Source of the DNA: Eledone cirrhosa
Taxonomy: Eukaryota
Assembly: GCA_964016885.1 (NCBI GenBank)
Contig: OZ024743.1
Coordinates: forward strand, 107,756,001-107,820,000
DNA length: 64,000 nucleotides
Reading direction: 5' to 3'
The notes under the pieces: generated by a model
Told to the model about the DNA's origin: nothing
Databases searched by the model: none
What the model saw: the letters and a program-made list of their open reading frames with translations, nothing else
Program-made: the position numbers and the translations under genes
Shown: positions 1 through 64,000 of the stretch, piece by piece
Position numbering within the stretch: position 1 is the stretch's first letter
Layout: every line of letters starts with the position of its first letter

Positions 1-8
1 CTTTAGCC

Positions 9-145
9 CTGAAATAGCCTTCGAAACGGCTTGAGCTCTGCCGCCGGGGGTCATACTTTCTCTCTATTACCCACTCTACTACCCTAAGTATTGAGTACTC
101 TGGTGCTTTATGGTCCAACTGGTAACTACCACAACTCCTTCGTTT
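9..145 (+). mobile_element. Family A short non-autonomous element (3' half of hammerhead plus PLE-type tail), ends in (TA)n
   Basis: GAAATAGCC(T/G)TCGAAACGGCTTGAGCTCTGCCG..GGGGTCATAC...GTATTGAGTACT...TCCTTCGTT(AT)n; the same sequence recurs near 17247, 17479, 30988, 42004, 51657, 52089 and 55111. Confidence 0.75.
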
Positions 146-807
146 TATATATATATATATATATATATATGAATTTAAAGTCAGGAAACACGGAGAAAGG
201 GTGAAAGGGGGTAAACATAAGGGAAGAGGGAGTTGGTGAGTAGGTGAGTTTGGGAGTTATACAAATAATTAAACAAATAACAACATATGATCCGAATATG
301 CGCAGATACGACATTACTTAAAACATATTTAAGCCAACGCTATGGTCAACAGCGTTGTCTTCACATAATAACATATAACCATATAGCATAAATAAGAAAA
401 TATATAAAAAAACAAATAAAAAAATAAATAAGCCTGCATCGTACAACGATGACATGTGTTGATTGGAAGTCAAAAGATCATCATAGCCTGTGAGTGTAAT
501 GATACGTAACAGACAGTGACATTTTAGTTATAACGTTTGCTTAACCTAGGTGGAATCGAAACGTGTATTGATAGAATAGTAGACAATTCAGGGTTTAGCG
601 AATAAGACTGACGGCAGATTTCTTCGATTACTTCATTAGCGACGTATATTGTTAGTGTTCACTTCTGTTACAAGCGTTTGAGCCTTAATAAACTTAGGCA
701 TTGTATTTGGAGATTTATAATCAGTCAAAACTTTTATTCATTATCTCATTTTTCTCCTCTTATCCTTCCCTTATCTCAGACACCCTTTGTACCTCACACA
801 CACTCAT

Positions 808-862
<55 letters not shown>

Positions 863-864
863 TA

Positions 865-909
<45 letters not shown>

Positions 910-910
<1 letters not shown>

Positions 911-1386
911 AATGATATTAATTGTTTCTATTTTTGGCACAAGGCCAGCAATTAACCAGTACATTACTGGTACTTTATTTTATCGACCCCGTAAGGATGA
1001 AAGGCAAAGATAACCTCGGCGGGATTTGAACTCAGACAGTAAAGGGACGTAATTAATAACAATGATATTAATAAATGGAAACTATATTTATAAAACCATA
1101 TTTATTTTATTATATATATATTTCAAGGGTATCAAAAAAAATTGGGTACGCTCTCATCACATAAAATACAAAATTTGTTTTATAAATAGTGACATAAGCG
1201 ATAAACCAAACCTTATCGGTTCAGGTTCCATTTGGAAAATATCTAATGAAATAAATATGGTTTTCTAAATATAGTTTCCATTTATTAATATCATTGTTAT
1301 TATACTCCAGGATAAGTCTGTAGTGTGCTTCGAATCTGTATAATAAATAATTTTTTTGAATTACCAGCAAATTAAATATCTCTTTG

Positions 1387-1389
<3 letters not shown>
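910..1389. mobile_element. Family D PLE pseudo-LTR fragments in inverted arrangement (minus arm ~1060-1240 with decayed hammerhead, plus arm ~1258-1389), interrupted by a SINE
   Basis: Matches 25981-26150 and 29690-29970; hammerhead core reads GUGAUGA (C3 mutated); (TA)n on both sides. Confidence 0.75.
921..1052 (-). mobile_element. tRNA-derived SINE, 5'-truncated, with 13-bp target-site duplication
   Basis: Reverse complement has B-box GAGTTCAAATCCC and the family core TTTGCCTTTCATCCTTACGGGGTCGATAAAATAAAGTACCAGT; TSD CAATGATATTAAT at 910-922 and 1060-1072. Confidence 0.85.
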
Positions 1390-1426
<37 letters not shown>

Positions 1427-1429
<3 letters not shown>

Positions 1430-2217
1430 GCTGAATTACCCGGCATTGCCCGGGTTACTGGTGTTCTTATTCAGATTGGTAAACAATAAATATGAAGATA
1501 AGTTTTTGTTCTCATAATTATTTCAAAATATCTATATTTTATAAAAAGAAATATCAAAATTGTAATGATAATAGAATATATATACCTTAGGGTAATCAAT
1601 ATTCATTGTGTCATTTTTATGTTGGTGTCCAAATGAATAAATTGTTGCTACACACTCACACACATACACTCTCATATACATATACTAAGACAGACACACG
1701 CATAGCTTTCACCTCATTTTTTGACAGTCGAGACACCAAATAAAAATAAAAGTTATCACACATACACTGACTCACATATACACTCTCACATACACTCACA
1801 CACACATACACCATCACATACACTCACACACACTCTCACATACACTCACATACATATACTGAAACAAACACATACAGACATACATTCACGCATACCTGTC
1901 TTTCATCAGACATCTGTATCTGTATATATAGATGTGCGTGTTAGTTTCAGAAACGAACTCGCAAACGCACACGCTCACAGACACATACACACTCATATAC
2001 CAAATTTGACGGTCGTCCAACGTCGTCGTAGACGTGGTGGTGGTTTACTATAGTTCACTATAGAAATATTATTTCAGATAAAATGTCATACTGTTTTAAT
2101 CCAAATGAAAATTGAAATTACATGGTGACACTCCGGGGGTTGGATGCTATTACCTTGTAAAATGTTATTTGATTTGGTCCAGCCGTTTAAGAATGAACAG
2201 ACAGACAGAGAAACAAA

Positions 2218-2222
<5 letters not shown>
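1427..2222 (-). mobile_element. Non-autonomous Helitron (Lep1/DINE-like)
   Basis: Minus-strand 3' end has hairpin ACCCGG-N6-CCGGGT (1438-1455) about 10 nt before CTAT (CTRR-like); other end has TTGGTCCAGCCGTTT and (ACAG)n as in Lep1-type elements; internal CA-rich array. Confidence 0.6.
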
Positions 2223-2264
<42 letters not shown>

Positions 2265-2543
2265 CTAATAAGTTAGACATTGCCTGGGACAATACCTATC
2301 AAAGTTATATATTAGCTGATATTGTCGTCAAATAGACCTTTTTTATTGAATCGGAACTAAATTTTCACAAACACACCCGAACTATATGACCTTTTCCTGA
2401 TAGTTGGTGCCGTTTGGTGTCTACAAAAGTAAATTGATTTTTTGATGACTGAAATATGAAATATTCGATTAAATGATCTTTTAAATATTAGAGAGATCTC
2501 TATCAAAATCAGTAGAACTATTTGAGAAAATAATACGCCTGCA

Positions 2544-2616
2544 TACCGAAACCCGGGATTGAACAGCGAACCTTTAGATCTTTAGTCTAACGCTCTACCA
2601 ACTGAGCTTTTTCGGC
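2544..2616 (-). pseudogene. tRNA-Phe-derived pseudogene, anticodon GAA->AAA
   Basis: Reverse complement GCCGAAAAAGCTCAGTTGGTAGAGCGTTAGACTAAAGATCTAAAGGTTCGCTGTTCAATCCCGGGTTTCGGTA (73 nt) aligns to metazoan tRNA-Phe; U8 lost and two mismatches in the T-stem. Confidence 0.85.
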
Positions 2617-3705
2617 TATAGGCCGTCACGATTTGTTATAAGAATGAAGGAACTATATTATACTATATTATACTATAGGACGCTATATTATACTAAAAGA
2701 AGAGAAATACATAAAGAAATATATAGAAATATATTTTTGTAAACAAGACAATAGAACCGTGTGGAAATGGAAGCACCAATTGAAACATAAATTTTAAATC
2801 TCCGAAGCCGTTTATGAAAGTATTGAAGAAGACAAGAAAACACACTTCGATCTTCCGACGTGGAAGAGGCTCCTATCAGAAGAAACCGTCACCGAATAAT
2901 CATTTTTCTTACCAGTTGTACAAACCTGGCTGGACACATAACACTGCACAAACATCCTAAAAGTTCTATAGAGTTATGAAATAATACATATGAATAAGCC
3001 TTAGATGACGAACATCATTAAGTAATGTCAGTTTCATGATGAGATAAAACGCCTCCATCCTTTTGAAGGAAAAAAAATAAAAAAGTGAGTATAAATCCTG
3101 GAAAACTGTAAGTCAGGTAGTGAAAAAAAGAAAAAAAATCACAAGGGATTGACACTCCAAATTCACTATTCTCCTTTTACTTTGCTCCACTTTTCATATA
3201 AATGAAACGACGGTTCAGTTATATTCAAATATTGTAAGCGCGTCCATTGAAAATATCGTTACGATGTTTGCGAAAATGTAAAACAAAACTTTATATCCCA
3301 GACAGAAATGTTGACTTTAATTTCTGGATATTTTTTTATATAATTGTCTGCTGGTGGATTTTGTATTTCGCTCTATATCTTCACCATTAACAAGAGGAAG
3401 GCAACGACGACAACAGTGTCATTAACAACAACAACTCTACCATTAACAAGAGGAAGCCAAGCCCAGCATCAGTGACTCACCACCAGCCACTAGGTCCTAT
3501 AAAAACTGCTCAGTTGCTCGCATGTGTGCGTGCTGAACTCTGCGTCTTTCCGCTGTGAACAACCCCTTGTTTTCCCTCCCTCCCATCCACTTTTTTGTGT
3601 ACATCCTTCCATTCACTCATTCATTTACTGCCATTCTACCTTCCTGTGTCTCCCCCTCCATGCAGCCCCTTTTCGCTCTCGTTTTCTGGCACCTCCATAT
3701 ATATA

Positions 3706-6700
3706 GGTGAGCTATGCGGCCCTCTTACCAGCACTTTCCCTTCCACCCACACGCGCCAGCCACCCACCCTTGATGCTGCTCGGTGCCTCAGTCCCCGGCC
3801 CCACGCCCCATCTCCCACCCCTCCAAATCGACACCTGCAGCACTTGCGGCACCACTAACAAACGGAAGAAGGGCCGGAACTGTTTGGAGTGCGGCTGCTT
3901 CCACCACCTCACCTGCATTGGCTTGACTCGTCGAGCTTCCAATGCCCTCGCAGCGTGGAGATGCAGGAGCTGCCTCTTCCCAACGTCTTCCCAGCCACGG
4001 CCGTCTGGCACACCACCAGATGGGACAGCGAGCTTTCCTGACGCCCGAGCCTCGCTGGTCAACATTGCTCGGCTCAGGCGGCTCCGGAAGATCCCACTCA
4101 GGAACACGAGAGCGGCACAGGTCCGGTAGCCGATGCCCTCGCTTCCTAGATTGAAAGCGCCCTGGACTCCAATCGAGGTAGTGACTGGGAGCGGCTGTTC
4201 TATTTCTCCCCACTCTCTCTTGGCCTCTCTAGCTCTGGCGCTGACCGGGGCGGCCGGTCAATAGCAGCCTTCGTCAAGGCCAATGTCTCGTCATTTGGGT
4301 GAGCGCCCATTCCAAGCGTGCCCAGGGACGCCACACACCCCACCCTTAGGTACCTCCTATCCTCCACCCCCAAGGGCAGCGCTAAGCGTTTGCGTGACCA
4401 GGTAAACGCAAAGCTTATCATGGGTGATGTCTCGATCGCAGTCAGAGTTGTTGCCTCAGAGGACACTGTCCTCCAACCCACCGAGGATGTCCTGGCTGCT
4501 CTGCGGCTCAAACACCTTCAGCCACACACTGATCTCAGACCCATACCCCCACCCGACCCCCACTTGCTCCTTGTGGCTACTGATGCAGGTATCATGTCCG
4601 CCATCAGGTCCTTCCCAAGCTAGCAACTGCGGGGGTGTTGATCGTCTCCGAACAGGCCACCTCAAGGAGTTGACATCCCCCTCTCCACTGAGGCCAGGCG
4701 GCGCCTTCTGAGTGCAATTGTGGAACTCACCAATAGGCTCATTCATGGTGCCCTCGACCCTTTCGTCCGAGACCTCTTTTTTTCGGCCAGCCTCACCGCT
4801 CTCAGGAAGAAAGAGGGTGGCATACGCCCCATTGCTGTGGGCAATGTCTTCCGGAGGCTTGCTGCCAAGGTGATCTGCAAGTCCGTCACAGACGAACTGG
4901 GTGAGCAATTTATTCCGGTGCAACTGGGTGTCGGCGTGTCCGGTGGCTGTGAGGGAGCCGCTCATGCAATCACGCAGTTCTTCAGCAACTGCCCATCGGT
5001 ACCGGTATCCAGTTACTCCAGGCACCTCATTGTCAAGTTTGACATGAGGAATGCCTTTAACTCTTTACGCCGAGATCATCTGCTCGAGGCCTGCCTCAGC
5101 CGAGCCCCCCCCCCCCTGCCTACCCGCTGGCCTACCTGTCATATGGAGCCCGAGCATGCTCCCAGCTGCTGATACGGTCATACCATCGGCTACTGGGGTC
5201 CAACTGGGACCCCTCCTGTTCGCCCTTGGTATTGACCACATCGCCCAGAGTATCATGGCACCTCTCAACGTTTGGTATCTGGATGATGCTACGTTGGGGG
5301 GGGGGGGGGCGTACGGAGGTCTGCCATGACCTTCAATCGGTGATTCGTGTCCTGGCGCGAATCGGCCTCCAGGTCAACTCGTCCAAGTCGGAGGTGGTGA
5401 ACGTCAGCCTCGATGCTGCGAGCTTTGCAGCCTCCATCTTGGAGGTGCGATCCATCTCCGCCAGGTTCAGGTGACCCCCAAAGAGGATGTCCTCATCCTC
5501 GGGTCACCGATCCACCCGCCGGCCATCCGCTCCACCACCAGGTCCAGGCTTCAACAGCTCCAGACTCTCACGAGCCGACTGGGCTTGATTGATGGCCACC
5601 CAGCTCTCTTTCTGCTGAGGAACTGCTTCGCCATGCCGAAGCTCCTCTATACACCCGCTGCGCTCCATGCTACACGCAGACATCTCTCCTCGCTGACCTC
5701 GATACTTGTATCCGAGCAGTTGCCGAGGGGATATGCAACGTCAAGTTTGACGACGTAGGGTGGCAACAGGCCACTTTACCGGTCAGGTATGGCGGCCTTG
5801 ACCTCCGGTCCCCGATCTCACTAGCTTTGCCGGCGTATCTTTCGTCGGTAACCTCGTGCCGCGTGATCGTCAGCAGGGTTCTTCAATACACAACAGAACC
5901 CTCTGTGTTCAGAGAACGTGAGGTCGCCTGTAAGACGTGGGACCGGCTGGGACTTAGCCCAGTAGACGTCCCTCCTCTTTCTCCCCCCTGTTGACGTCAA
6001 ATCCCCCCAATGCACTTGGGATGCCATCCAATGCAGCCTGGCCTCAGACAGGCTCACGCGCCAGCTCGAACAGCACCGCCTTGCTTGTTTTCGTGTGGCC
6101 TCCAAACCCCACAGTGGTGCCTGGCTCCATGCCCTGCCCTCCTTCTCCACTGGCACGCAGCTAGACAACCATAGCCTACGAATCGGCGTTTCCCTGAGGC
6201 TCGGCCTCCGGATCTGCCTGTCACACCAATGTCGCTGCGGTCCACCGTGGACTCTTTCGGCCTCCACCCGCTTTCCTGTCGCCACAGTGCCTGCCGCATT
6301 CCTGCTGCCCTCAACGAGGTCATTAAGCATGGCTTGCACGCTGCAGGCTTCCCTTCCCAGCTCGAGCCGGTGGGGATGGATCGAGGGAAGGGCAAAAGGC
6401 CAGATGGCATGACCATCTTCCCGTTCTGCGGTGGCAAAGACCTCGACTGGGATGTCACTTGCACCGACACTTTCTGCAACCTGGTGCAGTCTGCGACTGA
6501 CCCAGGTTCTACTGCACATCGGGCTGAGGGGGCCAAACTCCTCAAATACCGGTCGCTCTCCGACAGTTTTGCGGTCGTTCCCCTGGCAGTGGAGACTTCT
6601 CGTGTCCTCGGCCCCAATGCTACGTCCTTACTCACCACCATAGGCGCTGAACTGGCCAGCCGCAGGTGTGAGCCCCGCGAGTTGGAGTGGCTTTTCCAGC

Positions 6701-6879
6701 GAGTCTCCATTGCCGTCCACCGGCGAAACACCTTCTCCATTCTGTCCGCCGGGGCTGTGGGTGGGCCCCATCCCATCGCGTACCAATACGTTAGTTAAAT
6801 ACCATTCTTTCATCTGATATATCTCTAATTAGTCGTACTTATAGCAACTTTTGTCTTTATATTTGACGTCATAATTACA

Positions 6880-6881
<2 letters not shown>
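3706..6881 (+). mobile_element. CRE-clade non-LTR retrotransposon (PHD finger, RT, Zn-knuckle, restriction-like endonuclease), frameshifted
   Basis: CSTC..CLEC.CFHHLTC..WRCRSC (PHD); GGIRPIAVGNVFRRLAAK, QLGVGVSGGCE, KFDMRNAFNS, WYLDD (RT); CRCG..GLHPLSC and RPDG..WDVTC..PLAVET (RLE). Several stops and frameshifts; QGDP missing from motif B. (TA)5 at left and long (TA)n at right. Confidence 0.9.
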
Positions 6882-6953
<72 letters not shown>

Positions 6954-6957
<4 letters not shown>

Positions 6958-8964
6958 TCTTTAAGTCGTTTGGAAGCCTCGACAATGCAAATGGGTAAAT
7001 CTCCGGGTAACAGGATCCGCTGGTGGAGAGAGAGATGAAAGTGGGTGTACGTTGAGATGCGTGGTGTGCATGAGATGTGTAGAAGAATGAAGGAAAGAGT
7101 ATAAAGGATAAAATAAAAATAACAACACGAGAGAGAGTTACCTTGGGAGAAATTTAATAGTCCCTATATATTTCGGATTCACATCCATCAACTGGGGTTT
7201 TTTCCGGGGTGGGGGAAAGGTTGTCTGTCGGACAGGTGCGTAACGCGTCCTCCGCTGTTTGTTGTTTTGAATATCCGTGGTATTCGGCAGAGCGCGCGTG
7301 CGCGTGAAATTGGGTCGGTCGGGCAGAGGTCAGCGGCCGAATGAGGCAGTGGGGTGGCGCTAGCTGTCAGTCCATTCTCTGCCTGTTTGTTAACTGTTAC
7401 TCTCTGTGTGTGTGTGTGCGTGTGTTGTTGTCTCGCTTGAGTGTGTGTGTGTGTGCGCGTGTTGTTGCCTTGTTCCTCTGTATTGGCAGTGTAGTATGTT
7501 CGTATGGTGGAATGCTACTGTGTGTGTGCGCGTGTGTGTGTGTAGTTGTCTCGTTTGTGTGTGTGTGTGTGCGTGTGTTGCTGCATCGTTTGTTAGCTTA
7601 AATCCGCCATCTCATTTCGCTTCTCTCTGATCGGTTGTTTATTTGCGGTTGCAAGCGTTTGATAAAAACGCTTCCTTGATACGTAACGTGCCAACGTTTC
7701 TTTCAGTCGCTAGAATTGTGACAATGGGCCTTCCGTCTTTGTTTCCGCATTTGTCTATGTGTTTCCGGAAAGACGAGGCCCTGGTTTTAGTGTGTTCCTT
7801 GATCCGGATGTGCAAAGGTTGGATTGTGCTACCTATGTAGTATTGGTTGCACCTGTCACATTCTATCTTATACACGACGTATGTGCGTAGGCAACAGTTC
7901 GCATGGCGTATCGGGCAGTCTCTGAAGGAGCATGCGTCAGTAGATTTCCCGGGTTTCCTGGTGAGGCATCTTCGCAGGGAGGGGCCCGAGTGGGCCAGGT
8001 GGATGTCGAGGCCCTACCTCCGTATAGCCTTGCGGATAGCGTTGGTGGTATTCTCGCCCAGGTGTGGAATTTTAAGGAAGCACTTGCCTTGGGTGCCTCT
8101 CTGTCTCTTGCGTCTGGTGACTCCTATTCTGTCTGTGATCGAGGTAGGGTACCAGTTCGTCTCCAGCACCTCGTGGAATCGCTTGGTATGTGTGACACCA
8201 CTCGCGGGATCGCTGCATCTGTTTTTGATTCGTGCGATCTCGTTCGTGATGTATCCTCTTTTGGTACTGTTAGGGAGGGCGGACTTGTAGTGAACGAATA
8301 GGTCCCTGCAGGCTGCCTTTCGGTAGAAGTTGCAGTGGATCCTTCCCTGTTCCGTGATGTTGATTCGGAAGTCGAGGAGGGCAAGTGACCCGTCTTCGTT
8401 GGGGTGTTGAACACTGAAGTCAATGTTCTCGTCCGTATTGTCGAACGTCTCATAGATTCTGTTCGCCGTGTCTTGGGAAGATGTGAGGATGAGGATATCG
8501 TCCACGTACCTTGAGAAAAAGGCTACGGCGTTGCGGTGGCAGGCGTTGAGTGCCTTGCGTTCGATGTTGTCCATGTAAGAGATCGCTAGCACACCTGATA
8601 GGTTTGATCCCGTGGGCAATCCCGAGGTTTGTTGGTATGTTTGGTCAAGGAATCCGAAGTAGGTGTTGTCGACGACGATGGATAGGAGTTGGTGGATGTC
8701 AGTGGTAGTGAGCCCGAAGCAGTGTAGGTCGGTGGATTGGACGGGTTCCATCAGTATATTGACGGCCGGGAGTGCCGGGACCGAGGTGTAGAGAGCGACT
8801 ACATCAAGGCTGAATGCATATCTGTTATTCCTTCATTCTTCTACACATCTCATACACACCACGCATCTCAACGTACACCCACTTACATCTTTCTCTCCAC
8901 CACCGGATCTTGTTACCCGGAGATTTACCCATTTGCATTGCCGAGGCTTCCAAACGACTTAAAG

Positions 8965-8965
<1 letters not shown>
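6954..8965 (-). mobile_element. Penelope-like element, 5'-truncated, with ~150-bp inverted terminal segment
   Basis: Minus ORFs 8014-8751 (QTSGLPTGSNLS, RYVDDI, LLDF, FYRK) and 7639-7875 (YKIECDRCNQYYIGST..LHIRIKEH, GIY-YIG); 6954-7095 is the reverse complement of ~8828-8965; both ends abut microsatellites. Confidence 0.92.
7162..7197 (-). ncRNA. Minimal type-I hammerhead-like motif with variant core
   Basis: CCC-CAGUUGA-U-GGAU(GUGA)AUCC-GAAA-UAUA-UA-GGG; stems I, II and palindromic III present, but core is CAGUUGA instead of CUGAUGA. Confidence 0.55.
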
Positions 8966-9042
<77 letters not shown>

Positions 9043-9167
9043 TAATATATAAACATTAAGGGAACATTTGTTAATGTTCACATCTTAAATACTAAGGAGC
9101 CTTACTTTAAAATACAAAAATTTGAAGCTTAAAAATAACCTGATACCTGACCATGCATATATATATA

Positions 9168-9199
<32 letters not shown>

Positions 9200-9237
9200 C
9201 ATATACATACATATATACATATATATACATATATACG

Positions 9238-9315
<78 letters not shown>

Positions 9316-9394
9316 CATACATATGTATATATACATATACATACATATATATATATACATATACATACATATATGTACACATATATATATATAT

Positions 9395-10918
9395 TAATAA
9401 AAGGAATTCCAACTTTGTCTGATTTACTCGTTTTATTTACAATCCTTTAAAATTTATAATGGTATTAGAATGAAATAGTATGGTAGAATATTAAATGTTA
9501 AGTGTTAATTGAACAAGTACTTTCATGCTTTCACAATCTTCAGGCTCATAATGTGTGGTGACAGTCAAGTTTGCAATTTTCAACTGTAATGAGATGGGTA
9601 AATTTTGTGCCTTATATACAGTGAAAAGTGGCTCCAGAATGCTAAATCTTGCAAACTGTATTTCGACCAATCGGTGTGTCGTTTCACTGAATTACTAAAG
9701 CTGATTGGTTGAGCATGTCTAACGGCTACTAATTGGCCCTATCCAAAGCATCAATTGTTTTGCTATTTTTAGAAATGATGAAAATAGCATTTTCTAGTAA
9801 TCATCACCATCAACATCACTTTTATTATTATTATTATTGTTGTTGTTGTCGTTGTTAGTGGTCTTAGTCATAGTCATAGTAGGAGACCCAATTATTATTG
9901 TTCATTTAGCTTGGGTTTGAATTTATCAATAACATTCTTTTCTTTGATTTTTTTCTTGATTTCACTTGAGCTGTGTAATTTGTAGAATATTATAAATATT
10001 CCCTGACCACATGTTGCTAGATCGTTACTTAGGGCTATCTGACGGACATTTGGGTCTCTGATTTGCTGTCGGTGTACCCGTGCACGATCCGATAGTGCAT
10101 TTCCAGGTTGACCGACATATAGATCTTCACAATTCGGGCATTTAATGCAGTAAATTAGATTTCTGCTTTTGCAGTTCATATTTGCATTTGGGAATATTTT
10201 TCCAGTTTTTGTTTTTATATATTGACCGGCGTGTATGGATTGACATGTGCCACATCGACTATCATTGCATTTAGATACAGTGAATGATTGGTATTTGTTG
10301 TTAAGGTCAAACAATGCCTTTGTTAGTAATTGCTTCACATTTTTCGGCTGTCTTTTGCTAAGAGTCAAAGATCGATCTGTGATTAAGCCTTTTAATTCAT
10401 TACTTTGAGCAATGATCGGTAGGTTTTCTGTGGCAGTGTTGAAGATATTCTGGTGACATGGGTTATGTGTCATTATAAATGGTATGACCAGTTCTTGGTT
10501 TCTTCTTCCTTGGGTTGTCCTAAGTTGTTGTATAGGTATGTTTATAGCCCGCTGTACACCATTTTCTATAAGTAGAGATGGGTATTTTTGTTTGAGCAAA
10601 AATTCTCTTAGTTCTGTTAGGCGTTTGTACCTGTTAGGCGTTTGTACCTGTTAGGTGTTTTTACCTGGTATTCGTATCTTCTACAATGGTACAAATTCTT
10701 CTGGCTAGGCAGTATGGGATGTTGCCTTTTGTATGAGGTGGATGGCACGACTTAAAATTCAGATATCGTTGGGTGTCTGTGTGTTTATAATATATATCCG
10801 TGGTAATGGTGGTGTCGTTTTTGATTATCATTATATCTAGGAATGGTAATTTGGTACTACACCCATCTCTCCAATTCACAAAAGAGATGAGTAGGACCAA
10901 ATTACCATTCCTAGATAT
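9395..10918 (-). mobile_element. Penelope-like element (Neptune-type Cys linker), 5'-truncated, degenerate
   Basis: KLPFLDI..DIYYKHTDTQRYLNFKSCHP (RT thumb); KCNDSRCGTC; NLIYCIKCPNCEDLYVGQ (GIY-YIG); a 17-bp triplication at ~10614-10660 breaks the frame; last ~62 bp are inverted. Confidence 0.9.
9510..9548 (-). ncRNA. Minimal type-I hammerhead ribozyme motif in PLE 3' pseudo-LTR
   Basis: UGAGC-CUGAAGA-U-UGU(GAAA)GCA-U-GAAA-GUAC-UU-GUUCA: intact core, 5-bp stem I, palindromic stem III AGUACU. Confidence 0.8.
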
Positions 10919-12770
10919 AGGCTTCGGATCCGTGTTCAGGAGCTGGTTTGCTGCAATGCATAACAGCAACATCTGCTCAAGGGTTAAGGTGAACGGCTAC
11001 CTCTCGGAGCCGTTCCATATCACGCGATGCATTCGACAGGGATGCCCTCTCTCTTCCCTTCTGTACGTATTGACTCTCGAGCCATTACTGCGGAAATTGG
11101 AGCTATTGCAGGGCATCCCTCTGGAACCGGGACTGCGGAAAGCGGCGTCGGTCTACGCCGACGACGTTACAGTAATGGTGTCGAACGCCTTGCAAATCGA
11201 GGAGGTCGGGACCTTACTGAATGAATACGAAAGGTTCACAGGAGCGAAGCTGAACCGGGGCAAGTCCATCGCTTTGCAACTCGGATCGTGGAGAGGCAAA
11301 TCGATGCCTTCCAATGGCGTCGTCTGACGCTGGACGGAAGGACCAGTAAATCTGCTCGGGGTCTGGTTTGGTCCGGACCTCCAGGTGGAGAAGAACTGGA
11401 ACGAGGTGTCGGCCAAGGTGTTTGCACTCACCCAGAAGTGGGCGGAGTGTAAACTATCATTGAAAGGTCGAGCGGAGGTGGCGAACACTTTTATAGCGTC
11501 CGCCATCTACTACCGCTTGACCGTCGTGCCTTGTCCAGCCAAAACGCTCGGCAAAATGGAGCGCGCGCTCTTCCAATTCCTTTGAAAAAGGCGGGGTCCT
11601 TTGGTGAGAAGATCCATCTGCTGCCAACGACCTGGCAACGGGGGGCTGAGGATGCCGTGGCCGACGATGTGCAAACACGCGCTCAGGCTGCGGCATCTCT
11701 ACTTATTCCTCACCGGACAACCGGCGGGGGCCCCGTTCGTGAGGCGAGCCTTCCCACGACTCGTCTCGCTGACCGAGCTGCAGTCCTGGGTCAAGCAAAG
11801 ACCGAGAAAAATGGGCGACTTGCACATCGAATGTGCTCAGGCACTCACATCCCTCTGGCAGGCGGACCCGGCGATCAGTGGAGAGTCCACTTCATCATTC
11901 TATAGAGAGGTGATCCGCAGCAAGTGCGACGACGTGCTCGGTGAAACTCTGGGCGTAGAGGAAGACGAACTGGCCAGTCTGTTCGGTAGGACCTTCCGCC
12001 CGGGACCGATGGACAACTTCCCAAAGTCCCTGGCCTGGCAGTGTTACCGAGGAGCTCTACCAGTTCGAGACAAGCTCTACAGACATGGGCGCCCGGGCAG
12101 GGACCCTTCGAAAAAGATCTGTCCGAGGTGCGTACGAGACGAAGAAGCCGTTCCGCATGCATTCATACACTGTGGGGCTATGTGGAACGACTATTGTCGC
12201 GGGTGGGACCAATCCAGTGGACCACCGAGTCCATTGTCATGATCAAACCGCCACCCTCCTTCAAAAACGAAGGAGAGGCGGTTTTCCTTTGTGTGATAGC
12301 TATGGCGAAAGAGGTTGTATGGTGGACAAGTTTGAAAGGGCTGAGGTCAGACACCTTTCTCTCCGGCCAACAACTGATTATTTTTTTCAAATACCACTTT
12401 GGAAGAAGAATCAGGATGGAGAGAGAGGTGCTGTACCCCAGCAAGTTTTATGAAAGGTGGGTGAAAGTGGTGAGAATGGCCCGAGTGAATGGGTTTCTCT
12501 CTATATAGGTTGAGGAAAAAGGGGAGGCGAGGAAAGGAAAACAAACTCTTCGTACTCCTGGAGATGAGGGTTGCACATTTTTTTTTCGGGGGTATGTGTT
12601 ACCCATATATAATGTTTCCCCCTATTGGGGAAAATCGATTAATTTTTAAATTGCATTTGTGATAATATATTGCACATTTTTATTGTATGTAAACTTCCTC
12701 CTTTGTATTTGTCCCCTTCTTTTGTGCCCCTGTGGCTAATAAAGAAACATATCTATCTATCTATCTATAG
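10919..12770 (+). mobile_element. Tx1/L1-clade LINE, 5'-truncated, with stops
   Basis: RQGCPLSSLLY, YADDV, LSLKGRAEVAN, GGLRMP, C-terminal CPRC..E..HAFIHC; 3' AATAAAGAAA followed by (TCTA)n; homologous to 60150-64000. Confidence 0.92.
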
Positions 12771-12771
12771 A

Positions 12772-12901
<130 letters not shown>

Positions 12902-12939
12902 TATGTATATATATATATATATTTATGTATATATATACC

Positions 12940-12985
<46 letters not shown>

Positions 12986-13538
12986 TGTGGAAAATATGGG
13001 GAGAAGAATACTGCATGGCTGCACATGGATAACATGTTATAAAATGAGTCCATCATCAGTGATTTGCCAACGGTCATTGGTATTTCATTGCATTAAAAAT
13101 CATATACGTCACGTTGGTGCAATAATAACTAAAATAAGTTATTAGGACAATTAAAACGCGTAAAGCGAGTGAGACAAGTAAACAACACAGGGGAAAGCTA
13201 ACCGAAGATAGGAAGAAACACAAGCTACATAGTTATTCTATCAGTATAAGCTGGGTGAATTTATGAGCGAGTAAGAAATAGACCTTTCGCGATGAATCCG
13301 ATGCAAGAAAGAAGGAAAATCGTTTTCGCAGCGAACGGGGGGCGAGAGTGAGAAGGGGAGAAACAGTGAGTGAGTGAGTGGAAGTGCGAGGAAGAGGTCA
13401 GTAGAGAGTAAGTGTTAACTGACATGACAGAGGGGACGAAAGAAAGTAAGAGAAACAGAGAGAACGAGGGAGCAGTAAGAGAGAGAGATAGAAAAACAGA
13501 ATCGCAGTTTAGGTAAATATATGTGAAAAATATGTATA

Positions 13539-13629
<91 letters not shown>

Positions 13630-14789
13630 GTATATATATAGAGAGAGATAGGGGGTGGGGCGGTGAAATGGTACGGTCGTTCGTTCCGGCTCTGTGGTTC
13701 TCTGAGTTGAAATACCGCTGAGGTGAACTTTTCCGGCATCTATTCTCGGTTAATGAAACATATACCAGTCTAGTACTGTGCTCGATTTTTCCTCTATATC
13801 TCTTTCTCACTTCCTTTCTCTCACTTGCTATCGTTCTCTGGAAGAAATCTGCTGCATTCAGACATGGAAAGGTAGGCTTTACTAATATGGCGCCTCTACG
13901 ACTCCATAAGAATTTACGGGAAAAAAAAGAAAGAAAAGGGTTCGATTTCCGGTGTTGCTTTGTGTACTTGAATAAACCAATTCTGTTGATCAAACAACTA
14001 GATCATCCAACGTCGAAATTGACGAATGATCAATAATACATGCATGTGTATTATGTGTATGTGTTTGTCTATGTTTCTGTGTGTGTGTATGTATGTGTGT
14101 GTCAGTGTGTATCTATATGCGGATAGATCTCCATTAGTTTTGACAATCAGAGATCTATCCGTATATAGAAATTAACGCGTAAATGGGTGGGCATACAAAT
14201 TATACATGTACTCTAAACTTGATCACGATGTAGGGTAGCACAACATCGATAAAATTGACACATTGTACGACAGGTACAGTCCATTTTTCCGTATCCCCGC
14301 AGTATATATAAATATTTCAGTTAATATAAAAAAAAACTTTAATGCACACCTGTATATATTTATAATTCCATGGAATACAAATACTGTATAAATTGAACAT
14401 TTTTGGTAACAAAACATACAGCAACCTGATATTTGGGATAAATAGTCGCAAAAACTAGGTAGACCTCGACTAAATTGGTAAGTTATCCTATGCATTTTGT
14501 TCGTAAAAATACACCTAATAATATAGAAATTGTGAGCTGCCTACTATATAGCTGATATCTCAAAATGGTTTGCCATGTATATATATATATGATATGTGTG
14601 TGTGTGTGTGTGCGTGTATTCATGTGTGACTGAACATATATATATGTGTGTGTGTGTGTGTATGTGTCTGTCTGTGAGTGTGTGTGTATATATGCGTGTA
14701 TTCATGTGTGACTGAATATATATATGTCTGTGTGCGTGTGCGTGTCTGTGAGTGTGTGTGTATGTATGCGTGTATTCATGTGTGAGTGA

Positions 14790-14827
<38 letters not shown>

Positions 14828-14976
14828 ATGTGTGTGTGTCTGTGACTGTGTATGTAACCATTGTATATTTGCTTTCTTAACCGTGACTGTTCAAAGATGA
14901 TGTATTTCAGATTTCAAGTGCATTATTTATTTTATTTGTGGCGGTTTATTTTGTGGCGGTTTATTTATTTTATTAA

Positions 14977-15164
14977 GGGCGGTGGATTGGCAGTATCGGT
15001 AGAGGGTCGGACGCCATGCTTTCCAGCATAGTTACGTCCCTTTACGATCTGAGTTCAAATTCCGCCGAGGTTGACTTTGCCTTTCATCCTTACGGGGTCA
15101 ATAAAATAAAGTACCAGTAATGCACTGGGTAATTGCTGGCCTTGTGCCTAAAGTAGAAACAATT
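14977..15164 (+). mobile_element. tRNA-derived SINE, full length, 19-bp TSD
   Basis: A-box-like TGGCAGTATCGG, B-box GAGTTCAAATTCC; TSD ATTATTTATTTTATTTGTG at 14922-14940 and 15162-15180. Confidence 0.9.
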
Positions 15165-16551
15165 ATTTATTTTATTTGTGTTTAGTTGTTATTTATATTT
15201 ATATTCCTTTTAGTGTTTATCTTTATTTGTTACAATGCATCTATCTATCTTTCTTTTCTGCCTTCTCCCTATAGTTCTTTTTCTCTTTCATTTTCCGTTT
15301 TAGTAACGTATTTGGTAGATTCTTTTTTCAACATCATATTTCATCTACCCCCGTGTCCCTCTCTCACTCTTCTCTCTCACTCACTCTTTCCTCACGTCCT
15401 CTATGTCCTAAAATGTCCATACATCTCACGGTTCATATTTTAAAACCATTATGAATTTTCTGATCTAAAATTATATCACTCTTTTCCTGTTTCTCTCTAT
15501 CTTCGTTTGACTTTCATTTTCCATCTTTACTCTCTCTTCGTCTTCATCGATCTTTATTTTCACCTTTCTTTATCATTTTTCTCTTCTCTTTATCTACTTA
15601 TTATACTCTTTTTTTTACTGTCAAAATACCAGCTGGTATTTTTATCGTATATTACAACCAAAGAAAGCAAAACGTAAACAAAAAACCATAAATATATAAA
15701 CGAAAATAAAATAAAATATTAAAAACACCAAAGCAAAACAAAACATATCATTGACCATTACAAACGAAAGTGTATCACAGCTTGTTCCAAATTAAGAACA
15801 TTAGATGAGAAAAAACAGGAATTATTTCCTAAGGATCCGAAGATCCAGGGAACGTCATATATCTAAAGAATACGAAGGCAAATCACTTCTATTTGCCACT
15901 TGGCAGGTTTTGAATACTAGATAGAAGAATCACGCTGAGAATTGGATATTGATAGTAGGCAGAAACTGCGGGTGGTGCATGTTACATCTATTCAGAATGA
16001 CGATGCAGGTAACTTTTTGATGAGATCATATCGCAAAATGAAACAAAGAAAGTGTACTGATTTGCCTGAGAAAACTATCTGAGAAAATTCTGACCATTCT
16101 TCATATTTTCATATTCTAATATTCGTAGATACTGAGATGTTGAGTTCGAAAATAAAGGACTAGATTACTGTTGAAAGAAAAAGTACTGCACAGCTCTTCT
16201 TTGAAAAGGACTGAAATACAAAACAAGGTGTCAATATGGATAAACATATGTATAATTGTACACAGAGGTATTCTACAGCCAGCACAGATACTAACACAAG
16301 CATATATAGTGAAATTCATCTATAAATATAGTTATCTATATGAATAGGTATGTATATATTTATGTATGTATATATGCATGTATGTATATCTCTATATATA
16401 TATACATGCATATATACATGTTCATAAATATGCATGTATATGCATCACATATAGCTATATATATATATGTGTGTGTGTCTGTGTGTGTATATATCAACCC
16501 GGAATAACTTATATATATATATATATATATATTGATATTAGTTAATTACGC

Positions 16552-16583
<32 letters not shown>

Positions 16584-16600
16584 ACATATATGTATATATA

Positions 16601-16667
<67 letters not shown>

Positions 16668-16668
<1 letters not shown>

Positions 16669-17161
16669 TAGAGTGTGGCTGGAAGGAAACTCCCTATTGA
16701 ATATAACTTATAATTTATAGTCTACAGTGAACACTTGAAACAACACACAGGCCTCATATTCATGCAAGATGGGACCCATATTCAATTAGCACGCACTGAA
16801 CCTGAATGTCTTCATGTCCAATTTCCAGATTGTTTGTTGAGCAGTGGATGTTCAAAAGAAAGGCCTACAAGAAGCCCTGATTTAATGCCTTGCGAATTTT
16901 TTTTTGTGGGTATCAAGGAAGGATAAATTATAGTTTAAAATCATGAAGTGTGACTTCAGGAACGCACTTTTCATGTACTGAGGAAAATTCTGCTTGAATT
17001 CCTAATGAAGTCAGTCCAGGATATACCTAGATAATTACAACCACTGGTGCACAACGCTGGGACTTATGTAGAATTTTGAAACTAGAATACCTGTTACCGT
17101 AATACTGTTCTGAATAAAGCATTTTTTTTTGTAAATCCAATAATAATTAATCTCTTTCCCC

Positions 17162-17168
<7 letters not shown>
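16668..17168 (+). mobile_element. Internally deleted Tc1/mariner relic (DD41D/rosa-type spacing)
   Basis: ORF 16735-16926 FMQDG...RPTRSPDLMPCEFFFVG resembles FQQDGA...WPPRSPDLTPCDFFLWG with 41 residues between the 2nd and 3rd acidic positions; imperfect TIR-like ends TATAG(A/G)GTG within TA tracts. Confidence 0.7.
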
Positions 17169-17246
<78 letters not shown>

Positions 17247-17248
<2 letters not shown>

Positions 17249-17372
17249 AGAAATAGCTGTCGAAACGGCTTGAGCTCTGCCGGCGGGGTTAAATATCTTC
17301 CTATAGAGTGGGTAATAGAAAAATGTTTAATCCCGACGGCAGAGCTCAGGCCGTTTCGACAGGTATTTCTGG
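17247..17372. repeat. Family A inverted pair, heads facing outward
   Basis: CCAGAAATAGCTGTCGAAACGGC... mirrored by ...GCCGTTTCGACAGGTATTTCTGG; flanks (TG)n and (CA)n are mirrored too. Confidence 0.8.
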
Positions 17373-17386
17373 ACACACACACACAA

Positions 17387-17478
<92 letters not shown>

Positions 17479-17481
<3 letters not shown>

Positions 17482-17590
17482 AGTAAGTAAGACCCCGACG
17501 GCTGAGCTCAAGCCGTTTCGACGGCTAATTCTGTATTGAGTACTTTGGTGCGTTATGGTCCACCTGGTTCCTTACCACTTTTCCTTCGCT
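17479..17590. mobile_element. Family A element: inverted 5' part joined to forward 3' part
   Basis: 17479-17532 is the reverse complement of the family A head; 17533-17590 is the tail GTATTGAGTACT...TTCCTTCG; TA tracts on both sides. Confidence 0.75.
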
Positions 17591-17616
17591 ATATATATAT
17601 ATATATATATATATAC

Positions 17617-17830
17617 AAATAAAATGATCGAGAATCGAAACTTCGGCCCACGAAATAACGAAAAACAATCTCCGAAATGTGCGGCAAATTGCTCAATGGT
17701 TCGGATGAACCAGAGCTATAACTAACGTTTAATACCAAACACACTGAGACGATGTTTAAGCAATCATTCGCACAGCAAAAAAATACGATCAAGTAATTCG
17801 GGTCAAACAAATAAAAATATACATGATTGA

Positions 17831-17835
<5 letters not shown>
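17617..17835 (-). repeat. Diverged single fragment of the 616-bp tandem-unit family
   Basis: About 70% identity by eye to ~22710-22919, e.g. AGTTATAGCTCTG(G/A)TTCATC(C/T)GAA..ATTGAGC; ends at the same position against (TA)n. Confidence 0.75.
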
Positions 17836-17879
<44 letters not shown>

Positions 17880-17881
<2 letters not shown>

Positions 17882-19330
17882 GATGGCTGCAAACTCTGCT
17901 AAGAGTATTGCAATCGCTTGTCAGATTCAGATGTATGACGCTCAGATATGGCTTCTCAAGCCTGCTAGAGACTTGCACACCTTCGCACACTGACGACAAC
18001 TGTGGAACTCCCTGGCCTGAAGTATTGCATCAGGCTGCTTGTGAACCCTCACAACACCGTGGAGATCATAGTTCACTGGTTCTCTTTGAACATGCCTGCG
18101 AATGTGGCTCCTAAGACCAAATTTTTATCAAGCAATTTTCTCCACACTCAGGGCACTTCAATTCAATGGAAACACCGATCGTTTCGAGAGATACACCAGG
18201 GTATTGCTTATGCACAACCCGTTTGATTTTCCCGTGCTCTATGTGTCTGTCCTAAAAACTATGGACCCCATCATTCACCATTCCACGCCAAGTTTCTCTT
18301 TCAAGGGCTTCTATCTCTCAGTCAGCCATCATCAAACCAGTTTTTTTTCAATGAGTCCTTTACACAATCCTTGAATCGGAGCCTTGGCTTGTGAGGTGGT
18401 GTCTTACCCTCACAAAGCTCACCATAGAAAGGTTGTTTTGGGATTCGATCACCCTCCATTCTGCAGAGGTGTCCGGTCCATCGCAAACGCCGTTGGTGAA
18501 TGATACTCTCATCTCAATGCTCCGTCACTCACTTCTCTCAAAGACCTCAAAATCACTCACGAGCATCTTTCTGAGACCCTGCTGCTGAAATCGTTCCAGT
18601 TTTTAGATATGTTGTTTGTAGGCAACTCATGTCTTACACGTATACAGCAAAGCTGACAGTACAAATGCAGCATACACTCTCAGATTGGTCCTCGTTGTAA
18701 TTCCTCCCCTGTACCAAAGAGAGTCGCTGAGCCTTCCAAAATGACTCACTTGCCTTACTAACACGTAGACCAACTTCTGCATCCAGAGAGCCGGTCAGAC
18801 TCAGAGTACTTCCCAAATACACAAATATGTCAGCAGACTTCAGTGTTCATTGAAAACTTTATCCGGAGCAGGTTGGTACATGACGACATTCTTCTTCAGA
18901 CTGATTGTCAGTCCCAACAAACTGCACGCATTTGAAAAAGAATATATAAGGTGTTACATGTCACACTGAGAGTGTGGACAGAGATCACAATCATCTGAAT
19001 AAAAATTGTCTGGTGAAGGTATTCAGTACCATAGTGTTGGCAGTGAGAAGCCTGAGGTTAAACAGCTTGCCGGAAGTGCGATATCTGAGATACATACCGT
19101 GTTGACAATTCTTGAAGGCCATGAAGAACACCATTGCGAAATATAAGGCAAACAAAGTTGGTGCAGGTATATCACCTTGCTTGACACTATTTTCAACCTA
19201 GATTTGCTCAGACAGTTTATCTCCACTATGCCTGCATGTCATCGAGGAAGAGTTTCAGTATGTTCATAAACTTTTCAGGACAGCCCAATCTCTCCAAATT
19301 AAACCACAAAGCCTTCCGATTTATGTTGTC
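17880..19330 (-). mobile_element. RTE-clade LINE fragment, degenerate
   Basis: YLGSTLSLTGSLDAEVGLRVSKAS; pieces of WTGHL..ME.DRIPKQ.FYGEL and KPRLRFKD on the minus strand; many frameshifts. Confidence 0.8.
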
Positions 19331-19879
19331 TCATATAATATTTTATGCGTCATGTGCACAGTTGCGTGAGTGTGTGGATATGTAGGTATTCATCAAGTAT
19401 GTGCTTTTTTTGAGATGTATGAGCATGCCCATGTATCTATGTGTGTGCACGCACATATGCGTACATGCATGTGTATGCATGTCTGGTTGGATGTATTTGT
19501 ATGAACATGCCTGTGTAAATGTATGCATATGTATGTGTAGATCCAACATTTTTTCATCTGTATATATGTGCAGCGTCTTAAATATATATGCTTTCGTGAG
19601 TGCAGTATGTGTAGATATGTGTATAGATATGTGTATATTTATCAAAAATATCTTTGAAATAACTTTTTTGAAAGGTTCTTTCAAGTATTCTTTTAAAAAC
19701 GTTCTTTTTATAGTATATTTGTTGAAATATGTGTTTTTAAAGGTATTTTGAGGGTGTGTTTTTCTGAAACGTTCTTTTAAATGTTCTTCCATTTTCTAAA
19801 AAAATTATTTTTAATTATTCGCGGCGCATTCAATATTTACCGTGATTGTCGCATAATACAGTTGCAGGTGTAGTATGTT

Positions 19880-20250
19880 ATCGCTGTGGGTGTATAGGTG
19901 CCCATACGTATCCCGCCTGCGAGAAACATGGACGTTTACAGGTTGGGAAGGCTTCGTCAGGGCGCGAGTGGTTCAATCATACAACCCCGTACCTCCCACA
20001 GTAGTAATTCCGATATAAGAAACAAGTTTGTTTGACAAGTGGCAAATGAAAGGAACCAAATATATGACGGCCATAAGTGGCCAAAAATACCGATGACGTG
20101 TGCAATTCTTGACCACTCATCGAAAGACAACAACAGGATTTAAGCCGCCAAATGAAGGTCGCGGGTGTAACCGGACATTTGGAAACTCTGCTTCGTAGAA
20201 TGGAGAAGTATCTGTGGATCTGTCGATTTCAGAGTCAGGTACGATAATTA
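19880..20250 (+). mobile_element. Possible LINE 5' UTR and start of AP endonuclease, very decayed
   Basis: GHLETLLRRMEKY..VDL.ISE near 20173-20240 resembles an APE N-terminus; no intact frame. Confidence 0.3.
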
Positions 20251-20333
20251 CATCGATTGTGTCTATATCTGATCGACAGAGAAACGATTGTAATATGTCT
20301 AATGAATTTTATTCGTCGCAACACTGATTCTCC

Positions 20334-20394
<61 letters not shown>

Positions 20395-20494
20395 TACGAT
20401 ATTAAACAAATGGAAACTATATTTATAAAACCATATTTATTTCATTATACATATTTCGGGGATACCATATTAATTCCGATATATATATAAATAA

Positions 20495-20535
<41 letters not shown>

Positions 20536-20556
20536 TATATATATATATATATATAT

Positions 20557-20604
<48 letters not shown>

Positions 20605-20608
<4 letters not shown>

Positions 20609-22912
20609 TTCGCGGATGTAGAGGTTATCTCCCTTGTCTAATGCCATGTGCGTTTTTCACTGGTGGTTAGCCCCTTATCCGCTAGGAAAAAAGCTCGTTG
20701 AGAAAGTAAACTCCGTTCCTCTTGCTCTAGTAGGCTTTTATATTTATATGTGAGCTGATAGAGTACAGTCTAAGGATTTACAGAAACCCAAGAAGCTAGA
20801 TTTAACACCTTTCTAGAGGGTCCGGGTATGATTTTACATTCATTTAAATTATTGATGTATTGTTTTATTGATATTTTTTATCTGTTTGTCCCGAATCTTC
20901 TATTATCGATTTTTTATCGTATGGTTGATTGTAGACTTGTTCTATATGTGACGGTATTTTAACGATAGTTATAGCTCTGATTCATCTGAATTATTGAGCC
21001 CTCTGCCGCTCATTTCGAATTTTGTTTATCGTGAACTCGTGCGCCGATTTTTCGATACTCGATCTTTCTAATATTTTTAGCTCTGGACATAGCTATCCAC
21101 CAGTTAATTTTATTGCTATTTTTTTGTCGATTCTATTGAGTGATGAATAGCTTTTGTTTTATTTTAATATGTCTATTGAGCACTCTTATTCGATATGTGT
21201 ATTTCCACATTCCCTCGAATAGTTTTCGCGGATGTAGAGGTTATCTCCCTTGTCTAATGCCATGTGCGTTTTTCACTGGTGGTTAGCCCCTTATCCGCTA
21301 GGAAAAAAGCTCGTTGAGAAAGTAAACTCCGTTCCTCTTGCTCTAGTAGGCTTTTATATTTATATGTGAGCTGATAGAGTACAGTCTAAGGATTTACAGA
21401 AACCCAAGAAGCTAGATTTAACACCTTTCTAGAGGGTCCGGGTATGATTTTACATTCATTTAAATTATTGATGTATTGTTTTATTGATATTCTTTATCTG
21501 TTTGTCCCGAATCTTCTATTATCGATTTTTTATCGTATGGTTGATTGTAGACTTGTTCTATATGTGACGGTATTTTAACGATAGTTATAGCTCTGATTCA
21601 TCTGAATTATTGAGCCCTCTGCCGCTCATTTCGAATTTTGTTTATCGTGAACTCGTGCGCCGATTTTTCGATACTCGATCTTTCTAATATTTTTAGCTCT
21701 GGACATAGCTATCCACCAGTTAATTTTATTGCTCATTTTTTGTCGATTCTATTGAGTGATGAATAGCTTTTGTTTTATTTTAACATGTCTATTGAGCACT
21801 CTTATTCGATATGTGTATTTCGACATTCCCTCGAATAGTTTTCGCGGATGTAGAGGTTATCTCCCTTGTCTAATGGATTGTGCGTTTTTCACTGGTGGTT
21901 AGCCCCTTATCCGCTAGGAAAAAAGCTCGTTGAGAAAGTAAACTCCGTTCCTCTTGCTCTAGTAGGCTTTTATATTTATATGTGAGCTGATAGAGTACAG
22001 TCTAAGGATTTACAGAAACCCAAGAAGCTAGATTTAACACCTTTCTAGTGGGTCCGGGTATGATTTTACATTCATTTAAATTATTGATGTATTGTTTTAT
22101 TGATATTTTTTATCTGTTTGTCCCGAATCTTCTATTATCGATTTTTTATCGTATGGTTGATTGTAGACTTGTTCTATATGTGACGGTATTTTAACGATAG
22201 TTATAGCTCTGATTCATCTGAATTATTGAGCCCTCTGCCGCTCATTTCGAATTTTGTTTATCGTGAACTCGTGCGCCGATTTTTCGATACTCGATCTTTC
22301 TAATATTTTTAGCTCTGGACATAGCTATCCACCAGTTAATTTTATTGCTCATTTTTTGTCGATTCTATTGAGTGATGAATAGCTTTCGTTTTATTTTAAC
22401 ATGTCTATTGAGCACTCTTATTCGATATGTGTATTTCCACATTCCCTCGAATAGTTTTCGCGGATGTAGAGGTTATCTCCCTTGTCTAATGCCATGTGCG
22501 TTTTTCACTGGTGGTTAGCCCCTTATCCGCTAGGAAAAAAGCTCGTTGAGAAAGTAAACTCCGTTCCTCTTGCTCTAGTAGGCTTTTATATTTATATGTG
22601 AGCTGATAGAGTACAGTCTAAGGATTTACAGAAACCCAAGAAGCTAGATTTAACACCTTTCTAGAGGGTCCGGGTATGATTTTACATTCATTTAAATTAT
22701 TGATGTATTGTTTTATTGATATTTTTTATCTGTTTGTCCCGAATCTTCTATTATCGATTTTTTATCGTATGGTTGATTGTAGACTTGTTCTATATGCGAC
22801 GGTATTTTAACGATAGTTATAGCTCTGATTCATCTGAATTATTGAGCCCTCTGCCGCTCATTTCGAATTTTGTTTATCGTGAACTCGTGCGCCGATTTTT
22901 CGATACTCGATC

Positions 22913-22919
<7 letters not shown>
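20605..22919 (+). repeat. Tandem array of a 616-bp unit, 3.76 copies, ~99% identical, inside a (TA)n tract
   Basis: Unit start AGTTTTCGCGGATG at 20605, 21221, 21837 and 22453; the last unit is truncated at 22919. Confidence 0.97.
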
Positions 22920-22980
<61 letters not shown>

Positions 22981-22984
<4 letters not shown>

Positions 22985-23350
22985 AAAAGAATGACTTCAC
23001 TTGTAGTTTTAAACAATTTAATTTAATTTTATGATATTATAATATTATAATTTTACAATTTGGTTTCGTAGATCTAGTAAGATCTTTGTTAACTTCGTTG
23101 CGGAAATGTTTAAAGATTCCTGGTTAACTTTCCTAGAGAACGTTCTCTCCTTCATCGGTGGCGCCCACTTTGACAATGACAACCGACGTATGTGAAAAAT
23201 TTCTCCAGGAAAGTTAACCAGGAATCTTTAAAACGTATCCCCATCGAAATAAACGAAGAAATTATTAGATCTTCAAAACCAAATTGTAAAATTATAATAT
23301 AATATTAAATTAAATTGTTTAGAACTACAAGTGAAGTCATTATTTTGCTC
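22981..23350. repeat. Family C imperfect fold-back (arms ~150-170 bp)
   Basis: ATGACTTCACTTGTAGTT...GATTCCTGGTTAACTTTCCT mirrored by AGGAAAGTTAACCAGGAATC...AACTACAAGTGAAGTCAT. Confidence 0.85.
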
Positions 23351-23454
23351 TTTTTACATATACCCAACGGTACCAAGGATTCCACACATTTTCTAATGTA
23401 TGAGTCAGAGCGCGTATGTATGAGTGTATATATATATATATATATATGTATATC

Positions 23455-25879
23455 CTCAAACACTACCCCGACCTTCGCCCCTCCCCCATTCCCTCCACCC
23501 CCACCCTCCTTCGCCACGCCGAGCTGGTCGTCACCATCAATTGTTTCTCCTTCTCGGGTGAGTTTTACCAACAGGTCACGGGGGTAGCCACGGGTACAAG
23601 AATGGGCCCGAACTATGCCAACCTTTTTGTTGGCCATGTTGAGGCCCAAATCTTTGCCCAGTACACCGGCCCCACGCCCGAACTGTACGGTCGTTACATT
23701 GACGACTGTATCGGAGCAACGACCCTCACCCGAGAACAGCTCGACTCTTTTCTCTCCTTCTTCTGCTCCTTCCACCCCTCCCTCCACTTCACCACCTCTA
23801 TCTCCACCACCCACGTCCACTTCTTAGACATCTCCGTCGCCTTCGACCCGTCCCACCCCTCCCTCGTCACCTCCGCCTTCTTCAAATCCACCGACTCCCA
23901 CTCTTACCTCGACTTCACCTATTCCCACCCCACCCACACTAAACACTCCATTCCCTACTCCCAACTTCTCAGGATCCGCCGCCTCTGTAGCCGAGATGGT
24001 GACTTCGAGTCCCAGGCCCTTTCCCTAGTCAGCCATTTCATCCGCAGAGGTTACCCCCCCTCTCTCGTCCACACCGCTCTCACCCGCGCCCGTGCTGTCC
24101 CCCGCTCCACCACCCTCACCCCACGCCACCGCACACCCACCCACCGTCTCCCCTTCCCCATCACCTACCACCCCTCCACCTTACCACTCCACGGCACCAT
24201 CCGCCGCCTCTTCCGACGCCTCCAGTCCGACCCCTTCACCTCCCACATCTTCCCAACCCCACCACTCCCCTCCTTCAAACGCGCACGCAATATCCGCACC
24301 CTCTTCGTCCACAGCTCCCAACCCCCCAACCCACGCTTTGTTTCCCCCCCGGTTCCTTTCCCTGTTCTAGGCCCCGCTGCAACACCTGTCCCCACATCAC
24401 CAACACCACCACCTTCCAGGGTCCCAACGGCCACTCTCTCTCGGTCCGGCATGCCTTCCGCTGCACCTCCTCCAACCCAGTTTACGGACTTCGCTGTCGG
24501 ACAGACGGGACGTCGCCTGGCGGACCGATTCACTGAGCACCTCCGGGATATTCGTCTCGGTGGTAGTTCCCCCATCGCCCGCCACTTTGGTGGCCCTGGA
24601 CATTCCGCACGCCATCTCACAGTCTGTGGCCTACTCCAATGCCACGGAACACCCGCCAATCGCCTTAGAGTCGAACAAAGAACTATCTTCATCTTACAGA
24701 CCCACACTCCCCCCGGCCTGAACTCCCCACCCTTATTCCTTTAGCATTCGACTTTCCCCTCCCCCCACACTTACCCCCCACTAACACCACTAACACCCAT
24801 TCATCAAACTACACACACACCAGTACACCACACTCCCTCCATAGAACTACACACACCCTTCTCTCCCCGCTCCACCCACACCCTCGCTCCACACTCACTC
24901 ATCCCACTAACACCTCTACTAATACACACACACACACCCTCCTCACTCCAACTTTCACACCTACCCATCCTCGCCCCTTTACCATTCCACTGACTGCTGC
25001 TATGCCCTCTGACCACCTCCCAGCACAAACAGACATACAGTACTCCCACTGCTTGACCACTTTCTGTTGCGCGCACACCCCACATCTCTCCTCTGCCGAC
25101 CATCTCTTCATGGAATACTCTTATGTGGAACTTGACCACCACAGAATCCACTAAACATCATAGGATTTTACCAACTTTTCAACCATCCTCTTACGGAATC
25201 ATCTATATAACTCACCGACACACACACCCCCAAAATTGTTTTCCTGCACACGCCACCTACACCCACAACACGCTTATACCCCACACACACGTGCTTTCCA
25301 CCACATATTTACACCCTAAGCCTCCTGATTCCTCTCCCCCACCCCTCTATCCACACACGCACATACACTCCGACCTGCAACCCCCCCCCCCACACCTCTT
25401 CCTGAACATGCAACCCCGTTCTTCTCCCAACCCTTACTTTCACATACACACACACACACGTACACCTACACACACACACCACCTTCAGCCCTCCCCGGTC
25501 GGACACCCCGCCTCCCTCTCCCCACTCCACCCACCACCACCCCTACACACCCCACACCCTTCCACCACCTGTTTTACCCCCCTTTTAATTTCAGTTTATT
25601 TTGATCCTACTTTTATATTTAAATTATTTCATTCCTTGTATTTTGATCATGCTTTATTTTTATTTTTATTTTTAATTTCATTCTCACCGTTTCCTTTCGC
25701 TATATGTCTCTCCACCACTCCCCTACACACCCTTTGAACTCTGTTCCCACACACTTCTCACCTGAGGAAGGGCTTATGCCCGAAAAGTCGTTCCCCACCA
25801 CCACCCCACTCTCCAGAGCGTGAAATTAATAAACATCCGTTGTACTGCCTCTCTGTTTTGTTCCTGTTCAAATTTTTCC

Positions 25880-25881
<2 letters not shown>
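23455..25881 (+). mobile_element. Neptune-type Penelope-like element, 5'-truncated copy 1
   Basis: QQVTGVATGTRMGPNYANLF, RYIDD, HFLDI, SHSYL..SHP..TKHSIPYSQ; GIY-YIG region has a deletion at ~24493; long C-rich 3' region; ends at (TA)n. Confidence 0.95.
25759..25791 (+). ncRNA. Minimal hammerhead motif (decayed copy)
   Basis: CUGAGGA-A-GGGC(UUAU)GCCC-GAAA-AGUC; stem-III palindrome ACGU mutated to AAGU. Confidence 0.65.
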
Positions 25882-25970
<89 letters not shown>

Positions 25971-26023
25971 GTGTATATATCAATGATATTAATAAATGGA
26001 AACTATAATTATAAAACCATATT

Positions 26024-26085
26024 TATTTTATTATATATATTTCAAGGGTACAAAAAACTTTGGTACACTCTCATCAGATAAAATA
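26024..26085 (-). ncRNA. Type-I hammerhead motif, family D (3' pseudo-LTR)
   Basis: UAUUUUAU-CUGAUGA-GAGUGUAC...GUACCCUU-GAAA-UAUAUA-UA-AUAAAAUA; 8-bp stem I, long stem II, palindromic AU stem III. Confidence 0.8.
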
Positions 26086-26325
26086 CAAATTTTGTTTTAT
26101 AAATAATGACATACACGATAAACCAGAACTTATCGGTTCAGTTTCCATTTGGATAGTGAAAGAAAAAGAGAAACATTCCAAACCAATTAGGATGGATATG
26201 CAAATGAAGTAGAAACGTAGACTGTAAACATCGTTATATTTCGACGCTAGGTAAATTTAAATAATTATTAGGATACTTTATAAAAGAGGAAGATGAAGAA
26301 GCAGGAAGAAAGATAGGCTATTATT

Positions 26326-26507
26326 TTGGCAGTATCGGTAGAGGGTCAGATGCCATGCTTTGCAAGCAAAGAGTTACAGCCCTTTATTATCTGAATTCAA
26401 ACCCCAGCGAGGTTAACTTTACCTTTCATCCTTATGGGGTCGATAAAATAAAGTACCAGTAATACACTGGGATAATTGCTGGCCTTGTGCCAAAAGTAGA
26501 AACAATT
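26326..26507 (+). mobile_element. tRNA-derived SINE inserted in the 3' pseudo-LTR
   Basis: Family core present; absent from the sister repeat at ~30515. Confidence 0.88.
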
Positions 26508-29500
26508 ATTGTTAGGGTGCAAGTAGATTTTAAAAAATTAAACATTTTAATTGTTTTGAAGTGGTAGAATACTAATCCAAACATTTTTCAATATATAAAC
26601 AAATCATGAGTTATAATATTATATATATAATGTATATATTTATATTTTAAGGAATTAAGGTTGTAAGTGAATTATGTAAGTGAATTATATAAGTGAATTG
26701 TATAAACATCTATATAATTGTAAGTCAATTATATAGATGTTTATACAAATAAATAAAAATATAAATATTATTGGTGATTACACATGCTGCTATGAATTCA
26801 AATATAATTTAAGGGTTACGAAGGATATGTGTTTACATTTTCAATATACAGTTAAGAAAAAGACGTAGTTCGAATTTTATTATAGAACTTTTTGTACATT
26901 CAAATAGTTCAATCAAGATAGAAAACATTAAGTTAACGAAAATTATAGAGACTTTAGTATTTATGTTGTTAAGTGAGAGGATGCTTCATGCGCGCTAGAT
27001 TATAAAGGAAAAGACAACTCCGATGTTTATTTACGTTAGATTTTAAAAATTACTTAAAATGTATGTGGAGAAAATGTTATATATTACTTTATGTATGATT
27101 ATAAGGTATTTTATATTACATGTTTTCAAAGATAAGAATTTCTTTTATATATGTATTTATATATTATCTATATAGTCAATTAGGAAGGAAAATATTAATA
27201 GAGACCTCATGAGTGTAATTAGAAAACTATCACGAAAATGGATATATTTCAAAATATGAATTAAGAAATATCAATTAAACAATATAAAGAATATCAATTA
27301 AGAAAACTAAGAAGAATATCAATTTGAAAAGAAAATCATTTGTAAAAAATTATATTACATAAAAAGAAAAATATCATTTCAAAATCACAACTAAACATTG
27401 ACAGAAGACATAGATAATGTGAATAAGTGAATTATAAACTATATATTATAAATACTTCGGAAAGTCATAGTTTGGCGATGTCTGCAGGAACTGAATATTT
27501 CTTTTTTTAGGTTGATAGACTTTTGGCAAGTGAGTATATAACATTTTTTCAATACATAAATGACAGGTTCTTGAGAGAGCCATATTGAGGTATGCGGATG
27601 CTTTCGAAACCGTTCCCCAAGAGATTGAATAATCAATATTATTGTCATTTAAGTGCCAAATTAGATGTGAAAGTGATGTGGAAAGTTTTTTATCGGACCT
27701 ATTAAATGTATGTTTATGATTATCCCAGTGTTCTTTAAATTTTGTAGAGGTGGCTCCTATATAATTATATATTCTATGTCTAGTTATAACTGTGCATTGG
27801 TATACTAAGTTTTTATCTAGGCAATTTTTCTGTAAAGGGCAATTAGATTCATTTCTACAGTTACATTTACGAGAGTTAGTGTTATTAGGAACGTTACTAT
27901 TATGATTAGTATTAATAGTGTTGTTAGTAATATTAATATTGTTATCTTGGTTTAATTTGTTTAGGTTTAAATTTAAGTTTCTATTTATATGTTGTGCTAT
28001 GTTCATGGTAGTAGAGTAAGATAGTTTTTTATAGTATGTCTGTTAAAAATAGAGTGATATATGTGGGATTTAAGAAAACATTTATCTAATGCCTTTAAAA
28101 ATAGTTTTGCTACAGGTGTTTTAACTCCTAATGAGAATGGGGGAGAGTACCAAATAATATTTCTAGTTCTAGTTCTTTTGTTTGGTTTACTATTTAAGTT
28201 AAATTGTTTATTACTATTATTATATTGAATTTTAGGAAGATTTTGCATGTTTTTGTTATCTATGTGTTTAATTTTATAGCCAGCTCTATGTAAAGCATCA
28301 TTGTAATATTCTGCCTTATTATCAAAAATATTTTTATTAGCTGAAATGCGTGAAATTCGTAGCTGGACACTATTGACGATAGTATGTTTTATATTATCAA
28401 GATGGTTAGAATTGAAGCTTACATAATTTAGGTTATCATTAATTTTATGGAAAGGATAAAATAGACCTGAGTTAAGGTTTAAAGTTACATCTAAGAAGTT
28501 AACAGTTTTATTATTACTTTCGATTTCTAATTTAAGGTTGTAGTTATTGAAAAGTTCTATGATAGATTTCCTTTTCCTGTTAAGTTCACTATTGCTTTGG
28601 TTTTCGATTAAAAGTAACATATCGCCGCGATATATACCTCCGGTCATCTCTGGCATTTTACTATGTAGTACATTAAGAATAAATAATCCGACGAGGTCTG
28701 TTACTTGAGCTGAGTCCGATGATCCTATAGTGATATCAAAGTTATTCTGTCTATCAGCCCTTGTCCAGAGATGGTTTTAAATTCGATTATTGTTTTACGT
28801 GCTGTTAGAATGTTATTTATTTCATCACTAGATAAGTCTGTATATTTAGAAGCGTAGATAAGTGTCTTATTAAGTAAGCTAGGGGTAATTAAAGAGTAGT
28901 AATTTGCAATATCCATTTGAATAAATATTTTCTTATGATTTAATTTAATGTCTGCAAAACACTCTATTACTTCATTTGTACAGTTCCATAGTTTAAGATG
29001 TGATTTTAGGTTAAGTACTGGTATAATCCTATCTAGTATATGTTCGCTAATTATGCCGAAGTCAGACTTAGATGATGCGATGAGTCTCACTGGTAGTTCA
29101 ACTTCAACAATTTCGATTTTCTAGTTATAAAAGGTTCTGTCTTATTTTGAATGCCTAATTTATAAATGATTTCCGAAGCTTCTTTATAGATCTTCACTTG
29201 ATGTTTTTTGTTATAATTTTTCCAAAGTTCCTTCAATATTAAGTTATTATAAGTGTCCTTTTCGATACCGTATAAAGTATTGGTTTTGTCCGATTTTACA
29301 AGGATCTTCTTTGTTTTTTCGAGATTGTCTATTTTGTTTTTGAGGCCTTTGTGGTATTCCTAGCCAATAAATTGGTTCCTTTTAAATTTAACGTTCTGTA
29401 TTATGGAGATTATTTCATTTTCAAATTCGGCTAAAAGTTTGTTGAAAGGTCGATTTTTCCTTGATTTGAAAATAAGATCAAAATTATATTTTGATTTATT

Positions 29501-29840
29501 TATGTCCTTTCCGATTTCTTATCAAAATGGAAAGCACGCCATCTAAGTCTCCATATGAAAGAATTATATATAAGTTCTTTTACATATTGTTTATTTTTAG
29601 GTAAGGGTACATCCTTTAGAGAAGAAGAGATCTTAAAAAATCCCATTATTAATTCTTTGCAATCTGTTATAGTTTAATGTGCTCTACATTAAAGGAGCTT
29701 TTTATAAGCAAAGAGATATTTAATTTGCCGGTAATACAACAAATGTATTTATTAGGCCAGATTCTAATCTCTCTACAGGTTTCCTGGGGTATAATATCAA
29801 TGATATTAATAAACGGAAACTATATTTATAAAACCATATT

Positions 29841-29903
29841 TATTTTATTATATATATTTCAAGGGTGCCAAAAAAACTTTGGTACGCCTCATCAGATAAC
29901 ATA
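29841..29903 (-). ncRNA. Type-I hammerhead motif, family D (5' pseudo-LTR)
   Basis: UAUGUUAU-CUGAUGA-GGCGUACCAAA...UUUGGCACCCUU-GAAA-UAUAUAUA-AUAAAAUA. Confidence 0.75.
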
Positions 29904-30939
29904 CAAAACTTGTTTTATAAATAGTGACATACCCGATAAACCAGAACTTATCAGTTCAGGTTCCATTTGGATAGTGAAAGAAAAAGAAAAAAAATTTCAA
30001 ATGATTTAGGATGGATATGCAAATGAAGTAGAAGCGCAAACTGAAAAAATCTTTATATTTAGACGCTAGGTACATATTTAGAAGAATAGTATTATACATA
30101 TATTATTATAACGGTTTTGGAAATAACATGAAAGGCTGATTCACTTTTTTGTAGAAAGGTTTACTTCGTAAATTGAGTAGATTGAGACCAAAGTGTGTGC
30201 CGGAGTTTGCTTTTGGTATATTTTACTTCACGTGTTGTGAGTAAACTTAAAAGATTGGAGAAGGCAAAGTTCATATTCTCTCGAGTGCTGGTAGGTGCCA
30301 AATAGGGAGGACGTTCTGGTGGTCTCAATATATAGTTCATATGGGGACTTAACTCCGATTACCTCTTGTAGGTGACACTAGGGGTCACTACCGTCCCCAA
30401 GGGACGTAATTCTCATGAGTTCTGGGTTTCACCGCTAGGGTTCACTAAAATTTAAATAATTATTAGGATACTTTATAAAAGAGGAAGATGAAGGAGAAGG
30501 AAGAAAGATAGGCTAGAATTTATTATTAAGGTGCAAGTAGATTTAAAAATTAAAAATTAAAAATGTGTTGAAGAGCTAGAATGCTTATCCAAAAGTTTTA
30601 AAATATATAACCAAATCATGAGTTATAATATTATATATATATAATGTATATAATTATAGTATTAAGGAATTAAGGTTGTAAGTACTTTAGCGTATTATAT
30701 TACGACCAGTCAATTATATAGATATTTGTACATTCAAATAGTTCAATCAAGATAGAAAACATTAAGTTAACGAAAATTATAGAGCCTTTAGTATTTATGT
30801 TGTTAAGAAGAGAGGATGCTTTATGCGTGCTAGATTATAAAGGAAAAAGGGAAAAGAAAAAACAATGTTTACTAGTTAGATTTTAGAATTTACTTAAAAT
30901 CTATGTGGAGAAAATTTATATATTATTTATGTATGATTA

Positions 30940-30987
<48 letters not shown>

Positions 30988-30990
<3 letters not shown>

Positions 30991-31121
30991 AAAAAGTATG
31001 ACCCCGCCGGCAGAGATCAAGCCGTTTCGAGGCTATCATACTTTTTCCTACCCACTCTACTACCCTAATTATTGAGTACTGTGGTGCGTTATGGTCCAGG
31101 TTCCTTACCACAATTCCTTCG

Positions 31122-31123
<2 letters not shown>
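30988..31123. mobile_element. Family A element: inverted head plus forward tail
   Basis: GGAAAAAGTATGACCCCGCCGGCAGAGATCAAGCCGTTTCGAGGCTA followed by TCATACTTTTTCC...TTCCTTCGTT(AT)n. Confidence 0.75.
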
Positions 31124-31159
<36 letters not shown>

Positions 31160-31161
31160 GC

Positions 31162-31198
<37 letters not shown>

Positions 31199-31550
31199 GT
31201 ATATATGTGTGTGTGTATGATTATATATCTGTGTGTGTGGATGTATGTGTGCGTATGAGTGTATATATGTGGTTGATGAGCTTATATTGCTATGTAAAGG
31301 TTTATATGGATGTATGTATAGATGCACGCATGTGGTTTTATGTGTGTTTATGTATGTATTTTTGTATGTGTGTACTTACATTTTTTTTTCTATTAAGAGA
31401 CATTTATCTAACTCAGCCCCACTATCATTTTTAATAGATATCAATTTCGAAACTTATCTCCAAAACATAATTATTTTATCCGATGAACGGCTAGACATTC
31501 TGCAAGAATCATCTAGTTTCTTTAAACCTTTTAAATATTGTGATGTTTAT

Positions 31551-31738
31551 AATTGTTTCTACTTTAGGCACAAGGCCAGCAATTACTCAGTACATTACTG
31601 GTATTATATTTTATCGACCCCGTAAGGATGAAAGGCAAAGTTAACCTCGGCGGGATTTGAACTCAGACTGTAAAGGGACGTAACTATGCTAGAAAGCATG
31701 GCGTCCAACCCTCTACCGATACTGCCAATTCACCGCCC
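31551..31738 (-). mobile_element. tRNA-derived SINE, full length, 18-bp TSD
   Basis: TSD TATTGTGATGTTTATAAT at 31536-31553 and 31739-31756; family core intact. Confidence 0.92.
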
Positions 31739-31768
31739 TATTGTGATGTTTATAATGTAATTAAACAA

Positions 31769-31822
<54 letters not shown>

Positions 31823-31879
31823 TAAATATATATATATATGCATATATATATATATGCATATATATATATATATATGTAT

Positions 31880-32352
<473 letters not shown>

Positions 32353-32430
32353 TATTTATATACAACTGTTGGTTCAACAGGAATAAAACTTTGAAGGAAT
32401 TTTGGCAGTCCGGTCTCCTTACATTTTACT

Positions 32431-32477
<47 letters not shown>

Positions 32478-32493
32478 TGTATATATATATATA

Positions 32494-32561
<68 letters not shown>

Positions 32562-33101
32562 GTGTGTGTGTATGTGTATGTGTATTTGTATATGCGCTAC
32601 AATTTATGAAGTTTTCTTACCATTTCAGAATGCAAATAGCTAAACTAATCATAAAGACTAAATTAACCCCCCCCCCCCATACACACACACACACCTAATT
32701 CAGAAGTTCTTCCATCATCCCTGCATATCTGTTCTATCCGACAAGCTCCGCCTCTTAATTGATTATATGTATATGGATATATATATATAGAGAGAGAGAA
32801 AGAGACAGGTTGAGAGGAAGAGGGAGAGAGATAGATATATATATATATATATAGAGAGAGAGATAGAGATAGAGAGAGAGAGTGAGACAGACAGACAGAC
32901 AGACACGCCGACAGATAGACCGAATATATATATATATATATATAACCGCATGCGCGTTTGTTAATGGAATTTTAATAAACATGGACGCGTACACATGTAT
33001 ATTTTTTTATCTATTGGGAAATTATAATCCTGAATACATGCATGCAGATATATATATATATACTGAGTGAGAGAGGAAGAGAAAGTTTGACAGATAGTTA
33101 G

Positions 33102-33133
<32 letters not shown>

Positions 33134-33161
33134 ATAGATAGCTAGATAGATATATGGATAA

Positions 33162-33211
<50 letters not shown>

Positions 33212-36200
33212 GGATAGATACAAACCTAACTTGTGTTTGATAACACTTCGTAAATTCATATCTATGAAATATAAGGAAAATAATATCCAAGATTATATAT
33301 ATGTGTGTGTGTGTGGTGTGTGGGTGTGTTAGTTTCAATACTTGTGATATAAATCATTTCATCGAACCACTTTAAACATGAGTATATTTTTTCTTATAAC
33401 ATTTATGCATATATTATTTTTTTTTCTGCATATATTCAAGTGTGTGTGTGCGACAAATATTTTTTACGTGCATGTTATGGGTTTACTTGCGTGTTTTTTG
33501 CTCTGTATGTGCTTGTGTTTCGCTCCGCGTGTGTTGTAAACCCTAGGAATAGCAAAATAGAAAAAAAAATATTTGCGAATGTATATAATATTCTGGGAAG
33601 TTTCATAAAATCCACTTAACAACGGGAAGATTCAGAGAAAAAAAATACTTATTCATTCCAATATTAAACCTGATAACAAACCCTAAATCTTAAACTGGAA
33701 CATTTGAAATGAGAGTTAAGCAGGTAAACAACAAAGAAATTGATGAAATTTTAAACATCTTGCAATGGTTTCTTTTTTTTTCCATGTGTGTGTGTGGGTT
33801 GATGTTATAATATCATGCACAGTACGCTGTTATCATTGAAGTTAAATCACGTGATAATTCTTAATCTGTGTCCGGAAAACATAAAGATTTTTCTTGCATT
33901 AATTAAATATTTGTATATTAAATTATCTAATTATACTTTGTTTTCTTAGAAGGTATGTTAGCCTTTGTTTTAACTTCGAATTTCTTACAAAACATGTCAT
34001 TAAACGAAATGTTTTGCACGAACATGAGCCTGATTTCTTTTCCATTGCGTCGCATCTCATAATACTTCAGCTTCTTAGTTCATATAATGGCCTACGTTTA
34101 GAACGTAATTTCTCACCAGGAATACAAATATGTACAAGTAGTTAAGATACTTCTTTGTAGTAACACGATCTTGTGTTCCATCCCAATGTGAAGCTTCTTA
34201 GTCAAATCCCTTTTTTGTTTACCGTACTTGAGTCAAACAAAAATTTGATAAAGAAATTCGGGGGTTGGAATCTGTACGAAACGCCGTTTTGACTCCATAC
34301 AGTTTATTTTGTTTATATGTTTCACAAACATTGGTTTGCTTATTAGCAAGAGAATTTACAACAATCATTGCACACAAAATACAATTTAACTACATGTACG
34401 ACTAGCTGTGGAACATGTACAGGCAAATATGTAATGATAACGTAGTCGTCTGGCATAGTTCAATTCTTCAGTTGATTTCATGCACTTATTCCCGTCTCTA
34501 TTGTTTTATATTCGCAACGGCTTCGATTATTTCATAGTTCATCTCATAATTAAACAGATTACAATGAGTAGTCTGTTGTGTATTTTTATTTCAGTATGGA
34601 AAGAACAAAGTCTATTTACTCTTGGTTTTACTGATACGTTCATTAAATGTATTTTAGATTTTCATACACACAAAACACACGCACAAATATAAACACGCAG
34701 GCATAAAACCAAATAATATGTAGGCTGCAACCTGATCAACCCCATATAGATATATGGTATAGGTTTCGATGTTATTATGCGATGAGTCTTTTGGGTATAA
34801 TTCTGAAAGATGGGATTAATTTTACTTTATATTTTACTTTATATCTGTTGTAGGTTGTATCTGTACAGCTACGTTGAGTATAGTTATTTGGAGAATATAT
34901 GCCTGTGTTCAGGAATAGCGTTGACTTGGAGTCACTTTGGTTGTGTTTATACCAGAGTAATTAGAAATTTTGGTTATATATATTTTATTGGTGCTGTACA
35001 AGATAGAGTGTTTATAACCTCTATGGTTGTACGAATACGTAACTCTTGTTAGAGTAGTAGATGCACCGAAGAGAATTATAAATCTAGCGGTGTCCATAAC
35101 TCAACGTACAATTCAACGTATAAATCTTCAAGAGATCAGCATTAAGCAGTTCTAGCCTATTGCTCTCGGGGTTGGGGTCTCAAAATACTTCTGGAGGAGA
35201 CCCTCTCTCCTGACCAAATAAATTAACAATAAAAAGTTAGTTTGATATAATTAGCAATAGAGAATTTGAAATTTGAAAATATATTCGTCAACAATAATAG
35301 TTGATAACCATAACTTATTCAAATGTTATCTATAGTTATCAATTATTGTCTACATTGTGGCAGATATATGTCTGAATTTTGAATTAATATACGTTTTAAA
35401 AAGGTTTATTTTATTTTTCTCCGGTGATCTGCAAATCTAGTTTCAATTCTGATATTAATATATCATGGAGAGATGAAAAAGAGGCATCTATGTCGCATTT
35501 CACTTGTATTAAACCTTCTATAATAGAAGCCATAGTGAATGGTGACGATGATATACGTATAAGTATAATTATATTTACATGTGTGCATGCATACCATTTT
35601 TCTTTCCACTTTCTTCATCTCTCTCTCGCTCTCCATCTAACTTTCACTATCACATATCACACACGTAATCTTAATAGCTGTCTAGCCCTAACTTTCCTTC
35701 CCTTAGCCTTATATATATATGTATACTCAGAAATACACTCACATTCACACGCACGCACACACATATATACACATGCATACACGCATGTGTGTGTATGTAG
35801 AGAAACAGAGAGAAAAAGAGAGGGCCGAATGGTAGAGAGAAAGAGAGTGGAAGACATGTGCATATGTGAGTGAATGTATGTATGTACACGTGTATGAGAG
35901 AGAAAGAACGAGGGATAGATAGAGATAGCGGAAGACGTGTGCATATTTGAGCGAATGTATGTATGTACACATGTATGAGAGAGAGGGGAGAGATAGAGAG
36001 AGGGAGCTAAGGAGGGATAGAGAGAGACAGAGAAAGCGAGACACATGCGCATATCCATATCTTTGCATATATCTAATCAGTTGTAGTATTTTTGTTTGTA
36101 TATGTTTTTTGTATTTGTGTAAGCGTCTCATTGTGTGCAAAATTAATTTGTGTGAATATATGAACATGCGAGTGAAAATGTAAGATTATAACTATATGTA

Positions 36201-37133
36201 TATGCTCTGCTAACAGTTATACAAAAAGAAATACATACATTATTTCATTGCTCACTTTTGCAATCTAATCCATTATGAAAAGGAAATGCAAAAAGAAAAA
36301 TAGCTAAGCAAGAAGTATAGCATCTTCAGATATTTATTCCTAGAACTCGTATTTCAATAAATGCTAAATTTAAATTGGAGTTTTGTATTTTTTGTACAAC
36401 CTCTGCCAAAAATGCGTGTCCATGACATGTCCGTATGTGTGTATAAGGACTAACTCATCTATATGTATATATATATATGTGCGTGTATGTGTGTGTACAT
36501 ATATATATATATGTATGGATATAAATATATGTGTGTGTGCATGTATTCCCACACACTCTCACATACAAACACACATGCAAACTTTCATAAACACAGGCGT
36601 GGTATTGATAATAGTATGGGTGGACTGAGAGGAACGTTGCAAATTGCCATATTAAAAGTTCATTTATACCAACACCAATTAATGAGGGATTTGATTATTT
36701 GCATGAGATCAACTTGCTATTGTGAGTATTCCGGTCTGTGCATACCATTTTCCCAACTACCACTTTCATTACTTGATGATTTTTACATAGCTCTTAAAGA
36801 GAAGTCGCTCCGATTTTTCCCGTGTTTCATAGAAGAGGTAAAATCCTTGAAATCTGATGAAAGGGGAAGTAATTTTGTTAACTTTATTTAATCTTTCTTA
36901 ACTTAAACTATACTAGATTCAACAATGCATTTCCTATTCCTATTGTAACGCCCGAAGCGATCATCAGCGAATATGCGTGTGTATGCAATATAATATGACA
37001 AGTAAGTATGTTTTGAAACATATTTATGTATATACATATATGCACTTCCACCGAGTGTGAACCTAATATAATTGTGTAAAAATTGCCTCCGGTGTTTTGT
37101 TTGTTTCATTTATTAACTATATATATATATATA

Positions 37134-37520
37134 CAATGATATTAAATAAATTGAAACTATATTTATAAAACCATATTTATTCTATTATATATATTTCAAG
37201 ATGTACCAAAATTTGGGTACGCTATCATCAGATAAAATACGAAGTATTGGATACTATCCAAGGAAAACTTGAACCGTTTAGGTATATTCTCCTTGGTTAT
37301 GTAAACATTTCTAAAACACACTTCGTATTTTATCTGATGATAGCGTACCAAAATGTTGGTACCCTTGAAATATATATAATAGAATAAATATGGTTTTATA
37401 AATATAGTTTCCATTTATTTAATATCATTTTATATTATAATCCAGAATCTGTCGTGTGCTCTGAATCAGTTATAAACATTTATATTTGTTGAATTTCCAA
37501 TAAATTGAATATCCCTTCTG

Positions 37521-37522
<2 letters not shown>
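37134..37522. mobile_element. Family D inverted pseudo-LTR pair, each arm with a hammerhead (37178-37239 minus, 37326-37386 plus)
   Basis: Arms ~37135-37244 and ~37321-37430 are reverse complements; both have an intact CUGAUGA...GAAA core; TA tracts on both sides. Confidence 0.85.
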
Positions 37523-37554
<32 letters not shown>

Positions 37555-37556
<2 letters not shown>

Positions 37557-37746
37557 TTAATCCCGGAAGAAATCGGAGGTAACCACAGTAAGTAAGGTAC
37601 TCAATACAAAGAAGAGTATAAATATTTTATATAGAAAAGGCTTCTACGGGACTAGAACCGTTTCATTCGGGAGAAATCATTAGGAACCTCTGATGATTTC
37701 TCCCGAATGAAACAATTCTAGTCCTGTAGAAGCCTTTTTCTATATT
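37555..37746. mobile_element. Family B fold-back with a hammerhead motif in each arm
   Basis: Plus arm CUGAUGA-U-UUC(UCCC)GAA-U-GAAA-CA..CUAG..UG-UA-GAAGCC (37690-37734); minus arm the same with CUAAUGA; tail shares GTATTGAGTAC with family A. Confidence 0.75.
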
Positions 37747-37754
37747 AAATATAT

Positions 37755-37804
<50 letters not shown>

Positions 37805-38288
37805 ATCAAAAGTGTTGTTATTTGTAGAACCATCATTATTGCCTTGATGGTTAATTCATTGGCACTAACCGACCAACGCTACACGTTGGTGGCTGCAAAA
37901 CGCAAAAAAAAAAAAAAAAAAAAAAAACTGATCAGACAAGTCACAGCTGATGGTCGATGTAAAAACTGCTCGAATGCGCACTTTTTCATCGCAGCCATTT
38001 ATCTTTTTCAGTTCCCGATGATTTTCCTAAAATTGTTTTACGCCGACGTTGATAAGTTGGTGCAACGCTATTCTCTCTATATCGTGTATAAATTCACGAT
38101 TAAAAATGTTGTGTATTTGCGTGCATACTTATATGTTTAAATGTGTGTGTTCCTGAAGATGGCTGCGTTATATATGTATTTTTTATTATATATTATTCAG
38201 TGTTTCTATACATATTAACTTACGTGTTTATCAATTCGTAATACTTCTCGCTCTCTCACTCTCACTCTCTCTCTCTTCCTCTCACTCA

Positions 38289-38320
<32 letters not shown>

Positions 38321-38428
38321 GTATATATATATATACATATCTACTGAAAATGCAAAGTTGCTCTGGTTCGATATTTCATATAAAAGCATGCGCGCTCATA
38401 AACGATACGTAAATTTATATATATATGT

Positions 38429-38461
<33 letters not shown>

Positions 38462-38609
38462 CACACGCACACACACACACACGCGCGCATACACACACAT
38501 ATATATATATATAAGTATATATACATATATATATGTATATATACATATATATACATATACGTTTATAGATATAGATATAAAATATATATCTTATGTATTA
38601 ATATATACT

Positions 38610-38652
<43 letters not shown>

Positions 38653-38721
38653 TAATATATTTATATAAATACATACACATACACACAAACACGTACACAC
38701 ACGTATATATGTATGTAAACA

Positions 38722-38781
<60 letters not shown>

Positions 38782-39645
38782 TGCTTTAAAACACACACTA
38801 TATATATATATATATATATTTACACACATATATGCATACATACATGCATACATAGACATACAGGCAGACAGACGCATATACACATCTATATCAAACCGCA
38901 CAGTTGCTTCGCTGGTTCCCTATTATTTTGGAGCAGAGCCAGAAACCTTCGGATTAATATCATCGTAGGTCAATAAGGCCGAATATCAATTTCACGTCAA
39001 TATATTATGTTAGGCCCAATTTGAAGACACATCTCTATCAGACAACCACATATCTAATCATTTCTACTTAGTTTCTGTCTGTCTGTCCCTTTCACCCTCT
39101 ATCTCTCTCCCCTATTCTATCTATCACTTCTAATCTCTCTCATTCCTTCTCTCTCCCTCCCCCTTCTCTCTCTCTCTCTCTCTCTCTATTTCTCTCTCCC
39201 CTCTCTCTCTCTCCCTCTCTCTCTTCATCCCATCTTCCTCTCTTTCTCTCTCTCTTTATTGCGATATTTTTACATATTTTGCTAAGATATTTTTCTCCCA
39301 TTAGTTATTATCGTCTTTTTCCCATATATATATATATATATATTTATATATGTATTTATACGTGTATATATAAATTTTATTTTTAAATGACCTCCATTAC
39401 TGTATATATATTTTTAATATATTTATATATTTTTATTCGTTTAATTTTGATGGAAACTCTCCATCATTGGTCATTCATACCACGCAGATTCAATGTGTGA
39501 TGCCGAGCAAAACACAATTTTCTTTCCGCTAAATTTTCTGATTTTTATATATTTATACATTTATTTATTTATATTCATATTCGTATTTTTATTAAAGGAA
39601 GTGATAGAGAGGACGTGAGTAAAAGATATGGAGGCAGAATTTACA

Positions 39646-40073
39646 CCAGTATCGGTAGAGTTTCAGGTAACATGCTTTCTTGCATAGAGTTACGGCCTTT
39701 TACATTCTGAGTTCAAATCCAGCCGAGGTTAGCTTTGCCTTTCATCCTTACGGGATCGATAAAATAAAGTACCTGAAACATATTGGAGTCGATTTAATTG
39801 AATTTTCACTCCCGCCAAAAAAAATTATTGGTCTTGCACCTAAATCAGAAACCAAAGATGGTGGATTGACAGTATTGGTAGATCGTCGGACACCAGGCTT
39901 CACGGCATAGTGTTACAGCCCTTTACGTTCTGATTTCAAATCCCGTCGAGGTTAGCTTTGCCATTCAGCTTTACGAAGTCGTTGCTTAAACACCATTAAT
40001 GCACTAGGGTCTATTTAATCGATATTCCCCACCCCTTCAAATTGCTGGCCTTGTGCTTAAAGTAGAAACAATT
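39646..40073 (+). mobile_element. Two tandem tRNA-derived SINE copies (~39646-39850 and ~39859-40073)
   Basis: Two iterations of the B-box plus TTTGCC(T/A)TTCA core and the GG(T/C)CTTG..AGAAAC tail. Confidence 0.8.
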
Positions 40074-40299
40074 ACTATTATTATTATTATTCTTTTTGTA
40101 ACGCTGTGTAAATAGAAAATGTACCAAAGTATTTAGTCATCTTTCAATGCGCAAGGAACTCAGACAGATAATACTGCCCTTAAAATGTGCGTAGTGTCTA
40201 GTAAGACTGATTTTGTATGTCACCAAACTTGCATGGTATTCCCAACCGCTATAAGAAAACTTGGAGTTTCAGTGTGATTGAATTTATTGCCAGTCACAA

Positions 40300-41620
40300 C
40301 TGTTATTACTTACACTTTACCCTCTCACATTACAAACAGTCCTGTCAACTTCACTTAGAGTTTGGATTACTTGGGGGTTTTGTCAACCTCTTTACTTGCA
40401 ATATTCATGTCATTTGGTGTGGCTAAGTCTGTTTTGACAATAGTCATCTGCCTTGTTCTATACGACAATGTCCCGTCAGCGAAGCTCAATTATTCTGTCA
40501 GTCTGAAAATCCCAGAATACCATTCCTTTCCCATCGTCCTGCATTACCTTACAAGGCACATGCACATACCAATTCTCTACTACTTTGTATTGGTATTTAC
40601 GAGATGGCAGCCAATGAAGGAACAAACAGGCATTATCATGGCGGAGTTTGCACTTTTTTGCGCATGGTTCTCACATCCACTTACCGAATGGCTTAAATCT
40701 TCCACATTCTTTCTACAAAGTCTGCATTTCTGGTTGTAACAGAGATTTGTAGGTACTATACGTCACAGAATTGGTAGCAAATGCTTCGCCTTTGTGCTGC
40801 AATTAGATGGTTTTCAGTGGAACGCTTCAAATCACCTTGCTTAAGCCATGTCCATGTTGTTTTATCCTTTATATCTAGTGTATTTCTTTCAAACTGCCTG
40901 TGCATTCGCATTTCCAGTATCTTCTAAATTAGTGAACCAGTTGATTGCATCTCCGGTATTGCCACAGAATTTCAAACTCTGTTTTTATTGGTATTAATAG
41001 AATATCCTTACTTGTGCGTCCTATGTCAGATTTAGAAGGGTTAGATTCGAAGTTGTCCTTGTGGTCTTTCAAATAAAAAGCTGGAAGTCGAGGTACAAAT
41101 GGTTCTGTTCTATCGGATATGCCTAGGCGATTGACTATCTTCAGCTTCCCCTATTAATGTTATCAATGGTAGACTCATCCGATTTACTATATTTCTTATT
41201 TAGTTCCTTAACTATAAAGTTCCTATAGGTATCAATGTCTAGGGAATATACATTACATGTTTTATCAGCGCGGATGAGTATTCCTTCCTTTTTTGCTAGT
41301 TCATACATGTTTTTAGCCTCCGTTGGAATTTGTTGTGGTATCGATGTTTTTGAACTTGATATTAGTGACCATATCTAATAGACTAGTTTCGAAAGTCCCC
41401 AGACGTATGTTGCTAGGAGGGTTTTTATACGAAATAAAGCCGTAATCATCATGATCACTGTCTTTGTGAAGTGAAATATCTTCCAACGTACGTGACGGAT
41501 GAATTCATTAGTTCTAAGTATTAGATCTCTGAGATAATCCTTATTGTGAGAATATGGTTTAATTTTTAGTGAAATATCATGGTGTGTTGATAAGTAGTAG
41601 GTTTGGTTCAACCGCAGGGA
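40300..41620 (-). mobile_element. Decayed Penelope-like element fragment (same type as 25981-30941)
   Basis: YLRDLILRTNEFIRHVRWKIFHF, LIRADKTCNVY, LKDHKDNF..NPSKSD on the minus strand; left boundary uncertain. Confidence 0.7.
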
Positions 41621-41941
41621 GGAGGAAATGCAAAGGTAGATATGTTTTGTTTATGTATATCCTGAATGAATGTTTAAACAAGAAAGCTGCTTACCAGAAA
41701 GTTTGACTCGACGGTTTCCTTTTAATCGTATAAATTAAATATCCAAGCATGCAAATATGGTATAGAGGTCCAGAAGTAATCAGGGAGTATATTAACATAA
41801 CCAAGTATTGCACCAAGAAAAATATAACGTCAGCATAAAGAGATTATGAATTTAACTGCTTTGACATATGTTTCTATGTCTATTATAAATTTTATGTAGA
41901 TATGCTGATTACAATATATATTGTTCAATCATGTACAATAC

Positions 41942-42003
<62 letters not shown>

Positions 42004-42005
<2 letters not shown>

Positions 42006-42197
42006 CGAAGGAAATGTGGTAAGGAACCAGGTGGACCATAACGCACCAAAGTACTCAATACTTGAGGTAGTAGAGTGGGTAATAGGAACCAGTAAGACCC
42101 CGACAGCTGAGCTCAAGCCGTTTCGACGGCTAATTCATGAATTCAATGAATTAGCCGTCGAAACGGCTTGAGCTCAGCTGTCGGGGTCTTACTGGTT

Positions 42198-42200
<3 letters not shown>
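42004..42200. mobile_element. Family A palindrome (long arm minus, short arm plus)
   Basis: Centre GCTAATTCATGAATTCAATGAATTAGC; short arm stops at GGTTCC|TA. Confidence 0.85.
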
Positions 42201-42239
<39 letters not shown>

Positions 42240-42671
42240 TCAAATTAAAAAACGGTGCTGATGTCTCACATTAACACTTTGCAATTTCATGAGCTCAAGG
42301 AATACATTTCCGGGCTCTTAATGTATTCACACCACCATGGGCGGCGAAACGCCCAGGTCTTTTTTCTATACCATGCGTGTTTCCTTAGTTATCTGATATA
42401 TTTTAGAAGTGCGGATCGTATTGTTAGACACCCGCCGATCAGTCATCTACAATATGCATTATTCAATTTTGTGAAGAATTATACTCTACCTTGAGGACGT
42501 CCAGGTGTAATAATCATTATTGGAGGGTTAGTATAGTTTAATTTTTTTCTTTTGTATTCACCTTTCCTTTCGTAGACAATATGTTCTTCACTCTGGTGGT
42601 TTTTAATCCCCTATTATTGAACACATATCTCTGTGGTACTTCTTTCTATATGGTGGTTTATACATATATAT

Positions 42672-42752
<81 letters not shown>

Positions 42753-42755
<3 letters not shown>

Positions 42756-45700
42756 GCCCACCACACTCCACCTCTCCCCCGACCCACACCCCTACCCAAT
42801 CTCCACCCTCCACCTCACCCCTCACCACACCCTCCCTTCCCTCCCCAAACACCCAAACCCCACCCCTTGTTGTCACCATACCCCCTGACCTCCCCCTCTC
42901 CTCACCTGAGCGCTCACTCCTTAGTAGAGGCCTTCGCTTCATACCCCACACTCCGCTCAGCGACGAGTTCCGCACCCGAACGGAAGTCGAGCGGTTCGTG
43001 CGACGCACTAAGCTACAGGCACATTTCAGCCGAACGCCACCGGCTCCGGACGCCCCAGACCCGTTTCTCGCCCTGGGCCGACGACCATCTTCTTGGACGC
43101 CGGCCCCAGGGCAATTTAGCACCCTGGACGCCTTCGTCGATGCCAGCCGTAGCGCAGTAAATCGTTTCGACTTCTGCCACCGTTCCAAACGGCACAACAT
43201 CTCACGGGGCGAACTCCTCGCTCTCCGCTCCCTCCGTAGCCGAGATGACATCGTCATCAAACCGGCGGACAAGGGAGGCGCCGTGGTGGTATGGCGCGCG
43301 GATCTCTACACGGCCGAAGCCCTCAGGCAGCTCTGTAACCCCCTCTTTTACCGCCCTCTACCCTCCGATCCCACCCCCCTCTACCAACAACAAGTCTCCT
43401 CCACCATCAAATACCTTATCGCCTCCTCCCTCCTCCCCCCACCGCTTCCCACCTCATCGTCCGCACCCCCCGCACCCCCACCATCTACTTCCTCCCCAAA
43501 CTCCACAAACCCGACAACCCCGGCCGCCCCATCGTCTCCGCTTGCAACTGCCCCACCGAACTCATCTCCGCCTTTCTCGACTCCCTCCTCGCCGCCCTTG
43601 TCACCACCCTCCCCTCCCACATCTCCGACACCAACCACGCCCTGCGCCTTTTCGACTCCTTCACCTACCTTCACGGCTCTCAGCCATTCCTCTTCACCCC
43701 CTAGACATCAAGTCCCTCTATACCGTCATCCCCCACAGCGACGGCCTTCGCGCCCTCAAACACTACCTCGACCTTCGCCCCTCCCCCATTCCCTCCACCC
43801 CCACCCTCCTTCGCCTCTTGGAGCTGGTCCTCACCCTAAATTGTTTCTCCTTCACGGATGAGTTTTACCAACAGGTCACGGGGATAGCCATGGGCACAAG
43901 AATGGGCCCGAACTATGCCAAACTTTTTGTTGGCCATGTTGAGGCCCAAATCTTTGCCCAGTACACCGGCCCCACGCCCGAACTGTACGCTCGTTACATT
44001 GACGACTGTATCGGAGCCACGACCCTCACCCGAGTACAGCTCGACTCCTTTCTCTCCTTCTTCTGCTCCTTCCACCCCTCCCTCCACTTCACCACCTCTA
44101 TCTCCACCACCCACGTCCACTTCTTAGACATCTCCGTCGCCTTCGACCCCTCCCACCACTCTCTCGTCATCTCTGCCTTCTTCAAACCCACCGACTCCCA
44201 CTCTTACCTCGACTTCACCTCTTCCCACCCCACCCACACTAAACTCTCCATTCCCTACTCCCAACTTCTCAGGATCCGCCGCCTCTGTAGCCGTGATGCT
44301 GACTTCGAGTCCCAGGCCCTTTCCCTAGTCAGCCACTTCATCCGCAGAGGTTACCCCCCCCCCCCCCTCTCGTCTACACCGCTCTCACCCGCGCCCGTGC
44401 TATCCCCCGCTCCACCACCCTCACCCCACGCCACCGCACACCCACCCACCGTCTCCCCTTCCCCATCACCTACCACCCCTCCACCTTACCACTCCACCGC
44501 ACCATCCGCCGCCTCTTCCGACGCCTCCAGTCCGACCCCTTCACCTCCCACATCTTCCCAACTCCACCACTCCCCTCCTTCAAACGCGCACGCAATCTCC
44601 GCACCCTCCTCGTCCACAGCTCCCTACCCCCCAACCCACGCTCCGGTCCCCCCCCGGTTCCTTCCCCTGTTCTAGGCCCCGCTGCAACACCTGTCCTCAC
44701 ATCACCCACACCACCACCTTCCAGGGTCCCAACGGCCACTCTCTCTCGGTCCGGCATGCCTTCCGCTGCACCTCCTCCAACCTAGTCTACGGACTTCGTT
44801 GCACGGAGTGCAGCGCGACTTATGTCGGACAGACGGGACGTCGCCTGGCGGACCGAGTCACGGAACACCTCCGGGATATTCGTCTCGGGGGCAGTTCCCC
44901 CATCGCCCGCCACTTTGGTGGCCCTGGACACTCCGCACGCCATCTCACAGTCTGTTGCCTACTCCAGTTCCACGGAACACCCGCCCATCGCCTTACGGTC
45001 GAACAACGCACTATCTTCATCTTACAGACCCACACTCCCCGCGGCCTGAACTCCCCACCCTTATTTCTTTAGCGTTCGACCGCCCCCCTCCCACTACACT
45101 TATCCCCCACTAACACCACTAACACACCCCTCCTTTTCACCGCCCACCCCACACTAACAATACTAACACCTCCACCCCTCATCTAACCACCTTCCCCAAC
45201 TAACATACTAACATCCCTTCCCTCCCCTCGTCTCCTCCTCCCCCCTCCTTATCACACGCACACACGCACCCACTTACACCACCCACCCCACACGCAACTA
45301 ACATCACTAACACACCCCAACCCCACGCACACGTACCCACACACCCACGTACACCACCAACTCTACACACCCTACCACCACTGACCCCCACTCACACCTG
45401 CATTCCACCCCTCCCCACCTCCCGTATACTAACACCCACTAACACCTCTTCACCAAACTACACACACACCAGTACACCACACTCCCTCCATAGAACCACA
45501 CACACCCTTCTCTCCCCGCTCCACACTCACTCATCCCACTAACACCCCTACTAATACACACACACACACACACACACCCTCCTCACTCCAACTCTCACAC
45601 CTACCCATCCTCGCCTCCCTACCATTCCGCCGACTGCTGCTATGCCCTTCCGACCACCTCTCAGCACCAACTGACCACAGCACTCCCACTGCTGACCACT

Positions 45701-46536
45701 TCCTGTTGCGCGCGCACCCCACATCTCTCCTCTTCCGACCACCGCTTCTTGGATTACCCACACACGAAATTGACTTCTAACCAAATCTCCAAACATCCGT
45801 GGAACTTACCAACTTTTCAACCATCCTCTTACACCATCACCTATATAACTCACCCACACACACAGCCCCCAAGCATTTTTTTTTATCCACACGCCACCCA
45901 CACCCACAACACGCTTAAACCACACACACGTGCTTCCCACCACATATTTACACCCTCAGCCTCCTGATTCCTCTCCCCCCACCCCCCTATCCACACACGC
46001 ACAGACACTCCGACCCACAAAAACACCTCCCCACACACACCTTCCTGAACATGCAACCCCGTTCTTCCCCCAACCCTCACTTTCACATACACACACACGC
46101 ACACCTAACCACACACACCACCTTCAGCCCTCCCCGCTCGGACACCCCGTCTCCCTCTCCCCACTCCACCCGCCACCACCCCTACTCACCCCACACCCTT
46201 CCACCACCTGTTTACCCCCCTTTTAATTTCAGTTTATTTTGATCATGCCTTTATTTTTAAATTTTCTCCTTCCTTGTATTTTGATCATGCTTTATTTTTA
46301 TTTATTATATTTTTTGTCTTTATTTGTTAATTTTTCATTCGCATCGTTTCCTTTCGCTATATGTCTCTCCACCACTCCCCTACACACCTTTTGAACTCTG
46401 TTCCCACACACTTCTCACCTGAAGAAGGGCTTATGCCCGAAACGTCGTCCCCCACCTACCCGCCACTCTCCTGCGCGTGAATTTAATAAACATTTATTGT
46501 ACTGCCTCTCTGTTCTGTCCCTGTTCAACTTTTCAT
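42753..46536 (+). mobile_element. Neptune-type Penelope-like element, longer copy 2, frameshifted in C-runs
   Basis: LLSRGLRFIP, IVIKPADKGGAVVVW, YFLPKLHKP..PGRPIVS, DIKSLYT.IPH, GIAMGTRMGP, RYIDD, PC.RPRCNTC, VYGLRCTECSATYVGQT; closely similar to 23455-25881. Confidence 0.95.
46416..46448 (+). ncRNA. Minimal type-I hammerhead ribozyme motif in Neptune pseudo-LTR
   Basis: CUGAAGA-A-GGGC(UUAU)GCCC-GAAACGUC; palindromic ACGU stem III, GUC cleavage triplet, but only a 2-bp stem I. Confidence 0.8.
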
Positions 46537-46614
<78 letters not shown>

Positions 46615-47454
46615 GAGTTTAATGGATTGTAACATTTCTTTAGTGTTGGTTCACCAACTTGAGCATTCTCTGTATACGTGGGTCCGTTTAATTATAGTAT
46701 GTTGTGTTGTACATTTAGTGTTATACTATGGTCGGTTTCCTTCAGAAGCAGAGTGTAATATTAATAAGGAAGAACGAGGTGTCAAAATATCATCATTAAC
46801 TTTATTCAGGTGTGACCCACGTCACAACTGCATGAGGTTAATGATGATAACTGACAACTCGTTTCTACTTATTATTTATATTTACATATATATGTGTGTA
46901 TTGGTTAATTATTTGTGTTTGTTTAATAACGTCTAGTCGAGAGTTTTATTCGGTTTGTGGAAGGAAATTTATTCCTTTGCTCAAAATTTGAATCTCGACC
47001 GCCAAAACCGGGGGTTACCTCCCTTTGGAAAAAAACCACGTGATAGCCAGCAGTTTTACTGCTACAATTCACACCCGACTGCTGCCTAGAACGGAAGACC
47101 TGTTGATAAAGTGAATCCACTGTTCTATGATCCAAAGCCAAAAGCTTAGATACTGCGCAAGTGGAATTGTTGATTTCGGATTTCATAGAAACCTATCTGA
47201 GATATTGCATAATATCACTGAGATGATCCAGGTTTGTCAAATTATCCTGAGATGGTTTCTCGTTGATTTGGTCCTTATGGCTGTCTCACCGGTCGCGGTC
47301 TTCAATTTGTCAAGCTTTCTAAACGTATGTTATTACACTAAGGTGACACTACCTTATCGAGTGCTTTGCTGCACATTCTGGATTGCATTTCATTAGCTTG
47401 GCCACAGCCAGAGCTTCGATTTTACTGAACTTCCATTTGAATACACACACACAT

Positions 47455-47519
<65 letters not shown>

Positions 47520-48075
47520 ATACAGGTAAAGAGGCGAGGTTATGTGATTACTAAAAACGAAGTGTTAGAAGATAATCGTGACGTAAACAAGAGAAGAAAG
47601 TTTTTCCTTCGTCAGCTGTTTACTACGGATCTTAGATGTTTCGGCGCTTAAAACAGAGCATCCATCCGTAGTGCGCCCATGGCCTTTCATTCATCAAAAG
47701 GCCATGAGGGAAAGAAGTGATAGTGAAGAGAGAGGAAGAAAGAAAAAGTGAAGAAGAAACAAAAGGAAAAAACGAAGTAAACATACCGATAGAAGGGGGA
47801 GCTCAGAACAATGGCACATGTATGTAAGTAACCTAAGAGAAAATATATCAAGTTATACAAGGCTGATGGGTATAAGCTCGGTGGCCGTAATAACTGGGGA
47901 GCATGGATTTTCCGTGGCGATTCTCAGTGAAACTAGTGTAGGGGAGAGAAACCAGAAGTGAGAGGGGGTGAGTAAGAGGAATAGAGAGAGAGGGAGGAGA
48001 AGGGAAAGGGAGTTAATCCAAAAGGGGTTTACCACGCTCGTGCGACCAGGCTGAAAACAAGGAAATGGATAGAGG

Positions 48076-48136
<61 letters not shown>

Positions 48137-48145
48137 TAAGAGAGA

Positions 48146-48177
<32 letters not shown>

Positions 48178-48390
48178 AAAGATGGAGTCGATCCGAAAGC
48201 GTGGTGGGACATAAGTCCGGCCGGACAACAAATCCAGCAAGAGGGGTAGAGAGGAGGTCGCAGCAGTAAATATAAAAATATAGGTAATGAGGCGAGGATG
48301 TGTGGTTACTATAAAGGAAGTGTTAGAAGGTAATCGGGAGGTAAACAAGAGAAGAAAAGTATCCCTTCGTCAGCTGTTTACTACGGATCT
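47520..48390 (-). mobile_element. ORF-less element with ~115-bp direct terminal repeats in a TA tract (PLE-like partial tandem)
   Basis: ~47520-47633 and ~48278-48391 share AGGTAA.GAGGCGAGG...CCTTCGTCAGCTGTTTACTACGGATCTTA. Confidence 0.6.
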
Positions 48391-48480
48391 TATATATATA
48401 TATATACATACGCTACAACTCGTTTCTACTTATTATTTATATATACATATATATGTGTATATATCATGTTGGCATCTCTT

Positions 48481-48524
<44 letters not shown>

Positions 48525-49485
48525 AAGAGATGCCAACATGATTGGACCTGTTATTTTTCTCTAAACAAATTGTTTTCCAATTCCACTCCACCCGTCCCTT
48601 CAATCTTTCTAATTTCTATTTTTTTTCATGAGATGAAAGACTGGCGTCCGAAGCGTTAAGTCCCTCTTCCTGCTATTTCAAGCGTTAGCCTAATATATTC
48701 CTTCATATACTGTTCCGATTGTGTTGTTATTTCTGTTTATCTTTTTCACACAGACACACACACACAGACACACACACAGACACACACACAGACACACAGA
48801 CACACACACACACACACACACTCACACACACACACACACACACATGTATATATATATATATTAAACTATGCCATAAGTCAATATAATATCACGGATACAA
48901 CAGGATCTGCACACCATATGCACACCATATCTTATATTACCTATGACCTAAATGCAACTTGTTAGAGAAGCGGGACAATATCTACTTTCTCTTCGATTAA
49001 CCAACCACTTACAGTAATAAGATATCGTAACAAATTTTTCATGCAGCAATACTAGATAGGACTTCGTTGAAGTATAACACTGAACTTCAATTTAGAGTTT
49101 CATTATAACAAGGAAAGTGGGCGTGTGTGTATTTCGAATTTAAACCATTGAGTTATTGCATATGTGAAATCACTTATACTAACTAAGATGTATCAACCGT
49201 TAAAAATGTTGTTATCAAGCATCCATAATTTGCTGCCACTCTCACAACACTTTACGTCAATTGTCAGCTCATGTAAAATATGCCACAAACTTGTCCATTG
49301 TAATTCTGTAGATAGATCTACGTAGGCTTTGAAGCATTAACAGACGCATGTATTTAGTAATCCTAGTGTTTCAAATTATAAAGAATTAGAAATGAAATAA
49401 GAAAATTACTAAATAAAAATACTCAAACGAGCGCACCGTCATATATTTAATACAGTATCTTTGAAAGAAATGTTGTTCTTAATTG

Positions 49486-49575
<90 letters not shown>

Positions 49576-49738
49576 AGTATATTTACCAACATATGCGTAC
49601 AGATGTACACTAATGCTAGCAAATACATAAGTTATGTCATAGTACCTAGGTGGTTCTATGCAGGGGATGCAGAACAATTATATGAAAGACGTAAAATAAG
49701 AAAATTTTTAAAAATTAAAAATCAACTTACTTACTAAA

Positions 49739-49819
<81 letters not shown>

Positions 49820-50118
49820 CACACTTCTACACGTAAGTTGAACTGCGAGATGTTCCCTTCATCGATGTTGAAAAGATGTTTGATTCGATTCCATAAAAAT
49901 CGCTTCTATCTACTTTCTTTTGTACGCAGGAGTCCCTACCCTGATGTATTCAACTATTATTTAAAGCTATAACCTATTATTATATTTATTAGCTTGCTGC
50001 TGTTTCAAATTTCCAACTTCTCAATTGTTCATAAATAAACTAAACTTCCTCTGTCTCCCTGAATGTCTGTGTCTGTTTGTCTGGCAGTCTGTTTCTCTCC
50101 CTCACTCTCTCTCTCTCA

Positions 50119-50186
<68 letters not shown>

Positions 50187-50223
50187 ATCTATCTATCTAT
50201 CTCTCCCCCTCTCACTCTCTCTG

Positions 50224-50261
<38 letters not shown>

Positions 50262-50264
50262 TTG

Positions 50265-50327
50265 CCCTTGAAATATATATAATAAAATAAATATGGTTTT
50301 ATAAATATAGTTTCCATTTAATAATAT

Positions 50328-50330
<3 letters not shown>
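50265..50330 (+). mobile_element. Family D tail fragment starting inside hammerhead stem II
   Basis: CCCTTGAAATATATATAATAAAATAAATATGGTTTTATAAATATAGTTTCCATT followed by (TA)n; a related minus fragment lies at ~20398-20480. Confidence 0.7.
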
Positions 50331-50383
<53 letters not shown>

Positions 50384-50401
50384 GTTATATGTATATAAAT
50401 G

Positions 50402-50452
<51 letters not shown>

Positions 50453-50495
50453 GTATATATTTAGTTATATGTATATATATGTATGTATATATATA

Positions 50496-50648
<153 letters not shown>

Positions 50649-50649
50649 C

Positions 50650-50764
<115 letters not shown>

Positions 50765-50860
50765 GTATATATACATATATACACATATATGTGTGTGTAT
50801 ATATATGTATATATATATATAGAGAGAGAGAGTGTGTGTGTAGGCAGACAGCTACATATA

Positions 50861-50897
<37 letters not shown>

Positions 50898-51624
50898 CCC
50901 TACAAATTATATGTGTGTGTGTGTCTGTAATGGCCATGTATGTGTACATGTTCATAGTGTGAAGGTGTGTAAGTGTCGACATTCTTATCCCCAGGCATAT
51001 TTTAATACAAAACCGGAAATGAACGATTTTAGATTATTTCCGAAGAATATCGTCATATTATTATTGTTATTATAATTATTATTATTGTCATTGTTGTTAT
51101 TGCTACTAATAATACGGTGTATGTTGTTGTTGATGATGTTGATGTTGATGTTGTTGATGATGATGCTGTTGATAATGATGTTGAGGGTGATGATGATGCT
51201 CTTGTTGATGAAGATGTGGATGTTTTTTTTAGAAAGAGAGGGGGTTATTGTTTTTATACGAAAGCCACCCCGAAGGAAACTATAGAAATTATTCACCCAA
51301 AGATAACATGAAGATATTGCTTTTGGCGTAGTATTTATTTTCAACATATCCTTTGCTAGTTGGTTTGTTTGGCAGTGGATAACAAAAACGACAATAGCGT
51401 AAACGGCAACACAACAATCACCACCACCACCACCACCACCACTACAACTACAACTACCATTAAAAACGTGGGTAATAAGCATGAATATGATTATCATTGT
51501 CATCGTATCTTACTTATATAAATGCACCAGAATAATATACATATTTGTTTGTTTTATTTGTATCTATTAACAATATACACAGAAAATAGATATCCCTGAA
51601 TCTTCTCATTACACTCAGACATGG

Positions 51625-51656
<32 letters not shown>

Positions 51657-51657
<1 letters not shown>

Positions 51658-51841
51658 GGAACGAGTAGGACCCCGACGGCTGAGCTCAAGCCGTTTCGAC
51701 GGCTAATTCTGAATTAGCCGTCGAAACGGCTTGAGCTCAGCCGTCGAGGTCCTACTCGTTCCTATTACCCACTCTACTACCCTAAGTATTGAGTACTTTT
51801 GTGCGTTATGGTCCACCTGGTTCCTTACCACATTTCCTTCG

Positions 51842-51843
<2 letters not shown>
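51657..51843. mobile_element. Family A palindrome
   Basis: Centre GACGGCTAATTC-T-GAATTAGCCGTC; ~52-bp mirrored arms, then the tail to (TA)n. Confidence 0.88.
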
Positions 51844-51912
<69 letters not shown>

Positions 51913-52088
51913 TATACATTCACACATATATAAATACATATATATATGTATATATATTTATATATACATATATACATATATCTGGAAGATCACTGATGAC
52001 GGATGCCTTAACTTCTGCTCGAATTTTATTCATACATATATATATTATGTGTCTGTGTGAGGGTGTATACAAATATATATATATATAT

Positions 52089-52274
52089 AGGGAAAAGTAT
52101 GACCCCGACGGCAGAGCTCAAGCCGTTTCGACGGCTATTTCAGAAATAGCCGTCGAAACGGCTTGAGCTCTGCCGTCGGGGTCATACTGTTTCCTATTAC
52201 CCACTCTACTACCCTAAGTAATGAGTACTCTGGTGCGTTATGGTCCATCTTGTTCCTTACCACAACTCATTCGT

Positions 52275-52275
<1 letters not shown>
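52089..52275. mobile_element. Family A palindrome
   Basis: Centre GACGGCTATTT-CAG-AAATAGCCGTC; ~50-bp mirrored arms, then the tail to (TA)n. Confidence 0.88.
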
Positions 52276-52306
<31 letters not shown>

Positions 52307-52327
52307 TTGGTGCTCTGAAATAGCGAT

Positions 52328-52832
52328 ATATATATGAATGTATATATAGTGTATTCTGCAATACACTGTATGCTTAATTAAAGGCATTTTGAAGACCTTA
52401 CGCTATTGTTTTAGAGTAGTGACAGTCTCACTTACTTTAAATTTTCAGCAAACAGGTGGAGATAAGGCTGACAGTACTCTGTTTCGTACTATTTGGTACT
52501 TATCAAAGCTAAGAACTCCACCCATTTGCTGAAAATCATAAATGTTTGATTCTTATAGATTTCTAGTAATAATCAGGAACTGATTATACAGTTCCTGATT
52601 ATTACTAGAATTCTATAAGAATCAAACATCCGTGATTTTCAGTAGACGGGTGGAGTACTTAGCTTTGATAAGTACCAGATAGTACGAAACAGAGCTCTGT
52701 CAACTTTATCTCCCCCTGTTTGCTGAAAATTTAAAGTAAGTGAGACTGTCACTACTCTAAAACAATAGCGTAAGGTCTTTAAAATGCTTTTAATTAAGCA
52801 TACAGTGTATTGCAGAATACACTATATATACA

Positions 52833-52842
<10 letters not shown>
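52328..52842. repeat. Family E ~500-bp fold-back with U3:A8 hammerhead motifs (52467-52509 minus, 52661-52705 plus)
   Basis: Arms ~255 bp around spacer ATTATA at 52583-52588; UUGAUAA-GUAC(N6)GUAC-GAAA-CAGAGCUCUG-UC. Confidence 0.9.
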
Positions 52843-52870
<28 letters not shown>

Positions 52871-52940
52871 CGACAATGAGGGATTGGGAAGCGTAAAAGT
52901 AAAACAAAAAGTAAACAAAATGTAAAACAAAATACTTTTG

Positions 52941-52986
<46 letters not shown>

Positions 52987-53118
52987 TACGTTCGCAGTAA
53001 TATTTTGTTCGCCAGAAGGATTCATGAAGTGAATACCAGTAATAAACTAGGGTTGATTAAAATGATTATATTGTCTCTAGTGGTGTCGGTGGTGGCGGTG
53101 GTGGTGGTGGTGCTGGTT

Positions 53119-53175
<57 letters not shown>

Positions 53176-53615
53176 CTTCTTATTGTTGTTCAAACCCTGC
53201 TTGCTGTTGTCGTTGGTTAAATCGTGTTGTCTGCTGTGATGGCAGTGATGGTGATTGTGTTGGTTGTTAGCAAATGTAATAACAATAAACAGATTCAATA
53301 ACAACAACAACCACACTAATAATAGTAATATTAATAATAATAAAAACAATGTGAACAACAATACTATCGGTAATAACAGCAATAACAACAGTAGAGTCAA
53401 TGAAAACAATAACAATAACAATTGCAACAAAATGACATTTAGAAATGAGAGTTTGATGGTGTCAAAAGTTTAGTTTAATTAAATATATTAAATGAACGTA
53501 TTTCTAAATATTCGGCTGGTCATCACGTAGACCAATAGAAATTTACATTTGTTGGATATTAATTCAATTGTTTTTCAACGTGTTATCAATATTCTGCAGT
53601 CTTCTCTTTCTTTTT

Positions 53616-53694
<79 letters not shown>

Positions 53695-53998
53695 GTCGTC
53701 TTTCGTTTCATGTGGCTTTCCTTCTTTCTTAATTACTGATTTCTGACAAGATGTTGTTTAAATTTCTCATGTTTATTAAGTTTCCGTAAATGGCACTGAA
53801 ATGATAGAAACTAAACAACACTGTAGTTTAATATTTAATTATATTTACCAATGTTCATTGTCAGGTCAAATTTCATAAATGTGGCCATTTTGAAATGTAT
53901 ATCCACCCAGTATCGATGAAGTTACCTTACCAGACATATTGGGCTGTACATTTCTCACAGGATTTGACATAGTCGGAAAACACATCATCAATAATCTA

Positions 53999-54067
<69 letters not shown>

Positions 54068-54581
54068 GAAAGGTATAGAAAACATTGTCGCAAGAAGCCA
54101 ACAGTATTCCATAATATATAAGTGACTATAGCGTCAAAATGGGAAAAATAGTTAACGTAAGATGTGGGAAAAATAATTCAAACTCATCTCAAAGAGAATT
54201 AGGATATAGATTCATCCACAGAATTTAGTGAAATCCAGGGAAAAATCAATAGAGCCTTAACTCATGATAAAATAAAGTTTAAAATACTCATCCATCAATT
54301 TCGAAAAACTTCAAATGCTCTTAAAGACTATTTCACGAAAACATTCAGTTGAGATGGTCAGGGTTGGAATTCGATCCTCAGAAGAGCTCAACTCGATAAC
54401 CAGGATTCTCACAGATTAATATGCCAAAAAGGGAATTTAAAACAGGCTAGTTCACCATCCTGCGTGATTATGAAAAATAAAACGCACATGAGGAAAGACA
54501 GGGCTGGTGACGTCAGAATGAGACGAATGTTGGTTTACAAGAAACGAAACAACAGTCAAAAAACATTCCGAAAAAAAACTC

Positions 54582-54621
<40 letters not shown>

Positions 54622-54630
54622 GACACACAA

Positions 54631-54698
<68 letters not shown>

Positions 54699-55110
54699 GT
54701 TATCATATACATAAAATTAAATTAAAGATATATATATGTTGCAACTGTTCACTTTTAAGCTCAATGAAGAATTAATAAATTAAAATCAAAAGATCAGAGC
54801 ATTATATTATAAATTATGTCTATAGAATCAATCAGATATTAAAATATATACTATTTCTTCTTCTAATCAGCATAATTAACCATATACAAAATCAAATCTA
54901 GCAAGCTTTAACAATAAATTTTCTTACGGGGAAATCTCTGACAAGCAATTGATCGTAGCCTCTTCGCGGCGGCTCCGTTCCACTATTTATCAAACATTTC
55001 GGCAGCATGCAGAATCCGATCAAACATACTATCAACCACACATAATTAGTAGTAAAATTAAACTTAGAAGAAATGCGCACATACCGTAATTGAGATATAA
55101 TCTTCTAAGT

Positions 55111-55245
55111 CCAGAATTAGCCGTCGAAACGGCTTGAGCTCAGCTGTCGGGGTCTTACTGGTTCCTATTACCCACTCTACTACCTCAAGTATTGAGTACT
55201 TTGGTGCGTTATGGTCCACCTGGTTCCTTACCACATTTCCTTCGT
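55111..55245 (+). mobile_element. Family A monomer
   Basis: CCAGAATTAGCCGTCGAAACGGC...TTCCTTCGTT(AT)n; nearly identical to the long arm at 42004. Confidence 0.85.
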
Positions 55246-55262
55246 TATATATATATATATAT

Positions 55263-55351
<89 letters not shown>

Positions 55352-55354
<3 letters not shown>

Positions 55355-55470
55355 CGTGTGGCTGATGGTTAGAGAACAGGATTCGCAATCGTGAGGTTGT
55401 CAGTTTGATTCCTGGACCGGGCGATGCGTTTTGTCACTGAGCAAGACACTTTATTTCACGTTACTCCTTC
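55352..55470 (+). mobile_element. Second tRNA-derived SINE family, 5' part
   Basis: GTGGCTGATGGTTAG (A-box-like), AGTTTGATTCCT (B-box-like), TGAGCAAGACACTTTAT core. Confidence 0.65.
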
Positions 55471-55535
55471 TACATGGAGTTGCGACCGAAAGCAATTGGA
55501 AAGACCAACGAAAGTCGGTCGACAAATTTATATAC

Positions 55536-55571
<36 letters not shown>

Positions 55572-55749
55572 CACACTAACTTTTTCAACCACATGGATGC
55601 CAAGTAAGTTTCATTTTTTACTCCACATTTTACTGCTTCTGACACAAAATCTATTCTGCTTTGGCAAACATGACCGCATTCTTTATGCACAAAATCTTGA
55701 ACATTACTGTATTCTTTCGACTTTGACTTACATTATTTAGAGGCGCAAT

Positions 55750-57530
55750 CCTTGCGTTTACATGGTTTCTGAATAATTTCGACATGATGTCACTTATTGC
55801 GGTTCACGGCTCATTCCTCAAATTCGGATATCTGTTAGGAAATACGTTTGATATTATCTTTCAGATCATCCTTGTGTGTATGACGGGGTTTACCTGCGTT
55901 ACACTCCGCCTGCCTTATGTTAGCCATAAGTGAGAATTTTTGACAGTCTTTCCTCATTCATGCTAACAATATTGGCACCCAATCTTAATTGCTACTGCTT
56001 CTAGTAGGCCTGTACAGTTTATATATATGTAAAACAACTATTCATTTTAGCCTTTTTTTCTTCCATGTAAAACCACAGATATTTATAAGATATCTCTTGT
56101 GGTGAGTTTCGAGCTGTGTGATATGTCTTCTTGAAGCTGGCTACGATTCGGATACATACAGCAATGTTGAAACAACAACTGCGCGGTAACTTGCTTTCCA
56201 AATCCATCACTTACCTTGGAGCTTCTATTTACATTTGCTTCGACTAAGGGGTACTAGACTTGATTTTGCTTCCTAAGTATGGGAATGACTTCACATACTT
56301 TAAAAGCTTGCTGTCTACCAGGACTCGAATTGATGGTACACTGCAATGAATCTTCGGTAATGTTATACTTCTCATTTGAATGGGTGTAATTTTCACATTT
56401 ATTTTTAGGCGCTTTTGCGACAAAGGAAAACCAGCTTGAAACTTTATGGAAAAAATAGCTACTAATGTGTCATTATCTCCTAAAAACAAGTCTAAAATCA
56501 GTTTCGTGGTATGAAGGATCTTCGATTTTTAATATGTAGTGATTAAAGGTCCCAGTTGATGTTTTAAATTCAAACAAAATACTATTATTATAATCCTTGA
56601 TACTGACAATCCACCACCACAAGGGTGGTGGATTGGCAGTATCGGTAGCGGGTCGGACGCCATGCTTTGATGCATAGAGTTACGGCCCTTTCCAATCTGA
56701 GTTCAAATCCCGCCGAGGTTAACTTCGCCTTTCATCCTTACGGGGTCGATAAAATAAAATACCAGTAATGCACTGGGTAATTTGCTGGCCTTGTGCCAAA
56801 AGTAGAAACAATTAATATAATCCTTGAAGGCTTACTCTATAATCAGCGAAAAGAAAATAAGAAACAAAACAGCAACCATAGCTCATCTCTCCTTCATCCC
56901 TTTCATTAAACGGAAAAGATCTGTTCAACTAGTGTCTGTTGAACTAGTATCATGTTTTCATGGAATAGTATTATGAGATTGTGCATCTTATTAGGAATCC
57001 CAATCTGTCTAAGAACTGACCACAAAGCCAGAGCATCGACGGGGTCAAACACCTTTGCTAAGTCAACAAATATTATACATAGTTCACTGTTCTTCCATAA
57101 CTTCTCAGCAGCCATATATCATCTCTATGTTGACTCTCTCAGACCTGAGGCCACATTGGTCTTCAGGATGTATACTATTTTCAGGTGCGTCATTAATTTG
57201 TTGAGAATAACTCGAACAAACATCTTGTCCGTCACAGAGAGCAATGATATACACCGATGATTATCACCCAATTCTTGTTTTCACTTTCTTTAACGATTTC
57301 GGTAAAAGAAGAGCCTTTAAATTCCTGAGGAGCCTGGGGATATTTCCAAATGAAAATGAACAAATCGAAGAGCACACTCAAAAGTAGGTTGCCTCTATAT
57401 TGCTTCACCTCAGCTGGCATAACATTTCAACCAGGCATTTTACCTGAAACAATTTGCTTCATAGCTGTTTTGACATATATCGGGTCAAAGGTCAAACAAC
57501 TCTTACAGGATTTCCGGCCTTTAAAATATT
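55750..57530 (-). mobile_element. Decayed RTE-clade LINE fragment interrupted by a SINE
   Basis: IIFVDLAKVFDPVD..ALWSVLRQIGIP and LKYVKSFPYLGSKI in minus-strand ORFs. Confidence 0.7.
56601..56815 (+). mobile_element. tRNA-derived SINE with 5' fold-back and 12-bp TSD
   Basis: TSD TATAATCCTTGA at 56589-56600 and 56816-56827; 5' end carries an inverted copy of its own first ~20 nt. Confidence 0.9.
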
Positions 57531-57925
57531 GAGTCAATTATATATATGTATACACACACACACACACGCACACACACGCACACACACACACACACACACA
57601 TCCACACACACACACACACACACACAAACATCCACACACACATATATATATATAAGAATATTTAGACATATTAACACCAACTTATAAGGCAAAACAATTT
57701 TTTTTTGTTTTCTGATATTTGATGGTTTCTTAGTCTAATTTCTGGTTTGACCTTTACGTCTGAAACTATTTCTGGTGTACCTAATTTACAGGCACCCCAG
57801 GTAGCAAGCATCTGTGCTCTTTGCTCCGCCGCTGTCGAGTATGCAAATAAATGTAAACAAGGAAAAAATTACAGCCCTAAGGGCAGTTGTATGTCACTCT
57901 ATATATGTGTGTGTGCTTACCCACT

Positions 57926-58179
<254 letters not shown>

Positions 58180-58534
58180 TTATACAGACAGAACACACAC
58201 ACCTATATATATATGTGTGTGTGTGTGTGCGTGTGCGTATATATATATACATATATTTATACAAATGTATGAATGTATGTATGTAAGTAATTATTATGAA
58301 TGTGTGTCTGTATGAATTTCAGTGAATATTAAAATAAGAAAATATATAAAATTTATCCCGTTGAAATCAATATCGGTACACTTAACAGAGAGAGTCAGTT
58401 TAAACTCAACCTTTACACGCTACATAGAAATTCTTGACTCAAATCTTATAGGTTACTTCTAAATTGCTGGATCAACCCTTACAGGTTACTTCTAAATTCC
58501 TGCCGCAAATTAAATTCCTATACCAAATATTAAA

Positions 58535-58825
58535 CGTGTTCGGCTCACAATCGTAACGTTATTAGTTCGATTCTTGGTGACGCGTATTGTCCCCTTACAG
58601 AATATATTTCTTCAAGTTGTTCCAGTCCATTCAACTGAAACAAAAATAACACTGAGTTGTGTCGATAATTAAATGAGCTAGCTTTGTCATATATTGTATC
58701 AAACTGAATCTGCCGACTAGCGCGTTAATTGTAAATGAATCTGACGAATCGTCAACCACTATCACATTAAATATACGAGCAATCTTTTTCATCGATCGAA
58801 CAAATGGAACATTAGTAATCGGAAC
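58535..58825 (+). mobile_element. Old degenerate SINE related to 55352
   Basis: CACAATCGTAACG..AGTTCGATTC..GACGCG..TCCAGTCCATTCAACTG similarity by eye. Confidence 0.4.
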
Positions 58826-59499
58826 TGATGTATGTCCCTCTCTACCAGAAATGTGTTTTGTTCTTGGTCAAAATAATTTTCTTCAGAGCTTACCGTAACA
58901 TTATGTTTACTTCTTGTAGCTTAGTTGAACACATCGATATAACCCGGTATTGAGCCTGGGGACTGATGGGTGTTTGTTGAACTGAAGTACCAACCTTTTT
59001 TAAAGTGACATAATATGCATTGACACAGATATGGTGGAGTGGTTAATAAGTTTAATTCGCTATACAATAATAAGGTCTTGAGTTCGTTACCACAACTTTG
59101 CATCTGAGCCGATTGTCTTTATAATAGACCAGAGTGAACCAACATTTCTGAGTGCAAAAGGATAGTTGGAAACTGTGTGAAATAACGGTGGAAGGACTGT
59201 ATCTGTAATTAAAATTCTTGAGTTGGATGTTCAGTGTACCAAATCATCGAGTGTTCTCCGTCGCTATTGACGGAAGATCAATTATCATATCACATTACAT
59301 TTTCAAATGAGTCAATGGATTAGCATTTACAATGTAGCTAGAACTGCTAGATCAGTAGCTAGATCACACTCAACATATACCATACCATTTTTGAAATATT
59401 TAAACCACAGTACCGTGGTTGTTGTTGTTGCTGTTGTTGTTGTTGCTGTTGTCGTTGTCCTCCTCCTCCTCCTCCTCCTCCTCCTCCTCCTCCTCCTTA

Positions 59500-59790
59500 T
59501 TCTTCTTCTTCTTCTTCTTCTTCTTCTTCTTCTTCTTCTTCTTCTTCTTCTTCTCCTTCGTTCACTTATTCATGAGAGGTCCGTGGGGGCAGAGACCTCA
59601 AGCATTCGTTCCAGCGGGTCCTGTCAGAAGCAACCATCTGCAAATGATCTCCTGGATTCCGAAGCGATGCCTGCGAATCTCATGGATGTTATCCAACCAT
59701 CCTGCTCGGCGCCTACCCCTGGGTTTCCAGCCAGTTGGTTTCGGAGATGATTGGTTCAAGATCCCCGTCCATAATGGTACCACCACCTAT
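59500..59790 (-). mobile_element. RTE-type LINE 3' end with (GAA)n tail
   Basis: KPTGWKPRGRRRAGWLDNI...DRTRW on the minus strand, followed by a trinucleotide tail. Confidence 0.55.
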
Positions 59791-60008
59791 ACATCAGTGT
59801 ATCATTTATGTTAGGCTGTTTACCAGTGAGTAGAACTGGTGGTCCTTGTTGGTAAACGATGATGCAACAAATTAACTAAAGCACTCAATGTTTTGCAAGT
59901 CGTCCATCATTGATGGGGTATCAAGTGGCTGGTACAGGATAGGAAAAATTACTTTAGAATTAACATTCTAAAATACATTTTCCAGTCCGGCCTTCTGTTA
60001 TTGTATTA

Positions 60009-60092
60009 ATTGTTTCTACTTTTGGCACAAGGCCAGCAATTACCCAGTACATTACTGGTACTTTATTTTATCGACCCCGTAAGGATGAAAGA
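60009..60092 (-). mobile_element. SINE 3' half abutting the LINE tail
   Basis: Matches 921-1002 nearly exactly. Confidence 0.85.
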
Positions 60093-60099
60093 TGGAAGA

Positions 60100-63000
60100 T
60101 ATATATATATATAGATAGATAGATACATAGATACATAGATAGATAGATATATTTCTTTATTAGCCACAAGTGCGCACAAGAAAAGGGGACAATACAAAGA
60201 CATACCGGGGATTTTACATACAGTCGTGTAAAAAATATAAAACCAAACAATTACAACAATCGAAATCACCAATAGGAGGGAGGCGCCACAAATTGGTTGT
60301 TTAATATCCCGTCGATAGAACAACCCTCAACTCTAGGAGCGTGTTGTGCAAGTGCTCCTTTCTTCCTTTTGCTCTCTTCTTCAACCTACAGGCTTATAAA
60401 CAGAGAAGGCCCAAACACTCGGGCCATTTTCGCTTCATTCACCCACCTTTCAGTAAATTTATTGGGGTGCACTGCCTCTCTCTCCACTCTGATTCTCCTT
60501 CTGAAGTGATACTTAAAGAAGGGAATCAATTGTTGTCCGGAGAGAAAGGCATATAACTTCTTTCACCATAACCATCGTACGGAGGAAAACGGCCTCTCTT
60601 TCATTTCTGAAAGAGGCTGGCGGTTTGATCCTTACTGTTTGCGCATCATCAGCCACGGCATTCTCAGCCCTCCGTTGGAAGGGTGTTGACAGCAGACGGA
60701 TCTCCTCACCAGCGGAGCCTGTTTCTTCCACATAAACTGGAAGAGCATGCGTTCCATCTTGGCGAGGTGTTCACGGAGACAAGGCACGACAGTCAAGCGG
60801 TAGTAGATAACGGACGCTATGAAATTGTTCGCCACCTCCACTCGAGCTTTCAAGGACAGTTTGCAGCCTGCCCACTTCTGGGTGAGTGCAAACACGTTGG
60901 CCGTGACCTCGTTCCAGTTTTTCTCCACCTGGAAGTCTGGACCGAACCAGACCCCGAGCAATTTCACCCGTCCGCCCGTCCAGCGTCCAACGACGCTGTC
61001 GAACGTCATCGGTTTGCCTCTCCACGTACCGAGTTGCAAACCGACAGACTTGTCCTGGTTTAGTTTTGCTCCGTCAGCGTTTCGTATTCTTTCAGTAAGT
61101 TTCCGATCACCCCGATTTCCGAGGTGCTCGACACCATTACCGTCACGTCATCGGCATAAGCCGACGCCGCTTTGCGCAGTCCCGGTTCTAGAGGGATGCC
61201 CTGTAGCAGCTCCAATTTCAGCAGTAGTAGCTCTAGAGTCAATACATAGAGAATGGAGGAGAGAGGGCACCCTTGTCGAATGGAACGCGTGATTGAGAAC
61301 GGCTCCGATAAGTAGCCGTTTACCTTGACCCTCGAGCAGATGCTGGTGTGCATCGCCTCGATCCAGCCTCTGAAAACGGGACCGAAACCGGCCGCCTTGA
61401 GAACCGCTTCCAAGTATCGATGGTCGACCCTATCGAAATGCCTTAGACTGATCCAAATTGATCAGAGCCCCACCGAAGCCGGGTTTACTACTCACCCTCT
61501 CTATGATGTATCGCATGAGGTGGAGGTTGTCGTGTATGAACCTGGTCGGGATTGCACACGTTTGCGCTTTCACTACCAGGTTCTCGACGACAAGCGCCAA
61601 CCTCGTCGCTAGCACCTTGGCCAAAATCTTTAACTCTGTGTTGAGCAGTGTTATGAGCCTGAAGTTGTTAATTTCGTCGCCCTTGTTCTCGTCTTTCCCG
61701 AACAGCGTTACTACGCCCTTGCCTGCAGAACTGGGAATTCTCCCGTTCTGCTGCCAATTGCAGTAGACGGCTTCTAGGACGCCAGAAAACAAGTCCGGCA
61801 TGCCTATGTAAAACTCATAGGGTAGACCATCTAGACCGGGTGACTTGCGTTTCCCGCAGCGGCCCAGAGCGTCCCTTATCTCAGTGTCCGTGATCGGTCT
61901 TTCGCAGAACTCGGCGTCCGTGTTCGAGAGACGCGACAGGCCGTCGAGGTATGAACTAAAGTCCATTGCCCCGTTCGGCTCACCGTTGTTCTGCTCAAAC
62001 AGCCCCGCAAAGTGCTGCTGAAAGGCCGCGCACATTTGCTTGAGGTCAAGTAGCACGCGTCCGTTTTGGTCTTTCAAAGACCGAATCGTGGACTTGTTGC
62101 CACTTTTCGCCTCCGCCACTTGGGCCCTGCTGACAGCTTTCGCTCCTTCGTTTTCTAGAGCACTTGTTTTGGTTCTGACCACGCAGCCTTCGTGTTTCGC
62201 ATCGAAGAACTGGTCCAGTGCCGTTCTCGACGCTAACACTCTAGCCGCGTTGCCACTTCTAAGTTCCTCCTCTACCTTGGCTACTAGTTCTCTTTCTATT
62301 TTGTTTTTCTCTAAGGCTAACTCTCTGCTAAAACCTATCGATTCTATTCTAATTGCTTTCTTGAGAGAGTACCACCAGTTATTGTTGACGATCTCTCCCG
62401 TTAACTGTTGCTTGACTAGTCTACTTATCCGTTCACTGTAAGCTTTACCTGCCGGCAACGACACGTTCAGCTTCCAGTGTCCGGGACCTTGTCTATGTAT
62501 TCTATCACGGTTGACTAAGCAGACGACTAATTTGTGATCTGAATAGGCAACCATGTGCATTGATGGACAGCTTAACATCTCCTTGTCCCTTTCTCTAATG
62601 AAGAACCAATCTAAATACGATCTAGATGTCCCGTTGCGGTTTACCCACGTCCACTGTGGTGCAGTCAGAAAATCCAGTCGATACCTATCGGCCATTTGGA
62701 ATTGGCCGATTAAAGTTTTGAGGCCGTTTCACCCACCTCTAATGGGACATGCTCCCACATAGTCCCATCTTGCATCTAGGATACCATTCCAGTGCCCCAC
62801 TAAAAGTAAGGAGCGAGACGTTCCCAGAAAAGACTCTAGACGCTTAAAGAAGTCTGGCCGTGATTGCGATTGCCCGGTCGGGGCATAAACGTCCACCAGT
62901 CTGAAGGCTCCACCTCCATTACTTTTCACGTCTAGGACTACCAGTCCAAGTGTACTTGCTGTACTTCGACGTCCAGGTTCTTCCGAAACATGACAGCCAT

Positions 63001-64000
63001 TCCTGGCTGACAGAGAGATGCGTAGATCTCGAAGTCGTCGAAGATGGGGGTTAGTTGCTGCCTTTTGTGGATCCTGGACTCGGTGATGGCTATCACATCC
63101 ATACCGTGTGACCTAAGGTCGTTTAAAAGTTGGCCCTGTTTCCAGATCATCCCTAGGCCACGCATATTAACGCTTCCAACTCGTAACCTAGAAATGTTGG
63201 TGAAGAAGAGTTGGAGAAAAAGGACGAAAGGTGCACTTACCTTTTCTTTTCTTGGAGATCGGGTTGTTCAATCTGGGTGCTGGATGGGGTGTTGGGCAGC
63301 GTGGAGAAATATTTTAACAGGACGCGGTTGATGGGTTTCTGGCAGGGGTTTCCCACGTCCTGTGAAAATTTATTTTTCAGGTCAGTATAGGTTTCCATAG
63401 AAACCCTTATACGTTTAAGGTGCGGAGACTATTCTGGCCGTCTCCACCTTGGGATTTTGGGAGATGACCTCCATCAAACTCTTGTTGTGCTGTTTTTGTT
63501 GTGTTGTTTTAGTTTGTTGTTCGTCCGGGAGTTTTCTTTTGATAGTGGGTGCTTGTGTTTGGGGTGGTGTTGGTGTTGGTTTTGCTGGTAGGGGGATGTT
63601 TGACTGTGGTGTTGTTTGTGTCTGTAGTTGTGTGTTGGTGTTGGTGATTGGAGTTTTGGGGGTTTTGTGGTGTCTCTTTTTTTTGTTTTTTAGATTTCCG
63701 CGGCTCTCCCTCTTCTTCACTTAAAGAAGGAGAAGCAGCTTCATCCGTCGATGAATAATCATCGTCAGGGGTATGCTGTGTGGTGGTGGTGTTTCGGTGT
63801 GTGTGTTTGTGGTAGTATTTGATGGAGTGGGATGGGGTGGGGCTGTGTTCTTCAGGGGTGTTGTCTCTGTTTTTTCTCTTGTTGTTGGTTGAGTGGCTGT
63901 TTGTTTTGGTGTCGTTGCTCGTTTCGTCTGTCGTTGTGCTTGTGGTGGTGGTGGTTGTTTTGGTGTTGGTGTTGGTAATAGTGTTTTTTTAATGATGTTG
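60100..64000 (-). mobile_element. Tx1/L1-clade LINE (ORF1 C-terminus plus APE-RT ORF2), frameshifted, runs off the window
   Basis: SVNMRGL..DVIAITES, VYAP, YSDHK, GPGHWKLN, KSPGLDGLPYEFY, NLDQSKAF, RQGCPLS, YADDV; internal deletion at ~60632; (TCTA)n tail. Confidence 0.95.

Follow-up and report, generated by a model that had tools for sequence, protein, structure and literature searches.

A young tandem insertion of a 616-bp non-coding unit in Eledone cirrhosa that may depend on Penelope-like elements

The 64,000-nucleotide stretch of Eledone cirrhosa DNA analysed here (the window) contains a non-coding array of 3.77 copies of a 616-bp unit, situated at 20603–22922 on the plus strand when the bases common to the unit and its flanking TA tracts are counted. 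The array is a young insertion, and its unit belongs to a large and variable dispersed family. It is a parasite of a known type and gives no sign of a host function. On balance, the data presented below slightly favour a non-autonomous retroelement that takes its enzymes from a Penelope-like element (PLE) targeting (TA)n tracts. The features on which this reading is based are collected in Table 1.

Table 1. Features of the 616-bp array and of its relative, in window coordinates
Feature	Position	Strand	Remarks
Whole insertion, 3.77 head-to-tail copies	20603..22922	+	Copy starts 20603, 21219, 21835, 22451
Left TA-rich target region	20337..20605		3 bases common to unit
Right (TA)n tract	22919..22981		4 bases common to unit; presumed priming side
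Helix A (long imperfect stem), copy 1	20612..20682	+	Inner 8 pairs 20620–20627/20668–20675
Helix B (rod), copy 1	20706..20781	+	Pair probabilities mostly 0.8–1.0, copies 1–3
Hammerhead-like motif, type I order	20755..20822	+	Repeats at +616, +1232, +1848
3′ domain, ~125 bp before fixed end	22794..22922	+	X1 depth plateau 21562–21687, loose ends
10-pair hairpin in 3′ domain	22822..22847	+	Retained in diverged relative
Diverged 5′-truncated relative	17615..17820	−	75% identity, 205 columns, unit positions 269–468

Results

Structure of the array and its target

A first-pass annotation of this DNA had described near-identical units of about 616 bp, with about eight differences in total and no credible ORF, and this description holds. 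At a lag of 616 bp, 1682 of 1699 positions match, whereas none of 29 other lags gave more than 558 matches. Eleven columns vary among the copies, which amount to eight events once adjacent columns are grouped. All eight are private to a single copy, a distribution that is forced for the four events beyond column 472, where only three copies exist. Pairwise differences between copies range from 0.2 to 1.3%; copy 3 differs from the other copies by 1.1–1.3%, and these differ among themselves by 0.2–0.8%. The G+C content of the unit is 36%. Its longest stop-to-stop frame spans 62 aa inside the unit and 71 aa in the last copy.

Rfam searches at E values of up to 10 identified no ribozyme or structured RNA family in the unit; 12 sub-threshold matches were returned, none of them to a ribozyme. 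No tRNA was found in the unit by either Rfam or ARAGORN, so the tRNA-like head of a tRNA-derived SINE is absent, and no LTR structure was seen around the array within the window.

The array starts and ends at different phases, the right end being fixed and the left end internal to the unit. Both junctions overlap with TA, as had been noted, by three bases on the left and four on the right. They had also been placed in one (TA)n tract. TA sequence is indeed present on both sides, but the left tract is not clean and contains a 68-bp PLE 3′-end piece (20398–20465). A target-site duplication is unreadable inside (TA)n.

A dispersed family with a fixed 3′ end

The diverged relative listed in Table 1, approximately 3 kb from the array, likewise sits between (TA)n tracts, and both of the unit copies in the window are thus flanked. 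The relative ends no more than about five bases from the 3′ phase of the array.

Part of the unit is present in 16 public sequencing runs, of which three (from one sample) contain more than half of its words and 13 contain less than half; none of the 16 is listed as an RNA run. The contigs of four of 21 runs were compared with the unit; the depths given here are sums over contigs rather than copy numbers. In run X1, 619 contigs align to the unit, 231 of them at 99% identity or more and 69 at under 90%, and the summed depth is above 9,000 in all 30 unit bins. Together with the relative, these contigs bear out the earlier suggestion of a dispersed mobile family as opposed to a local duplication. 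The summed depth in X1 is 180,000–332,000 over 21562–21687, the last stretch before the fixed end, and drops threefold, from 184,000 to 64,000, at 21688 (unit position 470). X1 may derive from a proximity-ligation library, in which depth would follow restriction sites, and four such sites lie at 21509–21749.

A fixed 3′ phase, a check that the first-pass annotation had named beforehand, is supported in three ways: by the array end, by the relative and by the X1 depth step. The phase at which the array starts is crossed by one X1 contig (21182–21263; depth 6,952), which identifies the left end as a truncation. The segment of the unit between the 3′ end and the array start is abundant elsewhere, with a summed depth of 17,000–71,000 in X1, and the tandem form is thus a trait of the family. 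Fixed 3′ end, 5′ truncation and partial tandems were seen in two genomic copies and one depth profile, and a fixed right end with a truncated left end is the pattern of target-primed reverse transcription.

Three points of the unit circle are crossed by contigs: 21688 (one X4 contig), the joint 21757→21142 (X1 and X7) and 21219 (X1). The joint is an arbitrary cut of the reference unit, and its crossing shows continuity across that cut alone. Among the X1 loose ends listed, those before 21569 and 21574 represent sister subfamilies that have only the last ~120 bases in common with the unit, and one of these subfamilies is similar to the diverged relative in the window. The 3′ domain, which is the part of the unit with the highest abundance in X1, is a candidate region for reverse transcriptase binding and priming. 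At 21433 (unit position 215), the majority allele of X1, with 94% of the depth, occurs in copy 3 only; copies 1, 2 and 4 have the minor allele.

Runs X4 and X7 are not taken here to represent other species, as their depth is only 2–28 (apart from one unrelated spike in X7) and their alleles are largely those of X1. Four of the eight listed loose ends of these two runs lie at doubled GATC/GANTC junctions, a pattern typical of proximity-ligation libraries. The X4 and X7 matches may represent trace carry-over, and the loose ends at doubled junctions are not insertion junctions. Run X14, tentatively taken as RNA, gave five short, AT-rich matches together with a 144-base contig of depth 2.2, which says nothing about expression.

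Sequence patterns of the unit gave no matches in a first metagenome scan or in scans of viral contigs and prokaryote genomes. Four metagenome loci with a 22-base unit pattern have nothing else in common with the unit, the region being phage-like, and were discarded as chance. A stretch of metagenome contigs that matched the pattern by chance (L001:1–5026) is a phage-like region with a terminase-like frame, as read by eye.

Folding of the unit RNA

The plus-strand unit folds better than shuffled sequences both as a linear molecule (z −3.2, 0/20) and as a circle (z −3.6, 1/60). The minus strand folds less well (linear z −2.4, 1/20; circular z −1.9, 0/60). Local z-scores for 120-nt segments are mostly weak, the best being −2.9.

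The long imperfect stem of the first-pass annotation (helix A) is recovered: when copies 1 and 2 are folded as circles its mean pair probability in the ensemble is 0.81–0.98, but in copy 3 the value is about 0.26. In copy 2 its inner helix is formed by 21236–21243 and 21284–21291, and six family changes (five variant rows and one loose end) fall there. Among the variants listed, all six retain or restore pairing: a U-A pair becomes C-G by changes on both sides, an A-C mismatch is mended in two ways, a G-C becomes G-U and a U-G becomes U-A. In addition, one X4 contig contains both arms, with eight of eight pairs intact. These changes lend modest support to conservation of the inner helix in the family, modest because all six are transitions, half of which retain a pair by chance. 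Farther out on helix A, the variants disrupt the register seen in the window, and re-pair only with a one-base slip, introduced by hand.

In helix B, upstream sequence is paired with three strands of the hammerhead-like motif, namely the CUGA-type core strand and the two strands of stem II. Two common family variants retain it, a G-U to A-U change at 21340 (81% of depth) and a C-G to U-G change at 21341 (54%), while one X7 contig breaks one pair. The proposition that family variants disrupt this core-blocking helix was dropped, as the register of the full-unit ensemble shows the pairs to be retained. In the 3′-domain hairpin, the diverged relative has one two-sided and one one-sided change, a comparison of two sequences that is not significant (246/500 shuffles), and an X7 variant at 21607 breaks one pair of this hairpin.

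G-U pairs are meaningful on the plus strand only; their retention points to plus-strand RNA, the same strand as that implied by the fixed right end. As judged from the variants, the family appears to maintain two plus-strand helices, one of them via a compensatory pair.

The hammerhead-like motif

The hammerhead-like motif of the first-pass annotation was found where it had been placed, with both of its extra bases and its weak stem I. Stem II has a bulge and consists of 3 + 4 bp; stem III has 4–5 bp and stem I has 1 bp. One extra base lies between A6 and G8 and another before GAAA. The majority allele at 21433 extends stem III to 5 bp. The unit thus departs from the core CUGANGA ... GAAA ... 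UH, since position 7 is occupied by two bases and another base precedes GAAA, and of the three helices expected around the core, II and III can form while stem I is limited to its single pair.

A canonical hammerhead descriptor gave no matches in the unit. A relaxed descriptor matched 19 of 5000 shuffles, 2 of 5000 when only Watson–Crick pairs were allowed and 53 of 5000 when it was made looser still, but it was fitted after the motif had been seen, and the true chance rate is higher. With two bases allowed at position 7, the relaxed descriptor also matches at 39041 (−) and 41662 (+), where the stems are short and the likeness is probably due to chance.

In the contigs compared, the family has three indel rows in all and none in the motif core, and the extra bases are therefore family-wide in the runs compared. 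Three variable sites occur in the 104 bases of the motif region and five in the 129 bases of the 3′ domain (40 of 59 variant rows). Low variation in the motif is explained by helix B, which covers the core, as well as by a ribozyme.

The claim of a working ribozyme is not borne out by the folding results. The hammerhead fold lies 9–18 kcal/mol above the free fold in all 16 stretches, the pair probability is 0 for stem I and at most 0.01 for stem II, and when the unit is folded entire, the core strand pairs with a strand upstream of it at 0.96–1.0. If the ribozyme were active, cleavage would be predicted after 20822. No step in depth is present at the predicted site (21439), although a step of this kind is finer than the contigs can resolve. 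A splice-dependent stem I, as in Penelope of Drosophila virilis, was also considered and set aside, no fitting exon end being seen by eye.

Hammerheads with an insertion after A6 do occur naturally, with low activity, as reported in PMC3088659. An extra base before GAAA is common among the Hydra-clade hammerheads given in PMC8557442, the listed examples of which have a stem I of 3–8 bp. The motif is probably a relic or variant of a PLE-type ribozyme; a likeness due to chance is the lesser possibility, though an appreciable one. It is doubtful that the motif would cleave itself at a useful rate.

PLEs and other repeats in the window

The window is microsatellite-rich and full of retroelement remnants. 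Two Neptune-like PLE copies, 93% alike and frameshifted, are situated at 23454–25880 and 43754–46540 (+), each with a minimal hammerhead approximately 120 bases ahead of a (TA)n tract. The Neptune-like clade is a candidate source of enzymes for the unit. A family of Hydra-like PLE 3′ ends is represented at 26040–26077, 29857–29895, 37194–37231 (−), 37334–37370 (+) and 1054–1302. These ends are 88–91% alike, have a normal hammerhead core and form inverted pairs at two loci; the motif at 26077 has an 8-bp stem I. Further fragments of Hydra-like 3′ ends were seen at 20398–20465 (−), the 68-bp piece inside the left TA tract, and at 50265–50331. The PLE clades were assigned from motifs, by eye, against PMC8557442. 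A protein search with the Hydra-like frame returned 13 unnamed matches, with identities of 32–40%.

The PLE hammerheads of the window possess a normal core. A TA run follows the core at a distance of 98–120 bases in four of the six PLE motifs examined and at 189 bases in one, with none within 600 bases in the remaining one. The fixed end of the unit lies 316 bases from its core, roughly three times as far as in the window PLEs. An autonomous partner was sought in three places without success. No sequence match was found between the unit and the PLE remnants of the window. Ten short motifs of the unit matched nothing telling in the consensus file of Naiad, Chlamys and Hydra elements published with PMC8557442, and reading by eye of the four cephalopod Naiad 3′ ends given there brought out no telling match either.

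In the region 20337–26100, at least five TA-targeting insertions lie next to one another: a Hydra-like fragment, the array, a palindrome, a Neptune-like copy and a Hydra-like 3′ end. The palindrome, imperfect (77%) and 390 bp long, is located directly to the right of the array (22970–23362). Each of its arms contains a hammerhead-like core in which position 4 is C and stem III is palindromic; the palindrome is probably not a MITE but a pair of PLE 3′ ends in inverted orientation. Other palindromes are present at 37616–37758 (85%) and 17164–17481 (78%), the former of which folds as a near-perfect hairpin and contains hammerhead core strands.

LINE remnants are located at 4642–6798 (+), 10791–12508 (+) and 60632–62728 (−); two are Tx1-like and 81% alike, and the third is presumed from its motifs to be CRE-like. 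The closest named relative of a LINE frame in the window is from Argonauta hians, with 59% identity. A tRNA-like sequence at 2544–2616 (−), with an Rfam score of 50.2 bits but no ARAGORN call, is probably a pseudogene or a SINE head.

Discussion

Proposed origin of the array

Under the slightly favoured reading, a tandem source locus would give rise to a plus-strand transcript longer than one unit. A PLE protein would bind the structured 3′ domain of this transcript and nick a (TA)n tract, and reverse transcription would start internally, near unit position 470, where four bases match the target. Copying would then proceed leftwards through 3.77 units, and the product would be joined at the 3-base match. 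Several properties of PLEs are consistent with such a route. The anole Poseidon element, as studied in vitro in PMC11167929, makes AT-rich nicks, starts internally and does not need ribozyme cleavage; its priming site has no homology to the target, so a match such as the four bases at the array end need not be present. Targeting of (TA)n is known for Hydra and many Naiad PLEs, in octopus as well, and non-autonomous Chlamys elements produce multicopy head-to-tail insertions, according to PMC8557442.

The template is more likely to have been a linear multimer than one circle. Any tandem template would, given 5′ truncation, yield start and end phases that differ, and such phases do not in themselves demonstrate rolling-circle copying. 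The private variants fit a single circle, whereas the lone family-majority allele of copy 3, at one site (unit position 215), hints at a mixed template or later gene conversion.

Alternative explanations

The first-pass annotation had interpreted the array as a long retrozyme-type element with an atypical ribozyme. The structured plus-strand RNA and the presence in the window of PLEs ending in (TA)n lend partial support to that interpretation, but a working ribozyme is not supported. A true non-LTR retrozyme would comprise an atypical yet functional hammerhead, monomers cut out and ligated into circles of 616 nt and a PLE enzyme that went around one circle 3.77 times, and is considered unlikely. 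A type I order of the core strands, accompanied by stems II and III and rare among shuffles (19/5000, or 2/5000 with Watson–Crick pairs), would be expected of it, but the descriptor that gave these counts was made after the motif was seen, and the canonical descriptor and Rfam (E up to 10) found nothing. The extra core bases are family-wide, that before GAAA being ordinary in the Hydra clade, and the majority allele at 21433 gives a 5-bp stem III; against this, stem I has 1 bp, compared with 3–8 bp in Hydra hammerheads and 8 bp in the Hydra-like motif of the window, and the motif region is no less variable than the 3′ domain in the 40 of 59 rows compared. A PLE hammerhead can require protein help (PMC11167929), and in the circles of plant retrozymes and viroids the ribozyme is kept blocked, but for the majority of animal retrozyme circles a free hammerhead is predicted (both PMC7229834), and the blocking strand of the unit, being upstream, would pair first during transcription. 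The circular plus-strand fold (z −3.6) and the four events in the first 472 columns, all of them single-copy, agree with copying from a circle; the family allele that copy 3 has and the other copies lack does not. In a further variant of this explanation, the hammerhead with its A6 insertion would be held shut by the upstream helix on a 616-nt circular RNA and opened by protein as a switched ribozyme, which is less probable again.

Growth in the DNA itself, in which a single monomer or PLE terminal repeat was inserted and the copies arose later by unequal exchange or satellite-type expansion, is given a similarly small chance. Such a route has been proposed for retrozyme arrays (10.64898/2026.07.22.740005), and the greater distance of copy 3 (1.1–1.3%, as opposed to 0.2–0.8% among the others) would accord with it. 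No variant, however, is common to two of the four copies in the first 472 columns (four events), and local growth requires more than one unit at the start. A partner other than a PLE, either a microsatellite-targeting LINE of Tx1- or CRE-like type or a Helitron-type DNA rolling-circle transposon, is very unlikely. LINE remnants do occur in the window, but no tail was added at the array end, and LINE-driven elements are not usually partial tandems. Helitrons begin with 5′-TC and end with CTRR-3′, near which lies a subterminal GC-rich hairpin. The right end of the array, CTAA followed by T, fits that rule, but the diverged relative lacks a CTRR end, the next unit lacks a TC start and the hairpin near the array end has just four pairs. 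The G-U pairs retained by the variants favour plus-strand RNA. That a single copy was turned into a tandem by the assembly is hardly credible: although the copies are 99% alike and no listed contig spans the locus, the eight private differences and the independent contigs that cross three points of the unit circle argue against it.

Significance

The head-to-tail insertions of PLEs and retrozymes may have either RNA circles or linear tandem transcripts as their template. The present family is young and abundant, its priming end is fixed and its hammerhead looks crippled, which suggests that such elements can spread without the ribozyme and go unnoticed in screens based on hammerheads. The conserved 3′ domain provides a handle for finding the partner enzyme. 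Should the ribozyme be switched, as in the variant described above, the unit would be a cephalopod retrozyme of very high copy number, in which the circle origin of PLE tandem insertions is put to a natural test.

Comparison with known systems

No published description of such an element in cephalopods was found in the literature covered, which leaves aside most subscription journals, Repbase and Dfam; the 2026 survey of retrozymes in 35 species names no cephalopod in its text (10.64898/2026.07.22.740005). The unit resembles the animal non-LTR retrozymes described in PMC7229834 and in that survey in being a non-coding, low-GC tandem unit found in short dispersed arrays, with a self-paired fold, type I hammerhead strand order and PLEs in the same genome. 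It had been called long for a retrozyme, but consensus lengths reported in the survey range from 51 to 972 bp, and 616 bp is not unusual among them. Unlike those elements, it has no canonical or minimal type I hammerhead, given its 1-bp stem I, its A6 insertion and a core that is paired upstream. Cleavage and circular RNA, features of the known retrozymes, are putative for the present unit. As it lacks the canonical hammerhead, the unit is not classed here as a retrozyme, although it works like one or like a non-autonomous PLE.

Among non-autonomous PLEs, the Chlamys-type elements represented by MRC1 are similar in forming multicopy head-to-tail insertions with 5′ truncation in microsatellite targets, in having a 3′ end common to related families and in lacking a canonical hammerhead (PMC8557442). 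The unit differs from them in its animal host, in its (TA)n target and in a 3′ end for which sharing was seen only with sister non-coding subfamilies. The one extra base between A6 and G8 recalls the A6a core variant of PMC3088659, the example of which is a proven weak ribozyme, while the motif of the unit is without stem I and is at most a putative ribozyme. Compared with the 3′ ends of Hydra, Neptune and Naiad PLEs, both those of PMC8557442 and the copies in the window, the unit lacks an RT or endonuclease frame, and its core lies 316 bases from the end rather than about 100–120. It does share with them (TA)n targeting and hammerhead strands upstream of a fixed end and, with the Hydra clade in particular, the extra base before GAAA.

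Follow-up and report, generated by a model that had tools for sequence, protein, structure and literature searches.

Repeat loci in the window

The window, a stretch of 64,000 nucleotides of Eledone cirrhosa DNA (GenBank assembly GCA_964016885.1, contig OZ024743.1, positions 107,756,001 to 107,820,000), contains a family of short repeats whose arms lie singly or in inverted pairs, one arm of a pair commonly carrying a tail that the other lacks (Table 1). With up to two mismatches allowed, GCCGTCGAAACGGC matches the window 11 times, compared with 0.08 matches expected by chance. Element positions are numbered on the natural copy L061, taken as reference, with -1 as the last element base before (TA)n, that is, the A of the last TA. 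In this numbering the tail-less arm ends at an internal TTCC/TA site at -83, with the TA at -82/-81.

A sequence-only reading of the window had listed eight loci (at 9, 17247, 17479, 30988, 42004, 51657, 52089 and 55111) as half-hammerheads mirrored at the predicted stem II loop. All eight are present, and the shared motif is found in the window loci, in degenerate form at 17247 (GCTGTC) and 30988 (GCC-TC). As that reading had noted, CUGANGA is missing and the ribozyme core is absent upstream of every window copy, and the short arm ends at TTCC/TA before merging into (TA)n. The three palindromes it described exist, and a fourth lies at locus 9, where the partner arm falls just left of the window. 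The mirror centres do join arms head to head, but imperfectly, since the arm ends differ and fillers intervene in some. Likewise, the common start point applies to one arm per locus, but the tailed arm begins at -59 in locus 17479 and at -95 in locus 30988. Locus 17247 consists of two tail-less arms placed tail to tail, and at 17479 (17477–17586) the two arms share no sequence at all.

Table 1. Arms of the repeat family and ribozyme parts within them, by position in the window.
Feature	Position	Strand	Remarks
Tailed arm from about -143	2–144	+	Inverted partner (to -140) left of the window
Two tail-less arms, both from -139, tail to tail	17245–17304; 17304–17374	+; -	
Tail-less arm to -136	17477–17533	-	Joined to tail piece from -59, 17533–17586 (+)
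Tail-less arm to -131 (-) joined to tailed arm from -95 (+)	30986–31124	-; +	
Tailed arm to -134	42003–42136	-	Followed by an 11-nt filler and a tail-less arm to -134, 42148–42202 (+)
Tail-less inverted arm, -136 to -81	51655–51711	-	Begins at internal TTCC/TA site
Tailed arm, -134 to -1	51711–51844	+	B-type subfamily
Type-I hammerhead, putative 3′ half	51712–51749	+	Assigned from sequence; complete motif in long copies
Stem II 3′ strand, GAAA and stem III (locus 51657)	GAAA 51723–51726; stem III 51727–51743	+	Stem III with GAGCUC loop
GUC and stem I 3′ strand (locus 51657)	Predicted cut after 51745	+	Stem I 3′ strand with one G to A change
80-nt tail between two putative TA priming sites	51765–51844	+	On one arm only
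Tail-less inverted arm, -134 to -81	52087–52141	-	
Tailed arm, -136 to -1	52141–52276	+	A-type subfamily; GAAA 52155–52158; predicted cut after 52177; tail 52197–52276
Single tailed arm	55108–55247	+	Starts exactly at A(-140), the putative transcription start

The parent element

By their continuity with longer genomic copies, the window repeats can be assigned to the 3′ end of a Hydra-clade Penelope-like element (PLE), of which they are 5′-truncated insertions. Many copies of the repeat occur in the 3.0-Gb genome; sequence further upstream was present in 3 of the first 30 loci, and a search with it yielded 30 loci that span the whole ribozyme motif. L061 combines a 2.3-kb tailed arm, bearing RT and GIY-YIG remnants, with a 1.0-kb inverted tail-less arm, while in L236 and L242 the tail leads into the 5′ UTR and ORF of a unit of 3,536 bp. 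Long copies thus comprise RT and GIY-YIG domains and a 3′ UTR with a complete hammerhead motif, which confirms the proposal that the repeats derive from a PLE pseudo-LTR carrying a type-I hammerhead. The predicted master copy, with the ribozyme 5′ half linked to an RT/EN ORF, was also found, although its core reads UUGANAA and not CUGANGA. In tandem copies the 80-nt tail continues into the 5′ UTR and ORF (357 exact tail-to-ORF junctions, some of them in arrays with a period of ~3.5 kb), so that the 3′ ends at -81 and -1 both fall on TA sites within the element, 80 nt from each other.

YRDD and IY..YIG motifs, as in EN+ PLEs, are continuous with the repeat in L061, L236 and L241, and L236, L240, L242 and L061 show the PLE architecture of partial tandems (pseudo-LTR), an inverted 5′-truncated copy and a tail at one end. 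Nearly all arm ends run into (TA)n. The features reported as diagnostic of the Hydra clade are RW[K/R], DKT, CxCX5C, CxxC and CxH motifs together with the lack of CCHH and GxKF (PMC8557442). The present protein contains RWR, DKT, CNCPDRSIC (the CxCX5C linker), CNLC (CxxC) and CKH (CxH), lacks CCHH and GxKF, and has one Cys in the GIY-YIG core; these diagnostic motifs point to placement in the Hydra clade, and motifs and domain order ruled out Neptune or Naiad membership. Protein homologues numbered 187 at E<=1e-10, nearly all of them unnamed, the sole named one among 120 matches listed being a hypothetical cephalopod protein. Six ORF pieces had no match in Pfam, and no full-length intact ORF was found in the 8 of 155 protein matches examined at 8 kb. 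An 837-aa frame considered as an ORF proved to be a microsatellite artefact. Each short subfamily has a matching long, ORF-bearing one.

Standard PLE insertions are reported to have an inverted 5′-truncated copy, a tail at one end and (TA)n targets (PMC8557442, PMC3846280). Hydra-clade families such as Hydra-1_Obim (Craig et al. 2021, PMC8557442) have all three, and share with the present element a C-terminal GIY-YIG domain, the clade motifs and a sense-strand hammerhead near the 3′ end. The published families are mostly below 3 kb, with tails of 30–40 nt, whereas the unit here is ~3.5 kb and the tail 80 nt; and in 26 of 26 Hydra-clade rows of File S2 of that study the ribozyme has a CUGA core and a loop II of 3–10 nt, unlike the UUGANAA core and ~30-nt loop II found here. 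The element represents a family distinct from Hydra-1_Obim by its different ribozyme, the proteins having been compared by eye only.

A hammerhead split by its own truncation point

Arms that run through upstream of the truncation point read, in order, stem I, UUGANAA, stem II (with a loop of ~30 nt), GAAA, stem III, GUC and stem I, with GAAA at -122 to -119 and the cleavage triplet GUC at -102 to -100. Three stems thus surround a conserved type-I core (3-8 pair, G5, A6, A9, GAAA, NUH). UUGANAA provides a U3-A8 pair, and position 7 occurs as C, A, G and T among 69 run-through arms; such freedom over four bases, with the rest held, is as expected of a selected core. CUGAGAA, a 3-8 mismatch, was seen in 5 of the 69 and CUGANGA in none. 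The constrained hammerhead fold lies within 0.3 (L061) and 1.4 (L242) kcal/mol of the minimum, and the unconstrained folds of two natural copies gave z-scores of -2.7 and 0.3. Within loop II, a 7-bp hairpin that overlaps the stop zone described below is predicted for the A subfamily; in the B subfamily the loop II fold is weak and different (z=0.3). An Rfam scan of the window returned no hammerhead among the best 150 of 167 matches listed, these being mostly microsatellite or hairpin noise.

Only 1 of 37 tailed arms has its 5′ end within 2 nt of the predicted cut (-99), very short tail-less arms being undetectable; the genome thus carries no trace of cleavage. As the sequence-only reading had supposed, RT does pass the cleavage site.

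The nearest ribozyme parallel comes from the Cercyon PLEs of Schistosoma (Cervera and de la Pena 2014, PMC4209133), which are described with U3-A8 covariation, a long helix II, a palindromic loop III and many single truncated motifs, some on opposite strands, all as here. In contrast to minimal Cercyon hammerheads, helix III is stable here (5 bp with a 9-nt loop), and the ribozyme 5′ half is missing altogether from most genomic arms. Surveys that demand CUGANGA and a complete motif would overlook the whole family.

Non-LTR retrozymes are made of tandem 170–400-nt monomers with a complete hammerhead in each. Copies in the window lack the core and occur singly or as inverted pairs, and mini-tandems of 257–274 bp are rare among the matches listed, so that the family does not fit a non-LTR retrozyme.

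A sharp 5′ boundary at A(-140)

Arm ends were collected from 1.37 Mb sampled at fixed positions, 200 kb adjoining the window and the window itself, leaving out 6 of 93 matches (sister family), 3 of 87 (neither arm class) and 1 of 84 (fragment edge); BLAST end positions are noisy at slippage repeats, as at L091 and window locus 42004. Among arms reaching -129 in all sampled DNA, window included, 56 of 67 end by -148. With the window loci excluded, 43 of 54 end within these 20 nt (37 of 44 in the scattered sample alone), compared with 7.8% stops expected from the background hazard at -60 to -128 (P about 1e-37), which confirms that the breakpoints are non-random. The modal stop is -140, the A of TTAGTC/TCAGTC; many arms end short, at -139 to -129, and others at -141 to -170. 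In three subfamilies with differing loop sequences, A(-140) sits 29–34 nt downstream of TATTTAA/TATTTAT, which we take to fit the TATA consensus, as we take TTAGTC/TCAGTC to fit that of an initiator.

An exact 23-mer beginning at A(-140) marks at least 27,951 arms genome-wide, only 3,873 of which also have the exact stem II 5′ strand, a count lowered by mutation across nine additional bases. The base before A(-140) in the 27,951 arms is T in 17,065, G in 5,420, C in 4,576 and A in 890; the partner arm or (TA)n would account for much of the T fraction (61%).

In a diverged sister family, all seven loci seen stop at the homologous A or one base short of it, two of them with G. This family (AGTTCGGATCTAGC, with stem III loop CGGAGCTCA; L003, L021, L077, L086, L186, L193 and L224) has boundary and tail as in the main family, and no run-through copy was found among the seven loci.

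The leading alternative to an RNA 5′ end at this position is that a longer RNA is blocked by structure or bound protein, so that RT halts in the distal stem II hairpin, much as telomerase halts at its template boundary, and two cDNAs are then joined. The overlap of the stop zone with the predicted A-subfamily hairpin agrees with such a block, and 11-nt slippage repeats at the boundary (L142, L091, NB 73623) would fit any hard boundary. Beyond -148, moreover, 4 of 11 arms stop by -168, a hazard of ~0.023 per nt compared with ~0.005 further up, which suggests a structural contribution. Nevertheless, the GC-rich stems I and III are crossed at a hazard of 0.004 per nt, with few stops at the feet of stable helices; the boundary stays unchanged in the B subfamily despite its weak and different fold; and a stall in a longer RNA predicts no single, specific extra G:C pair of the kind described below. 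We therefore consider a block unlikely, and the earlier suggestion that RT stalls in the ribozyme fold is not upheld.

An extra G:C pair at the boundary

Of 69 run-through arms, 68 have T as the template base at -141, a minor subfamily carrying a templated C; among ORF-junction copies with a base other than T before A(-140), C occurs in 27 of 31 rows, G in 4 and A in none. About 700 exact junctions of the form GGACT-N1,2-AGTCC occur. In a hand count of the first 50, one-base inserts between two arms that both reach -140 were G/C in 37 of 43 cases, an excess with P about 2e-20 even if 20% C templates are assumed; among the 7 two-base inserts, CG (G on both arms) occurred twice and GC never. Where arms abut (TA)n, the base before A was G in 18, C in 7, A in 4 and T in 71 of the first 100 of 777, a modest bias of G over C (18:7, P=0.04). 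Additionally, four close G-G pairs were present among the first 100 matches listed, compared with no C-C pair among the C matches listed. The direction of the extra base favours G on the sense strand, although the genome-wide G/C totals are weak alone, since both the last base of the partner arm and the templated-C subfamily contribute to them.

A non-templated G:C pair at the boundary points to the 5′ end of an RNA rather than to a stall. An extra G has been reported as the mark of capped, full-length L1 insertions (PMC11702581).

A defined but uncapped 5′ end, produced if a nuclease or an element protein cut a longer RNA in loop II and RT added a C, would explain both observations, run-off boundary and extra base, equally well. 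Some RTs are known to add a non-templated C on reaching the end of a template. This explanation gives no reason for an initiator-like A at 29–34 nt from a TATA-like box in three subfamilies, nor for the homologous A in the sister family, and we judge it somewhat less probable still than a block.

Probably two cDNAs rather than one

Arms differ by 5.1% within loci and by 11.9% between loci (21 pairs; 0 of 20,000 permutations), as the sequence-only reading had foreseen. The low divergence within loci indicates arms of the same subfamily and fits either one RNA or two sibling RNAs.

Its proposed route, in which a tail-primed cDNA stalls in the ribozyme, folds back on stem II and serves as its own template for the short arm, has precedents: snap-back is documented for R2 cDNA (PMC11371274), and self-priming was earlier proposed for PLE palindromes (PMC3846280). 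The likeness of arms within loci agrees with it, and it may explain some of the 14 of 36 junctions in which the tailed arm is the longer. A copy cannot be longer than its template, yet the tail-less arm is the longer in 16 of the 36, often reaching further 5′ than its putative template and doing so by kilobases at L238 and L240; 6 are equal. The split is 6 tail-less longer, 8 tailed longer and 4 equal for 18 position-sampled junctions, and 10, 6 and 2 for 18 found by searching; only 18 junctions, one from the sister family, were caught in the sampled DNA. At 17479, L235 and L238, moreover, the ribozyme region is missing from the tailed piece although present in its partner arm, so that at 17479 no ribozyme sequence is common to both arms. 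Most junctions show an overlap of 0–1 nt, too little for a hairpin primer, and some pairs of arms hardly overlap. The precise TTCC/TA end would need a separate cause, which a second priming site supplies. Snap-back as a general route is contradicted, and we consider it very improbable.

A better fit than snap-back is the joining of two cDNAs, one primed at -1 and one at -81 by opposite ends of the target: two priming sites explain both the fixed TTCC/TA end and the longer tail-less arms. Priming from both target strands, which the sequence-only reading had offered as its alternative, is thus the better-supported course.

It is likewise very unlikely that a short non-autonomous master (SINE-, MITE- or retrozyme-like), palindromic or already cut at -140, was amplified whole, for although the very high copy number and recurring junction types such as the GGACT-N1,2-AGTCC class fit such a master, junctions differ from locus to locus, every short subfamily matches a long ORF-bearing one, and long insertions have the same two 3′ ends.

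At L142, L091, L017 and NB 73623 the junctions contain tandem 10–12-nt repeats of boundary sequence, which look like RT realigning on two TAG triplets 11 nt apart, comparable to telomerase repeat addition.

Probable run-off at a start site inside the ribozyme

We favour, with a probability of roughly two in three, run-off of reverse transcription at a capped start in loop II combined with twin priming, the start being inferred from DNA. A promoter in the upstream pseudo-LTR would start the RNA at A(-140), so that its 5′ end would hold only the ribozyme 3′ half and could not cut in cis. The element protein, probably as a dimer, would nick a (TA)n tract on both strands, and the two DNA ends would prime on RNA of one subfamily, the first at -1 and the second at -81. 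The two cDNAs, some 140 and 60 nt long, would extend to the 5′ end of the RNA, where RT would often add one C opposite the cap, giving G on the sense strand. The cDNA ends would then be joined with small losses, microhomology, fillers or slippage repeats, yielding a head-to-head palindrome centred at -134 to -143, while the minority of long arms might arise from internal junctions of tandem transcripts, read-through RNA or template jumps. The ribozyme would be neither primer nor stop signal but would be split by the promoter, so that only 3′ and read-through copies could cleave.

We also put forward a broader reading of this PLE's replication as retrovirus-like, with a ribozyme-defined repeat, strong-stop cDNA and a strand jump; taken as a whole it is tentative, and we think it possible though on balance doubtful. 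With the promoter inside loop II, the capped 5′ hammerhead copy would be born disarmed and the complete 3′ copy would trim the RNA at -100, leaving a 41-nt terminal repeat (-140 to -100) suited to strand transfer. The cDNAs running off at the cap would correspond to strong-stop DNA and would have to jump via this repeat to the 3′ end in order to copy the ORF and rebuild the pseudo-LTR. The ~80% that failed to jump would be joined head to head, producing on the order of 100,000 half-hammerhead insertions. In retroviruses and LTR elements, a cDNA primed close to the 5′ end of the RNA runs off at the cap and so has a short, fixed length; this is the strong-stop DNA. Here, by contrast, the primer would be nicked target DNA instead of a tRNA, there would be two starts, and the short products would be integrated.

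Several steps have counterparts in known systems. The protein of the anole PLE Poseidon (PAc; Frangieh et al. 2024, PMC11167929) is reported to extend both target strands, to use uncleaved RNA as template, to have two internal RT starts that define the tail and to be a predicted dimer. Its RT starts lie inside the ORF, whereas here they lie in the 5′ UTR, and a 5′ boundary or cap signature is not among the features described in the accessible part of that report. In L1 twin priming (PMC11702581), a second cDNA from the other target end gives an inversion, as proposed here; L1 inverts the upstream part without duplication and from variable sites, whereas here the second site of priming does not vary and each arm repeats sequence of the other. 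PLE transcripts are reported to begin within the upstream pseudo-LTR (PMC2377424). Against the favoured reading stand the T before A(-140) in 61% of arms and the arm ends on either side of -140; furthermore, the Penelope element of D. virilis has a TATA-less promoter with a start upstream of the ribozyme (PMC2377424), and a plant retrozyme is likewise described as starting upstream of its ribozyme (PMC12029980).

PLEs are thus already known to have two internal RT starts, to leave head-to-head arms of which one bears a tail, and to insert at (TA)n; what looks new is the sharp boundary in loop II. In literature covered mostly through open access we found no PLE truncation hotspot with a start site or cap signature, and a retrozyme preprint (10.64898/2026.07.22.740005) does not address such a boundary in the accessible portion of its main text; older PLE reviews may mention fixed pseudo-LTR 5′ ends. 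The rebuilding of pseudo-LTRs, the origin of head-to-head repeats and the role of the hammerhead are treated as open in the accessible parts of PMC2377424, PMC8557442 and PMC11167929. Each of the exactly matching arms counted above records a single event, and together they show a boundary sharp to the nucleotide and what is probably the signature of a cap. If that reading of the start site is true, internal RT initiation is linked to short inverted repeats, a promoter lies within a ribozyme and splits it, and an RNA start inside the ribozyme reveals a missing step in PLE copying. The boundary also offers a specific test of strand transfer as opposed to tandem or circular templates.

Other repeats nearby

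A second, unrelated family with a similar layout, head-to-head arms in (TA)n, lies at window positions 52301–52845 and recurs at NB 45980–46990 (G000 C4, about 155 kb left of the window), L152 and L030. One arm carries a tail of ~26 nt, the unit of ~320 bp also occurs in tandem, and a narrow pattern scan found no hammerhead. In the window and at L030, its arms break 0–7 nt upstream of an initiator-like ATCAGTT, and this family could possibly serve as an independent test of the start-site model.

Mini-tandems of 257 and 273–274 bp (G000 C1:27009485–27010052 and C3:214146647–214147885) span the main element from the boundary region across the tail into the first part of the 5′ UTR, which points to another RT start some 115 nt beyond the tail. 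At 20603–22922 the window holds 3.8 tandem copies of a 616-bp unit, 99–100% identical and flanked by (TA)n, with a permuted single copy at L084 6245–6775 and a diverged piece at window 17620–17817; the unit might be retrozyme-like or might represent the pseudo-LTR of a different young PLE.

Another Hydra-like family is represented at 28003–28776 (-) by an RT fragment that shares 39% identity with the L236 protein, and further PLE-family remnants at 23404–24744 (+), 42542–45072 (+), 8014–8832 (-) and 9895–10650 (-) show DKG or YxDD motifs and Cys-containing GIY-YIG ends. A tRNA-like match above the Rfam threshold at 2544–2616 (-) is possibly a SINE head, and LINE-type endonuclease/RT remnants at 61430–62728 (-) and 10963–11535 form a long inverted pair of 83–84% identity.
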